A stretch of DNA of 64,000 bases from an uncultured Acidobacteriota bacterium (GCA_963717945.1 CAVQXT010000003.1:385880-449879), one strand, 5' to 3'. Positions 1 through 64,000 are shown, counted from the stretch's first letter. The notes: generated by a model not told the origin, from the sequence alone. Translations and numbers: made by a program.

Positions 1-408
<408 letters not shown>

Positions 409-598
409 CGGAGCCCGCTGCATGAGAAGCGTCCTGGTTCTCGGCGCGAACGGGGGGATCGCGCGCTGCGCGACCGATCTCCTCCGCGCGCAGACCGATG
501 CCCGGTTGACGCTGTACCTGCGCCCCGCGCGCGGGCCTCGCGCTCGGCGTGGAGCCGACCGGCCCGGGAGGCAGGCACGTTCCGGTCGGCCCGCCGCG

Positions 599-1159
599 TC
601 AGGAGCCGAACGACCTTGCGAAGAGGCCTTCGATCGCCTTGAGGCCGTTGGCCTGCAGCGAGCGCGTGCCTGTGCCCGTGAAGTGCGGATGCGTGATCAC
701 CGGGCCGGCGCCGCCCTCGTACGCCCGCCATTCGCCGTCCGCGCAGGTGAACCATCCGTCCTTCGCCTGATCGAACACGTTCAGTGGCTTGTTGCAGAGC
801 TTGGCGAACTCGGCGCCCCAGCCGGTGCCGCCGCGCACCGTGCCGTCCTCGAGAACCACGCCGACGACGTAGATCTCCTGGCCGTGGTTCACCTGGTACC
901 ACAGTGTCTGCAGCACCTTGCGGATTGTCGGCGCGTCGGTGTACCGCCGGCGCATCAGGCGCGACACGTACTCGAGGCTGACGTCGCCCGCCCGGAGTTC
1001 CTCGTGGTTCAACACCCTGACTCCTCGACGGCGCTCGATCTTGTGCCCGTCGAACGTGAAGTTCACCTCTTCCACACCGTACCGTTCCGCACAGGCGCCG
1101 AACGCCGACTCTGCGCCGGGCGCGCCGCCGCTGAACAGGATGCACTCGTCAGACTTCAT
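599..1159 (-). CDS. hypothetical protein, SLOG-superfamily-like Rossmann fold (YpsA/MoCo-carrier-like)
   Basis: 186-aa ORF with non-shadow composition. The N-terminal ILFSGGAPGAESAFGACAERYG resembles the SGGxxGxxxxA nucleotide-binding loop of SLOG/YpsA-type proteins, followed later by a GGTGWG motif. No signal peptide. Confidence 0.6.
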   Translation of the reverse strand: MKSDECILFSGGAPGAESAFGACAERYGVEEVNFTFDGHKIERRRGVRVLNHEELRAGDVSLEYVSRLMRRRYTDAPTIRKVLQTLWYQVNHGQEIYVVGVVLEDGTVRGGTGWGAEFAKLCNKPLNVFDQAKDGWFTCADGEWRAYEGGAGPVITHPHFTGTGTRSLQANGLKAIEGLFARSFGS

Positions 1160-1187
1160 TGCTTGGTCTCCAGATGAACGCCCCCAC

Positions 1188-1664
<477 letters not shown>

Positions 1665-1806
1665 CTGTCGATTGTACTCCACGCCTGCCGACCGTCGTCG
1701 TGCATGCGGCGCGCCAGCCCGACGTGAACGGGCCACGCGTCGCCAAAGCGCGTCTGTCGAGGCCAAGTTGGCGCCCGGAAAGAAGACGGCGATAATCGTC
1801 GTCACG

Positions 1807-3018
1807 ATGCGGTGCGACGAGATCCGACTGACTGGTTCTGGAGGCGCCAATCGCGTCATGGAGGCGGAGATGAAGCGCCTCATGACGCGGTCGCCGTTCG
1901 AGATTCGGCTGCCCGATCCGAGGCGGGAGGGCGAAGGGACGCTCTTGTACCCCTTCGACCCGCGCATCGCGTGGGTGGCCGCGTGCCATCATCGGACATC
2001 CTCCCGGATTTCGTGGGACCTCTTCTCGAGCCCGGCCGTGCGGCTCGAGCCGCTCTTTGCCGACCTGTTGCCGGCACTGAAGGCCGACGACCGGCTGCCG
2101 CGGACGAAGAAGACGCTTCGCTTCTCGGTGGATCTCGGATCCTCGCAGGACTTCGAAGCCGGACCGCTCCAACTGCGCGGCGTCGTGAAGAACGCGCTGC
2201 TCGAGGCGCTGGAGTCGCGCGGCGTCAGGGGCGAGGTGGACGCCGACAGGCCGGACGTCGTGTTTGTGGCCAGGCGCGCCGGGACGCCGGAGCACCGCCG
2301 CACCGTGGTCGGCATCGACATCGGCCTTGGCGCGCGCCACCGCCGCGGCGCGCGCGTGACCTCGGGCCCCGCGCCGCTGCGCGAGACGCTGGCGGCGCAA
2401 CTGATCATGCTGTCGCGGTGGGACGCGCGAAGCGAGCCCCTCGTGGACCCGATGGCCGGGAGCGCCACGATTGCCATCGAGGCGGCGGGGCTTGCGGTGG
2501 GAGCGGCGATCCGCCGGCCGTCCGATCTCCCCTTCCGCCACCTGGCGCTCTTCGAGGGCCTGCCCAACGAAACTCCGGACCTCTTTCCCGGAACGGTTCC
2601 TCAGATCCTGTCGCTCGACGTGGACGAAGAGCGGATCGGCACGATGGTCGGGAACCTGCGCGCCGCGGGGCTCACGGGCCCGTCCTACAAGGCGTCGATC
2701 GTCATCGGGCAGAAGGACATCCGCGGGCTGACGCCGGCATACGTCGCCGGGATGCTGCCGAAGTCGGCGACCATGAGGCCGGGCGTCTTCTGCTTCAACC
2801 CGCCGTACGGCGTTCGCATCGGCGGGGAAGCCGGCGAGCGCCGGCTTCTCGAGCTGTACGCCGCGATGGGCCGGACGCTCGCGCAGTTCAGAGGCTGGCG
2901 TGCCGCGTGCTTCGTCGCCAACCGCGGCTTCGTCGAGGCGTTCGGCCACCACCCGAAGATGACCAAGCCCGCCTCCAACGCCGAACTGCCCGGCGCGTTC
3001 CTGGTCTACGACCTGTAG
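1807..3018 (+). CDS. THUMP-domain class I SAM-dependent RNA methyltransferase (RlmL/COG0116-like)
   Basis: Contains PLRETLAAQLIMLSRWDARSEPLVDPMAGSATIAIEAA (SAM-binding region) and the FNPPYGVRIG catalytic motif. The ORF was trimmed to the ATG at 1807. Confidence 0.85.
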   Translation: MRCDEIRLTGSGGANRVMEAEMKRLMTRSPFEIRLPDPRREGEGTLLYPFDPRIAWVAACHHRTSSRISWDLFSSPAVRLEPLFADLLPALKADDRLPRTKKTLRFSVDLGSSQDFEAGPLQLRGVVKNALLEALESRGVRGEVDADRPDVVFVARRAGTPEHRRTVVGIDIGLGARHRRGARVTSGPAPLRETLAAQLIMLSRWDARSEPLVDPMAGSATIAIEAAGLAVGAAIRRPSDLPFRHLALFEGLPNETPDLFPGTVPQILSLDVDEERIGTMVGNLRAAGLTGPSYKASIVIGQKDIRGLTPAYVAGMLPKSATMRPGVFCFNPPYGVRIGGEAGERRLLELYAAMGRTLAQFRGWRAACFVANRGFVEAFGHHPKMTKPASNAELPGAFLVYDL

Positions 3019-3072
3019 CAGGCTGGGCCGTCAACGCACTCGAGAAACGGGACGACCGGACCGATTCTCGGC

Positions 3073-4461
3073 CTACCGGCGGCGCCGTCCCGGCGGCTTC
3101 GCCGCCCCGCTCCCCGACCGGGACCCCACCGGCGCGTACTTGTCGAGGATCGCCTGGATCCGCGCGCTGCTGCCGCCCCGCTCGATCGGGCGAGGGCCGC
3201 CGTGCCGGGCAGGCCGTCCCGGCTGAGCCGGGGTCGTGGAACCGGCGGGGCGCGGTCCCGCGTGGCGCGGCCCGCGCGCGGCGCGCGCCGCCCTGAGCCG
3301 TTCGCGCACCGGGATCTCGAGGCGCTCGGTGGTCTTGCGCGCGTAGTCGAAGCCGGGGAGCGTCACGCGCGGGAGCGACTTGCCCAACACCCGCTCGATG
3401 GCCGCGAGGTCGCCTTCCTCGTCGGGCGACACCAGCGTGAACGCGTCGCCGGTCGCGTCGGCGCGCGCCGTGCGGCCGACGCGATGGACGTAGGAATCCG
3501 GGTCGGCCGGCACGTCGAAGTTGACGACGTGGCCGAGGTCCTCGACGTCGATGCCCCTGGCCACGATGTCGGTCGCCACCAGCACGCGGTGCTCGCCGTT
3601 CTTGAAGCCGGCGAGCGCCGCCGTGCGCTGGCTCTGGCTGCGGTTGCCGTGGATCTTCGCCGTCGAGATCCCGTTCCGCGCGATGAACTCCGCGAGGCGG
3701 TTGGCGCGGTGCTTGGTCCGCGTGAAGACGATGGCGTCGGCGATGATGTCCTGCTTCAGGAGCTCGACGAGCAGCGCCGACTTGAGTTCGCGGGCCACCG
3801 GGTAGACCGCCTGTGTGATGCCGACGGCCGGGGCCGACTTCCGTTCGAGGTTGATCATCACCGGGTCGCGGAGCATCTCGCGCGCCAGCGCCACGATCTC
3901 GCGCGGCATCGTCGCGCTGAAGAAGAGCGTCTGGCGTTTGGCGGGGATCTGCTTCAGCACGCGGCGGATGTCGGGCAGGAACCCCATATCGAGCATCCGG
4001 TCCGCTTCGTCGAGGACCAGCACCTCGAGCGCCGCCAGCCGGGCGTATGGGCGCCGCAGGTGATCCAGGAGCCGGCCCGGCGTCGCGATCACCACGTCCA
4101 CGCCGCTGCGGAAGGCGTGCTCCTGCGGCCCGAGGCCGACTCCGCCGAACACGGCCGCGCCGGTGATGCCGGTGTGCACGGCCAGTTCCTCGAGGTGGGC
4201 GTGGATCTGCGCGGCGAGCTCGCGAGTCGGCGTGAGGATGAGCGCGCGGGTCCGACGCCGCGGCGCCGACACCAGGCGGTTGAGGATCGGGAGCAGGAAT
4301 GCGGCCGTCTTGCCGCTGCCCGTCATGGCCGTCGCACAGACGTCCCTGCCGGCCGCCGCCGGCGGAATCGCCTGTTCCTGGATTGGCGTCGGGCGCTCGA
4401 ATCCGAGTTCCCTGACCGCGCGCGTCAGGTCAGGGTGAAGGGGCAGCTTGGAAAACGGCAT
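3073..4461 (-). CDS. rhlE: DEAD-box ATP-dependent RNA helicase with Arg/Gly/Pro-rich C-terminal tail
   Basis: Contains a Q-motif (PTPIQEQAIP), Walker A (AMTGSGKTAAF), the DEAD box (VLDEADRMLDMGF), SAT and an HRVGRTARA-like motif. Full-length 462-aa ORF. Confidence 0.93.
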   Translation of the reverse strand: MPFSKLPLHPDLTRAVRELGFERPTPIQEQAIPPAAAGRDVCATAMTGSGKTAAFLLPILNRLVSAPRRRTRALILTPTRELAAQIHAHLEELAVHTGITGAAVFGGVGLGPQEHAFRSGVDVVIATPGRLLDHLRRPYARLAALEVLVLDEADRMLDMGFLPDIRRVLKQIPAKRQTLFFSATMPREIVALAREMLRDPVMINLERKSAPAVGITQAVYPVARELKSALLVELLKQDIIADAIVFTRTKHRANRLAEFIARNGISTAKIHGNRSQSQRTAALAGFKNGEHRVLVATDIVARGIDVEDLGHVVNFDVPADPDSYVHRVGRTARADATGDAFTLVSPDEEGDLAAIERVLGKSLPRVTLPGFDYARKTTERLEIPVRERLRAARAARGPRHAGPRPAGSTTPAQPGRPARHGGPRPIERGGSSARIQAILDKYAPVGSRSGSGAAKPPGRRRR

Positions 4462-4517
4462 ACAGCAGCATACCCCACCGCGAATCGGGCGAGATCGCAG
4501 ACGCCTCGCTGGCGTTC

Positions 4518-4994
4518 CTATCCCCGCCGCGCCGCCTCGATGGCGGCGATGTCGATCTTCTTCATCGGCATCATCGCCGCGAAGGCGCGCTTTGCCTCAG
4601 CGCCGCCAGCCGCGAGCGCATCAGTCAGCGCGCGCGGGGTGATCTGCCACGAGAGGCCCCACCGGTCCTTGCACCAACCGCAATCGCTTTCCGTGCCGCC
4701 GTTGCCGACGATCGCGTTCCAGTAGCGGTCCGTCTCTTCCTGGTCGTCGGTCGCGACCTGGAAGGAAAAGGCCTCGCTGTGCCTGAACACCGGGCCGCCG
4801 TTGAGACCGAGACAGGGAATGCCGAGGACGGTGAACTCCACCATCAGGACATCGCCCTCCTTGCCGCCGGGATAGTCACCGGGCGCCTTGTGAACGGCGG
4901 TCACCTTGCTGTCCGGAAACGTGGCGGCATAGAACCGCGCCGCTTCGAGCGCGTCCTTGTCGAACCAGAGGCAGATCGTGTTCTTCGGCTTCAT
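4518..4994 (-). CDS. VOC/PhnB-like protein (3-demethylubiquinone-9 3-methyltransferase-type domain)
   Basis: Only the last 158 aa of the 865-aa ORF look real: MKPKNTICLWFDKDALEAARFYAATFPDSKV...DCGWCKDRWGLSWQITP, typical of this family. The ATG is at 4994. The upstream extension is Arg/Gly shadow sequence antisense to the next gene. Confidence 0.85.
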   Translation of the reverse strand: MKPKNTICLWFDKDALEAARFYAATFPDSKVTAVHKAPGDYPGGKEGDVLMVEFTVLGIPCLGLNGGPVFRHSEAFSFQVATDDQEETDRYWNAIVGNGGTESDCGWCKDRWGLSWQITPRALTDALAAGGAEAKRAFAAMMPMKKIDIAAIEAARRG

Positions 4995-5168
4995 GTTCGC
5001 GTGCTCCTTGTGCTCGATGGAGGTGAACACCGCCCACTCTGCCAGTGTAAGCGAGCCCAAGGCAGATGATGGCGTTCCGCGCCGGCGCCACCTCAGCCGG
5101 CCGTATGCCCCCGCTTGATCGGCGCCCGCGTCTAAGTTACTGTGCGCGCCACCGAAAGGAATGTCCCC

Positions 5169-8100
5169 ATGACTCGTAGACCGTCGCGCGTTCGCCTCGC
5201 GATCCGCCTGCTCACGCTCGCCGCCGCCGCCGCCCTCTATGTCGCCGTGCAGGCGCAGAGCCCCGAGGTCAGTCCCGGCCTCTACGCGGGACTCCAATGG
5301 CGCAACATCGGCCCGTTCCACGGCGGCCGGATCTCCGCGGTCGCGGGCGCGATCGGCGAAGCCGGCACCTTCTACATGGGCACGCCGCAGGGCGGCGCCT
5401 GGAAGACGACGAGCGCCGGCGCGAGGTGGGATCCGATCTTCGACGACGTGACGGAGGCCGACGGCATCGGCGCCATCCAGGTCGCGCCGTCGGACCCGAA
5501 CATCGTTTACGTCGGCACCGGCGATTCGGTCGGCGGCCCCTCCGGCAACGGGATGTACAAGTCCTCGGACGCCGGCAGGACGTGGACGCGCATCGGCCTC
5601 GAAGAGGCGTTGAAGATCAACAAGCTCGTCGTCGATCCCAAGGACCCGAATCTCGTCCTGGCGTCCGCGACCGGCGACCCCGCGGGCCGCGGAAGCGGCG
5701 TATTTCGGTCGGCCGACGGCGGTCGGACGTGGCAGAAGGTGCTCGATCCCGAAGGCGGGGGCGGGACACGCGACCTGGAGTATGCGTTCGATCTGCCGAC
5801 GGTGATGTTCGCGACGACGCAAGGGACGTCGGCCCCGCGCGGCGGAGCCCCAGGGGCCGCCGGCGGCGCCGGCACGCCGGCCGGGAAGCCCGCCAGGCTC
5901 TTCAAGTCGAGTGACGAAGGCAAGACCTGGACGGAGATCAAGTCCCTGCCCGCCTATCCCGGCCGCATCAGCGTGGCGGTCGCGATGCACACGAGCGGCC
6001 AGCGCGTCTACGTCGTCGGCGGCGCCATCGAGAACGGGTCGGGCGTCTGCCGCTCCGACGATGGCGGCGCGACGTGGAAGCACGTCGGGAACGGCGAATC
6101 TCGTGTCAGCAACGGACAGGGGAATTACGGTTCGGGCGTATGGGTCGATTCGCAGAATCCCGACGTCGTGTACGTCGCCAGCGTCCCGCTCTATCGCTCG
6201 ACCGACGGCGGCAATACGTTCACGGTGTTCAAGGGCGCCCCCGGGGGCGAGGACTACCACTGCATGTGGATCGATCCGACCAACGGCCGGCGCATGCTGC
6301 TCGGCGCCGACCAGGGCGCGAGCGTGACGCTCGACGGCGGGCAGACGTGGAGTTCCTGGTACAACCAGCCGGTCGGGCAGATCTACCACGTGTCCACCGA
6401 CACGCGCTATCCGTACTGGGTGATGGGGGCCGAGCAGGACACCGGCGCGGTGATGACCCGAAGCCGCGGCAACTTCGGGCAGATCAACGTCTTCGACCAG
6501 TCGCCGCTCCCCTCGTCCGAGTTCGGCACGATCACGCCCGACCCGCTCCACCCGGAGATCCTCTACGGCGTCGGGTACGGCGCGGGACAGGGCGGGGGCA
6601 CGCTCATCAAGATCGACATGGCGACCGGGCAGTGGGGGAACGTCGCGCCGAATTTCGGCGCCGACTCGACGAAGTACCGTGCCTCGCGCGATTTCTGGAA
6701 GCGCTTCGACACGGCGTTCGAGCCGACGGCGATGTACGTCGGGTATCAATGCCTGCTCGTCACGCGCGACGGCGCGAAGACGTGGAGGGCGTTCAGCCCC
6801 GATCTGACCACGCCGAAAGGCCAGCCGCTGGTTCCGTGCGGCACGCCTCCTCCGCCCGCCCCTGCCGCCGCGGCCGGCGCGCGCGGCGCAACGCCCGCAG
6901 GTCCGGCCGGGCCGGCGGGAGGGGGGCGCGGCGGCGGGCCCGCCCCGGCGATCGCCGATTTCTCGCTCTCCACCGTCAGGAAAGGCGTGGTGTGGACGGT
7001 GAGCAGCAACGGGCAGATCTTCAACACGATCGACGGCGGCCTCCACTGGGACAACGTGAGCAACATCGCCGACGCGCCGGCGTCGGTCTCGTTCGCCACG
7101 ATCGAGGCCGGGCACCAGGACGTCGGCACGGCCTATCTCGCCGGCCGGGCGACCGCTCCGCGGGGCGGTGCGGCCGCCGCCGCGTCACCTGCCGACACCG
7201 ACGCGCCGCTCATCTGGCGCACGCACGATGGCGGCAGGACGTGGACGAAGATCGTCAAGGGGCTGCCGACCGGCGAGCGTACCGGCAGCTGGGTCAACGT
7301 CGTCCGCGAAGATCCGAAACAGAAGGGGCTGCTCTTCGCCGGAACCGAAACGACGGTCTACGTGTCGTTCGACGATGGCGACGACTGGCAGCCGCTGCGG
7401 CAAAACCTGCCGAGCACGTCGATCCGCGACATGGTCTTCCACACCGACCATCACATGAACGATCTCGTGATCGTCACCTACGGCCGCGGCTTCTGGGTGC
7501 TCGACGACATGAGCCCGCTGCGCGAGCTGGCCGTCAAGGCGCAGCAGATCGCGGCCGCGCCGGCCTGCCTCTTCAAGCCGGGCGACGCCATCCGGGCGCG
7601 GATGAACGCGAACTGGGACCAGCCGATCAACCGTGACGAGCCGCACGCGCCGAACCCGCCGTACGGCGCGATCATCTACTACCACCTCGGTCAGCCGCCG
7701 CGCGGCGAGATGACGCTGAAGGTCCTCGACGCGGCGGGGCACCTGGTCCGCACGATGTCGAGCACGGCGCCCCCGCCAATCGTGGGCGCGCTGTACACCG
7801 ACCGATGGCTGGCGACGCCCGCGAGCCGCTCGCTGCCGACCGGCGCGGGGATGCACCGCGTCAACTGGGACCTGCGCTACGACGACCCGCCGGCGCTCAG
7901 CCGCGACTTCCAGAACCAGATGAACGCGATCGAAGGTCTGGTAACGCCCGGGCCGCACGGCCCGCAGGCGCTGCCCGGCACCTACACGCTCGAGCTGACG
8001 GTTGACGGCGCCGTGTACAGGCAGCCCGTCGTGGTGCGCAACGACCCGCGCATCGGCGAGAGCCCGGCCGTGATGGCCGCGCTGCGCGAGCAGCACGCGC

Positions 8101-8636
8101 TCACCGCGCTCGCGTATCGAGGCGCGACCGACACGTACAGCGCCAACGACGAGGTGACGGCCGTCCGCAGCGCGCTCGCGGCGCTCAGGCGCGGACAGCT
8201 CCCGGAGGACGTGGCCGCGCGGGCGACGGCGCTCGACGCCGCGCTCGGGGCGTTCGGCGGCGCAGCCGGCGGGCGAGGAGGCCGCGGCGGCGGTGGCGGG
8301 TTCGGAGCGGGAGGCCGCGGCGGCGGTCCGGCCGCGCCGGGTGCCGTGACGTCGTTTGTCGCGCTCAACGGCACGTTCAACAGCCTGGTCAGCCTGATGC
8401 AGGTGGGCCTCGACATGGCGCCGACCAAGGCGCAAATCGAAACCTGGACGAGCGGGTGCAGGTCTTACAACGCCACCGTCGCGGCGTGGAAGAAGGCCCA
8501 GGCGGGGGACCTGGCGGAGTTCAACGCGCTGCTCGCGAAGAAGAGTCTGCCGGCGCTGGCCGTGACACCGACGAAACTGACCGACCGGGTCTGCACGTTC
8601 GCGCCTCAGGCGCCGCCCGCGTCGAAGCGGCCGTGA
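5169..8636 (+). CDS. secreted BNR/Asp-box repeat protein (sortilin/VPS10-like beta-propeller glycosidase-like)
   Basis: Signal peptide MTRRPSRVRLAIRLLTLAAAAALYVAVQA. At least 10 Asp-box motifs of the form SxDxGxTW (SSDAGRTWTR, SADGGRTWQK, SSDEGKTWTE, SDDGGATWKH, THDGGRTWTK and others). An AAGGA Shine-Dalgarno lies 8 nt before the ATG at 5169; an alternative GTG lies at 5142. Confidence 0.88.
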   Translation: MTRRPSRVRLAIRLLTLAAAAALYVAVQAQSPEVSPGLYAGLQWRNIGPFHGGRISAVAGAIGEAGTFYMGTPQGGAWKTTSAGARWDPIFDDVTEADGIGAIQVAPSDPNIVYVGTGDSVGGPSGNGMYKSSDAGRTWTRIGLEEALKINKLVVDPKDPNLVLASATGDPAGRGSGVFRSADGGRTWQKVLDPEGGGGTRDLEYAFDLPTVMFATTQGTSAPRGGAPGAAGGAGTPAGKPARLFKSSDEGKTWTEIKSLPAYPGRISVAVAMHTSGQRVYVVGGAIENGSGVCRSDDGGATWKHVGNGESRVSNGQGNYGSGVWVDSQNPDVVYVASVPLYRSTDGGNTFTVFKGAPGGEDYHCMWIDPTNGRRMLLGADQGASVTLDGGQTWSSWYNQPVGQIYHVSTDTRYPYWVMGAEQDTGAVMTRSRGNFGQINVFDQSPLPSSEFGTITPDPLHPEILYGVGYGAGQGGGTLIKIDMATGQWGNVAPNFGADSTKYRASRDFWKRFDTAFEPTAMYVGYQCLLVTRDGAKTWRAFSPDLTTPKGQPLVPCGTPPPPAPAAAAGARGATPAGPAGPAGGGRGGGPAPAIADFSLSTVRKGVVWTVSSNGQIFNTIDGGLHWDNVSNIADAPASVSFATIEAGHQDVGTAYLAGRATAPRGGAAAAASPADTDAPLIWRTHDGGRTWTKIVKGLPTGERTGSWVNVVREDPKQKGLLFAGTETTVYVSFDDGDDWQPLRQNLPSTSIRDMVFHTDHHMNDLVIVTYGRGFWVLDDMSPLRELAVKAQQIAAAPACLFKPGDAIRARMNANWDQPINRDEPHAPNPPYGAIIYYHLGQPPRGEMTLKVLDAAGHLVRTMSSTAPPPIVGALYTDRWLATPASRSLPTGAGMHRVNWDLRYDDPPALSRDFQNQMNAIEGLVTPGPHGPQALPGTYTLELTVDGAVYRQPVVVRNDPRIGESPAVMAALREQHALTALAYRGATDTYSANDEVTAVRSALAALRRGQLPEDVAARATALDAALGAFGGAAGGRGGRGGGGGFGAGGRGGGPAAPGAVTSFVALNGTFNSLVSLMQVGLDMAPTKAQIETWTSGCRSYNATVAAWKKAQAGDLAEFNALLAKKSLPALAVTPTKLTDRVCTFAPQAPPASKRP

Positions 8637-8758
8637 AGTCAACGGCCCGCCATCCAACAGCGATGGGTGTTCCGCGGCTTCGCGCAGCGGTCGGTGTGTT
8701 CCGCGGTTGGTTCTGCGGTTTTGACGAATCCGACGGCCGTGGATACACTCCTCCGGTC

Positions 8759-10459
8759 ATGAGACACACGGCCGTGCTCGCCGGTCTGCTCCTGGTCTGC
8801 GCCGTCGTTCTTCCGATATCCGGCCAGATGCCGCAAAGCGGTGAGGACCGGACGGCCGCGCGGTCGATGGTCATCACCCGCGGCGGAATCGTGGCGAGCG
8901 ACCAGGTGCTGGCCTCGCAGGCGGCCGCCGAGATCCTGGCGCGCGGCGGGTCCGCGGCCGACGCGGCGATTGCGGCCAATGCCGCGATGGGCGTGCTCGA
9001 GCCGATGATGAACGGGATCGGCGGCGATCTGTTCGCCATCGAGTACGACGCGAAGACCGGCGCGCTCTCCGGCCTCAACGCGAGCGGGTGGGCCCCGGAG
9101 AAGATGACGCCCGAGCTGTTCAGACAGAAGGGCCTGACCCGGGTTCCCGAGCGCGGCATCGACTCGGTCACTGTTCCGGGAGCCGTCGCCGGCTGGGCGG
9201 CGCTCCACGCGAAATTCGGAAAGCTGCCCTGGAAGGAGCTGTTCCGCCCCGCCATCTACTACGCGCAGAACGGCTTCCCGATCACGCCGTTCGTCGCGGC
9301 CTGGTGGAAGGACAACGCGGCGGTCCTCGAGCGGTACGGCGCGACGCTGTACCTGCCGGGGGGCAAGACGCCGCAAGTCGGCGAGATCTTCCGGAACCCG
9401 GACCTCGCGCGCACGCTGCAGCTCATCGCCGACCAGGGCCCCGAGGCCTTCTACAAGGGCGCGATCGCGAAGGCGATTCTCGAGACGTCCGGCAAGGCGG
9501 GCGGCGTCATGTCCGGCGCTGACCTCGCCCTGTTTCAGCCCGAGTGGGTCGCGCCGATTTCGACGACCTATCGCGGCTGGACCGTCTACGAGCTGCCGCC
9601 GAACGGCCAGGGCATGGCGGCGCTCGAGATGCTCAACATCATGGAGCGGTTTCCGCTCGCCGAGGGCGGGTTCGACAACGCCGCGGCCTTCCACGTGAAG
9701 ATGGCGGCCCAGCAGCTCGCCTACGCGGACCTGAACAAATACCTCGCCGACCCGCGCTTCGCCAGCGTGCCGGTCAAGGGCATCCTGTCGAAGGAATTCG
9801 CCGCCGAGCGCGCGCGAACGATCGCCGCCGACAAGGCGAACTGCTCGGTCGGCCCTGGCAACCCGGTTCCGTTCGGGGGAGAAACCACCTACCTCACCAC
9901 GATCGACCGCGACGGCAACATCGTGTCGCTCATCCAGAGCCTCTACAACGAGTTCGGCTCGGCGGTCGTCGTCGATGGCTACGGCTTCCCGCTGCAGGAT
10001 CGCGGGGCCCTGTTCTCCCTCGATCCCGCGAGCCCGAACGTGATCGCGCCGCGCAAGCGCCCGTACCACACGATCATCCCGGGGTTCATGCAGAAAGGCG
10101 ACCTGCACGTCGGGTTCGGCATCATGGGCGGGGCCAATCAGCCGCAGGCGCACGCCCAGTTCGTCTCGGACGTCGTGGATTACGGGATGGACCTGCAGGG
10201 CGCGCTCGAAGCGCCTCGCTTCCGCAACGTGGCGCTCTCCGGCTGCAATTACTACGTCGAGAACCGCGTGCCCGAGGCCGTTCGCGCGCAGTTGACGAAG
10301 ATGGGGTACGCGATTCGCCTCCGCGGCGCCTTCTCGAGCGTCGTGGGGGGCGGGCACGCGGTGATGTACGACGCGGCGACCGGCATGAAGTACGGCGCGT
10401 CGTCGCCCCGGAAGGACGGGGCGGCCATTCCGGAGCCCGCGCCGATCTTCAAGCAGTAG
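8759..10459 (+). CDS. ggt: gamma-glutamyltransferase
   Basis: Signal peptide from the ATG at 8759 (MRHTAVLAGLLLVCAV). Contains GGSAADAAIAANAAMGVLEPMMNGIGGD and the autoprocessing site GGETTYLTTIDRDGN. Confidence 0.93.
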   Translation: MRHTAVLAGLLLVCAVVLPISGQMPQSGEDRTAARSMVITRGGIVASDQVLASQAAAEILARGGSAADAAIAANAAMGVLEPMMNGIGGDLFAIEYDAKTGALSGLNASGWAPEKMTPELFRQKGLTRVPERGIDSVTVPGAVAGWAALHAKFGKLPWKELFRPAIYYAQNGFPITPFVAAWWKDNAAVLERYGATLYLPGGKTPQVGEIFRNPDLARTLQLIADQGPEAFYKGAIAKAILETSGKAGGVMSGADLALFQPEWVAPISTTYRGWTVYELPPNGQGMAALEMLNIMERFPLAEGGFDNAAAFHVKMAAQQLAYADLNKYLADPRFASVPVKGILSKEFAAERARTIAADKANCSVGPGNPVPFGGETTYLTTIDRDGNIVSLIQSLYNEFGSAVVVDGYGFPLQDRGALFSLDPASPNVIAPRKRPYHTIIPGFMQKGDLHVGFGIMGGANQPQAHAQFVSDVVDYGMDLQGALEAPRFRNVALSGCNYYVENRVPEAVRAQLTKMGYAIRLRGAFSSVVGGGHAVMYDAATGMKYGASSPRKDGAAIPEPAPIFKQ

Positions 10460-10535
10460 CCGGGCCGGCGGTTCTCGAGAAGACCAGCCGCGGGCGGACC
10501 GTTCCCGCCGCTCGGGCAGGACGGAGGAGGATCGG

Positions 10536-12509
10536 ATGAAGAAGATTTGGCGTGTCGTGCCCGTTTATACGGCAGTGTTCGTGCTCGTCGGTTCGCTGGC
10601 GCTGGTCGCGCAGCGAGGAGGAGCGGGAAGCGGTGACCAGGGGCCGAGGGGACTCGGCGGCCGCGGCGGCGCGCCGGCGGTGCCCAACACCGCGATGCAC
10701 CGCGTGGCCGGCGTCCGCGACGGCGTCTCGATTTTCCCGAAGACCAACTACTGGCAGACGCGGCCGCTGAAGGCGGGCGAATTCGACATCAAGCACTACC
10801 ACACGCCCGAGGAGTCGCTGGCGCTGCTGCGGATGTGGGCGCAGAAGTACCCGGACCTCGTCGACCTGTATTCGGTCGGCAAGTCGTTCGAAGGCCGCGA
10901 CATCTGGCAGATCACGATCGCGAACAAGAAGACCGGGAGAGACACCGACAAGCCCGCGTTCTTCATCGAGGGCGGACGCCACTCCGGCGAAGTGACCGGC
11001 ACCGAGACCGTCCTCTACTTGATCAATCACGTCCTCACGAGCTACGGAACCGACCCCGCCATCACGAAGCTGGTGGACACGAAGGCGCTCTACTGCAAGC
11101 CGAACAACAATCCCGACGGCAACAGCCTGTACCTGCTGACGGCGCAGAGCAACCGCAGCACCGTGCGTCCGTACGACGACGACGGCGACGGCCTGCTCGA
11201 CGAAGACCCGCCGGAGGACTTGAACGGCGACGGGTTCATCACGCAGATGCGCCAGTTGGTCGGCCCCGGCAAGGGCAACGCGAAGAAGGACCCGCGCGAC
11301 CCGAAGGGCCGGCTGATGATGCGGGTGGCGCAGGGCGAAGGCGACTACGTGCTGTTCTCCGAGGGGATCGACAACGACAACGACGGCCGCATCAACGAGG
11401 ACGGCATCGGCGGCCTGGACCTTCACCGCAACTACCCGGAGAACTGGCGGCCGATGCGGGAGGCGACGGGCCGGGGCTACACCCAGGGCGGCTCGGGCGA
11501 GTACCCCCTCTCCGAGACGGAAACGCGCGCCGTCTTCCTGTTCCTGATGACGCACCCGAACGTGGCGGCCGCGCAGACGCTCGACACGTCGGTCCCGATG
11601 ATCCTGCGCGGGCCGTCCACCGAGCGCGACGAGGTGGCGATGACGCCCGACGACCTGGCCCTGCACAAGGCGTGGGACAAGAAGGGGCTCGAGATCACCG
11701 GGTACCCGTGGGCCGGCGACACCTACTACGTCTACGCGAACCGGTCCCGCGGCGGGCGCGGCGGTGCGGCGCCGGCCGAGGAGCGCGGCGGAAGCCCGAT
11801 CTTCGGGCACAGCCCCGACTTCGGATACTCCTACTTCGGCGTGCCCTGGTACGGCGACGAGATCTGGAACGGCGGCAACGTCGGCGACTACGACAAGGAC
11901 GGAACCGCCGACGAGTGGGACCGCCTGAAGTATTGCGACGAGCAGCGGCCGGGCAAGGGCGACTTCATCGACTGGAAGCCGTTCAGGCACCCGACGCTCG
12001 GCGAGGTGGAAATCGGCGGCTGGAACCCGAAGTTCTGGTCGCAGAATCCGCCGCCCGACCTGCTCGAAACCTGGGCCAGGAACGAGGCGATGTGGAACCT
12101 GTGGATCGCGCAGCAGTTGCCGCAGGTGAAGATCGTCTCCGCCGTCGCGACGCCCGCCAAGGCCGCGCCGGTGAAGGGCCGGAAGGTGGCGCCGGTCATC
12201 GAAGGCGAGTACGACCTGGCGGTCACCGTGACCAACGAAGGGCTGATGCCGACCGCTCTCGACATCGCCAAGCGCGTGAAGATCGTCAGGCCCGACAGCC
12301 TCGGCATCGTGCTCTCCGGGGCGACGCTCGCGCCGGCGGCCGAAGGCCGGGCGGCGCAGCGCCCGACGCAGGAACTCGGGTGGCTGAAGGCCGGGGAGAA
12401 GAAGACCATCACCTGGCGCGTGAAGGGCACGGGCAAGGCGACGATCAACCTGTCGTCCACCCGCGGCGGCATCGACAAGAAGGAAGTGGCGATCGCTCCG
12501 GCCGGCTGA
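10536..12509 (+). CDS. M14-family zinc carboxypeptidase, secreted
   Basis: Signal peptide, an FFIEGGRHSGEVTG motif (HxxE zinc motif in M14 context), a calcium-site-like DDDGDGLLDEDPPEDLNGDG, and a long C-terminal domain. Confidence 0.8.
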   Translation: MKKIWRVVPVYTAVFVLVGSLALVAQRGGAGSGDQGPRGLGGRGGAPAVPNTAMHRVAGVRDGVSIFPKTNYWQTRPLKAGEFDIKHYHTPEESLALLRMWAQKYPDLVDLYSVGKSFEGRDIWQITIANKKTGRDTDKPAFFIEGGRHSGEVTGTETVLYLINHVLTSYGTDPAITKLVDTKALYCKPNNNPDGNSLYLLTAQSNRSTVRPYDDDGDGLLDEDPPEDLNGDGFITQMRQLVGPGKGNAKKDPRDPKGRLMMRVAQGEGDYVLFSEGIDNDNDGRINEDGIGGLDLHRNYPENWRPMREATGRGYTQGGSGEYPLSETETRAVFLFLMTHPNVAAAQTLDTSVPMILRGPSTERDEVAMTPDDLALHKAWDKKGLEITGYPWAGDTYYVYANRSRGGRGGAAPAEERGGSPIFGHSPDFGYSYFGVPWYGDEIWNGGNVGDYDKDGTADEWDRLKYCDEQRPGKGDFIDWKPFRHPTLGEVEIGGWNPKFWSQNPPPDLLETWARNEAMWNLWIAQQLPQVKIVSAVATPAKAAPVKGRKVAPVIEGEYDLAVTVTNEGLMPTALDIAKRVKIVRPDSLGIVLSGATLAPAAEGRAAQRPTQELGWLKAGEKKTITWRVKGTGKATINLSSTRGGIDKKEVAIAPAG

Positions 12510-12541
12510 TCCGCGGGGCGACAGCTGTTCCAGTGACGTTG

Positions 12542-12571
12542 TGCACGGGCGACGCCGGGGTCGCCCGTGCA
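12542..12571 (+). terminator. GC-rich hairpin downstream of the M14 peptidase gene
   Basis: TGCACGGGCGAC-GCCGGG-GTCGCCCGTGCA forms a perfect 12-bp stem with a 6-nt loop, 33 nt after the stop. There is no U-tract. Confidence 0.45.
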
Positions 12572-12746
12572 GTAACGCGCCCCAGCTCGACGGTGCGCCG
12601 CGCGAACTCCTGCACGAACTCCTGCACCACATTCCATTCCGTCGTGTCTGTGCTACGCTGGAGAAACACCAATAGAACAGTCCCGCCGCCGCTGCCGGAG
12701 GACTGTCCGGACGACAGCGACGGCGGATAACGCGGAGGCCAGGAAC

Positions 12747-13166
12747 ATGCCAGCAGCGGAACCTCGAAAAGAGTCCGACAGCGTTACGGGCTTGAAGGCG
12801 AAGACGCTCGAGCCGAGCCTCACGGTTGACGACCTTCAGCGGAGCATCCGTTTCTACGAGGGGCTGGGTTTCACCGTCGAAGACAGGTGGGAGGACAAGG
12901 GCGTCCTCCTCGGCGTGATGTTGAAGGCCGGGGAGGCCCGGCTCGGGATTACGCAGGACGACTGGAAGAACGGCCGCGACCGGCGCAAGGGCGTGGGCAT
13001 GCGCGTCTATCTCACGACCGCGCAGGACCTCGGGCGTCTTGCCGGCAACGCGAAATCGGCCGGCATCACGCTCGACACGGAGCCGCACGACACGCCCTGG
13101 GGCAGCCGCGCCTTCGACGTGACCGACCCGAGCGGGTTCAAGTTGACGATCTCGACCCGCGCCTGA
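12747..13166 (+). CDS. VOC (glyoxalase/bleomycin-resistance) family protein
   Basis: 139 aa with LEPSLTVDDLQRSIRFYEGLGFTVEDRWE...PWGSRAFDVTDPSGFKLTIS, the typical betaalphabetabetabeta module pattern. GGAGG lies upstream of the ATG. Confidence 0.85.
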   Translation: MPAAEPRKESDSVTGLKAKTLEPSLTVDDLQRSIRFYEGLGFTVEDRWEDKGVLLGVMLKAGEARLGITQDDWKNGRDRRKGVGMRVYLTTAQDLGRLAGNAKSAGITLDTEPHDTPWGSRAFDVTDPSGFKLTISTRA

Positions 13167-13225
13167 CGGCGGGACCGGCGCCGGGACCGCGCGGGCGGTT
13201 CACCGAGGCCGGCGTCTTGCGGTGG

Positions 13226-13260
13226 CGGGCGGCGGCGCAGGGCTTCCTGCGCGCCGCCCG
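13226..13260 (+). terminator. GC-rich hairpin downstream of the VOC gene
   Basis: CGGGCGGCGGCGCAGG-GCTT-CCTGCGCGCCGCCCG forms a stem of about 15 bp with one bulged G, 60 nt after the stop. There is no U-tract. Confidence 0.4.
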
Positions 13261-13417
13261 CTCTGGTTCGCGCGGAAGTACTCCTCCAGGCAGGCAGCCC
13301 CTTCTCCTGCGGTCGGGACGCTCACCGCGACCTTATAGGCCGGCGGCGTTCCCGCCCTGCCGCCCTGTTCCACCATCGGCATTCAGTGTTCGCGGGCACT
13401 TGCCGGCACTCGGGGTA

Positions 13418-13446
13418 TTGACTAGGTCTAAAGGCGGACTCAATCT
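13418..13446 (+). promoter_or_regulatory. candidate sigma-70-type promoter for katG
   Basis: TTGACT (13418-13423), a 17-nt spacer, then CAATCT (13441-13446). This would give a leader of about 130 nt before the AAGGAGAG Shine-Dalgarno and the ATG at 13582. Confidence 0.3.
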
Positions 13447-13569
13447 ATCTCCATGCCTGCTGGTTCAGCCGACCGCGCCCGTCCGACGCGCCGTTATCGG
13501 AGCCGGAGGAGAGAAGCACGTCGCGAAGTCTTGTTGCCCGCCGTGCCTGGCAATCGCGAAGCAATCTAA

Positions 13570-15756
<2,187 letters not shown>

Positions 15757-15900
15757 TCCTCTCTCCGGGCTGGCGTTCCTGACCGGAAGGGAAGAGGCGC
15801 TCGGGGTTCGCGCCGCCTCGCCTGATGAAGGAAGATCGTCGCGCCCTTCTCGAGCGTCGGTCGCCCGATCGTGCCTCGAATGGTCTAGGATACGGAGCGT

Positions 15901-16485
15901 ATGGCGACCGGGGGCGGCCAGGACATCACCGCGCTGCTCACCGCCTGGCGGGAGGGCGAATCAGGCGCCCTCGACCGCCTCATGGAACTCGCCTACCCGG
16001 AACTTCGCCGCATCGCCCACCAGCAACTCGGACGGCGCCGCCCGGGCGAGAGCCTCGAGTCTGCCGCCCTCGCCAACGAGGCGTACCTGAAACTGGCGCG
16101 CTCCGGCGGGATCGACTGCGAGAACCGTGTGCACTTCCTGGCGCTCTGCGCGCAGGTGATGCGCCGCATCCTCGTGGACCACGCGCGCCAGCGCGCGTCC
16201 GCCAAGCGCGGAGGAGACGCCGCCCGGGTGCCCCTCGCCGACTGTGTTGCTTCAGGCGGCGACGCGAACGGCGTCGAGGTGCTCGACCTCGACGCGGCGC
16301 TCGACGTGCTCGCCCGCCTCGACCCCCGCAAGAGCCGCCTCGTGGAACTGCGCTACTTCGCCGGGCTCACGCTGGAGGAAGTGGCTGGCGTTCTCGACAT
16401 CTCGGTCGAGACCGCCAAGCGCGACTGGCGGATGGCCAGGGCGTGGCTGCTTGCGGAACTGACCCGCGAGCGCCCCGCGACCTAG
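15901..16485 (+). CDS. ECF-type RNA polymerase sigma factor (kinase-associated type)
   Basis: 194 aa. The N-terminal DITALLTAWREGESGALDRLMELAYPELRRIAHQQL and the C-terminal region-4 segment LVELRYFAGLTLEEVAGVLDISVETAKRDWRMARAWL are typical of the ECF group found next to Ser/Thr kinases. Confidence 0.88.
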   Translation: MATGGGQDITALLTAWREGESGALDRLMELAYPELRRIAHQQLGRRRPGESLESAALANEAYLKLARSGGIDCENRVHFLALCAQVMRRILVDHARQRASAKRGGDAARVPLADCVASGGDANGVEVLDLDAALDVLARLDPRKSRLVELRYFAGLTLEEVAGVLDISVETAKRDWRMARAWLLAELTRERPAT

Positions 16486-16513
16486 CCCGCCGACAACCCT
16501 GCTGGCGACCAGC

Positions 16514-19500
16514 CTACTTCACGGGGCCAAGATACCGGTCGAACCAGGAGAGGGCCTCCCTGGTCAGCACGGGGTAGTTCGGCGCCAGGTCGCCGTGGCC
16601 CCCCGGCCAGTGGATCAGGCGCTTGTCGCGATCGGACGCCCCGAGCAGGGCGAGCATCCGGCGTTGCGACGGCTCGACCGGAAACACAAAGTCGTAAAGG
16701 CCCGAGGCCATCAGGGTGGGCACCTTGAAGCGGGGGATGAAGTTGAACGGATCGGCCTCGGCGAGCTTGAGGCGCTTCGGCGTCAGCCCGACACTGAACA
16801 GGACCGCGGACCTGAGCCGATCCTCACCGACGGCGAGGATCGGCACGAGCGTGGCTCCGCGGCTCAGGCCGAAGACGCCGAGGCGCTCGCGGTCCACATC
16901 CGCGCGGCTCGCCAGGTAATCGATGCAGCGGCGGAATTCCTTCGATTCCGCCACCAGGCGGTCTCGCGACTCGTTCGGGCCGGCGGGCGGCGCGGCGTAG
17001 CGCCGCTGGTAGTAGCCCTTCAGCGCCGGGTGCAGGAAGGCCCGCCCGCTCTTGACGATGAACTCGAAGATTCGCTCCTCGCCGGCTTCCGGCGTGGGGA
17101 GCCTCGTCGCCATGCCGGGGTTCGCGTAGAGGACCGCCTGGTAAGGCGGTCTCCCGCGCTTGGGAGTGTAGAAGTACGCCGTGATCCGTTCGTTCGGGAT
17201 CGCCGACGCGAACGACACCGTCTCCCGCCTCCAGTCCTTCGTCTCCACGACGGCGCCCTCCGCACGCCCGTCGAGGCGGGCCGGATCGTAGGCGTAGAGG
17301 CTCCGGTAGAGCTCGAACACATCGTCCGGAACGGGCGTGACGTCGCGACGGTCCGTCGGCTCCGGCGTCACCGGCGCGTCGAGCGCCAGCGCGTCGCGCG
17401 CCCCGTCGCGCACGCAGCGGAATCCGTTCTCCGGCGAGCGATCCCAGGGCGAGCGCGCGTCGGGTTCGGCGAACGTCCACACCGGCTGGTTCCAGGCGCC
17501 GCCTCGGACATAGCGCTGCCCGGCCACTTCGTTCGAGCACCACTCCTTCACGTTGCCGGCCATGTCGAGCGTGCCGTAGGCGCCGAGGCCCGGGGACGAA
17601 CCGACCGGGGCCGGCCCGTCGCCGCGGAAGTTGCTCAGTTCCACCACCTCCCAGAACCAGCCCGGGCTCGCCGCCCGCTGCCAGTGGTAGATGGAGGGCA
17701 GGCGCTTTCCCGCAAACTCCGCGTACGCCGCGGCCTCGTACCAACTCACGCCGTTGACCGGGTAGTCGCCGTGGCCGCTCGGATACTCGCCTCCGCTCCA
17801 GGTGGAGGGGCCGGGCTGGCCGGTGGAATCCCGGAACAGCTGCGCCGCCTCGCTCCAGGAGAGCGTGCGTCCGTCCCTGATGAACGCCTGCTTCCAGTAC
17901 TGCCGCTGCCGGTACCCGCCGCGATCCACGAACTCCTTGAACTGCCGGTTGGTGACTTCGAGCCGGTCGATCGCAAACGGACCGACCTGCACATCGTCGA
18001 GCGTGCCGACGCCGGCAATGCCGGCCGGGACGCGCAGCATCCCCGGCGGCAGACTTCCCACGGGATCGAGATCGAAGACCACCGCGTTGCCCCCGCGGAC
18101 TTCGGCGCTCGCGGTGATGGTCTCGAATCCCGGCTTCTGCACGCGGACGCGGTAGAACCCGATTGGCAGCAGCTTCGTGGTGAACGGCGTGGTTCCGAGG
18201 CGCACCCAGTCCTCGTCGTCCGGCCGGTAGCCGGTGGCCCAGACCTCCGCGCCGGGCGGGTTCGTCGCGAAGGTCGCCGCCATCGCGATCCTGTCGCGAA
18301 CCTGTGCCACGGCAGGATCGACGGGCGCGATCGAGCCCGCGCGGCGGAGGAGTCGAGAGGCCGCCTCGTAATTGCCCGCCTCGACCAGCCGGGAGATCTC
18401 GGGCACCGCCTGCTGTCTCACCCAGCGGACCTGGGAACCGTGCCGGGAGAGGCGCGCCCCGGCGTAGCCCAGCAGAAGGAGAAGTGCGGCCGCGGCGACC
18501 GCATATCGCGGCCGGCGCAAGCGGGCCAGGGCCCTGCGCCACCGAACGGGCTGGCGCTGCGCCTCCCCGAGCACATCTCGCACCGCAGCCATGCTCTCCG
18601 GCCGGCCGCTGGCGTCTTTGCTGAGACACCGGCGCAGGAGGCCGACGACACCAGGTGGAATGCCTCCGGGCAACGCTTTCCAGTCGGGCTCCTGTTCGAG
18701 GACGGCCGCGATCGTTTCCGCGTCGGAACCGCCGGCGAACGCGCGCGTGCCCGCAAGCAGTTCGAAACACAGGCATCCGAACGCCCAGATATCCGCCCGG
18801 TGGTCGACTTCGACGCCGCGCGCCTGCTCGGGGCTCATGTACCCGGGCGTGCCGACGATGAGCCCGGCCTGCGTGCCGACCGTTGTGCCGGCCGGCGTCT
18901 CCGCCGGCTCCGCGAAGGGTGTCGTCGCCTTCGCCACGCCGAAGTCCAGCACCTTGACGCGCCCGTCCGGCGTGAGCCTGATGTTGGCCGGCTTCAGATC
19001 CCGGTGGACGATCCCATGCTCGTGCGCAGCCCGGATCGCGTCGGCCACCTGGCAGGCGCAGTCGAGAGCGGTGGCCACATCGAGCGGCCCGCGAAGCGGT
19101 TCCCCCTCCACCAACTCCAGCACGAGGTAGGCGAGGCCGTCCGACTCCTCGAGGCCGTAGATCGCGGCGATGTTCGGGTGGTTGAGCGCCGCCAGCGTTC
19201 GCGCCTCGCGGTGGACGCGTGCCAGCCGGCGGGCGTCGCTCGCGAATTCGGGAGGCAGCGTCTTGATCGCGACGTCGCGGCCGAGCTTGTTGTCGTGGCC
19301 GCGGTACACCTCGCCCATTCCGCCGGCGCCGATGAAGGAGAGCAGGTCGTAGGTTCCGAGTGTGCGCCCGACCAGCGAGCCGCGGTCAGGCGTCGCGGTG
19401 TCCGGTTGGAGGAACGCCGGTGTCTCGAGGAAGTCGCCGGCGCGCTCGTCGCTCGCCACGAGGAGGCCGACCTGGCGCTGCAGATCGGCCTCGCCGTGGC

Positions 19501-19600
19501 AGGCTTCGTCCAGGAAGGCCGCGCGGCCCTCGGGCGGCCGCTCGAGGGCCGCGTGAAACAGCTCCTCCGCCCGCCGCCAGCGATCCTGGTCGATGGCCAT
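16514..19600 (-). CDS. Ser/Thr protein kinase fused to TM helix, PEGA-like, FGE-sulfatase (SUMF1-like) and alpha/beta-hydrolase domains
   Basis: 1028 aa.
- **N-terminus:** RWRRAEELFHAALE...FLDEAC, as in sigma-associated kinases.
- **Kinase motifs:** GAGGMGEVY, VAIK, HRDLKPANI, DFG, SPEQ.
- **TM segment:** YAVAAAALLLLLGYAGA.
- **PEGA-like segment:** GFYRVRVQKPGFETI.
- **FGE-sulfatase block:** FAIDRLEVTNRQFKEFVDRGGY...GNVKEWC...RGGAW.
- **C-terminus:** resembles a dienelactone-hydrolase or prolyl-oligopeptidase fold (GLSRGA nucleophile elbow). Confidence 0.88.
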   Translation of the reverse strand: MAIDQDRWRRAEELFHAALERPPEGRAAFLDEACHGEADLQRQVGLLVASDERAGDFLETPAFLQPDTATPDRGSLVGRTLGTYDLLSFIGAGGMGEVYRGHDNKLGRDVAIKTLPPEFASDARRLARVHREARTLAALNHPNIAAIYGLEESDGLAYLVLELVEGEPLRGPLDVATALDCACQVADAIRAAHEHGIVHRDLKPANIRLTPDGRVKVLDFGVAKATTPFAEPAETPAGTTVGTQAGLIVGTPGYMSPEQARGVEVDHRADIWAFGCLCFELLAGTRAFAGGSDAETIAAVLEQEPDWKALPGGIPPGVVGLLRRCLSKDASGRPESMAAVRDVLGEAQRQPVRWRRALARLRRPRYAVAAAALLLLLGYAGARLSRHGSQVRWVRQQAVPEISRLVEAGNYEAASRLLRRAGSIAPVDPAVAQVRDRIAMAATFATNPPGAEVWATGYRPDDEDWVRLGTTPFTTKLLPIGFYRVRVQKPGFETITASAEVRGGNAVVFDLDPVGSLPPGMLRVPAGIAGVGTLDDVQVGPFAIDRLEVTNRQFKEFVDRGGYRQRQYWKQAFIRDGRTLSWSEAAQLFRDSTGQPGPSTWSGGEYPSGHGDYPVNGVSWYEAAAYAEFAGKRLPSIYHWQRAASPGWFWEVVELSNFRGDGPAPVGSSPGLGAYGTLDMAGNVKEWCSNEVAGQRYVRGGAWNQPVWTFAEPDARSPWDRSPENGFRCVRDGARDALALDAPVTPEPTDRRDVTPVPDDVFELYRSLYAYDPARLDGRAEGAVVETKDWRRETVSFASAIPNERITAYFYTPKRGRPPYQAVLYANPGMATRLPTPEAGEERIFEFIVKSGRAFLHPALKGYYQRRYAAPPAGPNESRDRLVAESKEFRRCIDYLASRADVDRERLGVFGLSRGATLVPILAVGEDRLRSAVLFSVGLTPKRLKLAEADPFNFIPRFKVPTLMASGLYDFVFPVEPSQRRMLALLGASDRDKRLIHWPGGHGDLAPNYPVLTREALSWFDRYLGPVK

Positions 19601-19649
19601 CGGCGCCCCGCTCCGGGCTCATTATAGGAGCGAAGGCTTCCGCGTCCCG

Positions 19650-20150
19650 CTACTCCTTGTTCTCCTGGCCGGGGAGCACCTTCGTCGCCGTCATGGTCAT
19701 GATCGGCGACAACGGGGTTCCGTTGGGCAGCGTCATCGACGTCATGATGGCTCGCATCTCCAGACCGTCGCCGTCGATGACGAACGCCCAGACCGAAAGT
19801 CGCTGCGCGACGCCGTCCCGGTAGGCCGTGAGCGTCAGCGTCCCCGTGCAGTCGTGGTTGATCGTGTAGGTCCCCTGCTTGGTGTCGGGTCCGACGACGC
19901 CGTTGGCGCTGCTGTTCTGCTCGCCCTCGAAGCCTCCGGCGTGATCGAACTCGTACCTGCCGACGGCGGCGGCGGCGACGACGACGGTGCCGCCCGTGGG
20001 AGTGGGCGCGATCACCGAACCCGTCTCGGTGTAGCCCCATGCGCCTCTCACGGTGGCGTTCGAGCAGCCGCGGCCCTGGGCGGCGGCGGCACCCGCCAGC
20101 CCGATGACGAGGACGACGACGCAGGCGATCCGGAAGCTGTGACGGTTCAT
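19650..20150 (-). CDS. secreted hypothetical protein
   Basis: Trimmed to the ATG at 20150, with AGGAGG 8 nt upstream. The signal peptide is MNRHSFRIACVVVLVIGLAGAAAAQ. The mature part is beta-rich with normal composition. Confidence 0.7.
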   Translation of the reverse strand: MNRHSFRIACVVVLVIGLAGAAAAQGRGCSNATVRGAWGYTETGSVIAPTPTGGTVVVAAAAVGRYEFDHAGGFEGEQNSSANGVVGPDTKQGTYTINHDCTGTLTLTAYRDGVAQRLSVWAFVIDGDGLEMRAIMTSMTLPNGTPLSPIMTMTATKVLPGQENKE

Positions 20151-20277
20151 TGAGTGCACCTCCTGATCTGTATTCCGCAAACGGGCCGCGGGAGGGGTCA
20201 CAGGCGTGACCGCGTGAGAGCGTCGCGCTCGTGCAAGACCATGCCTCCAGGCGCCACCGAGCCTGCTGAACGACCGC

Positions 20278-20577
20278 GTGCAGTTGTTCCTGGTTGGGGG
20301 AACGGCCGCGCTCGTCCCCGTGCTCTTCGGCCTCTATGCGTTATCCGGGGCGGGCGTCATCCGCCGACTGCCTCTCCTGCGAACGGTCCTGGTGGTGGTC
20401 GGAAGCCTGTTCCTCCTGCGCGGGTTGTTCATCATCCTCACGGTCCTGGTCGTCCTGGGTGTCAGGCCGGGACCGCTGTTCCCGGCCGGCGCCGGGACCC
20501 ACCTGGTCTTCCTCTCGGCCGGGGTCGCCTTCTTCGGGGGAGCCGTCCTCAACTGGAAGGCACTGAAGAGTCGCTAG
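20278..20577 (+). CDS. small integral membrane protein (3 predicted TM helices)
   Basis: 99-aa ORF with a GTG start and hydrophobic segments LFLVGGTAALVPVLFGLYAL, VLVVVGSLFLLRGLFIILTVLVVLGV and HLVFLSAGVAFFGGAVL. No recognisable family. Confidence 0.45.
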   Translation: MQLFLVGGTAALVPVLFGLYALSGAGVIRRLPLLRTVLVVVGSLFLLRGLFIILTVLVVLGVRPGPLFPAGAGTHLVFLSAGVAFFGGAVLNWKALKSR

Positions 20578-20599
20578 CCGGCGCGCCTGGCTTCACTCT

Positions 20600-21192
20600 C
20601 ACTGCGTCGTGAGCCGGGGCTCGCCCGGGCCCATGAGACGGGCAGTTCTCGCGCACGGCGCCGCATGTCGAGGCCGCGCCCGAGTGAACGCCGCGTCTCG
20701 GGTCTGCCGCTCGCAAAGCGGCCCCTCCCTGGCGACACAGTCGGGGCAGGTTTACGCTTTGCTCGGGCAGGTCCCTGCGGCGCGGCATAGGACCGACCGG
20801 GCCGCGTCGCCTCAGCGCTATTTTCTGAGCACTGCGTCATGAGCCGAGGCTCACCCTGACCCATGAAAACGGCATCTGCGGCCGATCGCGCACGGGGTGG
20901 CGCCGACACGTAGGCCCGGTCGCGATGTCTCGCCGGGCGGGTGGCGCCGGGCGTCCTCCGCGACCGACGCCACGCGTGGCGTCGGTGTCCGACTTGGCCG
21001 TCGCTCGTCGCTCGGCCAAGCCGGGCGCGGAGCCTCCCCCAGCGGGCCGAGCGCGATGCCCGTGACAAGCGCTTTGCGCGCGAGGACGCTGGGGGATCCC
21101 GGCGACAGGACCTGCCAGGCGCCAACCCGTCCCTTCCCAGCGGTCACCGTCGCCGAACGGGCCGCATCGCCTCGGCACTATTTTCTGAACAC
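20600..21192 (+). repeat. three degenerate direct copies of a composite intergenic repeat (units about 230 and 360 bp)
   Basis: - **Motif A:** CACTGCGTC(G/A)TGAGCCG(G/A)GGCTC(G/A)CCC...CCCATGA(G/A)A...GCGCACGG at 20600-20658 and 20830-20894.
- **Motif B:** GGGCCGC(G/A)TCGCCTC(A/G)GC(G/A)CTATTTTCTGA(G/A)CAC at 20797-20832 and 21157-21192.
- B abuts A at 20829/20830.
- A weaker third copy of A follows 21190. Confidence 0.7.
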
Positions 21193-21473
21193 GCCATGAC
21201 GATCTCGTGCGGCGACGCCCAAGGGCCTGTGTAGCCGACACTCCGCGGGATCTCCGCGAACCGCGGGTGCCTTCGCAGGGCCTCGTACGCAGGGACACCG
21301 AGGACGAGCACGCAGCCCGGCCGCTGGTTGCAGAGGCCGCTCATGCGGCGCAAGATCGCGGCGGCGGATTGCGGCGGCCGAGTGCGGCGGCAGATCATGT
21401 GCGGCGGCAGATCATTGACCCGGAGGGCGGACCGGGCCAACAATGAGCGCCACAGCCTGCTGGGAGGTGCTTC

Positions 21474-22232
21474 ATGGCGCAGCGTCTGATCGTCGGCTTG
21501 ATGATTCTCTCCGTCGCGTTCGCCGTATCTGCGTGCGGCAGACCCGCACCGGCCCCCGCCGGCCAATCCGCGGCGGCCGCTCCGCCCCAGCCGTCGGCGG
21601 ACACCGCCGCTCGCATGGCCGGTCACTTCGGCAAGGTCCGTGAGCTCGAGGAGGCGGTCATTCGCGGCGACCTCCAGTCCGCGAAGGCGGCCGGCCTGTG
21701 GATTGCCGACCACCAGGAGACCGCGGGCCTTCCGGCCGGCACGGAGAGCTACGTGACGGCGACGAAGGACGCCGCCAGAGCGGTGGCCGCCTCATCGTCG
21801 CTGGGCAACGCCGGCGTGGCCGCCGCGTTCGCCGTTGCCGCGTGCGGCGAGTGCCACGCTGCGGCCAAGGTCACGCCGAAGATGCCCGAGGTGAACGCGC
21901 CGCCGACGTCCACGGGTGGCGCGGCGCTCATGCGCGCGCATCAGTATGCGGTAGACCTCATGTACCGCGGGATGGTCGGACCGTCCGAGACCCTGTGGAA
22001 ACAGGGGGCCGAAGCGTTGAAGGGCTCCCCGCTCAGGGACAAGGACCTGGCGAAGGTCGCCAAGGAGATCGTCGCTTCCGAAACGCGTGTCCACGAGCTC
22101 GCCGGGCGTGCTGCCCAGGCGGCGGACGCCGGGTCGAGGATTGCGGTCTACGGGGAGCTGATCGGCGGCTGCGCCAGTTGCCATGCGATGCACGGCAGGG
22201 TGTTCGGGCCCGGGCTGCCGAAGTCCAGCTGA
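21474..22232 (+). CDS. di-heme lipoprotein, tandem cytochrome c-prime/class II-like modules
   Basis: Lipobox MAQRLIVGLMILSVAFAVSAC. Two CxxCH motifs (CGECH and CASCH) each sit at the C-terminal end of a helical segment of about 115 aa. GGGAGG lies upstream of the ATG. Confidence 0.8.
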   Translation: MAQRLIVGLMILSVAFAVSACGRPAPAPAGQSAAAAPPQPSADTAARMAGHFGKVRELEEAVIRGDLQSAKAAGLWIADHQETAGLPAGTESYVTATKDAARAVAASSSLGNAGVAAAFAVAACGECHAAAKVTPKMPEVNAPPTSTGGAALMRAHQYAVDLMYRGMVGPSETLWKQGAEALKGSPLRDKDLAKVAKEIVASETRVHELAGRAAQAADAGSRIAVYGELIGGCASCHAMHGRVFGPGLPKSS

Positions 22233-22255
22233 TCTCCTCAGAACCGGCGACTGAC

Positions 22256-22672
22256 ATGCCCTCGCGCCTTATCGTTCTTCTGCCGCCCCTGCTGGTCGTG
22301 GGCGCTCGCAACCCGCCCAATCCGCCGCCTCCCATCGGCACATGCCGAGACGAGCCGGGCAAGAGAGGCGTCGTCGTGTTCATCCGGTGGTCGACTTCGC
22401 GGACCGACCTGGCTGTGTTGGACCGCTTGACCCTCATCGAGAACTTTCTCGAGACCCAGCTCTCCATTGCGAACTCCGAAGGCCAGCGAACGCGGGCCTT
22501 CCAGGCGATGCGGGAGAAACTCATGTATATGCAGGGCCCCGGTGGCAACTGGTGGGATTGGATCGTCGTCTGCTACGTGCCCGACCAAAGTCGAAACTTG
22601 ACACTGCTGGTCGAGAACCCTGAGCCTCGCGAAGGCCAGGCGCGACTTTCCGCCGTGCCGCTCGGGATGTAG
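22256..22672 (+). CDS. hypothetical protein
   Basis: In-frame tail of ORF 21698-22672 starting at ATG 22256: MPSRLIVLLPPLLVVGARNPPNPPPPIG...WWDWIVVCYVPDQSRNLTLLVENPEP. Composition is non-shadow and codon usage is visibly more A/T-rich than in the neighbours. No family recognised. Confidence 0.5.
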   Translation: MPSRLIVLLPPLLVVGARNPPNPPPPIGTCRDEPGKRGVVVFIRWSTSRTDLAVLDRLTLIENFLETQLSIANSEGQRTRAFQAMREKLMYMQGPGGNWWDWIVVCYVPDQSRNLTLLVENPEPREGQARLSAVPLGM

Positions 22673-22806
22673 AGGAGCTGCGTCGCCGGAGAGCCAATTC
22701 CCGCTCGCCATCTGACGCACTGCTCGCCTGTCCGGCTCGCGGCTTCTGGCTCACGGCCCCAGGCCGCCGCTACTCCAACTCCGAAAGTCCGCCACCTGGC
22801 GGGACA

Positions 22807-23520
22807 CTACCACGTCACTTTCGTCTGCACCTCGTTGCTCCAGTGCTGATTCTTGTCCTTCAGCATCACCCGGAGGAGCCAGTACGCCCCAAGCGCCTGT
22901 CCGCTCGGAGAGTACTTGACCCGAACCAGGCTGTGCGTCTGGTCGATCGCCTCGATCTTGTTCGTCTTGATCGAGTAGTAATCGAAACCGGGCAGCAGCT
23001 TGAAGCCCGAGCGCGTCACCCCGATATTGATCTCCTGTTTCTCTCCCAGGCTGCCCGGCTCGTGCTCGGCGTGAAACGTGAATTCAATCTGCGTAAACCC
23101 GTATCCGGTGACGCTCCGAACGATCTGAACATCGGAGATGAACGGCACCGGCTGGGCTACGATAGTCACCGTCTTGCGGACGAGTCCTTCCGGTGTCTGG
23201 AGGGAAACCGCCCGTTTGCCGACAGGGGCGTCCTTCGCCACCGCGACGTCCACCGTCCAGCACCGCTTCCCTTCCATGGCGGCGGTCTCTTTGATCTCGC
23301 CGATCGTGATGCCCTCTGCCGGCTCGAAGCGGACCGACTCCACCTGACTGATCTTGTCGCTTGCGACGATGAAGGGCATTGATTGCCCCCGCCCGATGCT
23401 GCCTGGGTCCCAGAAGTAAGTCTTCACTTCCTTCTGGGCCAGTGCCGTGTTCGTGGAGAGCAGCGTCGCGACCAGGATCCCGGAGAGCACGAGAGGTCGC
23501 CGGAGGCACCTGAATGTCAT
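22807..23520 (-). CDS. secreted hypothetical protein (beta-sandwich-like, two segments)
   Basis: Trimmed to the ATG at 23520, with AGGAGA upstream. The signal peptide is MTFRCLRRPLVLSGILVATLLSTNTALA. Composition is Lys/Ile/Thr-rich, unlike the shadow ORFs. No family recognised. Confidence 0.7.
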   Translation of the reverse strand: MTFRCLRRPLVLSGILVATLLSTNTALAQKEVKTYFWDPGSIGRGQSMPFIVASDKISQVESVRFEPAEGITIGEIKETAAMEGKRCWTVDVAVAKDAPVGKRAVSLQTPEGLVRKTVTIVAQPVPFISDVQIVRSVTGYGFTQIEFTFHAEHEPGSLGEKQEINIGVTRSGFKLLPGFDYYSIKTNKIEAIDQTHSLVRVKYSPSGQALGAYWLLRVMLKDKNQHWSNEVQTKVTW

Positions 23521-23550
23521 GAGGTTCTCCTGATCTGGAATCACACGTGT

Positions 23551-23742
23551 TTAGCGCGGCGAACCACGACGCACGTCGTTCTGCACTGCGGGCTTCACGA
23601 ACGCGAGGAGTGCTTCCCAGTGGTCCAGCGACAGCAACACGCTGGCCGCTTCCACGTTATGGCGGGAACTGCCGGTATGACCCTCTCGCGCCATGACGCG
23701 CATCAGGGCCTCGAGGTCGGGCTTCTTGCTCCAGAAGGCCAT
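23551..23742 (-). CDS. small hypothetical protein (63 aa)
   Basis: ATG at 23742 with GGAGG 6 nt upstream. The sequence MAFWSKKPDLEALMRVMAREGHTGSSRHNVEAASVLLSLDHWEALLAFVKP... is helical. It ends 30 nt upstream of the next gene on the same strand. Confidence 0.5.
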   Translation of the reverse strand: MAFWSKKPDLEALMRVMAREGHTGSSRHNVEAASVLLSLDHWEALLAFVKPAVQNDVRRGSPR

Positions 23743-24042
23743 TTGCACCTCCGGGCGCGAAGACGGCGAGAGGGGACGTTCGAGTTTGCAGAAACTCCCC
23801 CTGTATACGCCCGCCAACCGGTTGAGTCAATGGAGCGTCGGGGGGCGCGGCCCCGCGAATCCAGATTGTGCGCCGGTCATCCCTGCTCGTACGCCTGCTT
23901 CAGGACGCCCACGTCCATCTTGTTCATTTGATGGTGTCCCTCACCTCCTCTGACCTGCCCGGCCAGCGTTGAACGACTCCTCCATACCAGTTCCTCGTTC
24001 GGCCGTTCTCTCGTGAACGGCGCGCCGCGGGGTCCGCCCCGC

Positions 24043-25011
24043 TCACGCCCCGGCTTCCCGGAACTGCACCGGCAGCCGGATCGCGTTGGCGGCGAGCCAG
24101 CCGTCGAAGTCGAGGAGCGCGGGGTTCAGCGAGCGCGACAGGCGCGTGTCGCGCAAGCGCAGGAACTCATCACCCAGCATGGCCTGGAACTGGAACATGT
24201 TCGCCAGGTCCTCGGCGCCAGGGAAGCCCAGGCCGCGGTAGGTGTCGAAGGGCACGTCCTCGAAGGTGACCGTGCGCCCGAGCGCGCGCCCCATCTTCGC
24301 CGCCATCTCCCCGCCGGTCAGGCATTCGCCGGCGATCCCGTAGCGCCGCCCGACCGCCGAGGGGCCCCTGCGGAACACGCCGTAGGCGCACTTGCCGATG
24401 TCTTCCGCCGAGATGCCCGGCAGCCTGGCGCCGCCGAGCGGCAGCGAGAGCACGAGGTTCCCGTCCGGCCCCTTGCGCGGCCCCATGCCGAAGCCGATGA
24501 AGTTGTCCCAGTAGAACGCGGCCAGCAGGTAGGAGGTCGGAGCCGCTTCCTCGGCGAAGACGTGGTCCACCTGCCCCTTGGAGTCGAAGTGCGGCACCTT
24601 GAACTCGCCCTGCAAGGTCGGCAGGCGAGCGTCGCCGGTCGGCACCCACCGGCGCGTGTCCTCGAGCGTGGACCAGACGACGTGCTCGACGCCCGCGGCA
24701 CGAGACGCCCGGGCCATGTTCAAGGCCTGACGGCCTTCGCGCTCCGCCGAGAGGTGCTCCCAGAAGTTGGTGACCGAGAACACGCCGTAGGCGCCGGCGA
24801 AAGCCCGCTCGAGGCTCGACGGCTTGTCGGCGTCGCCCTGCACGACCTCGACGCCGAGCGCGGCGAGCGCGCGGGCCTTCTCCGACTCGGGTCGGCGCGT
24901 GACGGCGCGCGCGCCGAACGGACCCCCGCGGTCGGCGGCGATGGCGCGAACGAGCCCTCCGCCCTGCGCTCCGGTGGCCCCAATCACGGCGATGACCTTC
25001 TTCTCGGACAT
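24043..25011 (-). CDS. NmrA-family NAD(P)-binding protein
   Basis: MSEKKVIAVIGATGAQGGGLVRA (Rossmann GxxGxxG) followed by ...KVPHFDSKGQVD...FYWDNF..., typical of NmrA/HSCARG-like proteins. Trimmed to the ATG at 25011, with GAGGAGG upstream. Confidence 0.88.
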   Translation of the reverse strand: MSEKKVIAVIGATGAQGGGLVRAIAADRGGPFGARAVTRRPESEKARALAALGVEVVQGDADKPSSLERAFAGAYGVFSVTNFWEHLSAEREGRQALNMARASRAAGVEHVVWSTLEDTRRWVPTGDARLPTLQGEFKVPHFDSKGQVDHVFAEEAAPTSYLLAAFYWDNFIGFGMGPRKGPDGNLVLSLPLGGARLPGISAEDIGKCAYGVFRRGPSAVGRRYGIAGECLTGGEMAAKMGRALGRTVTFEDVPFDTYRGLGFPGAEDLANMFQFQAMLGDEFLRLRDTRLSRSLNPALLDFDGWLAANAIRLPVQFREAGA

Positions 25012-25254
25012 GAGAGATCCTCCTCGGCGTCGGCGAGCCGTCGTCCGCGCGGCCTCACCCGGGCAGGCGAAGGCGCTGACAGAACGCACTGCCGCCCCTA
25101 TTTCCTCGAAGGTGCGGCAGCCGGGAGATCTGAGAAAGGAAACCCTGGCTTTAGTATAGAGCCGTTCCACTAGCGGCCGCGTGAGGCTGGGCTGGTCGCC
25201 GCGTACGGCTGAGGAAACGATCGTGGCAGCAGCCGAGAGCCCGGTTCTGCGGAG

Positions 25255-27057
25255 TCAGCGGCCGATCTTCGGCCCCCCTTCGACTCGCGTCAGCGGAAAT
25301 CCCCGAATCAAGTCCGGCTTCTTCAGCCCGTCGATCTGCTCCACCACGTTGAGGTCGTAGTCCACGACGCTGACACCGCGCTCGCCGACCGCGAAGAAGA
25401 TGCGGCCGTCCGGCTGGAACAGGACCTCCGTGGCCGGCGGAAACGACTTCAGCTTCTTCAGCGGTGCCGGCTGGTAGACGTCGAGTCCCTCCTTCGCCAC
25501 TACCAGTAGCAGGCCGAAGTTCGGCTCGTACCGCACGGTCGCCTTCGGGAACTGCGCCTCGGCGAGCAACGCGCCTTTCTCCATGTCGAACACCAGCATC
25601 TTGTTGAGTCCGATCGAGAAGAGACGCTCCCCGTTCGGCGCCAGCCACAGGGGCCGGGGCCCGAACACGCCGACAGGTCCCGTTGCGACCTTCAGCGGGT
25701 TCGTGAACGTCTTTGTCTCGACGACGGTGACGTCCGCCGTCACATCGTTGAACACGTAGACGAAGTTGCCGCTGGGCGAGAAGGCCATGTTCTGCACCGC
25801 GAGGGGAACCGTCGCCGTTGAACCGATGCCCGGCACCCCGGTCAGCTGATACTGTGCCTGGCTGAGCGTCTGAGCTGTCACGGCTGCCAGCGCCAGCAGC
25901 ATCTTCTTCCCTTCCCGCCCGCTCGTGAAGCGGCCGACCTGCCGCTTGCTCTCCAGGTCCACCACCACAACCGCATCGTCGATCTTGTTCACATAGAGGC
26001 GCGCCTGCGACGGGTCGAGCATAATCTCCCGGAACGTTCCAGGCGGAGGCAGCTTGGCGATCTCCGCGAGCGTTCGGGCATCGACGACGACACACTCCTT
26101 GCTGGAGCAGACGATCAGCCGGCCGGTCCTGCCGTCGAGCGCGGCGCCCTCGGCGACCGGGATGGACGCGGTCCGCACCACGCGCCCGTCCTCCACGAGC
26201 GAGAGCTGGCCCTGCTTCTTGGTCTTCCCAGCCATGAAGTAGCGGCTCGCCTCGCCGGTCGGGACAAACAGCAGCAACTCGTCACCCGCCGTGAGGAGAT
26301 CGCCGGAGAGCTTCCCGTCCGCGCCGACGACCGCGACGTGGTTCTCGAGCTCGAGGTACCGAAAATCCTGTGTGGCGGCGTCGTGCCACCGCACGGGAGC
26401 GGACGGCAGGGGGATCTTCTCGACGGCGCCGCTGGACATGTTCAACACGGCCATTTCTGGCGCAACCGGTGTCCCCATCTGGAAGCCGCCGCACGGGATG
26501 AACATGCGGTCGCCGACCGTCCAGGGTTCCAGCGGCGCGGACGTCAGCGGCACCTGGGCCACCGAGCGCCCCGTCGCGACCTCGAGCAGCGACACCATCG
26601 GCGTGATCTGCTTCTTCTTGTTCCTGCTCATTTGCCCCAGGCTGACGGCGACGATCCGGGCGTTGTCGGCGGTAAACGCGAGGAACTGCGGCCGGAAGGG
26701 GACCTCGTGGCGCGCGGCGATCGTGTAGTCGGCGGCGCGCACCAGCGTGACGTGGCTCGTGCTCCCCGGCTTCGGCCAGTACTCGTCGAGGACGCTCAAT
26801 AGGAACTTCCGGTCCGTTTCGCCGCGGCTGGCCACCGCCAGCAGCGTGCCGTCAGGGGATCGGACCACCGTGGTGACCTCGGCTCCGACCTCCAGCCTGG
26901 CCTTCACGTGTGGTCCCGGGTCCACGAGGACGACAGCTTCCGTCCCGCCTGTCACCCACCACTCCTGCGGCGGCGGCGCGTCCGCCGCGTGACCGGTGGC
27001 GACCAGCAGGAACGCGAGAAGGGTGGAACCGATAGGCCGGAGAGTCCGTGCGAGCAT
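25255..27057 (-). CDS. secreted beta-propeller repeat protein (YVTN/lactonase-like)
   Basis: Trimmed to the ATG at 27057, with GGAGG upstream. The signal peptide is MLARTLRPIGSTLLAFLLVATGHA. Repeated beta-strand blades are present (e.g. VVRSPDGTLLAVAS, FSPSGNFVYVFN, LAPNGERLFSIG). Confidence 0.75.
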   Translation of the reverse strand: MLARTLRPIGSTLLAFLLVATGHAADAPPPQEWWVTGGTEAVVLVDPGPHVKARLEVGAEVTTVVRSPDGTLLAVASRGETDRKFLLSVLDEYWPKPGSTSHVTLVRAADYTIAARHEVPFRPQFLAFTADNARIVAVSLGQMSRNKKKQITPMVSLLEVATGRSVAQVPLTSAPLEPWTVGDRMFIPCGGFQMGTPVAPEMAVLNMSSGAVEKIPLPSAPVRWHDAATQDFRYLELENHVAVVGADGKLSGDLLTAGDELLLFVPTGEASRYFMAGKTKKQGQLSLVEDGRVVRTASIPVAEGAALDGRTGRLIVCSSKECVVVDARTLAEIAKLPPPGTFREIMLDPSQARLYVNKIDDAVVVVDLESKRQVGRFTSGREGKKMLLALAAVTAQTLSQAQYQLTGVPGIGSTATVPLAVQNMAFSPSGNFVYVFNDVTADVTVVETKTFTNPLKVATGPVGVFGPRPLWLAPNGERLFSIGLNKMLVFDMEKGALLAEAQFPKATVRYEPNFGLLLVVAKEGLDVYQPAPLKKLKSFPPATEVLFQPDGRIFFAVGERGVSVVDYDLNVVEQIDGLKKPDLIRGFPLTRVEGGPKIGR

Positions 27058-27265
27058 GGGACCTCCAAGGAAGGAAGACGCCCACGACCTGGCTGATGCT
27101 GCGGCAGGTGACGCCCGAGCGGGTGAACCGGCGCCATCATACACCCCATCCGGCATGGTGTCTTGCCGGCCCCCGTTCAACCCGTCGACCGGCCGCACCT
27201 CCGCCCTTCCCTCCCGGACGAGGGGGTTCGTCAACGCCACCATCACCGCGGCCTGTCCAGGCCTT

Positions 27266-27673
27266 TCAGCTCGCCGGCTCGCAGTTCACAATCCACGGAA
27301 TGCCGAACCGAGCGACCGCCATCCCGAAGCCGGGGGACCAGAAGGTCTTCTGGAACGCCATGGTGACCTTGCCCTGTCCGCTCAACGCCTTGAAGATGCG
27401 TTCCGCCTCCGCGACGGCGGTCACGCTGATCGAGACGTTGAACCCATTCGGCGCGCTGTAATGCGGCGGCGGCGCGTCGGAACCCATCAGCGCCGTGCCG
27501 GCGATGACCAACTGCGCGTGAATCACCTTGTCGCGCCAGTCGGCCGGCACCCGGTCCTTCATGGGCGTCTCGCCAAAGGTCTGCATCGTGGTCTTGCCGC
27601 CGAAGATCTGCTCGTAGAACTTGAATGCGGCCGCGCACTGGCCGTTGAAGTTCACATAGGGGTTCAGTGTCAT
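27266..27673 (-). CDS. VOC/PhnB (YjdN-like) family protein
   Basis: MTLNPYVNFNGQCAAAFKFYEQIFGG...HAQLVIAGTALMGSD...FWSPGFGMAVARFGIPWIVN. The ATG is at 27673 with AAGGA upstream. An alternative GTG lies at 27685. Confidence 0.85.
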   Translation of the reverse strand: MTLNPYVNFNGQCAAAFKFYEQIFGGKTTMQTFGETPMKDRVPADWRDKVIHAQLVIAGTALMGSDAPPPHYSAPNGFNVSISVTAVAEAERIFKALSGQGKVTMAFQKTFWSPGFGMAVARFGIPWIVNCEPAS

Positions 27674-27896
27674 GGTGTCCTTCACCTTCTTTGGCCTGCC
27701 CAGTCAGCGTTGAAGGACTCGGACCCTCTTCGAACGGCCCGCGGGGCAGACACGTTGGCCTCTGGTCCCGCAACCGCAGGCCGCACCTGCCGGCGCCGCC
27801 GCCGATGAGCTGGATGAACGGGATCCCTACTCACCAGATTAGCAAGACGAGCGCGGCATACAATATCCGCACCCCTTCATTCGTCTACATCGGTAG

Positions 27897-28481
27897 ATGG
27901 ACAACGCGGCGGGCCTGGAGCCGATGGCACTCGACAGGGACCGGCGGATCTCGGAAGTGGTCGAGCGGGAGCAGTCCCGGCTGCGCCGCTTCATCCGCCG
28001 GCGGGTGCCCGACCCGCGCGACGTGGACGATGTCCTGCAGGACGTCTTCTACGAGTTGGTCGAAGCCAACCGCCTGCTGATGCCCATCGACCACGTCACC
28101 GGCTGGCTGTTCCGCGTGGCGCGCAACCGCATCACCGATCTCTTCAGGAAGAAGACGCCGGTGAGCTTGAGCGACGTCGTCGTCGTGGACGAGGGCGACG
28201 AACGGCTGCGCGTCGAGGACCTGCTGCCGTCGCCCGACGCGGGGCCGGAGGCGCTTTACGCCCGCGCGGTGCTGCTCGACGAGCTCGAGCGGGCGCTCGA
28301 CGAACTCCCGGCGGAGCAGCGCGAGGTGTTCGTCGCGCACGAGCTCGAAGGGCGCAGCTTCAAGGAGATGGCGGCCGAGACCGGGGTGAGCGTGAACACT
28401 TTGCTTTCGCGCAAGCGCTACGCGGTGCGGCACCTGCGCGAACGGCTGCAGGAGATTTACGACGAGTTCACGAAAGACTGA
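27897..28481 (+). CDS. ECF-type RNA polymerase sigma factor
   Basis: Region 2 (DVDDVLQDVFYELVEA...GWLFRVARNRITDLFRKK) and region 4 (LPAEQREVFVAHELEGRSFKEMAAETGVSVNTLLSRKRYAV). Confidence 0.88.
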   Translation: MDNAAGLEPMALDRDRRISEVVEREQSRLRRFIRRRVPDPRDVDDVLQDVFYELVEANRLLMPIDHVTGWLFRVARNRITDLFRKKTPVSLSDVVVVDEGDERLRVEDLLPSPDAGPEALYARAVLLDELERALDELPAEQREVFVAHELEGRSFKEMAAETGVSVNTLLSRKRYAVRHLRERLQEIYDEFTKD

Positions 28482-28491
28482 GGGACTGAAC

Positions 28492-28854
28492 ATGACAAGA
28501 ACAATGAAACTGATCATCCTGGCCCCGCTCGGGATCGTGGCCGTCGCGGTCTTCATCACCGTCGGCGGGGTGGTCGTCCAGTGGCTGTGGAACTGGCTGT
28601 TGCCGCCGATCTTCGGCTGGCGCCAGGTCACCTTCTGGCAGGCCGTCGGGATGCTCGCGCTCTGCCGGATCCTCTTCGGCGGGATCGGCCGCCACGGCTG
28701 CCACCACCACTCGGGGGACGGCTCTCGCGTCGGCGGCCGCTGGGGACGGATGACCCCCGAGGAGCGGGAACGGTTCCGGCAGCGCGTGCGCGAGATGTGC
28801 GGGTTCGGCCCGTCCACGAGCGAACCCAAGGCGCCGGAGCGATCCGATGCGTGA
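28492..28854 (+). CDS. small membrane protein with His/Cys-rich cytoplasmic tail, candidate cognate anti-sigma or sensor partner
   Basis: Starts 10 nt after the sigma gene stop. It has two TM helices, then GRHGCHHHSGDGSRVGGRWGRMTPEERERFRQRVREMCGF, which contains an LTxxQ-like MTPEE motif. Confidence 0.65.
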   Translation: MTRTMKLIILAPLGIVAVAVFITVGGVVVQWLWNWLLPPIFGWRQVTFWQAVGMLALCRILFGGIGRHGCHHHSGDGSRVGGRWGRMTPEERERFRQRVREMCGFGPSTSEPKAPERSDA

Positions 28855-28890
28855 CCGTATTCTCTCCCGGCGCCTCGACGGGGTGAGGGT

Positions 28891-29301
28891 TCAGGTCTCC
28901 GCCCGCTCCCAGTCCTCGACCTTGAGCCCCGCGACCCGCGAGAACTCTCGAAGGTTGTGCGTGACGAGCGTGAGGTTGTGGGCGAGAGCGGTCGCCGCGA
29001 TGAGCAGATCGTTCGGACCGATGGGCCTGCCAGCGGCCGAGAGAGACGCGCGCAGTGCTCCGTACTGCTCCGCGCACGCATCGTCGAACGGGAGGGAGAC
29101 GAGGGGCGCGAAGAAGGCGGCGAGGAGTCGCAGGTTCTCGGCCACGCGAGCGCTCCGGCGAGCCCCGTAGAGCAGTTCGGCGCGGGTAATCGACGATATC
29201 CGGATCTCGGACGGCGCCTGGCGTCGCAGGCGCGCGATGAGCGGCTCGCACGAGCCGTTCAGCACCCGGATGCACGCGTTGGTGTCGAGGAGATACGTCA
29301 C
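28891..29301 (-). CDS. vapC: PIN-domain toxin VapC
   Basis: The GTG at 29301 gives VTYLLDTNACIRVLNG...ISSITRAELLYGA...IGPNDLLIAATALAHNLTLVTHNLREF, with the PIN acidic residues D6, E and D. The start overlaps the vapB stop as GTGA. Confidence 0.9.
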   Translation of the reverse strand: MTYLLDTNACIRVLNGSCEPLIARLRRQAPSEIRISSITRAELLYGARRSARVAENLRLLAAFFAPLVSLPFDDACAEQYGALRASLSAAGRPIGPNDLLIAATALAHNLTLVTHNLREFSRVAGLKVEDWERAET

Positions 29302-29522
29302 CAGCGCTCCCGCTCTTCGAGGCGGCCCTGCGGCGGACGGATCAGGCGTCCACCCTTCCAGCCGCCGGCAACCCGTTTGAAGAAATCCTCGGGCCAGCCG
29401 AGGTCGACGTCCCGGCGAATGAGCTCGGCGAGGTAGCGCGAGACCGGCACGCCGCGGGCCCTGGCGCGCGCCGCGATGCGCGCCGCGAGAGGCTTGGGGA
29501 CGTAGGTGTGGAGTTGTGGCAT
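29298..29522 (-). CDS. vapB: VapB-type antitoxin (ribbon-helix-helix-like)
   Basis: The ATG at 29522 gives MPQLHTYVPKPLAARIAARARARGVPVSRYLAELIRRDV... (74 aa), with a 4-nt overlap onto vapC. Confidence 0.85.
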   Translation of the reverse strand: MPQLHTYVPKPLAARIAARARARGVPVSRYLAELIRRDVDLGWPEDFFKRVAGGWKGGRLIRPPQGRLEERERW

Positions 29523-29534
29523 GGCCGTCACCCT

Positions 29535-29562
29535 CACATATATGTGGACTATGTGCATTGTA
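29535..29562 (-). promoter_or_regulatory. vapBC promoter -10 box and palindromic operator
   Basis: The minus strand reads TACAAT (29562-29557), followed by the perfect 12-bp palindrome CACATATATGTG (29535-29546), just upstream of the vapB ATG. Confidence 0.55.
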
Positions 29563-29609
29563 ACACGGCGCGGGCAATCACAAGGGTCGGGGGCAACCAC
29601 CAGGCGAAC

Positions 29610-29630
29610 GGGCGACCACAAGGGTCGCCC
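29610..29630. repeat. REP-like GC hairpin (GGGCGACC-n5-GGTCGCCC)
   Basis: An 8-bp perfect stem immediately after the GH15 stop. A partial second copy of CACAAGGGTCG lies at 29579-29589. The same GGCGAC/GTCGCC stem core recurs in the 12542 hairpin. Confidence 0.6.
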
Positions 29631-32065
29631 CTACGGGACGATCTGCACCGAGAAGTCGGTGCCTTCCCAGCGATGGTCGTCTGTCCAGCGGAGCGTGAAG
29701 AGCACGGTCGCCCCCGGCTCGAGCGCGGGTGTGGGCAGGTCGGCCACGAACATGCCCACGCCGGTGTCGCGCGTCTCCACGTCGAGCGACGTGCGCCAGT
29801 CGTCGGCGCTCCAGCGCACGGTCGCGGGTTTCGGCGCTTCGATCCTGAGGGTGCGCCCGGCCGGGCACGCGCGGCACTTGTTGTTCAACCGCCATGACAC
29901 GTGCGCCGCCTGGCGTCGCTCGACCAGGTACCGCTGCACGGTCTGAAGAGGCATGTCGAACACGCGCCCGTCGGCGAGCGACCGGCGGAGCTTCACGTAT
30001 TCGGCGTGCGCCCAGACCAGCGGCATCGCCGAGCCGGACGGGCGGCCGAAGTACAGCTCCTTGTCTGGCAGATCGGCGGCGTCCCACACCTGCTCGGGCA
30101 GCAAGCCCCCGCCGCACGCGAACGCCTCGAGCGCGCGAAGCAGGCGGAGAGCCTCGTCGCGCCGGCCCGCCGCCAGCTCGTAGTGGGCGCGCTCGCCCGT
30201 CAGCAGCGGCCACGCCCGCCCGACGCCGGTTCCGTCAAACGGCTCCCCGTCCTCGTGCTCGCCGTAGCCGTCGTCGTTGTACCGGTGCCACGCCGGCCCG
30301 AACGGCGTCTCCACCTTCAGCAGCGCGTCGATCACCTTCACGGTGTCGACGATCCGCGGGTCGTCCGGGGCGCGCAGGCCGAAGCGGACCAGCGCCAGCG
30401 CGTCCGGGCTGACGACCGACCGGGCCGGCTCGGAGCTGTCCGCGACCGGGCGGTTCTTGATCGGCACCCAGCCCTCGTTGAGCGACGCGGCCTCGGCGAC
30501 CTCCGGCGGCGCGATGCGCACGTAGTAACCGCGAACGCCGTGCTGGCGCGCGAGGTCGGTGTCGCTCACGTAGGTCCAGCGCTCGATGCCGTCGTTCCAC
30601 GCGTCGGCCGTCTCCCTCAGGTAGCCGGCGATCGAGGGCTCGCCGTTCGCCTCGGCCTGGTCGGCGGCGGCGAGCAGCGCGGCAATCTCGACCGCGAGCG
30701 TGAAGGGCGAGAGCCCGGGATCCTCTTCCCAGCGGTCCTGCGGCGACACCGGCCCGTTGCGCGACGACGAAACGCCGCGGCCCGGCGCGTCATCGCCCAG
30801 AACCGCGCCTGGTCGCCGTCTTCGAGCGCCCCCTCGCGCCTGGCCATCTCGACGAGGAGGATCGGGAACGCGGTCTCGTCCATCTGGATGCCGCTCCAGT
30901 AGGGCGTGCCGTCGAGCCACATGTTCTGCGGCCAGTGCCCGTCGGCCTCCTGCGTGGCCTCGAGGAAGTGCAGCATCTGGTGCACGTCTTCTTTCGCGCC
31001 GGCGGCGAGCAGGCCGCCGGCCGTCTCCGCCAGGTCGCGCGGCCAGACGAGGTGGTAGCCGCCGATGTCGTCGTCGCCCTTGGCCTGGCCCCACGGCGTC
31101 GCCAGGGCGGCGATCGACGCGGACGGGGCGTGCTTGGATTCGTGCGTGCGCATGACGGCCGCGCTGATGCGGCCGAGATCGGGGGCGCCCGGTGCGACCG
31201 CCATGCCGCGCAGGCCTCCTGGCCTGCCGTCCAGGGCGCCGATCCCGCCAAGCCAGCGCTGCCAGTCGCCGACGTAGAGATCGCGGGCGGCCGCGAAGCC
31301 GTCCAGGAGGCTCGCGCGCGCCTGCTGTCCCGCCTCCGCCGCGGTCGGGCCGAAGCCGAGCGCCAGGACGACCTCGCCGCCCGAGGCGGCGAGGTCGATC
31401 TCGCCCGTCAACGCGACGTTGCCGTTCTCGGCGCGACCGTATTGCCAGGTCATGACGCCGTTCCGCGTCAGGTCCTGCCACCCGTCCGAGGTTCCGACGA
31501 AACCGGCCGAGCGCGCCAGCCACGGCGCCGAGCAGGCCAGCGCGAGCGCGTGGCCGTCCCGCTCGGCGAACAGCATGGGCACGCCTTTGTACTCGCCCAC
31601 CCACGCCGTGTTCCCCGCGCCGTGGTTCGCGAGGTGCGGCGCGAGCAGCGCGTAGAGGTGATAGTCGGCCAGGGCGCCCTGGAGCGGCTCGAACCGGACC
31701 TGTTGCAGCAGCGTGTCGCGCCGCGGATCGGTGAGCACGTCCTTCTCGATGCGGTACCGCCCGTCGACGCACGTGTTGGTCAGCCGGAAGGCGGGCACGC
31801 CGTCGGCGAGCCAGGCGACCGCGTGATTGGCGTGCCGTTTCTCTTCCGAGAAGAACCCCCGTCCGTCGGTGACGATCAGGCCGAGATCGCGCGTGTTGGC
31901 CTGGTCCACGCGCGGGCAGCTCACCTCGTTCAGGATGCCGTGGCTGACGGTGAACCAGACGCGGCTGTCGCGGCCGAGCGCGGTGCCGACCGCGCTCTTG
32001 GCGGCCGACGTCCAGCGCGGCGACAGCCCCGGCCAGCCGGGGGCGGATGCGGTGTCGTCGGTCAT
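29631..32065 (-). pseudogene. GH15 glucoamylase/glucodextranase-family glycoside hydrolase, reading frame broken near 30759-30772
   Basis: - **N-terminal ~430 aa:** from ATG 32065 in the frame of ORF 30617-32866 (MTDDTASAPGWPGLSPRWTSAAKSAVGT...YHLVWPRDLAETAGGLL...ARFWAMTRRAAAF).
- **C-terminal ~375 aa:** in the frame of ORF 29631-31772 (RNGPVSPQDRWEEDPGLSPFTLAVEIAALL...LPEQVWD...).
- Together these make one full-length GH15 protein. Confidence 0.8.
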
Positions 32066-33186
32066 CTGGTCCCCCCTGCGGCCGCGCCCCACTCGACGAC
32101 CGACTTGATCTCGTCGGCCGGGTGCGTGGCCAGCGCCGCGGCGAAGTCCGAGCAGGTGTGGCGGTGCGTGATGAGCCCGGTGACCAGGTCGCGCCAGCGC
32201 AGCATCGCGTAGCCCAAATCGTCGACGGCCATCTGGAAATGACCGCGGGAGGCGTTGACGCTGCCCACCATCGCGAGGTTCTCGAGCACGAGCCGGCGGA
32301 TCAGCTCCGAGCCCGGGATGTCGAGCGGGCGGCTCCCGCCGGGGATGCCGGTCAGCACGTAGACGCCGTTTCGGCCGAGCGCGTCGAGCAGGTCGAACTC
32401 CAGCGACGCGACGCCGGTCGCCTCGACGATCACCTCGACGAGCCCGACCGCGGCAGTCAGCTTGTCGGGGGTCGCCTGCCGCCCATCGACATAGTGGCCG
32501 CCGATCGCGCCGAGCCACCGCGGCCGGGCCGTGTTCGCGTCCACGACGTCGAGGCCGTACACCTCGGCGCCGCGGCGGCGCAGGGCCATCGCGGCCAGCA
32601 GGCCGATCGGGCCGAGGCCGGCGACCAGGCAGCGGCGGCCGTCGAGCCAGTCGGGCGCCGCGCCCGCGTCGGGCAGGCGGGCCGTCTGGACTCGCACCGC
32701 CTCGTCGATCGCTTTCTCGGCCACCGAGAGCGGCTCGGCGAGCACGCCGACCGGCTCCAGCTCGGGCGGCACCTTGACGACGAACTGTTCCCTGTCCACG
32801 ACGAACTCGCACTGGTACCCGTCGAGCCCCCAGATGCCGCGCTCGCGGTAGTCGCCGGTGCTGCACATGTCGGGCCGGTTCATCCGGCAGGGGAGGCAGC
32901 GATCGCAGCCGCGCCTGACCGTGAACACGGCCAAGTCGCCCGGCCGCACGCGGGTCACCGCGCCGCCGACGGCGACGACACGGCCGAGCATCTCGTGGCC
33001 GATCACGAGATCCTGCTGGCCGGCCGGGAGCAGGGCGCGGCCCCCTCCGGCCTCTTCGCGATCGGTGCCGCAGATGCCGACGCGCAGCACCTGCACCTTG
33101 ACGTCGTCGTCGGCGACCACCTGCGGCTCGGGTCGATCCACCAGCCTCACCACCTTGGTTCCAGGGACGACCGCGATGGCCTTCAT
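32062..33186 (-). CDS. zinc-dependent MDR-family glucose 1-dehydrogenase-like oxidoreductase
   Basis: MKAIAVVPG...LRVGICGTDRE...VIGHEMLGRVV...CDRCLPCRMNRPDMC (structural-Zn Cys cluster)...VAGLGPIGLLAAM. The start overlaps the MFS stop and the stop overlaps the GH15 start, both as ATGA. Confidence 0.85.
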   Translation of the reverse strand: MKAIAVVPGTKVVRLVDRPEPQVVADDDVKVQVLRVGICGTDREEAGGGRALLPAGQQDLVIGHEMLGRVVAVGGAVTRVRPGDLAVFTVRRGCDRCLPCRMNRPDMCSTGDYRERGIWGLDGYQCEFVVDREQFVVKVPPELEPVGVLAEPLSVAEKAIDEAVRVQTARLPDAGAAPDWLDGRRCLVAGLGPIGLLAAMALRRRGAEVYGLDVVDANTARPRWLGAIGGHYVDGRQATPDKLTAAVGLVEVIVEATGVASLEFDLLDALGRNGVYVLTGIPGGSRPLDIPGSELIRRLVLENLAMVGSVNASRGHFQMAVDDLGYAMLRWRDLVTGLITHRHTCSDFAAALATHPADEIKSVVEWGAAAGGTR

Positions 33187-34424
33187 CTCGATCCCTCCTT
33201 CTCTGCGCGGCGCGCCGGCGTCAGCGGTCCTGCCCCGGCCGGGGGGGCCGCGATCGCCCACGCGAGGCCGAACGCCACGCCGCCAAGGGCCAGCATCGCT
33301 ACCGCGGTGTAGCCCCAGAGGCTGGCGGCCCAGCCGGCCGCGGCGGCCCCGGCCACGCCCGCCACGGCCGTCGCCGCGTTGAAAATGCCGAGCCCAGCGC
33401 CCTTGCCGACCGGAGACAGCTCCGCCGCCATCGCCGTCCCCGCGACGCTCAACGGCGACCACGCCAGCACGACGACGATGAAGCAGCCGAGCGCGAGGCT
33501 GTCGCGATCGATCAGTCCGGGCGTGTGCCCCAGCACCGCCAGCGCCGCGAAGGCCGCGAGCCGCACCGACAGTCCGGCCCGCAGAACGCGGAGCGGCCCC
33601 CGTTCCTCGGCCCAACGCCCGGCCGGCGAGTAGAGGAGCAGCCCGAGCGTGGCCGCCAGGGCGAAGGCGGTGGACGAGCGGGCGGGCGTCACGCCAAAGC
33701 CCTGCCTCATCAGCACGGGGTAGAGCGCGAAGACCGCGGATGCGCCTCCGAACGAGACCAGCCACAGGAGCGTGAATCCGCCGAACGGCGAGCGCAGCGC
33801 CGAGCGCATCGCGGACAGCGCGCCCGCGTCCGGGTAGTGGAACAGGCGCTGGGGCGAGAGGAGCGACGTCTCGCACTGTCGGACCGGGTGCAGCAGGACG
33901 GGAGCAGGCGAGGCGGACGCCTTCGGCGTCTCGGTCGAGAACCATCCCTGGACGGCGGCTACGGCGGCAATCAGCGATCCCACCGCGAGCCCGGCGAGCG
34001 CGTGCGCGAGGCCGAACACGCCGGCGAGCAGCAGCCCGGCGACCTGGCCGCCCCCGTAGAAGGTCTGCAGCCAGCCGATCCGCCCGTCCCACTCCGACTC
34101 GGGATGGACCTCCACCACGAACAGGTTCGCCACCGTCGCGCTGGCGGCCGCGGCGACGCCGAGGCCGAGGGCGAGCGCCAGCCGCGCGGCCGGCGCGTCC
34201 AGCACGGCGAACAGCGCGACTCCGCCCGAGAGAACCAGGAGGCCGCCCGAGAGCAGGAAGCGATGCAGGCGATAGCGGTCGGCCAGGGTGCCCCATACCG
34301 GGGCGCTCAGCCCGCCCAGGCTGAAGGCGGCCATCACCAGGCCGACCTGGCCGGGGTTTCCGCCGCCGCCGGCCACGAGCGGCAGGGCAATCGGGAGCAG
34401 GCCGGCCACGACCGCGCCCTGCAT
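33183..34424 (-). CDS. MFS transporter
   Basis: 413 aa with about 12 hydrophobic segments and the MFS loop motif GTLADRYRLHRF. It is the first gene of the sugar operon. Confidence 0.85.
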   Translation of the reverse strand: MQGAVVAGLLPIALPLVAGGGGNPGQVGLVMAAFSLGGLSAPVWGTLADRYRLHRFLLSGGLLVLSGGVALFAVLDAPAARLALALGLGVAAAASATVANLFVVEVHPESEWDGRIGWLQTFYGGGQVAGLLLAGVFGLAHALAGLAVGSLIAAVAAVQGWFSTETPKASASPAPVLLHPVRQCETSLLSPQRLFHYPDAGALSAMRSALRSPFGGFTLLWLVSFGGASAVFALYPVLMRQGFGVTPARSSTAFALAATLGLLLYSPAGRWAEERGPLRVLRAGLSVRLAAFAALAVLGHTPGLIDRDSLALGCFIVVVLAWSPLSVAGTAMAAELSPVGKGAGLGIFNAATAVAGVAGAAAAGWAASLWGYTAVAMLALGGVAFGLAWAIAAPPAGAGPLTPARRAEKEGSR

Positions 34425-34509
34425 GGCGTAGGCGGCGTACCACGGCTCGATGAGAGAGGTCGACGTATGAATTTAGTGTAAACGAGTCATCGGAACTGAC
34501 GATGAGGAA

Positions 34510-36621
34510 TCACTGTTTCCTGGCGGCCCGCGCGTATTCGAGGTTCGTGCGCGCCTCGGCCAGGTCGGGCTGCCACCGCAGCGCCTCGGTGAACTCCGCG
34601 ATTCCCTCGTCGATCCGCCCGACGGTCGCCAGCGCGGTGCCCAGGTTGGCATGGGCCTGGGCAAAATCCGGCTTGAGCCGAATGGCGGCGCGGTACTCGC
34701 TCATCGCGGCGTCCAGCTGCCCCCGGCCTGCCAGCACGTTTCCGAGATTGAAATGGCCCTCCGCGAAATCCGGATGGAGCCTGAGCGTCTCGGTGAACTC
34801 GGCGGCGGCGGCGTCGACGCTCCCCGTGCCGAGCAGGACGCGCCCCAGGTTGTAATGCGCGTCGGCATCCTCCGGCGCCAGCCTCACCGCCTCGCGCAGG
34901 TGCCCGAGCCCTTCCTGCGCGCGCCCGTGTTCGGCCAGCGCCAGGCCGAGCCGCGTCTGCGCGTTGGCGTAGTCGGGCCAGCGCGCGACGGCGTCCTCGT
35001 AGGTCGCGATCGCGGCGTCCGCATGCCCAAGCTGGCTCTCGGCCATGGCCAGGCTCACGCGCGCTTCGCGGAGATTCGGGTTGATCCGAACCGCTTCGAT
35101 GAGATGTGGCAGCGCCTCCACGGCTCGGCCGCGCGCGAGCAGTGCCTCGCCGAGGTTGTTCTGCGCGCCGGCGAAGGACGGGCTGATCCTGACCGCCTCG
35201 CTGAACCGCGCGATCGCCTCGTCCAGGCGCCCCTGGAGCCTGAGCTGGAGGCCGAGGCCGTCGAGGGCGACGAAGTTGTTGCGCGTGACCGCCAGCGCGT
35301 GCTCGAACAGCGTCGTCGAGGTGCGCCAGACCTGCACCTGGTTCCAGGTGAGGATCGCGCACGCGACGGAGAAGACGGCCGCGAGACCGGCGAGCGGAAC
35401 GCGCGTCCACGGCCGCCTCGCGGCAATCTCGGCGGCGCCCCACGCGATCATCACCGACAGGCCGATCGCGGGAATGTAAGTGTAGCGGTCCGCGCGCGCC
35501 TGGCTCCCCACCTGCACGAGGCCGACGACCGGCACCAGCGTCCCGAGATACCAGCCCCAGCCGACGGCCAGGTAGGGGCTCGCCGCGAGCCTGCGCACCA
35601 CGAACACCGAAACGGCGGCGAGCGCGGCTACCGCGAAGGCCGTCTGCCACCACGGCATCGCCGGCTCGTAGGGATAGAACACCGCCAGGCCCTTCGGCCA
35701 GCAGAACGACGCGGCGTAAGCCACGTAGGACCAGAGGGCATTGGCCACGCGCAGGCCGGCCGGCGCGCGATCGAACGGGACGACGGCGCCCGCAGCGTGC
35801 TGCGCGACGTAGGTGACGATCGCGGCGGCGGCCGTCAGGGCGAGCAGCGGCACTTTCTCCAGGACCAGGCGGCGTACCGCGCGTGATTCGCCGGCGGCCG
35901 GCCGCAGGCGGCCGAGCGGCCACACGTCGAGCAGCAGGAGCACGAACGGCAGCGTGACGATCATCGACTTCGACAGCAGGCCGAGGACGAACGGCACCGC
36001 GACGAGGAGATACCGCCGCCAGCCGGGCCGCCTGACGTAGTGCGCGTAGCCGACAAAGGCCAGCATCCAGAACAGGCCGCTCAGCACGTCCTTCCGCTCC
36101 GCCACCCAGGCCACCGACTCGACGTGCACCGGGTGGATCCCGAACAGGAGGGCGACCAGGGCGCTCGGCCAGCGCGCGCCGGTCATCCGCCTCATGGCGA
36201 CGAACAGCAGGAGGGTGCCGAGCGCGTGCAGCGCGAGATTGGCCAGGTGGTGGAACCCGCTGTCGAGGCCGAAGGCCGACACGACGGCCATGTGCGAGAT
36301 CCAGGTCAGAGGAAACCAGTTGCCGTCGTGGAAGGTGGTGAGCGCCCACTGCACGCCGGCCCAGGTCAGCCCGGCCTTGACCTGCGGATTGGCGGTGACA
36401 TATTGCGGGTCGTCGATCGAGAGGAACCGGCACCCGGAGACCTGGCTGTAGACAATGATGGTGGTGACGAGGATGATCGCCGCGAGGCCGACGTCCACCG
36501 GGCGCCAGCGGCCCGCCGCGCCCACCAACGGTTCAGGCGGCCTGACGCCCGCGCGCGGCTGGCCCGCCTTCTTTCGCCTCGGTTGTTCCGCGTCGCGCCT
36601 CCGCGCCGGTGCCGCACGCAT
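34510..36621 (-). CDS. GT-C fold glycosyltransferase (PMT/TMTC-like) with C-terminal TPR repeats
   Basis: Trimmed to the ATG at 36621. The N-terminal multi-TM region contains FLSIDDPQYVTANPQVKAGL...FHDGNWFPLTWISHM...GIHPVHVESVAWVAERKDVL, typical of TMTC/PMT_2-like enzymes. At least 8 TPR units follow (e.g. AIARFSEAVRISPSFAGAQNNLGEALL). Confidence 0.85.
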   Translation of the reverse strand: MRAAPARRRDAEQPRRKKAGQPRAGVRPPEPLVGAAGRWRPVDVGLAAIILVTTIIVYSQVSGCRFLSIDDPQYVTANPQVKAGLTWAGVQWALTTFHDGNWFPLTWISHMAVVSAFGLDSGFHHLANLALHALGTLLLFVAMRRMTGARWPSALVALLFGIHPVHVESVAWVAERKDVLSGLFWMLAFVGYAHYVRRPGWRRYLLVAVPFVLGLLSKSMIVTLPFVLLLLDVWPLGRLRPAAGESRAVRRLVLEKVPLLALTAAAAIVTYVAQHAAGAVVPFDRAPAGLRVANALWSYVAYAASFCWPKGLAVFYPYEPAMPWWQTAFAVAALAAVSVFVVRRLAASPYLAVGWGWYLGTLVPVVGLVQVGSQARADRYTYIPAIGLSVMIAWGAAEIAARRPWTRVPLAGLAAVFSVACAILTWNQVQVWRTSTTLFEHALAVTRNNFVALDGLGLQLRLQGRLDEAIARFSEAVRISPSFAGAQNNLGEALLARGRAVEALPHLIEAVRINPNLREARVSLAMAESQLGHADAAIATYEDAVARWPDYANAQTRLGLALAEHGRAQEGLGHLREAVRLAPEDADAHYNLGRVLLGTGSVDAAAAEFTETLRLHPDFAEGHFNLGNVLAGRGQLDAAMSEYRAAIRLKPDFAQAHANLGTALATVGRIDEGIAEFTEALRWQPDLAEARTNLEYARAARKQ

Positions 36622-36709
36622 GGCATAAGCATAGCCGTACTCTGTTATCGTATCCTTCGATCCGGCGCGCCAAGGTTGTCGTCCCCGCTTCTTCCTGGTG
36701 GAGGTGCCC

Positions 36710-38344
36710 GTGTCCGACGCGTGGCTCGAGATCAATGAGGGATCGGGACCGCACCGCGTGCCGATCGAGAAGGACGTCTTCACCGTCGGGCGCCGGGCTG
36801 GCAACGACCTGAAGCTGAGCGCCGCCGACATCTCCCGCGAGCACGCCGAGATCGTGCGCGACGGCGAGGGCTTCCTCATCCGCGATCGGCAGTCGAGGTT
36901 CGGGACCTTCGTCAACGCGACCCGGGTGACCGAGCAGGTCCTGAAACACGGCGACGTCGTCCGGCTCGGCCAGGGCGGCGGCATGGAGATGGTCTTCTTC
37001 TGCGAGCCGGTGGCGCCGCTGCGCGCGTCGAGCGGAACGCCGGCCGAGCGCACGATCACCTCTGCCGGCGGCGACCTGCACCAGGTGGCCGCGCTGCTCG
37101 AAGGGCTCCGCGCCCTCGGCTCGGCGCGGCTGCTCGACGACGTGCTGGCGCTGGTCATCGACTCGGCCATCGACCTGAGCGGCGCCGAGCGAGGATTCAT
37201 CATGCTCGCCGACGGCGAGGGCCGGCTGGAGTTCAAGCTGGCGCGCGGCCGCGGCCGCCTGACCCTGCCGGGGCTGACCTTCGAGACCAGCCGCAAGATC
37301 CCGGAAGAGGTCTTCCAGACCGGCACGACCCGCGTGGAGCTCGACCTGCTCGACGGCGGCGTGGCGGGCGCCCACGCGAAGACGATCGCCATCGGCATCC
37401 GGCACGTGTTCTGCGTGCCGCTGCGCCTGGTGCGCTACGTGGACAAAGAGGACAGCCTGTCGGAGCCGCGGCGGATCGGCGTGCTCTACCTCGACAGCCG
37501 CGAGCGCGGGACGCTCGCCTCGAGGGCGATCCACGGCGGCCTCGAGACGCTGGCCACCGAGGCCGCCGTCGCCATCGAGAACGCCAGGCTCTACCGCGAG
37601 GCGGTGGAGAAGGCGAAGATGGAGCAGGAGATGCGGATCGCGGCCGAGATCCAGCAGGCCCTGCTGCCGCCGCCCGAGTGGTCGGCGGCCCATTTCGAGG
37701 CGGTCGGCCGGAGCGTGCCGTGCCGCGGGATCGGCGGCGACTTCTTCGAGTACCTGACGATGGCCGACGGGTCGGCCGGCTTCGTGGTGGCCGACGTGTC
37801 GGGCAAGGGGGCGCCGGCGGCGCTGCTGACGGCGGTCACGCAGGGGGCGCTGGCGACGCAGACCTCCTTCGGCGGCGGGCCGGCGGACGCGCTCGCGCGC
37901 GTCAACCAGGTCCTGATCCGCCGCGCCACCGGGTCGCGCTTCGTCACGCTGTTCTTCGCCGCGCTGTCGGAGGACGGCCGCCTCACCTGCTGCAATGCCG
38001 GGCACAACCCGCCCATCCTCGTCTCCGGGTCCACGGTGCGCCGGCTGGAGACGGGCGGTCTCATCTGCGGGCTGTTCGAGCACGCGACCTACCAGGAAGA
38101 GACGATCCAGCTGCAGCCGGGCGACGTGCTGCTCATTTTCAGCGACGGCATCTCGGAGGCGATGAACGCCGCCGGCGACGAGTTCGGCGACGATCGCATC
38201 GTCAGCTGCCTGCAGCAGCACGCCCGCGCGAGCGTCAACGAGGTGCTCGAGTGCCTCGTGCAGACGGTCAAGTCGTTCGCGTCCGGCACCGTGCAGAGCG
38301 ACGACATTACGGCCGTCGTCGTTCGCTACCGCGGCACACCGTAG
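36710..38344 (+). CDS. FHA-GAF-PP2C (SpoIIE-type) serine phosphatase
   Basis: - **FHA:** FTVGRRAGNDLKLSAADISREHAEIV...RFGTFVN.
- **GAF:** central region.
- **PP2C:** EIQQALLPP...GGDFFEY...VADVSGKGAPAALLTA...SDGISEA.
- GGAGGTG precedes the GTG at 36710. Alternative GTG codons lie at 36698 and 36704. Confidence 0.88.
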   Translation: MSDAWLEINEGSGPHRVPIEKDVFTVGRRAGNDLKLSAADISREHAEIVRDGEGFLIRDRQSRFGTFVNATRVTEQVLKHGDVVRLGQGGGMEMVFFCEPVAPLRASSGTPAERTITSAGGDLHQVAALLEGLRALGSARLLDDVLALVIDSAIDLSGAERGFIMLADGEGRLEFKLARGRGRLTLPGLTFETSRKIPEEVFQTGTTRVELDLLDGGVAGAHAKTIAIGIRHVFCVPLRLVRYVDKEDSLSEPRRIGVLYLDSRERGTLASRAIHGGLETLATEAAVAIENARLYREAVEKAKMEQEMRIAAEIQQALLPPPEWSAAHFEAVGRSVPCRGIGGDFFEYLTMADGSAGFVVADVSGKGAPAALLTAVTQGALATQTSFGGGPADALARVNQVLIRRATGSRFVTLFFAALSEDGRLTCCNAGHNPPILVSGSTVRRLETGGLICGLFEHATYQEETIQLQPGDVLLIFSDGISEAMNAAGDEFGDDRIVSCLQQHARASVNEVLECLVQTVKSFASGTVQSDDITAVVVRYRGTP

Positions 38345-38365
38345 AAGGCTCAAGGCTCAAGGCCC
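38345..38365. repeat. heptamer tandem repeat (AAGGCTC x2 + AAGGCCC)
   Basis: Read directly. It lies between convergent stops at 38344 and 38391. Its reverse complement, TGAGCCT, matches the heptamer family at 53314. Confidence 0.8.
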
Positions 38366-38390
38366 ATGGCGGGGCTCCGGGCGTCGGGCC

Positions 38391-39548
38391 TCATTGCTTG
38401 AGCCCCTTGGCGAGCGCTTCCAGATAGGCCGCCAGGTTCTTCATCTCGCCGGGCTCGAACTTGGGCCAGAACGAGGTGCGCTCGGCCATCGTGCGGTGCA
38501 TCGCGGGGGCGTGATTCCACATCGCCGAGGCCAGGCCGGCGCGGTCGGTGCGCCGGGCCAGGCCGGCCAGGTTCGGCGCGCCGCCGCCGTCCTTGTGGCA
38601 CGACGCGCAGCCCTTCCTGTCGAACACCGCCGCCCCCGCCTTCGGGTCTCCCTCCTGCCCCACGTAGCCGAGGAAGTAGAGGTCGGCGATGAGGTCCGCC
38701 ATCTCCGTGCCGGTGAACTGCGGGAACCTGATCCCTTTCGCTCCCATCCGCGCGCTCATGGCGTAGCTGTGGTCCCACAGCAGCCCGGTGATCTCGGACG
38801 CGGTCTTCGAGAGCGTCGAGCGGGCGAGGTCCGGCGCCGACCGCCCGGGTCCGTCGTGACACGCGCCGCAGCCCTTGCTCCGGTAAACCGCCGCTCCCCT
38901 GGTCGGGTTCGGCAGCGGCTCCAGGACGACGTCGCGTCCCGGCCGCTGGCCCTCGGCGCGGATGAAGGCCTGGATGTCGGCCATGTCGTGCCCGGAGAAC
39001 TCCGGGATCGGCGTGCCGGTGCGCACCTGCGCCTGCTGCATGCGCGGGCCGGCGTTCCACATCGCCTGCGCCAGCGCCGTTGACGACGTGAAGGCGCTGA
39101 AGCGATCGAGCGCGCCGCCCATGTCCCCGCCGCGCTTTCCGAGCGAGTGGCAGCTGACGCACTGCAGCCGGGCGTAGGTCTGCGCGCCCCGCGCCGCGTC
39201 GCCCGGCTCGTCGAACAGGCGCAGGTAGTAGAGGTAGCTCAGGATGTCGGCCATCTCCGCCGGGTCGAGCGTCGGCCACGCCTCGCCGAGCCGCGACACC
39301 CGGTCGATCATCTGCGGCGTGTGGTTCCAGAAATCGCCGACCAGCTCGTAGAACGACTTGCCGGCGACCGCCACGCTCATCTCGGGGCCGAGGTGCCCGC
39401 CGTGGCCCCAGACCGAGTGGCACTCGGTGCACCGCTTCTCCTCGAAGCGCTGCCGGCCGAGGAACGGGTTGCCCTCCTGGGCCGACGCCGGGCCGGCCGC
39501 GAGGGCCGCCACGACGGCGGCCGCCGCCGCGAAGGCTCGTGTGCTCAT
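38391..39548 (-). CDS. tetraheme c-type cytochrome (four class I-like domains), periplasmic
   Basis: Signal peptide MSTRAFAAAAAVVAALAAGPASA. Four CxxCH motifs (CTECH, CVSCH, CGACH, CASCH) are spaced about 100 aa apart, and each is followed by a W(N/D)Hxxx M-type segment. The start overlaps the NrfD-like stop as ATGA. Confidence 0.9.
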   Translation of the reverse strand: MSTRAFAAAAAVVAALAAGPASAQEGNPFLGRQRFEEKRCTECHSVWGHGGHLGPEMSVAVAGKSFYELVGDFWNHTPQMIDRVSRLGEAWPTLDPAEMADILSYLYYLRLFDEPGDAARGAQTYARLQCVSCHSLGKRGGDMGGALDRFSAFTSSTALAQAMWNAGPRMQQAQVRTGTPIPEFSGHDMADIQAFIRAEGQRPGRDVVLEPLPNPTRGAAVYRSKGCGACHDGPGRSAPDLARSTLSKTASEITGLLWDHSYAMSARMGAKGIRFPQFTGTEMADLIADLYFLGYVGQEGDPKAGAAVFDRKGCASCHKDGGGAPNLAGLARRTDRAGLASAMWNHAPAMHRTMAERTSFWPKFEPGEMKNLAAYLEALAKGLKQ

Positions 39549-40897
39549 CGCTCCACCGCCGCCATATCGTCGGGAAGGTACGACGCCACGCGCTCGGAGA
39601 CCTCGTGCACCGACAGGTCGCGGCCCTCCTGGATCTCCCAGATCGAGATGATCGGGAAGAACTTGGTCGCCACCATGTAGACCAGGACGAACCCGGCCAG
39701 CGTGCCCGCCATGATCGACAGCTCGACCCACGACGGCATGTAGTGCACCGACGCCGCCTGCAGCCGCGGGTGGAGCGAAGTCGGGACGACGATGTTGAAC
39801 CGCTCCAGCCACATGCCGATGACGACCGCGATCGACGCGACGACGCACCCGGTCACGTTGCGCGTCTTCCGGCGCGCCATCAGCGCGAAGGGGATGAAGA
39901 AACAGCAGGCCACCATCGTCCAGAACGGGATCGCGAACTCCCCGGTCAGCTTGGCGTAGAGCGTGGCCAGCTCCGACGCCTCGCCGCCGTACCAGACGGT
40001 GAGGTGCTCGGCGAAGGTGAAGTAGAACCACAGCACCGTCGTCACCAGCAGCAGCAGCCCCATGTTGTTGAAGTGCACGTCTTTGAAGTACGCCTCGAGG
40101 CGGTAGACGCGCCGCAGGATCGCCATCGCGATGATGAGCGCCGCGATCCCCGAGAAGATGGCGCCGACGACGAAGTAGGGGCCGAAGATCGCGCTGTGCC
40201 ACATCGGCTTCAGCGTCAGCGCGAAGATCCAGCCGATGACGGTGTGGACCGAGACCGCGACCGGGATCACCGCCACGGCGAGAATCCCGATGATCCGCTC
40301 GAGCGTCGCGCGGGCGGCCGGCGTGTCGTGGTAGCCGATCGCGAGGAACGAGTACAGCGCGCGGGGGCGGAGCCCGAGGTCGCGGATGCGCGCGAGGTCC
40401 GGGATCATCGGCACGTACAGGTAGACGGAGCTGGCCGTGAAGTAGAGCGTGATGCTCAGAACGTCCCAGAGGAGGGGCGAGAACGGCTGCGAGTGGAGGA
40501 AGATGTTCAGCACGCGGTCCGGCCGGCCCAGGTCGAGGATCGGCTGCACGGCGCCGAAGCCGATGACGAGCACCGTGATGAACTCGGCCGACCGCGTGAT
40601 CGACCGCCGCCACTCCGCGTTCGCCACGCGGAGGATCGCCGAGATGAGCGTGCCGGCGTGCGAGATGCCGATGAAGAACACGAAGCAGATGATGTAGATG
40701 CCCCAGTACTCGGGCGTGTTCAGGCCGGTCGCGCCCAGGCCGTCGCGCAGCTGGTAGGCGTAGGCGAAGGCGCCCCACAGGGCGACGGCGGCCATCAGCG
40801 CGGCCCAGCGCCAGAACACCTTCGTCGTGCGCACCAGCGGCATGAGCAGCACGCGCTCGTCCTGGGGCAGCTTCGAGACGATTTCAAGATCGGTCAC
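39545..40897 (-). CDS. NrfD/PsrC-family integral membrane quinone-interacting subunit
   Basis: 450 aa with a GTG start and about 10 TM helices. The N-terminal region FWRWAALMAAVALWGAFAYAYQLRDGLGATGLNTPEYWGIYIICFVFFIGISHAGTLISAILR is typical of NrfD/PsrC/ActC. Confidence 0.88.
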   Translation of the reverse strand: MTDLEIVSKLPQDERVLLMPLVRTTKVFWRWAALMAAVALWGAFAYAYQLRDGLGATGLNTPEYWGIYIICFVFFIGISHAGTLISAILRVANAEWRRSITRSAEFITVLVIGFGAVQPILDLGRPDRVLNIFLHSQPFSPLLWDVLSITLYFTASSVYLYVPMIPDLARIRDLGLRPRALYSFLAIGYHDTPAARATLERIIGILAVAVIPVAVSVHTVIGWIFALTLKPMWHSAIFGPYFVVGAIFSGIAALIIAMAILRRVYRLEAYFKDVHFNNMGLLLLVTTVLWFYFTFAEHLTVWYGGEASELATLYAKLTGEFAIPFWTMVACCFFIPFALMARRKTRNVTGCVVASIAVVIGMWLERFNIVVPTSLHPRLQAASVHYMPSWVELSIMAGTLAGFVLVYMVATKFFPIISIWEIQEGRDLSVHEVSERVASYLPDDMAAVER

Positions 40898-40901
40898 AGC
40901 A

Positions 40902-41585
40902 CTATTCCCGTCGTGACAGGTAGTAGACCTTCGGCTCGGTGCCCAGCCCCTCCTGGAGGCGGAAGGCGCGCGGGTCGCGCGCCAGTTCCGCGACCCGGTG
41001 CGCCGGGTCGTCGAGATTGCCGAACACGATCGCCCCGGTCGGGCAGCTGTCGGCGCAGGCGGTCGTGAAGTCCTGCTCGCGCAGCGGGCGTTTCTCGACC
41101 CGCGCGTTCTCCCGCGCCTTCTGCAGCCGGTGGCTGCAGAACGTGCACTTCTCGATGACGCCCACCGGCCGCACCGACACGTCGGGGTTCAGCCCCGGCA
41201 GCGTCGACTCGGGGTGATTCGGCCGGTGCCAGTTGAAGTACTTGACGGTGTACGGGCAGGCGTTGGCGCAGTACCGGCAGCCGATGCACCGGGCGTAGAT
41301 CTGGTTGACGATCCCCTCGCGGTCGATCGACGTCGCCTGCACCGGGCACACCAGCGTGCAGGGCGGCCGGTCGCAGTGCATGCACGGCTGCGGCACGAAC
41401 CGCGTCCTGAGGTCCGGCCACTCGCCCTCGATGTCCACGCGCACCTGCATCCACGAGATCGTGCGGTGCTCGGCGGCGGCCTGCGACCCCCCCACGGCGA
41501 CGTTGTTCTCGGACCGGCAGGCCACCTCGCACGCCTGGCAGCCGTTGCACTTGTCGAGGTCGATGACCATTCCCCAGCGGGCCAT
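40902..41585 (-). CDS. 4Fe-4S ferredoxin-type iron-sulfur subunit (PsrB/NrfC/DmsB-like)
   Basis: MARWGMVIDLDKCNGCQACEVAC..., CMHCDRPPCTLVCP, CIGCRYCANACP, CTFC and CADSCP give four Cys clusters. Confidence 0.92.
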   Translation of the reverse strand: MARWGMVIDLDKCNGCQACEVACRSENNVAVGGSQAAAEHRTISWMQVRVDIEGEWPDLRTRFVPQPCMHCDRPPCTLVCPVQATSIDREGIVNQIYARCIGCRYCANACPYTVKYFNWHRPNHPESTLPGLNPDVSVRPVGVIEKCTFCSHRLQKARENARVEKRPLREQDFTTACADSCPTGAIVFGNLDDPAHRVAELARDPRAFRLQEGLGTEPKVYYLSRRE

Positions 41586-41595
41586 GCCAGTCTCC

Positions 41596-43992
41596 TCAGA
41601 GCCGGATCACTCGCACTCGCGTCGACGGCCAGTCCGGCAGGCCGCTCACCGGATCGACCGCCCGGCCCACCGCCGAGAGCGGGTTGGCGCCGTTCGGCTC
41701 GCCCCACCCCTCGTCGTTGCTCGGGGCGCCCTGAGCCTCTGGAAGGGCGACGCGAGAGTGCAGGCCGTACGGCACGCTGACGACGCCCGGCTGCGCGCCG
41801 AGCGTCACCCGGACGGTCGCCTCGAACCGGCCGCGGCTCGATTCGACCCGCACGCGCTGGCCCGACTCCAGCCCCGCACTGCGCGCCGTCTCGGGGCCAA
41901 TCTCGATCCACGTCTCCCACGCGCTGCCGTTGAGCGCGCCGAGGTGCTCGAGCAGCCACGGCATCAGGGGCGTCCCGCCGGACGCGAGCGTCATAACGCG
42001 GAACGGGACCAGCTGCAGGGGAAATTCGCGGAGCCCGTTGTCCTGCGCCTGCGGCGACGCGTCGATCGGGAGGAACCCCTCCGCCAGGGCGCGGCCGGAC
42101 TTCGCCAGGCGCTCCCTGGCCTCGACGGGGAACATCCAGACGCGGCCGTCGGGGAGCTGCGACCGGCCGGCGCCGTCCTCGTAATCGACCAGCGGATCGA
42201 ACCAGCCGCCGGACTCGACGATGGTCTGCCAGAACTCCTCGGGCTTCTGCCCGTGGGGAAGCCACCAGCCGCGCCCCTCGACCTCGCCCAGCTCGCGCTG
42301 CCTGAATCGATCGACGAACGCGCTCCCCCGTCCGGCGCTCGCCAGCGAGAGGCCGCGCTCGTGGACCAGGTCCTCGACCGACTTCCACCGGGCCCACGCC
42401 GCCGCGCTCCCGCCCATCCGCGACGCGAGGCCGAGGATGACGTCGCCGGTGGCGCGCGTGTTCACCAGCGGCTTGACGACGGGACGGACCACGCCCCACA
42501 CCGGCGAGGGCACGGCGGCCGGCGCCACGGCGTCCTGCCAGCGTTCGAGATACGTGTGGTCGGGCAGGATCAGGTGGGCCGATCGCGCGCTCTCGTCGAA
42601 GAAGGGAGAGAACGACACGACCAGCGGCACCCGCGCGAGCGCCTGGCGGGCCGCCTCCGGATCGGGCAGCGAGGCCACCGGGTTCGCGTGGTAGAGGAAC
42701 AGGACCTGCGTCGACCCGGCGGCGTGGCCCTCGCCCGATGGCCAGGTCGTCGCCGTGAGCGGCGCGCTCGCGAGATCGATCTCGCCCGGCGCCCTGCGCT
42801 CGGCCGGGCCCGGCAGCGGCGGCATCGGGCCCTGCACCAGCAGCCCGCCCGGCCGGCCGAGCCGGCCGGTCAGCGTGTTGAGCGCGTGAATGGCCAGCGC
42901 GTCCGACAGGCCCCCGGTGCGCCACGCGACCGCCTGGTCCCACACCGCCACGGCGCGCCGCGCGCCGCCGAACTGCTTGGCGAGCGCGGTGAGCGTCGCC
43001 ACCGGCACGCCCGTGCGCGCCGACACCTCGTCCGGGCGGCCGTGCCTCAAGACCAGCGTCCGGAAGCCGACGTGCGTCACGCCGTCCGCGCCGGTCCAGT
43101 CGTCCCAGCCCGCCACCTGCCGGGCGACCTGGTCGGGGTCGTAGAGCCCTTCCTTGACGATGACGTAGGCAAGGCCCAGCGCGAGCGCGCCGAACGTCCC
43201 CGGCCGGACCGCGACGAACTGGTGCGCGCCGACCGCGGTTCGAGACAGCCGGACATCCACCTGCACCCAGCGCGGCGACCGGCCGGGAGGTTCGGCGTCG
43301 CGGGCGCGCGCGGCCTGGAGCGGCGACCACCAGGCGTCCGACAGCGCCGCGCCGAAGGAGAGCACGAAATCGGCGCCGGCCAGATCGAACGCCGGGGCCG
43401 TCGCGATCCCCTGGCACAGGCGCATGAGGTCGGCGGACCCGTCCCGGTAATCGTCCACCGACACGCGCGTCGTCCCCATGACGCCGCAGAATCCCGCGAG
43501 GAGTTCGCCCATGACGCCGGAGACGTCCCCGACCATCCACTCGACCGGCGTCGCGCCCCCGGGCCGATACGCGGACTCGAGCGCCGACGCGACGCGATCG
43601 AGCGCCGCGTCCCATCCGATCGGCTTGAACTGGTCGGACCCGGGCGGCCCGACGCGCACCAGCGGCCCCTTCAGCCTCGCGGGGTGATAGAGCAGCTGGA
43701 GTCCCGCGCGCCCCTTGGGGCACAGCCCGCCCTGGCTCACCGGGTGGAGCGGGTTGCCGTCGATGCGGACCGGCCGGCCGTCGATGAGGCGGACCCTGAT
43801 CCCGCAGTGCGCGGGGCACAGCAGGCACGTGGAGGCGACAAACGTCTCGTCGTTCGGCGCCCAGTCCGGTCCCACGTGAGGCGAGGCCAGCGGGAACTGA
43901 TGCGAGAGGGCGCCGAGGCCGAAGCCGATGCCGGCACCCGCCGCGCCGACCAGGAAGCTCCGTCGGGAAATGGCCACCTCGCGCCCCCTCAC
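41596..43992 (-). CDS. Tat-exported molybdopterin-oxidoreductase-family catalytic-type subunit (PsrA/ActB1/QrcB-like)
   Basis: The GTG at 43992 overlaps the upstream stop as GTGA. It has a twin-arginine signal (AISRRSFLVGAAGAGIGFG) and an intact FS0 motif CLLCPAHC-x27-C. The rest is MopB-like, with a C-terminal beta-barrel domain (RVRVESSRGRFEATVRVT). An alternative GTG lies at 43977. Confidence 0.88.
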   Translation of the reverse strand: MRGREVAISRRSFLVGAAGAGIGFGLGALSHQFPLASPHVGPDWAPNDETFVASTCLLCPAHCGIRVRLIDGRPVRIDGNPLHPVSQGGLCPKGRAGLQLLYHPARLKGPLVRVGPPGSDQFKPIGWDAALDRVASALESAYRPGGATPVEWMVGDVSGVMGELLAGFCGVMGTTRVSVDDYRDGSADLMRLCQGIATAPAFDLAGADFVLSFGAALSDAWWSPLQAARARDAEPPGRSPRWVQVDVRLSRTAVGAHQFVAVRPGTFGALALGLAYVIVKEGLYDPDQVARQVAGWDDWTGADGVTHVGFRTLVLRHGRPDEVSARTGVPVATLTALAKQFGGARRAVAVWDQAVAWRTGGLSDALAIHALNTLTGRLGRPGGLLVQGPMPPLPGPAERRAPGEIDLASAPLTATTWPSGEGHAAGSTQVLFLYHANPVASLPDPEAARQALARVPLVVSFSPFFDESARSAHLILPDHTYLERWQDAVAPAAVPSPVWGVVRPVVKPLVNTRATGDVILGLASRMGGSAAAWARWKSVEDLVHERGLSLASAGRGSAFVDRFRQRELGEVEGRGWWLPHGQKPEEFWQTIVESGGWFDPLVDYEDGAGRSQLPDGRVWMFPVEARERLAKSGRALAEGFLPIDASPQAQDNGLREFPLQLVPFRVMTLASGGTPLMPWLLEHLGALNGSAWETWIEIGPETARSAGLESGQRVRVESSRGRFEATVRVTLGAQPGVVSVPYGLHSRVALPEAQGAPSNDEGWGEPNGANPLSAVGRAVDPVSGLPDWPSTRVRVIRL

Positions 43993-44525
43993 CTGTGACA
44001 GGCGATGCAGTTGGCCGGCACGTTCCGCCGCTCGTGGCAGTCGGTGCACGTCTTCATGACGATCTGCACCAGCGGCCGCGGCGGCGGGGCCGTCGTGTCG
44101 GCGATGGCGCCGTGGCAGGTCGCGCAGGGCAGGCCGGCCACGGTGACGTGGCGCCGGTGGGAGTAATACACGTGGTCGGGCAGCCGGAACGTCTTCCGGA
44201 ACACCGGCGGCGTCGGGCTCGCGGCGAGCGTGATGAGCTTCCGCTCCTCGGGCGACTTGGTCATCGGCTGCTGGTGACACCCGACGCAGAGCGCGAGGTC
44301 GGGCAGGCCCGAGTGCTGGTGATCGGCGTAGTACTGGTGGCAGGTCGAGCAGTCGAGCCCGGCGTCCTTGACGTGCTTCCGATGGTTGAACTGGATCGGC
44401 TGGACGACGGCGCCGTTCGGGTCGAACGCGGCACGTCCGGCGGCGAAGCCCGCGACCGCCATCAGCACGGTGAACGCGCCGAGGGCGAGCCTCCTGGTTG
44501 GACCGAGCTTCTCATCGACGTTCAC
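43989..44525 (-). CDS. membrane-anchored pentaheme c-type cytochrome (cytochrome c3/c7, ActA/QrcA-like)
   Basis: 178 aa with a GTG start and AGGAG upstream. The N-terminal TM anchor is LALGAFTVLMAVAGFAAG. Five CxxCH motifs are present: CSTCH, CVGCH, CATCH, CTDCH, CIACH. Confidence 0.9.
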   Translation of the reverse strand: MNVDEKLGPTRRLALGAFTVLMAVAGFAAGRAAFDPNGAVVQPIQFNHRKHVKDAGLDCSTCHQYYADHQHSGLPDLALCVGCHQQPMTKSPEERKLITLAASPTPPVFRKTFRLPDHVYYSHRRHVTVAGLPCATCHGAIADTTAPPPRPLVQIVMKTCTDCHERRNVPANCIACHR

Positions 44526-44580
44526 GCTTCGGCTCCTGCACGCTCGCCGCCGCCACGTTGCACGTCCCGCCCGCCGGCGG

Positions 44581-45069
44581 TCAGGCCGATTCGGCCTGGC
44601 TTCCCGGGTCGAGCGTCCGCTGCAGCTCCCGTGCCCAGAGCGCCTGGAACATCGTGAGACGGCTGACCATCAGTTCCGAGATCCCCGTGCGAACCACGCG
44701 CTCGATCACCGGGTCGGCCGCAAAGAGCTTTTCGAGGTCGAGCCGCCCGAACGCCAGGATCTCGGCGGGCGCCGCCGCGCGTGCCGACAGGGTGAAGCGG
44801 AACGGCCGGACGAGCGCAGACCAGCCGACCGTCTTGCCCGGTCCGACCGCTTCGACGGTGATGTCCTTGACGACGCCTCCGACGTTGATCGGCAGGCACA
44901 GGTCCACCAGACCGCGGACGACGAGGCTGATGTACTGCGCGCTGTCGCCGAGCAGGAAGAGGTAGTCGCCGCTCCCGAGCGACCGCTTCCGCGCGATGGC
45001 GTCCAGGCGCATCAGCTTCGCGGCATCGAGACCGTCGAACAGCTCGGCCGCGCGGAGGGACTCCAGCAT
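44581..45069 (-). CDS. stand-alone cyclic-nucleotide-binding (cNMP/Crp-like effector) domain protein
   Basis: 162 aa. ELFDGLDAAKLMRLDAIARKRSLGSGDYLFLLGDSAQYISLVVRGLV...VGWSALV fits the cNMP-binding beta-roll. There is no C-terminal HTH. Confidence 0.8.
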   Translation of the reverse strand: MLESLRAAELFDGLDAAKLMRLDAIARKRSLGSGDYLFLLGDSAQYISLVVRGLVDLCLPINVGGVVKDITVEAVGPGKTVGWSALVRPFRFTLSARAAAPAEILAFGRLDLEKLFAADPVIERVVRTGISELMVSRLTMFQALWARELQRTLDPGSQAESA

Positions 45070-45125
45070 GCGACCTTCCTTGGAAAACCGTTGTAGGGCG
45101 GGTCTTCAGACCCGCCGCCGCGCGC

Positions 45126-45189
45126 CGGCCCTGTCCGCCTTCGCCCGGCTACGGCGGATCCGCCGTAGCGCTTCGCGCGGAGGCGGAAA
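45126..45189 (-). repeat. 64-bp structured intergenic repeat, copy 1 (identical to 54773-54836 in inverted orientation)
   Basis: The reverse complement of 45126-45189 equals 54773-54836 at 64 of 64 positions by my alignment, and similarity extends about 9 nt further. The centre is the perfect 22-bp palindrome GCTACGGCGGATCCGCCGTAGC (45148-45169). Confidence 0.85.
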
Positions 45190-45284
45190 GGGCCGGCCTA
45201 CGTACGAATTCGTACTGGAGACCGACGGCCGCCCAGCCGGCCCCAGAATGGCTGAGCGGCCCAATCGGCCCGGGGGCTCCAGCG

Positions 45285-45626
45285 TCAGTGCGCGTGAAGA
45301 GACGTGCCGACCCGGCGGTAGAGGTTGTCCACCGATGGCTGATGGACGAACTGCGCCACCACCGCCTGCTCGAGCCGGACGTGGTGTTCGAGACGGCTGA
45401 CCATCGCCTCGTTGAAGGCCGAAGCGGCCGGCGTGACCGCCCCGTCGGCGGGCGCGAAGAAACCGGGGACGGCGACGATGGCGGAAGCTCTGGCCGCCGC
45501 GTCTCCCAGCCGGCCCTTGGCCTGCCGCGCGCGTTCGGCCTCGCTGCTCTGATAGCCCATCGCGAGCATCAGGACCATCCCTCCGAACAGGACCGCCACG
45601 ACGACAACGACCAGAGCTGATTCCAT
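45285..45626 (-). CDS. small single-pass membrane protein (113 aa)
   Basis: ATG at 45626 with GGGAGG upstream. MESALVVVVVAVLFGGMVLMLAMGY forms a TM helix and the rest is soluble. It sits directly behind a sigma-54 promoter. Confidence 0.65.
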   Translation of the reverse strand: MESALVVVVVAVLFGGMVLMLAMGYQSSEAERARQAKGRLGDAAARASAIVAVPGFFAPADGAVTPAASAFNEAMVSRLEHHVRLEQAVVAQFVHQPSVDNLYRRVGTSLHAH

Positions 45627-45654
45627 CGTGCGCCTCCCTTCGAGGGACGTCATG

Positions 45655-45669
45655 AGCAAGTCCCGTGCC
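45655..45669 (-). promoter_or_regulatory. sigma-54 (-24/-12) promoter
   Basis: The minus strand reads GGGCACG-GGAC-TTGCT against the consensus TGGCACG-N4-TTGCW, with exact GG/GC spacing. The -12 element lies about 30 nt upstream of the ATG at 45626. Confidence 0.7.
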
Positions 45670-45801
45670 CCGTCGCCGGCCGCGGCGGTCATCCGACGAA
45701 GAGGCGCGAAATGACGGCAGGCAGGGCGCGGAACACGGTGACGGCCGGTCGTGCGGCACGACGGGGGGCTGACGGAACCGACAGGTCGGCCCGCGGCGGG
45801 G

Positions 45802-45817
45802 CTGACAGGAGTGTCAG
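45802..45817. promoter_or_regulatory. candidate enhancer (UAS) palindrome CTGACAG-GA-GTGTCAG
   Basis: TGACA-N4-TGTCA inverted repeat about 135 nt upstream of the sigma-54 promoter at 45669, overlapping the regulator stop codon. A near-identical site lies at 49246-49261. Confidence 0.5.
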
Positions 45818-47223
45818 GATCTCCGGTTCGCCGGGCGATCGGCGGCCGGGCGGCGCGCCGGGGCTCCCCCGCGTTGACGCTCGAGCAGCCGGTAGAAGGT
45901 CCGCTCCGACATGCCGAGCGCGTGAGCGGCCTTCGCCCGGTTCCCGCCCACCTTGGTGAGCACCCACTGGATGTGGCGGCGCTGCATCTCGCGCAGCGAC
46001 GGGATCTCCTCCCCGTCGGGCCGCGCGAGCGTCGGGCCCTCGGGCCGCAGGCTCACCGGCAGGTCCTCGACGTGGATGACGTCGCCGTCGCAGAGCACCA
46101 CGCTCTGCTCGATCACGTGGATCAGCTCGCGCACGTTGCCCGGCCAGCCGTGCCGCTGCAGCAACTCGAGCGCGTCGTCGCCCACCCGCTTGGCGCAGGA
46201 GAAGCGGCGGTTGAACCGCGCGATGAAGTGATCGACCAGGCAGGGGATGTCCTCGGGCCGGGTCCTGAGCGGCGGGATGGTCAGCGTGAAGGTGGCCAGC
46301 CGGTAATAGAGATCCTCGCGGAAATGACCGCGGGCGGTCGCCTGCGTGAGGTCCCGGTTGGTGGCCGCCACGACGCGCACGTCGACGGCGATCTCGCGCG
46401 TGCCGCCGAGGCGGCGGAAGCGGCCCGTCTCGAGCACGCGGAGCAGCTTGGCCTGGGCCTCGGGGCTGGTGTCGCCCACCTCGTCGAGGAAGATCGTCCC
46501 GCCGCTGGCCACCTCGAACAGCCCGTGCTTCAGGCGATCGGCGCCGGTGAACGCCCCCTTCTCGTGGCCGAAGACCTCGGTCTGGAACAGCTCGTCGTGG
46601 AGCGCCGCGCAGTTGACCGCGACAAACGGCGCCTCGCGCCGCCCGCTCTGCGTGTGGAGCAGCGTGGCGACCAGCTCCTTGCCGACGCCGGTTTCGCCCA
46701 GGATGAGCGTGGTCGAATCGGTGCGGGCGATCCGTTCGACCGCGTCGAGCAGCTTGCGGTTGGCGGCGCTCGCGCCGACGAACTCGACGCCGCGGTCGGG
46801 CACGGCGTACCCGTCTTCGAGCACGCGCTGCCGGGTGAGGAGCCGCACGTGCTCGTGCGTCTTCTGGATCGTCATCTCCAGCTTGGCGATCGGGCACGGC
46901 TTCTCGAGGTAGTCGTGGGCGCCGACGCGGATCGCCCGGACCGCCGTGTCGATCGTCCCGTGGCCGGTCAGGACGACGATGCCCGCCGCGACCGACCGGC
47001 GGCGCAGCTCCTCGAGCACGTCGAGGCCGTCCATGTCGGGCAGGCGCAGGTCGAGGAGGATCACGTCCACGTCCGCGCTCGCGGCCGGGTCGAGCGCCTC
47101 CTGGCCGGACGCGCGCGTCTCGACGGCGTAGCCCCGGCGCGCCAGCTCCGCGCCCATGACGCGCCGGAACGCGGCGTCGTCGTCGACGAGCAGCACGCGG
47201 ATCGCGGTGTCGGGACTGGTCAC
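45814..47223 (-). CDS. sigma-54-dependent response regulator (receiver-AAA+-Fis HTH, NtrC family)
   Basis: The GTG at 47223 overlaps the kinase stop as GTGA.
- **Receiver:** RVLLVDDD...DLRLPDMDG.
- **Walker A:** GETGVGKE.
- **GAFTGA loop:** EKGAFTGA.
- **Other AAA+ motifs:** FLDEVG and GNVRELIH.
- **C-terminal HTH:** GNRAKAAHALGMSERTFYRLL. Confidence 0.93.
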   Translation of the reverse strand: MTSPDTAIRVLLVDDDAAFRRVMGAELARRGYAVETRASGQEALDPAASADVDVILLDLRLPDMDGLDVLEELRRRSVAAGIVVLTGHGTIDTAVRAIRVGAHDYLEKPCPIAKLEMTIQKTHEHVRLLTRQRVLEDGYAVPDRGVEFVGASAANRKLLDAVERIARTDSTTLILGETGVGKELVATLLHTQSGRREAPFVAVNCAALHDELFQTEVFGHEKGAFTGADRLKHGLFEVASGGTIFLDEVGDTSPEAQAKLLRVLETGRFRRLGGTREIAVDVRVVAATNRDLTQATARGHFREDLYYRLATFTLTIPPLRTRPEDIPCLVDHFIARFNRRFSCAKRVGDDALELLQRHGWPGNVRELIHVIEQSVVLCDGDVIHVEDLPVSLRPEGPTLARPDGEEIPSLREMQRRHIQWVLTKVGGNRAKAAHALGMSERTFYRLLERQRGGAPARRPAADRPANRRS

Positions 47224-49115
47224 AAGGCCTCCGCGCCCGAGAGGGGGAAGACGACCTCGATGCACGAGCCGCGCCCGACGGCGCTCTCGACCAGCCGGAC
47301 GTCGCCGCCGAAGCGGCGCATGAACCGGCGCGAGAGGAAGAGGCCGAGGCCGGTGCCGTCCGGCTTCTCGGTCCGGAACGGCTCGAACAGGTGTCGCTGG
47401 GCCTCCGGCGGAATGCCGCAGCCGTTGTCGCGCACCTGCAGGCGCACCTGCTCGCCGACGTCGACGCGCACGGCCACCCGCCCGCCGCGCCCGCCGCACG
47501 ACTCGATGGCGTTGACGAGCAGGTTCAGCACCACGTGCTGCACGACCTCGGTGTTGGCCGAGACGATGGGGATCGGGCCGCTCCGGTCGCGGACCAGCTC
47601 GACCTCCGCCGCGCGCGCGGCCGGGGCGGCGAGCGAGAGGACGCCGTCGACGACTTCGCCGAGATCGATCGGCTCGGTGGCCGGCGGGATGCCGCGGGCG
47701 AAACGCAGGAACTGCCGGGTGATCGTGCGGCACCGCATCACCTGGTCGCGAATCACCGAGGCGCTGTCGCGGATCGCCTCGAGCGTGGCGGCGTCGGGCG
47801 GGCCGTCGGCCGGGCCCGGGAGCTGGTCGAGGATCCCCTCGGCGCAGGTGAGCGTCGTGGCGAGCGGCGTGTTGACCTCGTGCGACAGGCCGGACGCCAG
47901 GATGCCCAGCGAGGACAGGCGCTCGAACTCGGCGAGATGCTCCTCACCCCGGACGCGATCGGTGATGTCGCGCCACGCCTCGACCACCTGCCCGACCGAC
48001 CCGTCCTCGGCGTAGACCGGAGACGCGTAGATCTCGTAGATGCGCTCGTCGCCGCCGTCGGACGCGGGCATGCGGTAGGTGGCCTGCGCGAGGCGCCCCG
48101 TGGACAGGCACCGCGCCGTCGGGCACTCGGGGTCGTCGCCGCAGGGCAGGACGTGGCCCGTCACGCGGCGGCACTCCTGCCCGCGCAGCGCGTCGGGATG
48201 CGCGCCGAGCCACGTGGCGATCGACCGGTTGGCCGCGACCACCTTGAAGTCCCGCCCGAGCACGATCAGGCCGTCGTCGAGGCCGTTGAGGACGCCGGAG
48301 AGCTGCTGCTCCCGGCGCTTGATCTCCTCGACCAGGCGCGAGGTCGCGTCGGCCATGGCGTTGAAGTCGGTGGCCAGCGACGCGATCGCGTCGCCGCCCG
48401 AGGTGTCGGCCCGCTCCTCGAGCGCGCCGCCGGCGATGGCGCGCGCGGTCCGCGTGAGCGCCGAGAGCCGCGAGAGGACGACCCGGCGCAGATGCCACCC
48501 CAGGCCGCCGAGCATGACCAGCGCCACGATGCCCGACCCGGCGCCGAGGCGCCAGGCGTCGCTGCGGAACTGCGCCTGCACCTGCGAGAGCGACACGTCG
48601 AGCACCATCATGCCGTTCCAGCGCGTGGCGGGGTCGTGGCAGCGGTGGCATTCCGGGCGGTTCTCGATCGGCAGCACGGTCCTGAGGACGCCGACGCCGT
48701 TCTCCTGGAAGGTGACCCAGCGCTTGCGGTCGGCCGGGCTCTCCGCGTGGCAGACCAGGCAGGTGGGCGACGACCTCGACGTGCGGACACCGACCTCGGC
48801 CGGCCGGCTCGACAGCTTGATGATCCCGTCGTGGTCGACGATCATCGCGCGCAGGACCTCGGGCTCGTGGCCGACGTCCCGGAGAATCCCGCCGATGAGC
48901 CCGGTGTCCCGCGCCAGCATGTCGTGCCGGAGGGCGGTCTCGAGGAGGCGGTTCTCGAGCTCGGCGGCGCCGCGGCGCGCGGCCACGGCGTGGTCGTACT
49001 GAAGGGCAGAGAGCAGGTAGAGGCCGCCGGCCAGCGGACCGAGCAGGAGCAGGCTCACCCCCAGCGCAATCCGGGCCGTGAGCCGCTCGACGTGGGGGAC
49101 TCGCAGGCGTCTCAT
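47220..49115 (-). CDS. sensor histidine kinase: periplasmic di-CxxCH domain, HAMP, Cys-rich PAS, HisKA, HATPase
   Basis: 631 aa.
- **Membrane topology:** two TM helices flank a periplasmic domain of about 160 aa.
- **Periplasmic domain:** contains CLVCH and CHRCH.
- **HAMP:** AIASLATDFNAMAD.
- **PAS:** carries ECRRVTGHVLPCGDDPECPTARC.
- **H-box:** SGLSHEVNTPL.
- **N/G boxes:** NLLVNAIES, DNGCGI, GTGLGL. Confidence 0.92.
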   Translation of the reverse strand: MRRLRVPHVERLTARIALGVSLLLLGPLAGGLYLLSALQYDHAVAARRGAAELENRLLETALRHDMLARDTGLIGGILRDVGHEPEVLRAMIVDHDGIIKLSSRPAEVGVRTSRSSPTCLVCHAESPADRKRWVTFQENGVGVLRTVLPIENRPECHRCHDPATRWNGMMVLDVSLSQVQAQFRSDAWRLGAGSGIVALVMLGGLGWHLRRVVLSRLSALTRTARAIAGGALEERADTSGGDAIASLATDFNAMADATSRLVEEIKRREQQLSGVLNGLDDGLIVLGRDFKVVAANRSIATWLGAHPDALRGQECRRVTGHVLPCGDDPECPTARCLSTGRLAQATYRMPASDGGDERIYEIYASPVYAEDGSVGQVVEAWRDITDRVRGEEHLAEFERLSSLGILASGLSHEVNTPLATTLTCAEGILDQLPGPADGPPDAATLEAIRDSASVIRDQVMRCRTITRQFLRFARGIPPATEPIDLGEVVDGVLSLAAPAARAAEVELVRDRSGPIPIVSANTEVVQHVVLNLLVNAIESCGGRGGRVAVRVDVGEQVRLQVRDNGCGIPPEAQRHLFEPFRTEKPDGTGLGLFLSRRFMRRFGGDVRLVESAVGRGSCIEVVFPLSGAEAL

Positions 49116-49245
49116 CGACCCCGGCCGCCTCCTGCGCCCGCGCAGATGTCAGTGTTGAGCCAAAACCAGTCTAGCAGGATCGCCGCAAATGGCCGCCGGC
49201 GAGGCCCCTCGACCCCGGCGAAGCCCGTCAATGGCGACCCTTGGA

Positions 49246-49294
49246 CTGACAGTTGTGTCATGTCGCGACAACGGTTACTCTGTCATCCATGACA
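49246..49294. promoter_or_regulatory. cluster of three overlapping or adjacent palindromes (candidate enhancer sites) upstream of the decaheme operon
   Basis: - CTGACAG-TT-GTGTCAT at 49246-49261.
- TGTCATGTCGCGACA at 49256-49270.
- TGTCA-TCCA-TGACA at 49281-49294.
- They lie 134-182 nt upstream of the sigma-54 promoter at 49428. Confidence 0.5.
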
Positions 49295-49427
49295 TGCCGG
49301 CGGCAGGCCCGGCTCGTCTTGTCATCGGGCTTCACCCGCGCCCGGGCGTGCGAACCCGTTGACCATCCTTCGCAAATCACACCTTTTCATGCAGCGCCCG
49401 TGCCCGGTCGTCCGGGGCAGCCCGCGA

Positions 49428-49442
49428 GGAACGGGGATTGCT
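49428..49442 (+). promoter_or_regulatory. sigma-54 (-24/-12) promoter
   Basis: AGGAACG-GGGA-TTGCT against the consensus TGGCACG-N4-TTGCW, with correct GG/GC spacing. It ends 73 nt upstream of the ATG at 49515. Confidence 0.65.
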
Positions 49443-49514
49443 CGAACGGCAGACCGGGCCCTCACCGGCCCCGAGGCCTGACGCGTCTCGCGCGGCCTGA
49501 ACCCGGAGAACGAC

Positions 49515-50492
49515 ATGGTGCGCTTGTCCCGGTTGGGAAGCCTGTCGGCATTCATGCTCATGTGGGCCGCCGCGGCCGCCGCGCAGCAGGGCGGGGCGGT
49601 CAAGGCCGCCCTGGCGGCTGACGAGGTCTGCACCGCGTGCCACAACGAGACGTGGGCGAAGCCGATCCTCGCGATCTACCAGACGCCACACGGCAACAGG
49701 GCCGACCCGCGAACGCCGGGCTGTCGGACCTGTCACGGCCCGAGCGAGGGCCACCTGAGCGACTTCAACACGTCACCCGACGTCGTGTTCGGCGCGGCGT
49801 CGAAGCGGCTGTCGCCGGCCGCCAAGCGCAACGCCTCGTGCCTCGCGTGCCACGACTCGAAGGTGCTGGCGCGGACCAACTGGATCGGCAGCCAGCACGA
49901 GAGCCATGGCGTGGCCTGCACCAGCTGCCACAACATCCACGCGCCCGATCAGAAAGTCCTCGTCAGGGCCACACAGGCGGAGGTCTGCTACGCCTGTCAC
50001 AAGGCCCAGCGCGCGCAGGTCCGCCGCATCTCGGCCCACCCGCTCGCGGTGACCGGCATCGGCAGCCCGCCGAAGATGGTCTGCTCGGACTGCCACAACC
50101 CTCACGGCTCGACCGGCCCCCAGCTTCTCGTCAAGAACACGGTGAACGAGACCTGCTACACGTGCCACGCCGAGAAGCGCGGCCCGTTCCTCTGGGAGCA
50201 CAGCCCGGTCGTGGACAGCTGCGTGAACTGCCACACGCCGCACGGCTCGACCAACGCGGCGCTGCTGAAGGTGCGCGCGCCCTTCCTGTGCCAGGAGTGT
50301 CACAGCGGGGATCACGCCGCGCAGATCAACAGCGGCGCCAACCTCGGCACCGGGGCCGTGACCACGGTCAACGGCGTGCAGCAGCCGGCCGCCGCCGCGC
50401 CGCGGGCGCAGCTCGCCGCCCGCGCCTGCCTGAACTGCCACGTGCTCATTCACGGGTCGAATCACCCGGCGGGGGCCAAGTTCCAGCGCTGA
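49515..50492 (+). CDS. periplasmic decaheme c-type cytochrome, MtrA/DmsE/MtoA/PioA family
   Basis: 325 aa with a signal peptide. Exactly ten CxxCH motifs are present: CTACH, CRTCH, CLACH, CTSCH, CYACH, CSDCH, CYTCH, CVNCH, CQECH, CLNCH. Both the spacing and the size are typical of MtrA-type cytochromes. Confidence 0.9.
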   Translation: MVRLSRLGSLSAFMLMWAAAAAAQQGGAVKAALAADEVCTACHNETWAKPILAIYQTPHGNRADPRTPGCRTCHGPSEGHLSDFNTSPDVVFGAASKRLSPAAKRNASCLACHDSKVLARTNWIGSQHESHGVACTSCHNIHAPDQKVLVRATQAEVCYACHKAQRAQVRRISAHPLAVTGIGSPPKMVCSDCHNPHGSTGPQLLVKNTVNETCYTCHAEKRGPFLWEHSPVVDSCVNCHTPHGSTNAALLKVRAPFLCQECHSGDHAAQINSGANLGTGAVTTVNGVQQPAAAAPRAQLAARACLNCHVLIHGSNHPAGAKFQR

Positions 50493-50496
50493 GCGC

Positions 50497-53238
50497 ATGG
50501 AACCTGGAACGACGAGTATGACCATCAACGCGAACACAATCGGTGCGCGGATCCAGACGATGGCCGCGCGATGGCTGCTTGCCGCGGCGATGATTGTCGC
50601 GGCCGCCGGCCAGGCTGCCGCGCAGGGCGCGGCCCCGCCCGCCGCGCAGGCGGCGAGCCAGCCTGCCGCGCCGAGCGCGAGCGACCTCACCAGGCCCGCC
50701 AGCACCGTGGAGGTCGGCGCGGGAGGCGTGAGCGACGGGTCCTACAAGGCGGGCGAGTACAACGGCCTGCAGAAGCAGGGCGGCTTCTTCATCGGCGATT
50801 TCGACATTCGCGGCGGAGGGGCCTACGACAGCGGCGACGCCACGCGGTACCGCGTCAAGGGCACCGACCTCGGCCTCTCGACGCGCAGCTTCAGCGCGGA
50901 CTACGGCGTGCAGGGCTCCTTCCGCCTGACGTTCGGCTTCAGCGAACTGCGCGCGAACCGGTCCGACAGCTACCAGACGCCCTACAACGGCGCCGGCACC
51001 GACGCGCTGACGCTGCCGGCGACCTGGCTGGTCCCCACGGTGGCGGGGTCCTCCTCCTCCAACAACGCCGTCAACACCACGAGCGCGAGAGGCCTCGTCC
51101 CGTCGATCGCCCTCGCGCCGTACATCGACACCCAGGCCGGGTCACCGACGATCGGCACGCTCATCACGCCCAACGCGACCCAGACCTCGCTCGTCAACGC
51201 CGCGGTCGCGGCCGACCTGCCGCTGTTCCACGGGTTCGGGGTGTACACCACCCGCAAACGCTTCGACGCGGGCTTCAGCCTCAACGTCGGCACCGAGTGG
51301 ACGATCGACGCGACGTTCACGCCCGAGCGCAAGAGCGGGACGAAACTGATGGGGACGGTGTCTCGAACGACGGGCGGCGACATCTCCACCGTGATCCCCG
51401 ACAGGATCGACAGCGGCACCGACCAGATCGGCCTGAACGTCACCTACAGGCACGGGAAGGGCGTCTTCCAGGGCGGCTACTACGGCTCGTTCTTCACCAA
51501 CAACGTCCCCTTCATGTCGTGGCAGAACTGGGCGACGTCGGCGTTCACGACCAACACGATGAGCAGCGCGCCGAGCAACAGCTTCAACCAGATCAACGGG
51601 TCCGCCGCGTACGCCCTCACGCGCACGACGAAGCTGACGGCCTTCGGCGCCTACGGCCGCAATACGCAGGACGACAAGTTCCTCACCGACGCCAGCACGC
51701 CGGTCGTCCCGGTCAACTCGCTCAACGGCCTCGTCGTCAGCTCCGCGTTCAACGTGAAGCTCACCAGCCGGCCCGCCAGGAAGCTGAACCTGACGGCGGC
51801 CTACAAGTTCGACAATCGCGACAACCGCACGGCGATCAACATCTTCCAGTATGCGGACGCCAGCGAGTCGGCTTCGGTGAACGCCAACTTCCCGGCCGGC
51901 CCGACCAACCCGCTCGGCGCGGTCCTCGCCCAGAACGCCAACGCCAATCGGCCCTACAGCAGGAGGCTGAACCAGTTCTCGGGTGAAGCCGACTACGCCC
52001 TGGCGCCCGGGCAGCACGTCACGGCCGGCTACCAGTTCCAGCGGGTCAGCCGCGACTGCCCCGGCTCGTGGATTTCCTGCGCGGATGCCGGGACCACCAA
52101 CGAGCACACCCTCCGCGCCGAGTGGCGGGCCACCGCCGGATCCGCCTGGACCGGCAGGCTCGCCTATGAGTACTCGCAGCGCCGGTCGCCGGACTACAAC
52201 GAGGACGCGTTCCTCGCGCTGGTTCCCTACGCGAGCGTGATCCCGGCCGGGCAGACGATGTCGGCCGTGGAGGCGCTGAACACGTACGGGCTGACCGGCT
52301 ACGGTCCGGTGCAGGGTTACAACGGCGGCGTGTTCGTGAACGGCACCTTCTTCCCGAACAACAACGCCCTCTCGAACAGCCTCTACGCGAACAACAACCG
52401 GATCAGCGAGCTCATCGGCATGCGGCGGTACTACGTCTCCGACCGGAACCGCAACAAGCTGCGCGCCGCGGTCACCTGGATGGCGACCGACGCGTTCACG
52501 CTCCAGGCGGGGCTCGACTACAACAAGGACTCCTACCCGGGCGCGACGTACGGCCTGCAGCGGTCCGACACCTGGGCGGCCAACGTGGACGGGTCGTACG
52601 CGCTCGGCGACAAGGTCAGCGTGGACGTGTACTACACGCTCGAGGCGCTCGGCAACGGCACCGCCGGGAACAGCTACACGGCCAACAGCAACACGGCCGG
52701 CGTCAACGGCTTCACGGCGCTGTCGGGCAACGCGTGCGACGGCTACACGACGCTGCAACAGCGCAACAACAACAACAAGCTCGACCCCTGCCTGAACTGG
52801 TTCACCGACATGGCCGACCGCGTGCACACCGTGGGCGTCGGGCTGAGGGGGAGAATCCAGAAGCTGGACGTGACGGCCAACGTCATGACGAGCCGGGCCA
52901 GCAGCACCAACAACGTCAGCGGCGGGAACTGGGCGAACAACCCGCTGGCGCTCGCCGGCGCGCCCGCCGGGACGGTTGCCGCCTTCTTCATCCCCGCGGC
53001 GGCGATGCCCGCCGTGACCGCGCACGTGTCGGAGATTCGCGTGAACGCGACCTACCCGGTCGCCAAGGGGCAGTCGCTCCGCCTGCTGTATTCCTACATG
53101 CGCACCAACTCGGCGGACTGGCTCTACGAGGGGACGGAGATGGGGCTGGGGACGCCGAGCGGCGTGCTGCCGACAAACGAGCAGCCGTTCGACTTCGCCG
53201 TGCACGTCTTCGCGGTGTCGTACATCGTGCGCTTCTAA
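50497..53238 (+). CDS. MtrB/PioB-family outer-membrane beta-barrel (decaheme-associated porin)
   Basis: Starts 4 nt after the decaheme gene. It has a signal-like MAARWLLAAAMIVAAAGQAAAQ and the N-terminal GVSDGSYKAGEYNGLQKQGGFFIGDFDIRGGG signature. The body is rich in alternating beta-strands with Tyr/Asn/Gly, and the terminal sequence is ...FAVSYIVRF with a C-terminal Phe. The start is uncertain (50497, 50518 or 50560). Confidence 0.8.
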   Translation: MEPGTTSMTINANTIGARIQTMAARWLLAAAMIVAAAGQAAAQGAAPPAAQAASQPAAPSASDLTRPASTVEVGAGGVSDGSYKAGEYNGLQKQGGFFIGDFDIRGGGAYDSGDATRYRVKGTDLGLSTRSFSADYGVQGSFRLTFGFSELRANRSDSYQTPYNGAGTDALTLPATWLVPTVAGSSSSNNAVNTTSARGLVPSIALAPYIDTQAGSPTIGTLITPNATQTSLVNAAVAADLPLFHGFGVYTTRKRFDAGFSLNVGTEWTIDATFTPERKSGTKLMGTVSRTTGGDISTVIPDRIDSGTDQIGLNVTYRHGKGVFQGGYYGSFFTNNVPFMSWQNWATSAFTTNTMSSAPSNSFNQINGSAAYALTRTTKLTAFGAYGRNTQDDKFLTDASTPVVPVNSLNGLVVSSAFNVKLTSRPARKLNLTAAYKFDNRDNRTAINIFQYADASESASVNANFPAGPTNPLGAVLAQNANANRPYSRRLNQFSGEADYALAPGQHVTAGYQFQRVSRDCPGSWISCADAGTTNEHTLRAEWRATAGSAWTGRLAYEYSQRRSPDYNEDAFLALVPYASVIPAGQTMSAVEALNTYGLTGYGPVQGYNGGVFVNGTFFPNNNALSNSLYANNNRISELIGMRRYYVSDRNRNKLRAAVTWMATDAFTLQAGLDYNKDSYPGATYGLQRSDTWAANVDGSYALGDKVSVDVYYTLEALGNGTAGNSYTANSNTAGVNGFTALSGNACDGYTTLQQRNNNNKLDPCLNWFTDMADRVHTVGVGLRGRIQKLDVTANVMTSRASSTNNVSGGNWANNPLALAGAPAGTVAAFFIPAAAMPAVTAHVSEIRVNATYPVAKGQSLRLLYSYMRTNSADWLYEGTEMGLGTPSGVLPTNEQPFDFAVHVFAVSYIVRF

Positions 53239-53240
53239 TG

Positions 53241-53298
53241 GATCGGGACGAATTTCAGTTTGTGCCACCGATGGCAGATTCCGAAATTCGTCCCGATC
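53241..53298. terminator. 16-bp perfect inverted repeat with nested 5-bp hairpin after the barrel gene
   Basis: GATCGGGACGAATTTC (53241-53256) pairs with GAAATTCGTCCCGATC (53283-53298). The loop contains TGCCA-ccga-TGGCA. It starts 3 nt after the TAA stop. Confidence 0.55.
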
Positions 53299-53313
53299 GA
53301 ATTCCCCCGGCCT

Positions 53314-53364
53314 TGAGCCCTGAGCCCTGAGCCGCCCTGGCCAGAGCCTCGAGCCTCGGGCCTA
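53314..53364. repeat. heptamer arrays (TGAGCCC x2, TGAGCCG ... GAGCCTC x2, GGGCCTA)
   Basis: Read directly. The arrays lie between convergent genes and run into the cytochrome c stop codon. Confidence 0.8.
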
Positions 53365-53703
53365 CTTCGCCGCCTTGAGCGTCTGCAGGTAGGCCACCAC
53401 CGCGTCGATGTCGCCCGGCTGCCACGCCACCTTCGGCATCTTGATCTTCTCGTTGGGGAATTCCTTCAGGGGGTCGGCCAGGATCGACTTGATCTTGGCG
53501 GCGTCGAGGCGGTCGGTGACGCCGTCGAGCGGCTTGCCGATCTTGCCGCCCTTGCCCGCGACAAGGTGACACATCGAGCAGTGGTTCTTGACCGCCAGTT
53601 CCTGGCCCTTGGCCACGGCCTTGGCGTCCTGGGCTGCCGCGTAGCCGGACAGCGCCACGGTACACACGACGGCGAGAAGCGTGAAGGAAGTACGTTGTGC
53701 CAT
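53362..53703 (-). CDS. monoheme class I c-type cytochrome, periplasmic
   Basis: 113 aa. Signal peptide MAQRTSFTLLAVVCTVALSGYAAA, a single CSMCH, and a distal Met candidate in KIKMPK. Confidence 0.9.
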   Translation of the reverse strand: MAQRTSFTLLAVVCTVALSGYAAAQDAKAVAKGQELAVKNHCSMCHLVAGKGGKIGKPLDGVTDRLDAAKIKSILADPLKEFPNEKIKMPKVAWQPGDIDAVVAYLQTLKAAK

Positions 53704-53822
53704 CGGCTCATCCTGTTGAGGTCGGACCCGGGCGGTCGCGCGTCACGAGCGGGGCCGCGCCCTGGTCCGGTGGTGCCGGCCCCGATGGCATGACTGCAAA
53801 TCCCGGGCCGGTGCCGGCTTCC

Positions 53823-53949
53823 GGCTCCAGGCTTCAGGCTCTCGGCCTTGCCGCACGAGCCCTCGCATCTGAAGGGCAGGGGTTCCAGCATTTCCGGCAG
53901 TGTGACACCCGTGACGCCGCCGAAAGTCGAGAGCCGAAAGCCGAGAGCC
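53823..53949. repeat. two complementary heptamer arrays (GGCTCCA GGCTTCA GGCTCTC GGCCTTG ... GAGAGCC GAAAGCC GAGAGCC)
   Basis: The arrays lie at 53823-53850 and 53929-53949. GGCTCTCGGC (53837-53846) is perfectly complementary to GCCGAGAGCC (53940-53949). They sit in the divergent region between the cytochrome c gene and aqpZ. Confidence 0.7.
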
Positions 53950-54033
53950 TCGTGTGGCGGAACTGATTGACGTGTGGCCAAAAGGTCGCCAGAATCCCCG
54001 CGTCGGGTCCTAGCGACCACAAAGGAGGATGTC

Positions 54034-54759
54034 ATGCCCATGTCACGGCGCGCGCTGGCTGAGTTTGTGGGGACCTTCTGGCTCGTCTTCGGTGGGTGCG
54101 GCAGCGCCGTGCTGGCCGCTGGGTTTCCGGGCTTCGGCATCGGCTTCACCGGCGTGGCGCTGGCCTTCGGCCTGACGCTGCTGACGATGGCCTTTGCGAT
54201 CGGACATATCTCCGGGTGTCACATCAATCCCGCGGTGACGGTCGGACTGGTCGTCGGCAAGCGGTTCCCCGCTTCCGAGCTGCTGCCATACGTCGTCGCA
54301 CAGGTAGCGGGCGCCATCGTGGCGTCGCTCGCGCTGTACTTCATCGCGAGCGGGTCGGCGGGGTTCAGCCTGGCCGGCGGCTTCGCCTCGAACGGGTACG
54401 GCGCGCACTCGCCGGGCCAGTACTCGCTGGCGGCGTGCCTGCTCGCCGAGGTCCTGCTGACGTTCATGTTCCTCTTCGTGATCCTCGGCGCGACCGACGC
54501 GCGCGCGCCGAAGGGGTTCGCGCCGATCGCCATCGGGTTGTGCCTGACGCTCATCCACCTCATCGGGATCCCGGTGACCAACCTGTCGGTGAACCCCGCA
54601 CGAAGCACCGGCCCGGCGGTCATCGTGGGCGGCTGGGCGATCCAGCAACTCTGGCTCTTCTGGGTGGCGCCGATCGTCGGGGCCGCGCTCGCGGGCCTGG
54701 CCTACCCGCTGGTGGCCGAGGCGCCGGCGCACGAGAAGGCCGAGGCCAAGGCGGCGTAG
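54034..54759 (+). CDS. aqpZ: aquaporin Z
   Basis: The ATG at 54034 is preceded by AAGGAGGA. Contains [19 protein letters not shown] and two NPA boxes (HINPAVT, SVNPARS). Confidence 0.95.
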
Positions 54760-54772
54760 TGCAGGGCGGCCG

Positions 54773-54836
54773 TTTCCGCCTCCGCGCGAAGCGCTACGGC
54801 GGATCCGCCGTAGCCGGGCGAAGGCGGACAGGGCCG
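54773..54836 (+). repeat. 64-bp structured intergenic repeat, copy 2
   Basis: Identical to the reverse complement of 45126-45189. It begins 14 nt after the aqpZ stop and has the same sense relative to the upstream gene as copy 1. Confidence 0.85.
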
Positions 54837-54854
54837 ACGCCGGCGTGTTCGCCG

Positions 54855-55637
54855 ATGACCATGCAGTTGTTCTTGCCGTTCAGGAAGCCTGAGGCGCCGC
54901 GCGCGGCCGAGCCCGCGCGCGACGTGATCACCGCCGGGCGCCGCGTGTGGACGGTCACTTACGTGAGGCACCCCCGCGCGCGCAATTACGTCTTGCGCGT
55001 CGCGGAGGACGGCAGCCTCAGGGTGACGATCCCGCGCGGCGGCTCGCGGAAAGAAGCGGAGCGGTTCGCGCGGCACAAGGCGGACTGGATCGAGCGCGAG
55101 CGGTACCGGCGAGAGATCGAACGCGGGCGCCACGGCCGGTGGGAGGACGGGCGCCCGGTGATGCTCCGCGGCGAGGCGGTGCGCCTGGAGGTGGACCCGG
55201 TCGGGCGATGGGCGCGGCTGGGCGAGGAGCGAGTCGCGCTCGGCGGGGGTGGGCCCGCCTCGCTGTCTGCGTCGGTGACGCGTCATCTCCGCGGTGTGGC
55301 GGCGCGGGAACTGCCGGCGAGGCTGCTGGAGCTGGCGGCCTCGCTCGGACACGAGGTCACCGGGGTGACGGTCCGGGACCAGCGGAGCCGGTGGGGCTCC
55401 TGCTCCCCGAGCGGCCGCATCTCGCTCAACTGGAGGCTCGTCCAGGCCCCTCCCTCCGTGCGCGACTACGTGCTGCTCCACGAATTGACACACCTGGCCG
55501 TCGGCAATCACTCCGGCCGGTTCTGGAAGAAGCTCGAGGCGGTGTGCCCGTGGCACCGCGAGGCGCGCGCCTGGCTCCGCGCGAGTGACCTGGCCGGGGG
55601 GACGGGCAGGGATTTGGAACTGCCGTCCGCATGGTAA
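54855..55637 (+). CDS. YgjP-like (DUF45/M48-type) zinc metalloprotease
   Basis: In-frame tail of ORF 54096-55637 from the ATG at 54855. Contains ...RSRWGSCSPSGRISLNWRLVQAPPSVRDYVLLHELTHLAVGNHSGRFW, with the HExxH motif in its typical context. Confidence 0.8.
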   Translation: MTMQLFLPFRKPEAPRAAEPARDVITAGRRVWTVTYVRHPRARNYVLRVAEDGSLRVTIPRGGSRKEAERFARHKADWIERERYRREIERGRHGRWEDGRPVMLRGEAVRLEVDPVGRWARLGEERVALGGGGPASLSASVTRHLRGVAARELPARLLELAASLGHEVTGVTVRDQRSRWGSCSPSGRISLNWRLVQAPPSVRDYVLLHELTHLAVGNHSGRFWKKLEAVCPWHREARAWLRASDLAGGTGRDLELPSAW

Positions 55638-56785
55638 GCCGTGAATTGGCCGTCCCGGATTTCCAGCAGCGTCGCCCGCCCGCCGAATGCCTCCTCGAGC
55701 ATGCCCGTGTCGAGAAGGAAGACGCGATCCCCGAAGCGAACCGTCACGTCGGTCTTCGATACGACGGTGTGGCCGAGGACGATGTACCGGGCCTGGAGGC
55801 GCTCGAGCATCGCTTTCACCGCATCGATGAGCCCTTCTTCCGGTGCCTCGGCCAGGCCGCGGTACCAAAGCGGGCCTTCAGGCGAGGCCGCCATCCAGCG
55901 CTGGTAGCCCAGCAGCTTCAGCGCCGCGCGGTCCCCGGCCGGCGTCGACGTCTCTCCGCCCGCCTGTAGCCACTTCAGCTCCTCCTCCGCGAACCGGACT
56001 CCCTCGGCGAGCGTCATGTACCGCCAGACCACCTTGCTGTCGACGAGCGTGCTCCAGATCGAGTCGAACGCCGCCAGTTCCGCGCGCACCCGGTCGTCCA
56101 GTTCCCGGACGCTTCCCAATTCGAGCGTCGGATTCAGGCCGCCATGCAGGAACAGGCCGTCGTCGATCTGGACGACCGCGTGGTGCGCGCGGATCCACCG
56201 CCCGTACTTGCCGGCCGGTCCGAACCCGTCGCGGTACTCGACGAAGCCCGGCGGATGCTGGTCCATCCAGGCCTGGCGGGTGGTTTCATCGGGAGGCGGA
56301 ACCGCCGGGTGGGAGCGGCCATCGTGGGCCGCCAGGAACCCGAGGTAGTCGCGGAACGCCTGCTCGCGCCGCTTCTCGGAGGTTCCGGTGACAAAGGTGC
56401 GGTAGATCTCCGGCGTTACGTACCGCAGGTCGCCCATCACGTTCATGACTTCGTGGTTCCCGAGAAGCGGTATCACCTTGCCGCCCGCTTTCGGGGCCTG
56501 GCGTTCGAGCGACATCAGCAGGTCGAGGCACTCGCGCGACCGGGCGCCCCGATCGATCACGTCGCCCAGCTGCACCAGCGTGGTCGAGCCGCCGGTCCAC
56601 TTGAGGTTGCCGTCGATGAGCCGTGTGCGCTGCAGCAATGCCACCAGTTCCGTGTAGGCGCCGTGCACGTCCGGCACGACGACCACGCGCGCGGGAGCAG
56701 GGGGCGCCGCGTGCAGCGTGAGGAGCAGCGCGGCGAGGAGGCAGGCCGGGAGGGTCTGCCGTGCCAGCTGGTGACGGGTCTTCAT
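55508..56785 (-). CDS. secreted calcineurin-like metallophosphoesterase
   Basis: Signal peptide, then VVVPDVHGAY...QLGDVIDRG...LLGNHEV metallophosphoesterase motifs. The last ~40 codons overlap the convergent gene and look low-complexity, so the true end is uncertain. Confidence 0.8.
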   Translation of the reverse strand: MKTRHQLARQTLPACLLAALLLTLHAAPPAPARVVVVPDVHGAYTELVALLQRTRLIDGNLKWTGGSTTLVQLGDVIDRGARSRECLDLLMSLERQAPKAGGKVIPLLGNHEVMNVMGDLRYVTPEIYRTFVTGTSEKRREQAFRDYLGFLAAHDGRSHPAVPPPDETTRQAWMDQHPPGFVEYRDGFGPAGKYGRWIRAHHAVVQIDDGLFLHGGLNPTLELGSVRELDDRVRAELAAFDSIWSTLVDSKVVWRYMTLAEGVRFAEEELKWLQAGGETSTPAGDRAALKLLGYQRWMAASPEGPLWYRGLAEAPEEGLIDAVKAMLERLQARYIVLGHTVVSKTDVTVRFGDRVFLLDTGMLEEAFGGRATLLEIRDGQFTAYHADGSSKSLPVPPARSLARSQARASRCHGHTASSFFQNRPE

Positions 56786-56856
56786 ACTCCACCGACTCTA
56801 TCAGGCACGCCGCCAGGCCCGATCCGGGCTGACACCAACCGCCGGGTCTCGGCCGT

Positions 56857-58101
56857 TCACATGCCCGAGGCGGCGACGCAGGACTTGTCGAACGCGCGCT
56901 GGATGCGCCGCGGGTCGCCGACGAGTGCAAGGAACTCGTTGAGGTATTTCCTGGCGTCCTGGCGAGTTCCCTGCGTGAGATCCGGGACGGCGTCGACAAG
57001 CGCCAGCAGGTCCGGCCCCTTCGCGCGAAGCGTCGCCAGAAAAGGCTCGAACTCCTTGGCGGCGCGGCACGGCCCCCGGTACAGGCGGTCGCGGACCGAG
57101 TAGATCCCGAGCCGTTTGTCCGTCAAGGCGTACCGGGTGTTGACCAGCCCGGAGTAGTCGAAGTCGTAGCCGATCGGGTAGAGCGTCCCGCCGCGGTCCG
57201 ACACGATCTTGACGTTGTGCAACGCCAGGATCGAGTAGTCCGTGTTGCCGATCATGAATTCCACGAGCGACATCCAGGTGAGCGTGTCCTGGTCGAGCAA
57301 CTTGAACGTCCGATTGGGAAGCGCGGCGACCCGCCCCTCGAGCCGCCGGGCGAGCTCGTCGTCGTGCTCGACGAGAATCCCGTATCGGGGGACCGGTGTC
57401 CTCTTCCTCGCCGAGTCGACATAGGTCGCCCTGACCAGGCGTGTCCTGAATGACTTCGGGGTCAAGGCGGCGTAGAGCCGGTAGGCCAGGTACTCGCTCA
57501 GCACGTACTGCTCGTAGTACTTCTCGTTCTCGCAATGGGTCACCAGCTTCAGCTCGCGCTGGCCGTCGAGGACCGTGCCCGACACGTCCTTCTTCGAGAA
57601 CTCGAGCCGGAGCGGGACCACCGAGCACACCCGCACGTTCCGGCGGGCGTGGCCGCGCGCGCTGAGCTGCACCGGGATCGAGACGGTCCTGCCGCCTTCC
57701 CCCTGCAGTCGCATCTCGCCCGGGAAGCGCCTGGTGCTGTTCTCGTCGCGCTCCCCGTTGATCGCGGTGAAGTCCGCGGTGAGCGTGAAGGCGAGCGGCT
57801 CGTCGCTCCCGAACAGCGGCCGGTTCTCGGCCTCGGCGCGGCTCGACGCCAGCTTCTCGGCGTCGGGCCACGGCTCGTTGAACTTGGCGAACGGGTCCTT
57901 TTTGGCGGGCGTCGTCGCGGCGGGCTTTTGCCCGGCCTGCTCCGAGAATCCCGGTTCGAGACCGGACGCCGCCGGCCCCGGCGTCGCGCGCGACGCGGCG
58001 GATGCCGCCGGGCTCGCGATCGCGGGGAACACGAGGCCAACGAGCGCGGCGACCACGCTCCCGGCCGCGAGCCGACGAACGGAGGCCGATCGACCCGCCA
58101 T
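56857..58101 (-). CDS. secreted conserved hypothetical protein
   Basis: The ATG at 58101 gives the signal peptide MAGRSASVRRLAAGSVVAALVGLVFPAIA. A low-complexity linker is followed by a well-composed ~300-aa domain (...HCENEKYYEQYVLSEYLAYRLY...FMIGNTDYSILALHNVKIV...). The family is not recognised. The ORF opens at 58158. Confidence 0.7.
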   Translation of the reverse strand: MAGRSASVRRLAAGSVVAALVGLVFPAIASPAASAASRATPGPAASGLEPGFSEQAGQKPAATTPAKKDPFAKFNEPWPDAEKLASSRAEAENRPLFGSDEPLAFTLTADFTAINGERDENSTRRFPGEMRLQGEGGRTVSIPVQLSARGHARRNVRVCSVVPLRLEFSKKDVSGTVLDGQRELKLVTHCENEKYYEQYVLSEYLAYRLYAALTPKSFRTRLVRATYVDSARKRTPVPRYGILVEHDDELARRLEGRVAALPNRTFKLLDQDTLTWMSLVEFMIGNTDYSILALHNVKIVSDRGGTLYPIGYDFDYSGLVNTRYALTDKRLGIYSVRDRLYRGPCRAAKEFEPFLATLRAKGPDLLALVDAVPDLTQGTRQDARKYLNEFLALVGDPRRIQRAFDKSCVAASGM

Positions 58102-58239
58102 CGCCATACTCCCTGATGATGATGACATCACCGTATGCCCGACGGGAGGTGAAGTCAACAGAGGTGCAGTCGGCCGGCGGCACGGCGTGGCGGGTGCGCT
58201 ACAATACCGGCGCGCCCAACGGTTGGGGCAGGAGTTCCC

Positions 58240-59031
58240 ATGGCTGCTCGATCAGGTCGCCCACCCGGGAAGCCCGCGCCCAGGCGGGTCCGCGACCTGC
58301 TGCAACGGCACGAGAAGACGCGCGGGCTGCTCGTCGCGTTCGAAGGGCCTGACGGCTCCGGCAAGACGACGCAGCGCAAGCTTTTCGCGCGGTGGCTCGA
58401 GAGCGAGGGCCACGCCGTGCTCATTACCAAGGGCGGGGCGTCTCCGCTCATCAAGCCGCTGCTCGAGGCGCGTCGAAAGGCGCACGCCCTCAGCCCCGAA
58501 GAGCTCTGCCTGCTCCAGGCCGCCGACTTCCGGCATCGGCTCGAGCAGGAGATCCTCCCCGCGCTGTGGAGCGGCCAGGTGGTGATCGCCGACCGGTACC
58601 TCTTCACCGGCCTCGCGCGCGACGCGGCCCGCGGCCTGGATCTCGACTGGGTGCTCCACGCGTACTCTCCGCTGTTCTGGCCCGACATCGTCTTCAACTT
58701 CACGGTGTCGCTCGACACGTCCACCAGTCGCGTCGCGTCCGCCCGCGCGCCGAAGTTCTACGACGCCGGCCAGGACGTGACCCACCTCCAGGACCCCATC
58801 AGCAGCTACCGGGCGTTCGCCTCGCGGGTGATGCGCGAGTACGAGAACCTGGCCGTGATCTTCCGGTTCGTCAACGTGGACGGCGAGCGGCCGATCTACG
58901 AACAGCACAAGCGCATCCGCCGGCTGTTCCAGGAGGGGCGGCGAACCGTGTGGGGCGAGTGGAACATCGAAGCGCTGACCGAGTGGCTCGACTGGGCCGC
59001 CGCGGTCCCGGAGGTGGGGCGTGAGTCGTAA
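58240..59031 (+). CDS. thymidylate-kinase-family protein with intact P-loop
   Basis: LLVAFEGPDGSGKTTQRKLFARWLESEGHAV (P-loop), LLQAADFRHRLEQEILPAL, and ADRYLFTG (DRY motif). An extra C-terminal region of about 60 aa is present. Confidence 0.75.
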   Translation: MAARSGRPPGKPAPRRVRDLLQRHEKTRGLLVAFEGPDGSGKTTQRKLFARWLESEGHAVLITKGGASPLIKPLLEARRKAHALSPEELCLLQAADFRHRLEQEILPALWSGQVVIADRYLFTGLARDAARGLDLDWVLHAYSPLFWPDIVFNFTVSLDTSTSRVASARAPKFYDAGQDVTHLQDPISSYRAFASRVMREYENLAVIFRFVNVDGERPIYEQHKRIRRLFQEGRRTVWGEWNIEALTEWLDWAAAVPEVGRES

Positions 59032-59590
59032 GGACCAGGCCTCGGGGCGGCTGATCGCCGTCGAGGGCACGCGGGGCGCCGACCTGCGCAAGGCGGCGAA
59101 AGCGCTCCGCCGGCGCCTGGTGTCGCGCAAGGTCCGTGTCGGGATCAGCTGGTGGGACGCGTCGGGAGCCTTCTTCGAGATGGGGCTGGGCAAGCGGAAG
59201 CACCGGGTGGCCTCGCCGCGCACGCTCATGCTGCTCTACGCCGCCGACCTGCTGTTCCGGCTGCGGTGGGAGATTCGCCCGGCTCTCGCGGAGGGCGGCA
59301 CCGTGATTGCGGCTCCCTACCTCGAGACCGCGGTCGCGCTCGGCCGCGCGTGCGGGCTGTCGCGGAACTGGCTGGCGTCGCTGTTCAGCTTCGCGCCGCC
59401 GCCCGACGTCTGCCGTCGCATCGAGGAGCGCAGGAAGGCCGCGGGCTGGAAGGGCAATGCGCAGGCCGGGTTCGCCGAGTTCTCGAGCGCGGCGCTGGAC
59501 GCGGGGTCGCCGTCGTTCGAACCGGTCCGCCTGCGCCGGGAGACGATCGCGCTCCTCGACAAGTCTGCCAGGCGCGGGCGCGTCACCTGA
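59021..59590 (+). CDS. thymidylate-kinase-like paralogue with degenerate P-loop (pseudokinase-like)
   Basis: The GTG start overlaps the upstream gene by 11 nt. RLIAVEGTRGADLRKAAKAL replaces GxxGxGKT. LLYAADLLFRLRWEIRPAL...VIAAPYLETA parallels the Tmk fold, but DRY is replaced by APY. Confidence 0.6.
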   Translation: MSRKDQASGRLIAVEGTRGADLRKAAKALRRRLVSRKVRVGISWWDASGAFFEMGLGKRKHRVASPRTLMLLYAADLLFRLRWEIRPALAEGGTVIAAPYLETAVALGRACGLSRNWLASLFSFAPPPDVCRRIEERRKAAGWKGNAQAGFAEFSSAALDAGSPSFEPVRLRRETIALLDKSARRGRVT

Positions 59591-60434
59591 CGGGCCTGGC
59601 GCGCCCAGGGGCCGGTCCGCCCGCCAGGCGGCGGAAGACGCGGTCCATCTGCCCGAGGCATCGGGGGTCGTGAACGACCACCGCAACCTCGCGCCTGAAG
59701 TCCAGGCTCAGCGCCGAGAGCGACAGGCTGCCGAGGGCGCCGATCTTCCCGTCGACGAGCAGCATCTTTCCGTGCGGGATGTACTGCCCGAGCCCCTCCC
59801 GGCCCAGCACCGTCACCTCCACGCCCTCCGCCCGCTTCGTCTTCAACAACTGCAGGATGGCGGGGTCGGTCACCTTCGGATCGACGATCCGGATGCTGCG
59901 CCGCGCCTGGTCGAGCAGCCGCGTCAACGCGCGGCGGGCGTGCTCGGGCCCGACGATGAGCCGGCTGCCGAGGCGGGAGGGCGGCGACGAACCCGCGCCG
60001 CGGGAATCGGCCGCGAACAGCCGCCGCAATCCCGCGACCACCGCCGGGTCGTGGGTGGTCAGCAGAAAGTCGCAGGTGCTGGTGAAGCACCGCCGGGTGA
60101 AGTTCAACGACGCGACGAGCGCCGGGCCGTCGTCGGCGACGAGGTACTTCGCGTGGTACTTGACGACCGGATCGGCAAAGCGGTACAGCGACGCGCCCAT
60201 GCTCTCGAGGACGCCCCACAGCTCGTCGAGGCGCTTGGTCCCCCCCTTGGCCCGCGGCGTGACCAGCACCGACACGTCCACGCCGCGCTTGAGCGCCGCC
60301 CCGATCGCGTCCAGGATCCGGAAATCGTCGCATCGGAAGAGCGACAGGACCAGCCGTTCCCGCGCCCCGCCCATGACGCGGAGCACCGAGGACGCCCGCT
60401 GGTTCGCGGTGAAGACGAAGCGCTCGGCCTGCAT
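59583..60434 (-). CDS. phospholipase D-family protein with two HKD motifs
   Basis: In-frame tail of ORF 59583-62315 from the ATG at 60434. The HKD motifs are YHAKYLVADD and PHGKMLLVDG. There is no TM helix or signal peptide. The start lies 2 nt after the ABC gene stop. Confidence 0.85.
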   Translation of the reverse strand: MQAERFVFTANQRASSVLRVMGGARERLVLSLFRCDDFRILDAIGAALKRGVDVSVLVTPRAKGGTKRLDELWGVLESMGASLYRFADPVVKYHAKYLVADDGPALVASLNFTRRCFTSTCDFLLTTHDPAVVAGLRRLFAADSRGAGSSPPSRLGSRLIVGPEHARRALTRLLDQARRSIRIVDPKVTDPAILQLLKTKRAEGVEVTVLGREGLGQYIPHGKMLLVDGKIGALGSLSLSALSLDFRREVAVVVHDPRCLGQMDRVFRRLAGGPAPGRARPVR

Positions 60435-60436
60435 GA

Positions 60437-62161
60437 TCAACTCCCGGAGTCGAAGACGGTCCATCCCTTCTCGAGCTCGACCTGCATGTCGCAGACCGCC
60501 AGCGTGTCGAGCCGGTGGGCGATCATGAACGTCGTCCGGCCCTGCATGAGCCGCTGCATCGCCTCCAGGATGATCGCCTCGGTCTTCACGTCCACCGAGC
60601 TGGTCGGCTCGTCGAGGATGAGGATGGGCGCGTCTTTCAGGAAGGCGCGGGCGAGCGAGATGCGCTGGCGCTCGCCGCCCGACAGGCGCATGCCGCGCTC
60701 GCCGACCGGCGTGTCGAATCCGGCGGGCAGCGCGGTGATGAAATCGTACGCGTTGGCCAGGCGCGCCGCCTCGTACACCTCGTCGCGGCTCGCGCCCTCC
60801 CGGCCGTAGGCGATGTTCTCGGCGATGCTCGTCGAGAAGAGCAGCTGGTCCTGCAGCACGAGCGCGAACTGGCGGCGCAGATCCGCGAGGTGGTAGTCGG
60901 GCAGGTCCACGCCGTCCAGCCGGATGACGCCGCTGGTCGGGTCGTAGAATCGCATCAGCAGGCCCATCAGCGTGCTCTTGCCGGCGCCGGTCATGCCCCG
61001 GATGCCGACCCTGGTTCCGGGCGGCGCCGCGAACGAGATGCGGTGCAGCACGGGACGGTCCGAGTCGTAGGCGAACGACACGTCGAGGAACAGGAGGTCG
61101 CCGCGCGCGCGCCCGATGCGTACCGCGTCGCGGCGCTCGGCGACCTCGGGCAACTCGTCGAGCAACGCGAAGGCGCGGTCCGCGCTGGCGAGGGCCGCCT
61201 GCAGGTCGGCGGTCTTCTTGCTGAGCGTCTTGAGCGGCTTGTAGATCTGCTGCAGATACGCCATCACGAGCAGCAGGTTGCCGAGCGAGAGGCTGCCGGC
61301 CCGTACCTGCTGCACGCCGATCAGCAGCGCGGCGGCGCTGCCCGCCGCCATCGCCACGCCGACGAAGACGTCGAAGGCCCCCTGCAGCGCGGCCACGTCG
61401 ACCTCTCGCCGAACGCGAGTGTTGGATTGTTCCAGGAATCGGTCGTGCTCGCGGTCCTCCCGGCCGAACGCCTTGACGACGCGCACCGACGCGAGCACCT
61501 CCTGCACGACGCCCATCGCCGAGCTGTCCAGCTTCTTGATTTCCTTCCAGCGTCTCCTCAGGCGCGGCCCGAACGTGCGGACGAGCACGAACAGGACGGG
61601 GCTGACCGACAGCGCCACGGCGGCCAGGCGCCAGTCGATGCGCACGGTGACGTAGATCATCGCCACCAGTGTGACCGCGGCGCCGCACAGCGGGATGAGG
61701 CCGTCGATGAGGACACGCTGGATGGACGGGGCGTCGTACTGGATGCGGTAGGTGGAGTCCGACGTGCCGCGCGTGTCGTGGTAGGAGAGCGACAGGCGCT
61801 GCACGTGACGGAACAGCCGGGAGCGGAAATCCTGCGAGAGCTTCTCGCCCGTATACGTCTGGAGCAGCCCCGTCGTCAGTTCCTGCAGCGAGCCGAGGAG
61901 CGCGGTCGCGAGCATGAGGCCGGCGGCCACCGTCAGGAGCGCCGTCGGCGACGCCACGATGTGGCCCGGGAGCAAGGCGTTGAGCCAGGCCGGGAGCGGC
62001 TTGGAGCCGATCACGGTGTCCACGGCGATCTTCAGCGGGAGGGGCACGAGCAGGGCGAGCGGCGTCGACAGCAGTTGCAGGAGGAGGATGCCGGCGATAT
62101 GCCCCCAGTAAGGCCGTGCATACGCCCCGAGCCGGCGGTAGAGCGCCAGGTGCGCCGCCAT
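60437..62161 (-). CDS. ABC exporter, fused permease/ATPase (MsbA-like type I exporter)
   Basis: 574 aa with six N-terminal TM helices. Walker A is GMTGAGKST, the signature is LSGGERQRISLARA, and Walker B is ILILDEPTS. Confidence 0.92.
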   Translation of the reverse strand: MAAHLALYRRLGAYARPYWGHIAGILLLQLLSTPLALLVPLPLKIAVDTVIGSKPLPAWLNALLPGHIVASPTALLTVAAGLMLATALLGSLQELTTGLLQTYTGEKLSQDFRSRLFRHVQRLSLSYHDTRGTSDSTYRIQYDAPSIQRVLIDGLIPLCGAAVTLVAMIYVTVRIDWRLAAVALSVSPVLFVLVRTFGPRLRRRWKEIKKLDSSAMGVVQEVLASVRVVKAFGREDREHDRFLEQSNTRVRREVDVAALQGAFDVFVGVAMAAGSAAALLIGVQQVRAGSLSLGNLLLVMAYLQQIYKPLKTLSKKTADLQAALASADRAFALLDELPEVAERRDAVRIGRARGDLLFLDVSFAYDSDRPVLHRISFAAPPGTRVGIRGMTGAGKSTLMGLLMRFYDPTSGVIRLDGVDLPDYHLADLRRQFALVLQDQLLFSTSIAENIAYGREGASRDEVYEAARLANAYDFITALPAGFDTPVGERGMRLSGGERQRISLARAFLKDAPILILDEPTSSVDVKTEAIILEAMQRLMQGRTTFMIAHRLDTLAVCDMQVELEKGWTVFDSGS

Positions 62162-62337
62162 CGTTCCTCCGTCCGCGGAGCCATTCGCGCGTGGGCGCGC
62201 TCACCTCCGCCGCCGCACGCGGAGAGACGGCGACCATTCTACTCGCGTCCACGGACAATTCCACCGCGGTTGACCCCCTCTCGATCCATTCGGTAAACTC
62301 GCGAGACGCACTCACGCCAGTAGAGTTGCCGCAATCA

Positions 62338-62411
62338 GGGGTCGGATCGGTTTTCCCGACTTACAAGTCCGGGCTTTCAATATTGTCATCCGGGAAAACC
62401 GCTCCGACCCC
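62338..62411. repeat. 21-bp imperfect inverted repeat flanking a 32-nt A/T-richer loop, upstream of the aconitase gene
   Basis: GGGGTCGGATCGGTTTTCCCG (62338-62358) against CGGGAAAACCGCTCCGACCCC (62391-62411) gives 20 of 21 complementary positions. Pairing is extendable by 2-3 bp on the outside. Confidence 0.75.
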
Positions 62412-62432
62412 TGGGGCCGCACGGAGGAATCA

Positions 62433-64000
62433 ATGGGCAGTTCCGTGACACGGAAGATCATCGAGGCGCACCTGGTCGAGGGCCGGTGGGCGGCCGGCAG
62501 CGAAATCGCCATCCGCATCGACCAGACGCTCACGCAGGACGCCACCGGGACGATGGCCTACCTGCAGTTCGAGGCGATCGGCATCCTGCGCGTGAAGACC
62601 GAGCTGTCGGTCAGCTACGTGGACCACAACACGCTCCAGAGCGACTTCAGGAACGCCGACGACCACAGCTACCTGCGCACCGTCGCGGCGAAGCACGGCG
62701 TCGTGTTCTCGCGGCCGGGCAACGGGATCTGCCACCAGCTCCACCTCGAGCGCTTCGCCCGCCCCGGCAAGACGCTGATCGGCAGCGACAGCCACACGCC
62801 CACCGCGGGAGGGATCGGCGCGCTCGCGATGGGCGCCGGCGGCCTCGACGTCGCCTGCGCGATGGCCGGCGAGCCGTTCCGCATCAAGGTCCCCAAGGTC
62901 GTGGGGATCAAGCTCACCGGCGACCTGCGCCCCTGGGTCTCGGCCAAGGACATCATCCTCGAGCTGCTGCGCCGCGTGGACGTCAAGGGCGGCGTGGGCA
63001 GGGTGTTCGAGTACTTCGGCGAGGGCGTGAAGCGGCTCTCGGTTCCCGACCGCGCCACCATCACCAACATGGGCACCGAGACCGGGTGCACGACGTCGAT
63101 CTTCCCGAGCGATCGCGTCACCAAGGCCTTCCTCAAGGCGCAGGGACGCGAAGACCAGTGGGTGCGTCTCGAGGCCGACCGGCGCGCGGGGTTCGACGAG
63201 GTGATCGAGATCGACCTCGGCGCCCTCGAGCCGCTGGCCGCCACGCCGCACAGCCCGGGCGCGGTCAGGTCGATCCGCGAGATCGGGAAGATCCCGGTCC
63301 AGCAGGTCTGCATCGGATCGTGCACCAACTCGTCGCTCAGGGACATGAAGGTGGCGGCGGCGGTGCTGAAGGGCAAGACGATCGCCGAGACGCTGCACCT
63401 GACGGTGAGCCCCGGCAGCCGGCAGGTGGTCGAGCACCTGGCCGCGGCCGGCGACCTCCGGGACCTGGTGGCGGCCGGCGCGCGCATCCTCGAGAACGCC
63501 TGCGGCCCGTGCATCGGGATGGGCGCGGCCCCGCCGTCCGGCGCGGTGTCGGTGCGCACCTTCAACCGCAACTTCGAGGGGAGGAGCGGCACCAAGGACG
63601 CGGCGGTCTACCTCGTGTCGCCCGAGGTCGCCGCGGCGACGGCGCTCAGCGGCGCCCTGACCGACCCGCGCGACCTGGGCGCGGCGCCCGCGATCAAGCT
63701 GCCGAAGCGGTTCTTCGTCAACGACAACATGTTCCTCCAGCCGCTGGACGAGGCGGCGGCGCCCGGCGCCGCGATCCTCCGCGGGCCGAACATCGCGCCG
63801 CTGCCGGCCTTCCCGCCGCTGCCCGACGTCCTCGAGGGGCCGGCGCTGCTGAAGGTGGGCGACAACATCACGACCGACCACATCATGCCGGCCGGCGCGA
63901 AGGTGCTGCCGCTCCGGAGCAACATCCCCGAGATCTCGAAGTACGTCTTCGAGGCGGTGGACCCGACCTTCGCCAGGCGCGCCAGGGACGCCGGCGGCGG
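62433..64000 (+). CDS. aconitate hydratase (aconitase family), 5' partial, continues past window end
   Basis: Not in the ORF track because no stop falls in the window. The ATG at 62433 is preceded by GGAGGA. The translation is MGSSVTRKIIEAHLVEG...IDQTLTQDATGTMA...GSDSHTPTAGG...CIGSCTNSS...NACGPCIGMG...NRNFEGRSG, which carries the aconitase Fe-S ligand motifs. Confidence 0.9.
   Translation, partial: MGSSVTRKIIEAHLVEGRWAAGSEIAIRIDQTLTQDATGTMAYLQFEAIGILRVKTELSVSYVDHNTLQSDFRNADDHSYLRTVAAKHGVVFSRPGNGICHQLHLERFARPGKTLIGSDSHTPTAGGIGALAMGAGGLDVACAMAGEPFRIKVPKVVGIKLTGDLRPWVSAKDIILELLRRVDVKGGVGRVFEYFGEGVKRLSVPDRATITNMGTETGCTTSIFPSDRVTKAFLKAQGREDQWVRLEADRRAGFDEVIEIDLGALEPLAATPHSPGAVRSIREIGKIPVQQVCIGSCTNSSLRDMKVAAAVLKGKTIAETLHLTVSPGSRQVVEHLAAAGDLRDLVAAGARILENACGPCIGMGAAPPSGAVSVRTFNRNFEGRSGTKDAAVYLVSPEVAAATALSGALTDPRDLGAAPAIKLPKRFFVNDNMFLQPLDEAAAPGAAILRGPNIAPLPAFPPLPDVLEGPALLKVGDNITTDHIMPAGAKVLPLRSNIPEISKYVFEAVDPTFARRARDAGG

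Follow-up and report, generated by a model that had tools for sequence, protein, structure and literature searches.

An MtoAB-type outer-membrane conduit in an uncultured soil Acidobacterium and its candidate partners in a proposed trans-envelope electron pathway

What kind of electron-transfer system is encoded by a decahaem cytochrome and an outer-membrane barrel standing back to back without an MtrC partner, and to what would it be wired inside the cell? The question is raised by a 64 kb stretch of DNA (hereafter the window, meaning the whole stretch that was analysed), in which a sequence-only reading had recognised such a pair as MtoAB/PioAB-like. The pair proves genuine but unexceptional: it belongs to the known MtrAB/MtoAB family of outer-membrane conduits, here in an uncultured soil Acidobacterium. 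While the pair itself is of a known kind, the extended regulon around it may be an undescribed variant. The two genes, referred to here as A and B, are the following.

49515..50492, plus strand: A, a periplasmic decahaem cytochrome c, mtoA/mtrA-like (325 aa with Sec signal and ten CxxCH)
50497..53238, plus strand: open reading frame of B, mtoB-like outer-membrane barrel with 26 predicted strands (913 aa; probable start ATG 50518, 906 aa)

Both reading frames were found as originally described, with 4 nt between the stop codon of A and the opening of the 913-aa frame. Translation of B probably begins at ATG 50518, 25 nt from that stop codon, because the public gene call has this start and the homolog consensus opens with MTTN.... 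Exactly ten CxxCH motifs are counted in A, upstream of the first of which there is nothing but the signal peptide. The DmsE/MtrA decahaem model TIGR03508 gives A 274.7 bits (cutoff 192.2), and the MtrA chain 6r2q_A aligns to its residues 37–325, all ten haem motifs included. The score above the cutoff and the presence of ten CxxCH motifs in a protein of about 300–350 aa place A, as judged from its sequence, among the DmsE/MtrA/MtoA decahaem cytochromes. B likewise exceeds the cutoffs of its families, with 383.8 bits for PF11854 (cutoff 23) and 327.8 bits for TIGR03509 (cutoff 240.05). For A and B, the PDB sequence search gave only the MtrA and MtrB chains of 6R2Q (E=1.6e-65 and 1e-20, respectively), which bears out the MtoAB/PioAB-like identity proposed for the pair.

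The AF2 model of B (pLDDT 73, with weak, low-confidence loops) contains 26 long strands by DSSP and would form a barrel wide enough to sheathe a decahaem. Its top Foldseek match is MtrB (6r2q_B, E=1.7e-38, TM 0.83), while all other listed matches have a TM of at most 0.46. TM values are about 0.4 for TonB-dependent transporters and 0.23 for LptD, and B does not model as a member of either family. The sequence of B includes ...DGSYKAGEYNGLQKQGGFFIGDFDIRGGGAYD... and ends in ...FAVSYIVRF, in agreement with the C-terminus read earlier. The N-terminal signature that had been called MtrB/PioB-type is indeed present, and its YKAGEYNG is invariant within the long-barrel subfamily of B, but Shewanella MtrB differs in the aligned stretch. 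The claim on barrel length also stands in part: since MtrB of S. baltica (6r2q_B) has 695 aa and MtoB and PioB exceed MtrB by about 110 aa (PMC3274759), B is some 210 aa longer than MtrB and nearer to PioB, yet still about 100 aa longer than MtoB or PioB. In the AF2 model, the extra ~210 residues, with all of the long insertions, fall in predicted extracellular loops. These loops hold two conserved Cys pairs, whereas Shewanella MtrB has a CxxC near its N-terminus.

Is the pair rare? Relatives of B of 870–910 aa number in the hundreds, mostly from Acidobacteriota MAGs, and are already auto-annotated as "MtrB/PioB family"; Acidobacteria homologs of such conduits are also in the literature (PMC10654088). 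Sulfuricella, Sulfurifustaceae and a betaproteobacterial locus (L017) with the canonical monohaem–A–B–tetrahaem Mto layout have full-length relatives of 44–54% identity; the L017 barrel is 44% identical to B over the full length. The rarity of the arrangement had thus been overstated, a decahaem–porin pair without MtrC being the defining trait of the known MtoAB/PioAB type. Misassembly as the source of the adjacency is excluded, because A immediately precedes B in every related locus whose upstream sequence is available and a second independent assembly has the same gene order (99.8% identical, 5 indels). Neither another outer-membrane fold, nor a non-conduit cytochrome, nor an assembly artefact was found behind the pair.

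The reported lack of an adjacent MtrC/OmcA or HiPIP gene extends to the whole 64 kb window, which holds no MtrC, OmcA, Cyc2 or HiPIP gene, no MtrC-domain protein and, apart from A, no open reading frame with more than five CxxCH motifs. The motif is limited to six reading frames in the window: A, a sensor kinase, a pentahaem, a tetrahaem and a monohaem cytochrome, and one unannotated frame at 21.4 kb. KatG is also encoded in the window.

Of the characterised systems, MtrCAB of Shewanella (PDB 6R2Q) shares with the pair the ten haem motifs of MtrA and the 26-strand fold of MtrB, but MtrC/OmcA has no counterpart here, and structural alignment of B with MtrB gives an identity of only 18%. PioABC resembles it in combining a decahaem with a long MtrB/PioB-family barrel and no surface cytochrome; A, however, is without the roughly 200-aa N-terminal extension of PioA (PMC3274759), and there is no HiPIP (PioC) gene among the called neighbours. 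MtoAB, which works with MtoD/PmcA and CymA/ImoA in Sideroxydans lithotrophicus ES-1 and related Gallionellaceae, likewise has a decahaem of about 320 aa without N-terminal extension (317 aa in Sideroxydans MtoA; PMC3274759), a barrel exceeding Shewanella MtrB in length, no MtrC and small monohaem cytochrome c genes adjoining the pair. The corresponding gene in the window is convergent with B.

53362..53703, minus strand: periplasmic monohaem class-I cytochrome c (113 aa), candidate shuttle

The position of this gene is kept in five related loci (L002, L003, L004, L018 and L025). Homology to MtoD is not supported, the PDB sequence search at E<=1 having returned no MtoD entry, and in this respect the protein differs from its counterpart in the Mto system. 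It may nevertheless be an MtoD analogue; in Sideroxydans, MtoA and the inner-membrane partner are connected by shuttling monohaem cytochromes (PMC13390432). The locus departs from MtoAB further in its host, an Acidobacterium, in its dedicated di-haem sensor kinase and sigma-54 activator, and in the likely partner at the inner membrane. No NapC/NirT family gene is found among the neighbours of A and B, and in place of a NapC/NirT-type tetrahaem (CymA/ImoA) or a CbcL/MtoC-type partner, the pair is linked to an ACIII/Qrc-like complex. This five-gene quinone module lies at 38391–44525, behind the kinase and regulator genes. The sequence-only reading had passed over all of these neighbours: the monohaem cytochrome c, the ACIII/Qrc-like module and the di-haem kinase with its activator.

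43989..44525, minus strand: membrane-anchored pentahaem cytochrome, ActA/QrcA-like (8k9e_A, E=2.8e-20; QrcA model 87.9 bits, below cutoff)
41596..43977, minus strand: Tat-exported molybdopterin-family subunit, QrcB-like (793 aa; FS0 Cys motif intact)
40902..41585, minus strand: four-cluster Fe-S subunit, ActB2/QrcC-like (C-terminal part of 6f0k_B, E=6.8e-58; QrcC model 301.8 bits)
39545..40897, minus strand: NrfD-type integral membrane subunit with the quinone site, ActC-like (ORF of 450 aa, 378 aa in the public call; 6f0k_C, E=9.6e-68)
38391..39548, minus strand: periplasmic tetrahaem cytochrome made of class-I cytochrome c domains (385 aa)

The module combines features of two known complexes. 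The NrfD subunit resembles ActC (1e-67), the Fe-S subunit the C-terminal half of ActB (7e-58) and the pentahaem ActA (3e-20) of alternative complex III (ACIII, ActABCDEF); against this strong homology, ActB is split, a single NrfD gene stands where ACIII has two (ActF being absent) and neither ActD nor ActE could be recognised. In having four subunits, with the molybdopterin-like and Fe-S proteins separate, the layout is that of Qrc (QrcABCD), and QrcA, QrcB and QrcC are the top NCBIfam models, but all three score below their equivalog cutoffs (87.9/180, 289.5/440 and 301.8/400 bits) and the NrfD subunit has no QrcD match in the NCBIfam model search. The additional tetrahaem class-I cytochrome and the genomic tie to an outer-membrane conduit set the module apart from both. 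This tie recurs: the pentahaem, molybdopterin-like, Fe-S, NrfD and tetrahaem set adjoins A and B in 14 of the 23 related loci and in three distinct arrangements, while in the other nine, all three proteobacterial ones included, the pair occurs without it. A sister lineage (L027, L029 and L030) has a matching kinase, regulator and quinone module, and a second, shorter decahaem–barrel pair follows the module colinearly in L027 and L030; the L029 contig ends before this position.

How might the conduit and the module be held together? Between them lie the regulatory genes, together with two promoter regions.

49427..49442, plus strand: sigma-54 type −24/−12 element GGAACG-N4-TTGCT (aGGAACGGGGATTGCt), 72 nt before the A ATG
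49246..49294, plus strand: two 14-bp palindromes, TGACA-N4-TGTCA and TGTCA-N4-TGACA, putative activator sites (conserved in the alignment)
47220..49115, minus strand: sensor histidine kinase (631 aa; two periplasmic CxxCH, HAMP, PAS, HisKA, HATPase)
45814..47223, minus strand: NtrC-type sigma-54-dependent response regulator (469 aa as called; Response_reg, Sigma54_activat, HTH_8)
45770..45817, minus strand: second TGACA/TGTCA palindrome pair, spaced 33 bp, ahead of the second sigma-54 promoter
45655..45670, minus strand: second sigma-54 −24/−12 element, GGGCACGGGACTTGCT, 28 nt ahead of the gene for the small membrane protein
45285..45626, minus strand: conserved protein of 113 aa, N-terminal transmembrane helix, without family match
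44581..45069, minus strand: cyclic-nucleotide-binding-domain protein (162 aa)

The kinase gene is divergent from A and B. Both CxxCH motifs of its product are found in 120 of 120 homologs, with H64 and H95 97% conserved, and the four cysteines of the PAS domain (C315, C325, C331 and C336) are invariant (100%). The sigma-54 promoter that had been placed ahead of the pair is supported by conservation: as a loose consensus match, the element aGGAACGGGGATTGCt is not more frequent than expected by chance, but GGAACG-N4-TTGCT is kept before A in 5/5 orthologous loci despite diverging flanks. The second element, in the form GGG[C/A]ACGGGACTTGCT, is kept in 7/7 loci and probably drives the quinone-module operon. 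The palindromes before A are 33 bp apart, centre to centre, and precede the −24 element by about 140 bp; the two promoters are the only places in the 64 kb window with the pair pattern (0.22 occurrences expected). Both promoter and palindrome motifs are absent elsewhere in the window, a uniqueness that is partly circular, the motifs having been defined from the same sites. The −24/−12 elements of the GG-N10-GC type, paired palindromes ~100–140 bp upstream and an adjacent NtrC-type regulator gene are all present, and the sequence points to sigma-54 (RpoN) dependent promoters served by an enhancer-binding protein.

We consider it reasonably probable that A and B are an MtoAB-type conduit forming one arm of a larger co-regulated trans-envelope electron pathway. 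We infer that A would be threaded as a decahaem wire through the 26-strand B, carrying electrons across the outer membrane without an MtrC-type surface cytochrome and linking the cell to extracellular iron minerals or humic matter. The inner-membrane arm would consist of the NrfD/ActC-like quinone subunit, the Fe-S subunit, the molybdopterin-like subunit and the ActA-like pentahaem, and the periplasm between the two arms would be crossed via the tetrahaem and monohaem class-I cytochromes c. The kinase, whose periplasmic domain has two c-type haems, may sense the periplasmic redox state and, through the sigma-54 activator, would switch on both the A–B operon and the quinone-module operon. As to direction, we lean slightly towards outward flow, from quinol to extracellular Fe(III) or humics.

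The same genes can be read in the opposite direction. The pair may be a conduit for Fe(II) oxidation and electron uptake, from which electrons would pass through c-type cytochromes to a terminal oxidase or, by way of the Qrc-like complex, uphill to the quinone pool, and we regard this as a serious contender falling a little short of an even chance. MtrC-less conduits have been assigned to Fe(II) oxidisers (PMC3274759; PMC8805035), yet MtoA/B and PioA/B form no function-specific clades and Mtr conduits are bidirectional (PMC8805035). The relatives in Sulfuricella, Sulfurifustaceae and the canonical Mto locus agree with iron oxidation, as does the oxygen exposure suggested by KatG, but there are no linked oxidase or carbon-fixation genes, and from the source habitats—fen, permafrost and soil—humic and Fe(III) respiration would be expected. 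The Qrc complex of Desulfovibrio operates from cytochrome to quinone, whereas complexes of the ACIII type, in which three of the subunits find their closest solved relatives, are quinol oxidases.

The place of the molybdopterin-like subunit invites two further readings. Since it retains a Tat signal and the FS0 cysteines, and its best PDB matches are the catalytic enzymes ArrA and PsrA, the neighbouring complex could be a separate reductase of a soluble substrate (polysulfide-, thiosulfate- or arsenate-type), which would share only an anaerobic regulator and the neighbourhood with a conduit served by generic periplasmic cytochromes. The 9/23 loci in which the pair lacks the complex fit such independence, as does locus L026, where the kinase, regulator, small protein and cyclic-nucleotide-binding unit stands with neither quinone module nor conduit; the linkage nevertheless survives three gene orders, and many loci preserve it colinearly. 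ACIII is a far better match for the Fe-S, NrfD and pentahaem subunits than Psr or Arr, and the best NCBIfam models are those of Qrc. Between arrangements, moreover, the molybdopterin-like subunit is only 31–35% identical against 55–64% for the Fe-S and NrfD subunits, a difference that would be explained by a non-catalytic scaffold. We therefore find an independent reductase unlikely. It is highly improbable that A and B feed a molybdopterin/Fe-S pair that is exported and serves as terminal reductase on the outside of the cell, as in DmsEFAB. A passes a model named for the DmsE family and genes for Tat-exported molybdopterin-type and Fe-S subunits are nearby, but no DmsA/DmsB reductase is encoded with the conduit (dmsA_ynfE model 149.1 bits, cutoff 777.7; DmsB 83.8 bits, cutoff 214.1), no DmsG/H-type chaperone genes were seen among the neighbours, and the flanking ActC-like NrfD and membrane-anchored ActA-like pentahaem are hallmarks of an inner-membrane complex.

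We suggest tentatively, and as a proposition on the doubtful side, that soil and peat Acidobacteriota possess a self-contained, redox-sensed regulon for extracellular electron transfer, of which we found no earlier description, comprising a periplasmic di-haem kinase–activator pair, an MtoAB-type conduit with unusually elaborate outer loops and without surface cytochrome, and a split-ActB complex as its quinone partner. Were this true, an ACIII/Qrc-type complex would take the place of CymA, MtoC or ImcH, amounting to a new wiring of Mto-type conduits to the quinone pool, with conduit and quinone complex co-activated by the same kinase–activator pair.

The decahaem cytochrome gene (A) and the outer-membrane barrel gene (B) follow one another as two open reading frames:

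49515..50492, + strand: A, 325 aa, ten CxxCH motifs
50497..53238, + strand: B, 913 aa, C-terminus YIVRF

The motif count of A and the YIVRF end of B are as described in the sequence-only reading. The 913-aa frame proposed there also exists, but we favour the ATG at 50518, which gives a protein of 906 aa and an A-B gap of 25 nt: there is no ribosome-binding site upstream of ATG 50497, and the later start is used by the public gene call and by the N-terminal consensus of the homologs (MTTN...). B contains SYKAGEYNGLQKQGGFFIGDFDIRGGG. Misassembly as the source of the pair is ruled out by L001, a public ENA contig that matches window positions 40520-63252 with 99.8% identity (30 mismatches and five small indels over 22.7 kb); those indels that were located via coordinate shifts fall outside the genes discussed here. 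The two sequences are separate assemblies or strains from the same population, and since the A-B order recurs in the independent assembly, the pair is not an assembly artefact.

Both proteins score above the curated cutoffs of their families, in line with the MtoAB/PioAB-like identity first proposed. A reaches 274.7 bits on TIGR03508, the DmsE-family decahaem model (cutoff 192.2), and B reaches 383.8 bits on PF11854 (cutoff 23) and 327.8 bits on TIGR03509 (cutoff 240), both MtrB/PioB models. Among all PDB sequences the Shewanella baltica Mtr complex 6R2Q supplies the only matches, MtrA for A (E=1.6e-65, residues 37-325) and MtrB for B (E=1e-20), and A is not a non-conduit cytochrome. An AF2 model of B built with 76 homologs as input (pLDDT 73, pTM 0.68) bears out the predicted beta-barrel, with 26 long strands of 9-21 residues each (DSSP) and short periplasmic turns. 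Its best Foldseek match is 6r2q_B (E=1.7e-38, TM 0.83 normalised to MtrB); a TonB-dependent transporter (TM only ~0.4) and an LptD-like protein (only 0.23) were rejected. A and B are thus members of the DmsE/MtrA and MtrB/PioB families, and of MtoAB type by architecture. They differ from PioAB in detail, because the PioA extension and the HiPIP are both absent, from MtrCAB in lacking MtrC, and from DmsEFAB in that the DmsA model reaches only 149 bits here against a cutoff of 778.

MtrB in 6R2Q has 695 aa, and MtoB and PioB exceed MtrB by ~110 aa (PMC3274759), so that B surpasses MtrB by ~210 aa and MtoB/PioB by ~100 aa. The earlier comparison therefore holds in that PioB is the closer in length, yet PioB too is well exceeded. 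Residues 1-56 comprise a signal peptide and, behind it, a disordered linker rich in Ala and Pro, and in the AF2 model all long insertions lie in predicted extracellular loops:

residues 148-242: loop L3
residues 437-480: loop L7
residues 557-642: loop L9
residues 719-759: loop L11
residues 803-832: loop L12
residues 866-891: loop L13

Loops L3 and L9 are long and contain helices, with low model confidence in both, and might cap the extracellular mouth. B has exactly four cysteines, arranged as two pairs in predicted extracellular loops (514/521 and 740/758) and invariant across the 76 homologs; the pairs probably form two disulfides. One of them flanks an invariant Asn-rich stretch (LQQRNNNNKLDPC). 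The N-terminal signature, taken at first for one of MtrB/PioB type, is not that of Shewanella MtrB and instead marks a subfamily of long barrels, whose signature is the motif YKAGEYNG.

A word-indexed search returned 675 proteins at E<=1e-10, the best 120 of which are 794-955 aa long (median 892) and 54-86% identical; the name 'MtrB/PioB family decaheme-associated outer membrane protein' is already attached to many. When representatives at 50% identity were searched exhaustively, ~1000 family clusters emerged at the same threshold, the nearest full-length ones of 864-1008 aa and the remoter ones (30-36% identity) of 700-860 aa. Among species-level genomes most carriers of the long barrel are uncultured Acidobacteriota from fen, permafrost, groundwater and Danish soils, belonging to Vicinamibacteria, Terriglobia and unclassified lineages; it is also found in Sulfuricella, Sulfurifustaceae and one betaproteobacterium. 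The best genome match (85%) is an Acidobacteriota MAG, which marks the window itself as acidobacterial. Kinship with MtoB was judged from published lengths and from identity to the betaproteobacterial locus L017. Its genes follow the canonical Mto order (monohaem, A, an 873-aa B, tetrahaem), and its barrel is 44% identical to B over the full length, which ties the long-barrel subfamily to MtoB. Homologs of PioA, MtoA and PioB have previously been reported in Acidobacteria (PMC10654088), and for peat Acidobacteriota a 2026 preprint describes Mtr-like conduits that include surface cytochromes (10.64898/2026.05.27.727921). Further multihaem genes adjoin A at three related loci:

L016 7146-8321, - strand: second decahaem paralog, 37% identical
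L019 7270-8670, + strand: six-haem ORF directly upstream of A
L006 2387-4798, - strand: eight-haem ORF of ~800 aa

These could encode partners, at the surface or in the periplasm, that the window lacks.

The absence of MtrC/OmcA and HiPIP genes, noted at first for the immediate neighbourhood, extends to the whole 64 kb, as does that of Cyc2, and CxxCH motifs are restricted to six reading frames of the window. One belongs to a monohaem cytochrome kept at the same position in five related loci (L002, L003, L004, L018 and L025); similarity to MtoD was not found. Others belong to an operon on the strand of the sensor kinase and its regulator, which starts with a 113-aa membrane protein and a cNMP-binding protein and continues with an ACIII/Qrc-like quinone module:

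53362-53703, - strand: monohaem class-I cytochrome c, 113 aa, convergent with B
third gene of the operon, after the cNMP-binding protein: membrane-anchored pentahaem cytochrome, 178 aa
after the pentahaem: Tat-exported molybdopterin-family (Mo-like) subunit, 793 aa, FS0 motif C-x2-C-x3-C-x27-C
after the Mo-like subunit: four-cluster Fe-S subunit, 227 aa
39545-40897, - strand, after the Fe-S subunit: NrfD subunit, 450-aa ORF
38391-39548, - strand, last of the operon: tetrahaem protein of class-I cytochrome domains, 385 aa

The best PDB sequence matches are ACIII ActC for the NrfD subunit (E=9.6e-68), the C-terminal half of ActB for the Fe-S subunit (E=6.8e-58) and ActA for the pentahaem (E=2.8e-20), whereas the Mo-like subunit matches ArrA (1e-34) and PsrA (3e-32) best and ActB at merely ~1e-11 to 1e-13. 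The top NCBIfam models are QrcA, QrcB and QrcC, all below their equivalog cutoffs. The module is accordingly a split-ActB member of the ACIII/Qrc family and strictly neither of the two. The public gene call for NrfD (378 aa) looks too short; the 450-aa frame aligns with ActC starting at residue 23, and its orthologs have 450-453 aa. Two frames without Pfam match (38350-39432 and 36533-38353) were discarded as wrong, the true genes being the tetrahaem and an FHA-domain PP2C (SpoIIE-type) phosphatase (36698-38344, + strand) convergent with the operon end.

Is the proximity of conduit and quinone module more than a local accident? Comparison of the window proteins by tblastn with 23 loci encoding the long barrel places the pentahaem/Mo-like/Fe-S/NrfD/tetrahaem set next to A-B in 14, in three arrangements:

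divergent, with the two-component system in between: L003, L004, L018, L025
immediately upstream, on the other strand: L005, L011, L016, L023
downstream and colinear, in the order A-B-monohaem-pentahaem-Mo-FeS-NrfD-tetrahaem: L008, L014, L015, L020, L021, L024

A second survey covered four long contigs chosen via kinase homologs (62-68% identity). Three of them (L027, L029, L030) encode, in one direction, kinase, regulator, 113-aa protein, cNMP-binding protein, pentahaem, Mo-like, Fe-S and NrfD subunits and, downstream, a cytochrome; the fourth, L026, has only the first four. In L027 (20546-21902) and L030 (20577-21896) a different, shorter conduit follows, whose decahaem has 316-318 aa and shares just 38% identity with A, and whose MtrB_PioB barrel has 746-789 aa, while the contig of L029 ends before this position. 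In this sister lineage conduit modules seem to have been exchanged while the inner-membrane and regulatory core was conserved. Linkage that outlasts both rearrangement and conduit replacement argues for a functional connection between A-B and the quinone module, short of proof. The Mo-like subunit is only 31-35% identical between arrangements, compared with 55-64% for the Fe-S and NrfD subunits, which fits a non-catalytic, QrcB/ActB1-like role, although the FS0 cysteines are retained everywhere. A different quinone-type module lies upstream of A in L010 (3791-6548), L012 (1780-4482) and, in addition to the ACIII/Qrc-like set, L020 and L021 (~3000-6400); it combines a tetrahaem of ~200 aa with an Fe-S subunit that shares 34-36% identity with that of the window and, detected in L010, L012 and L021, an NrfD subunit that shares 24-26%.

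The sensor kinase (47220-49115, - strand, 631 aa), encoded divergently from A and followed by the NtrC-type sigma-54 activator, carries two CxxCH motifs in its periplasmic domain. Both are present in 120 of 120 homologs, and two further periplasmic histidines are 97% conserved. C315, C325, C331 and C336 of the cytoplasmic PAS domain are likewise invariant in all 120, which points to a further redox input, by metal, Fe-S or thiol, beside the periplasmic haems. The pair had been placed directly behind a sigma-54 promoter. A loose consensus scan of the window (TGGCAC-N5-TTGC, up to two mismatches) is uninformative alone, its 37 matches not exceeding the 54 expected by chance, but phylogenetic footprinting of the kinase-A intergenic regions from five orthologous loci revealed few conserved islands, among them a putative promoter element and two palindromes. 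These, and a second element before the 113-aa protein gene, are:

49428-49442: putative sigma-54 element GGAACG-N4-TTGCT, 72 nt before the ATG of A
49247-49260: 14-bp palindrome TGACA-N4-TGTCA
49280-49293: 14-bp palindrome TGTCA-N4-TGACA
45655-45670, - strand: second putative sigma-54 element GGG[C/A]ACGGGACTTGCT, 28 nt before the 113-aa protein gene

The palindromes are 33 bp apart and ~140 bp upstream of the first element. The second element is kept in seven of seven loci and is again preceded by two TGACA/TGTCA-type palindromes spaced by 33 bp. Palindrome and promoter motifs occur nowhere else in the window (expected 0.22 and 0.08); since these sites themselves supplied the patterns, this uniqueness reflects specificity rather than independent discovery.

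The remaining genes of the window are housekeeping or unrelated: a methyltransferase, a DEAD-box helicase, a BNR-repeat protein, gamma-glutamyltranspeptidase, an M14 peptidase, KatG, a Ser/Thr kinase, ECF sigma factors, glucodextranase, an MFS transporter, a TPR protein and the FHA-PP2C phosphatase. Three frames deserve mention:

13582-15756, + strand: catalase-peroxidase (KatG), which suggests oxygen exposure
16514-19600, - strand: Ser/Thr kinase fused to PEGA and FGE-sulfatase-like domains, 1028 aa
21474-22232, + strand: 252-aa ORF with coding-like GC3 (0.87), two CxxCH and no Pfam match, which may have arisen by chance or encode a di-haem protein so far unclassified

What is established for this locus is the family membership and fold of the proteins, the synteny and the conservation of cis-elements, and on these a tentative mechanism can be built. 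A would run through B like MtrA through MtrB; electrons would be ferried between A and the ActA-like pentahaem by the two periplasmic cytochromes, monohaem and tetrahaem, much as the Sideroxydans monohaem PmcA joins MtoA to the inner-membrane ImoA (PMC13390432); and the NrfD subunit would trade electrons with the quinone pool. The kinase would sense redox state through its periplasmic haems, possibly with a Cys-based input in the cytoplasm as a second signal, and would switch on both operons through sigma-54.

In which direction might electrons flow? They may pass outward, as suggested by the oxidation of quinol by ACIII-type complexes and by habitats favouring Fe(III) and humic respiration. 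Inward flow may be envisaged from the lack of MtrC, the relatives in lineages of sulfur and iron oxidisers and the direction of Qrc-type complexes. MtoA/B form no function-specific clade (PMC8805035), so sequence cannot decide between the two. As to oxidases, no linked genes are present in the window, and none encoding a terminal oxidase were found in L014 and L015 downstream of their colinear clusters, where they would have been a clue to direction.

Our non-exhaustive literature search found no published linkage of MtoAB with ACIII/Qrc, no sigma-54 control of Mto genes and no account of the di-haem kinase/sigma-54 circuit. It is plausible that the extended regulon of conduit, module and kinase/sigma-54 circuit is a new variant. 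For Cyc2 of iron oxidisers, ACIII has been put forward as the partner in the inner membrane (PMC5566968); the quinone module is a candidate inner-membrane partner for Mto-type conduits besides CymA or MtoC.

Acidobacteriota are among the most abundant bacteria of soil and peat, and little is settled about their part in the redox cycling of iron and humic matter. The long-barrel MtoAB type is common in the phylum, with hundreds of relatives, and the A-B pair alone is one more member of a well-populated family. Its recurrent linkage with the quinone module and a haem-based sensor yields a specific pathway and regulatory circuit, both open to testing, by which uncultured soil bacteria could exchange electrons with the outside.
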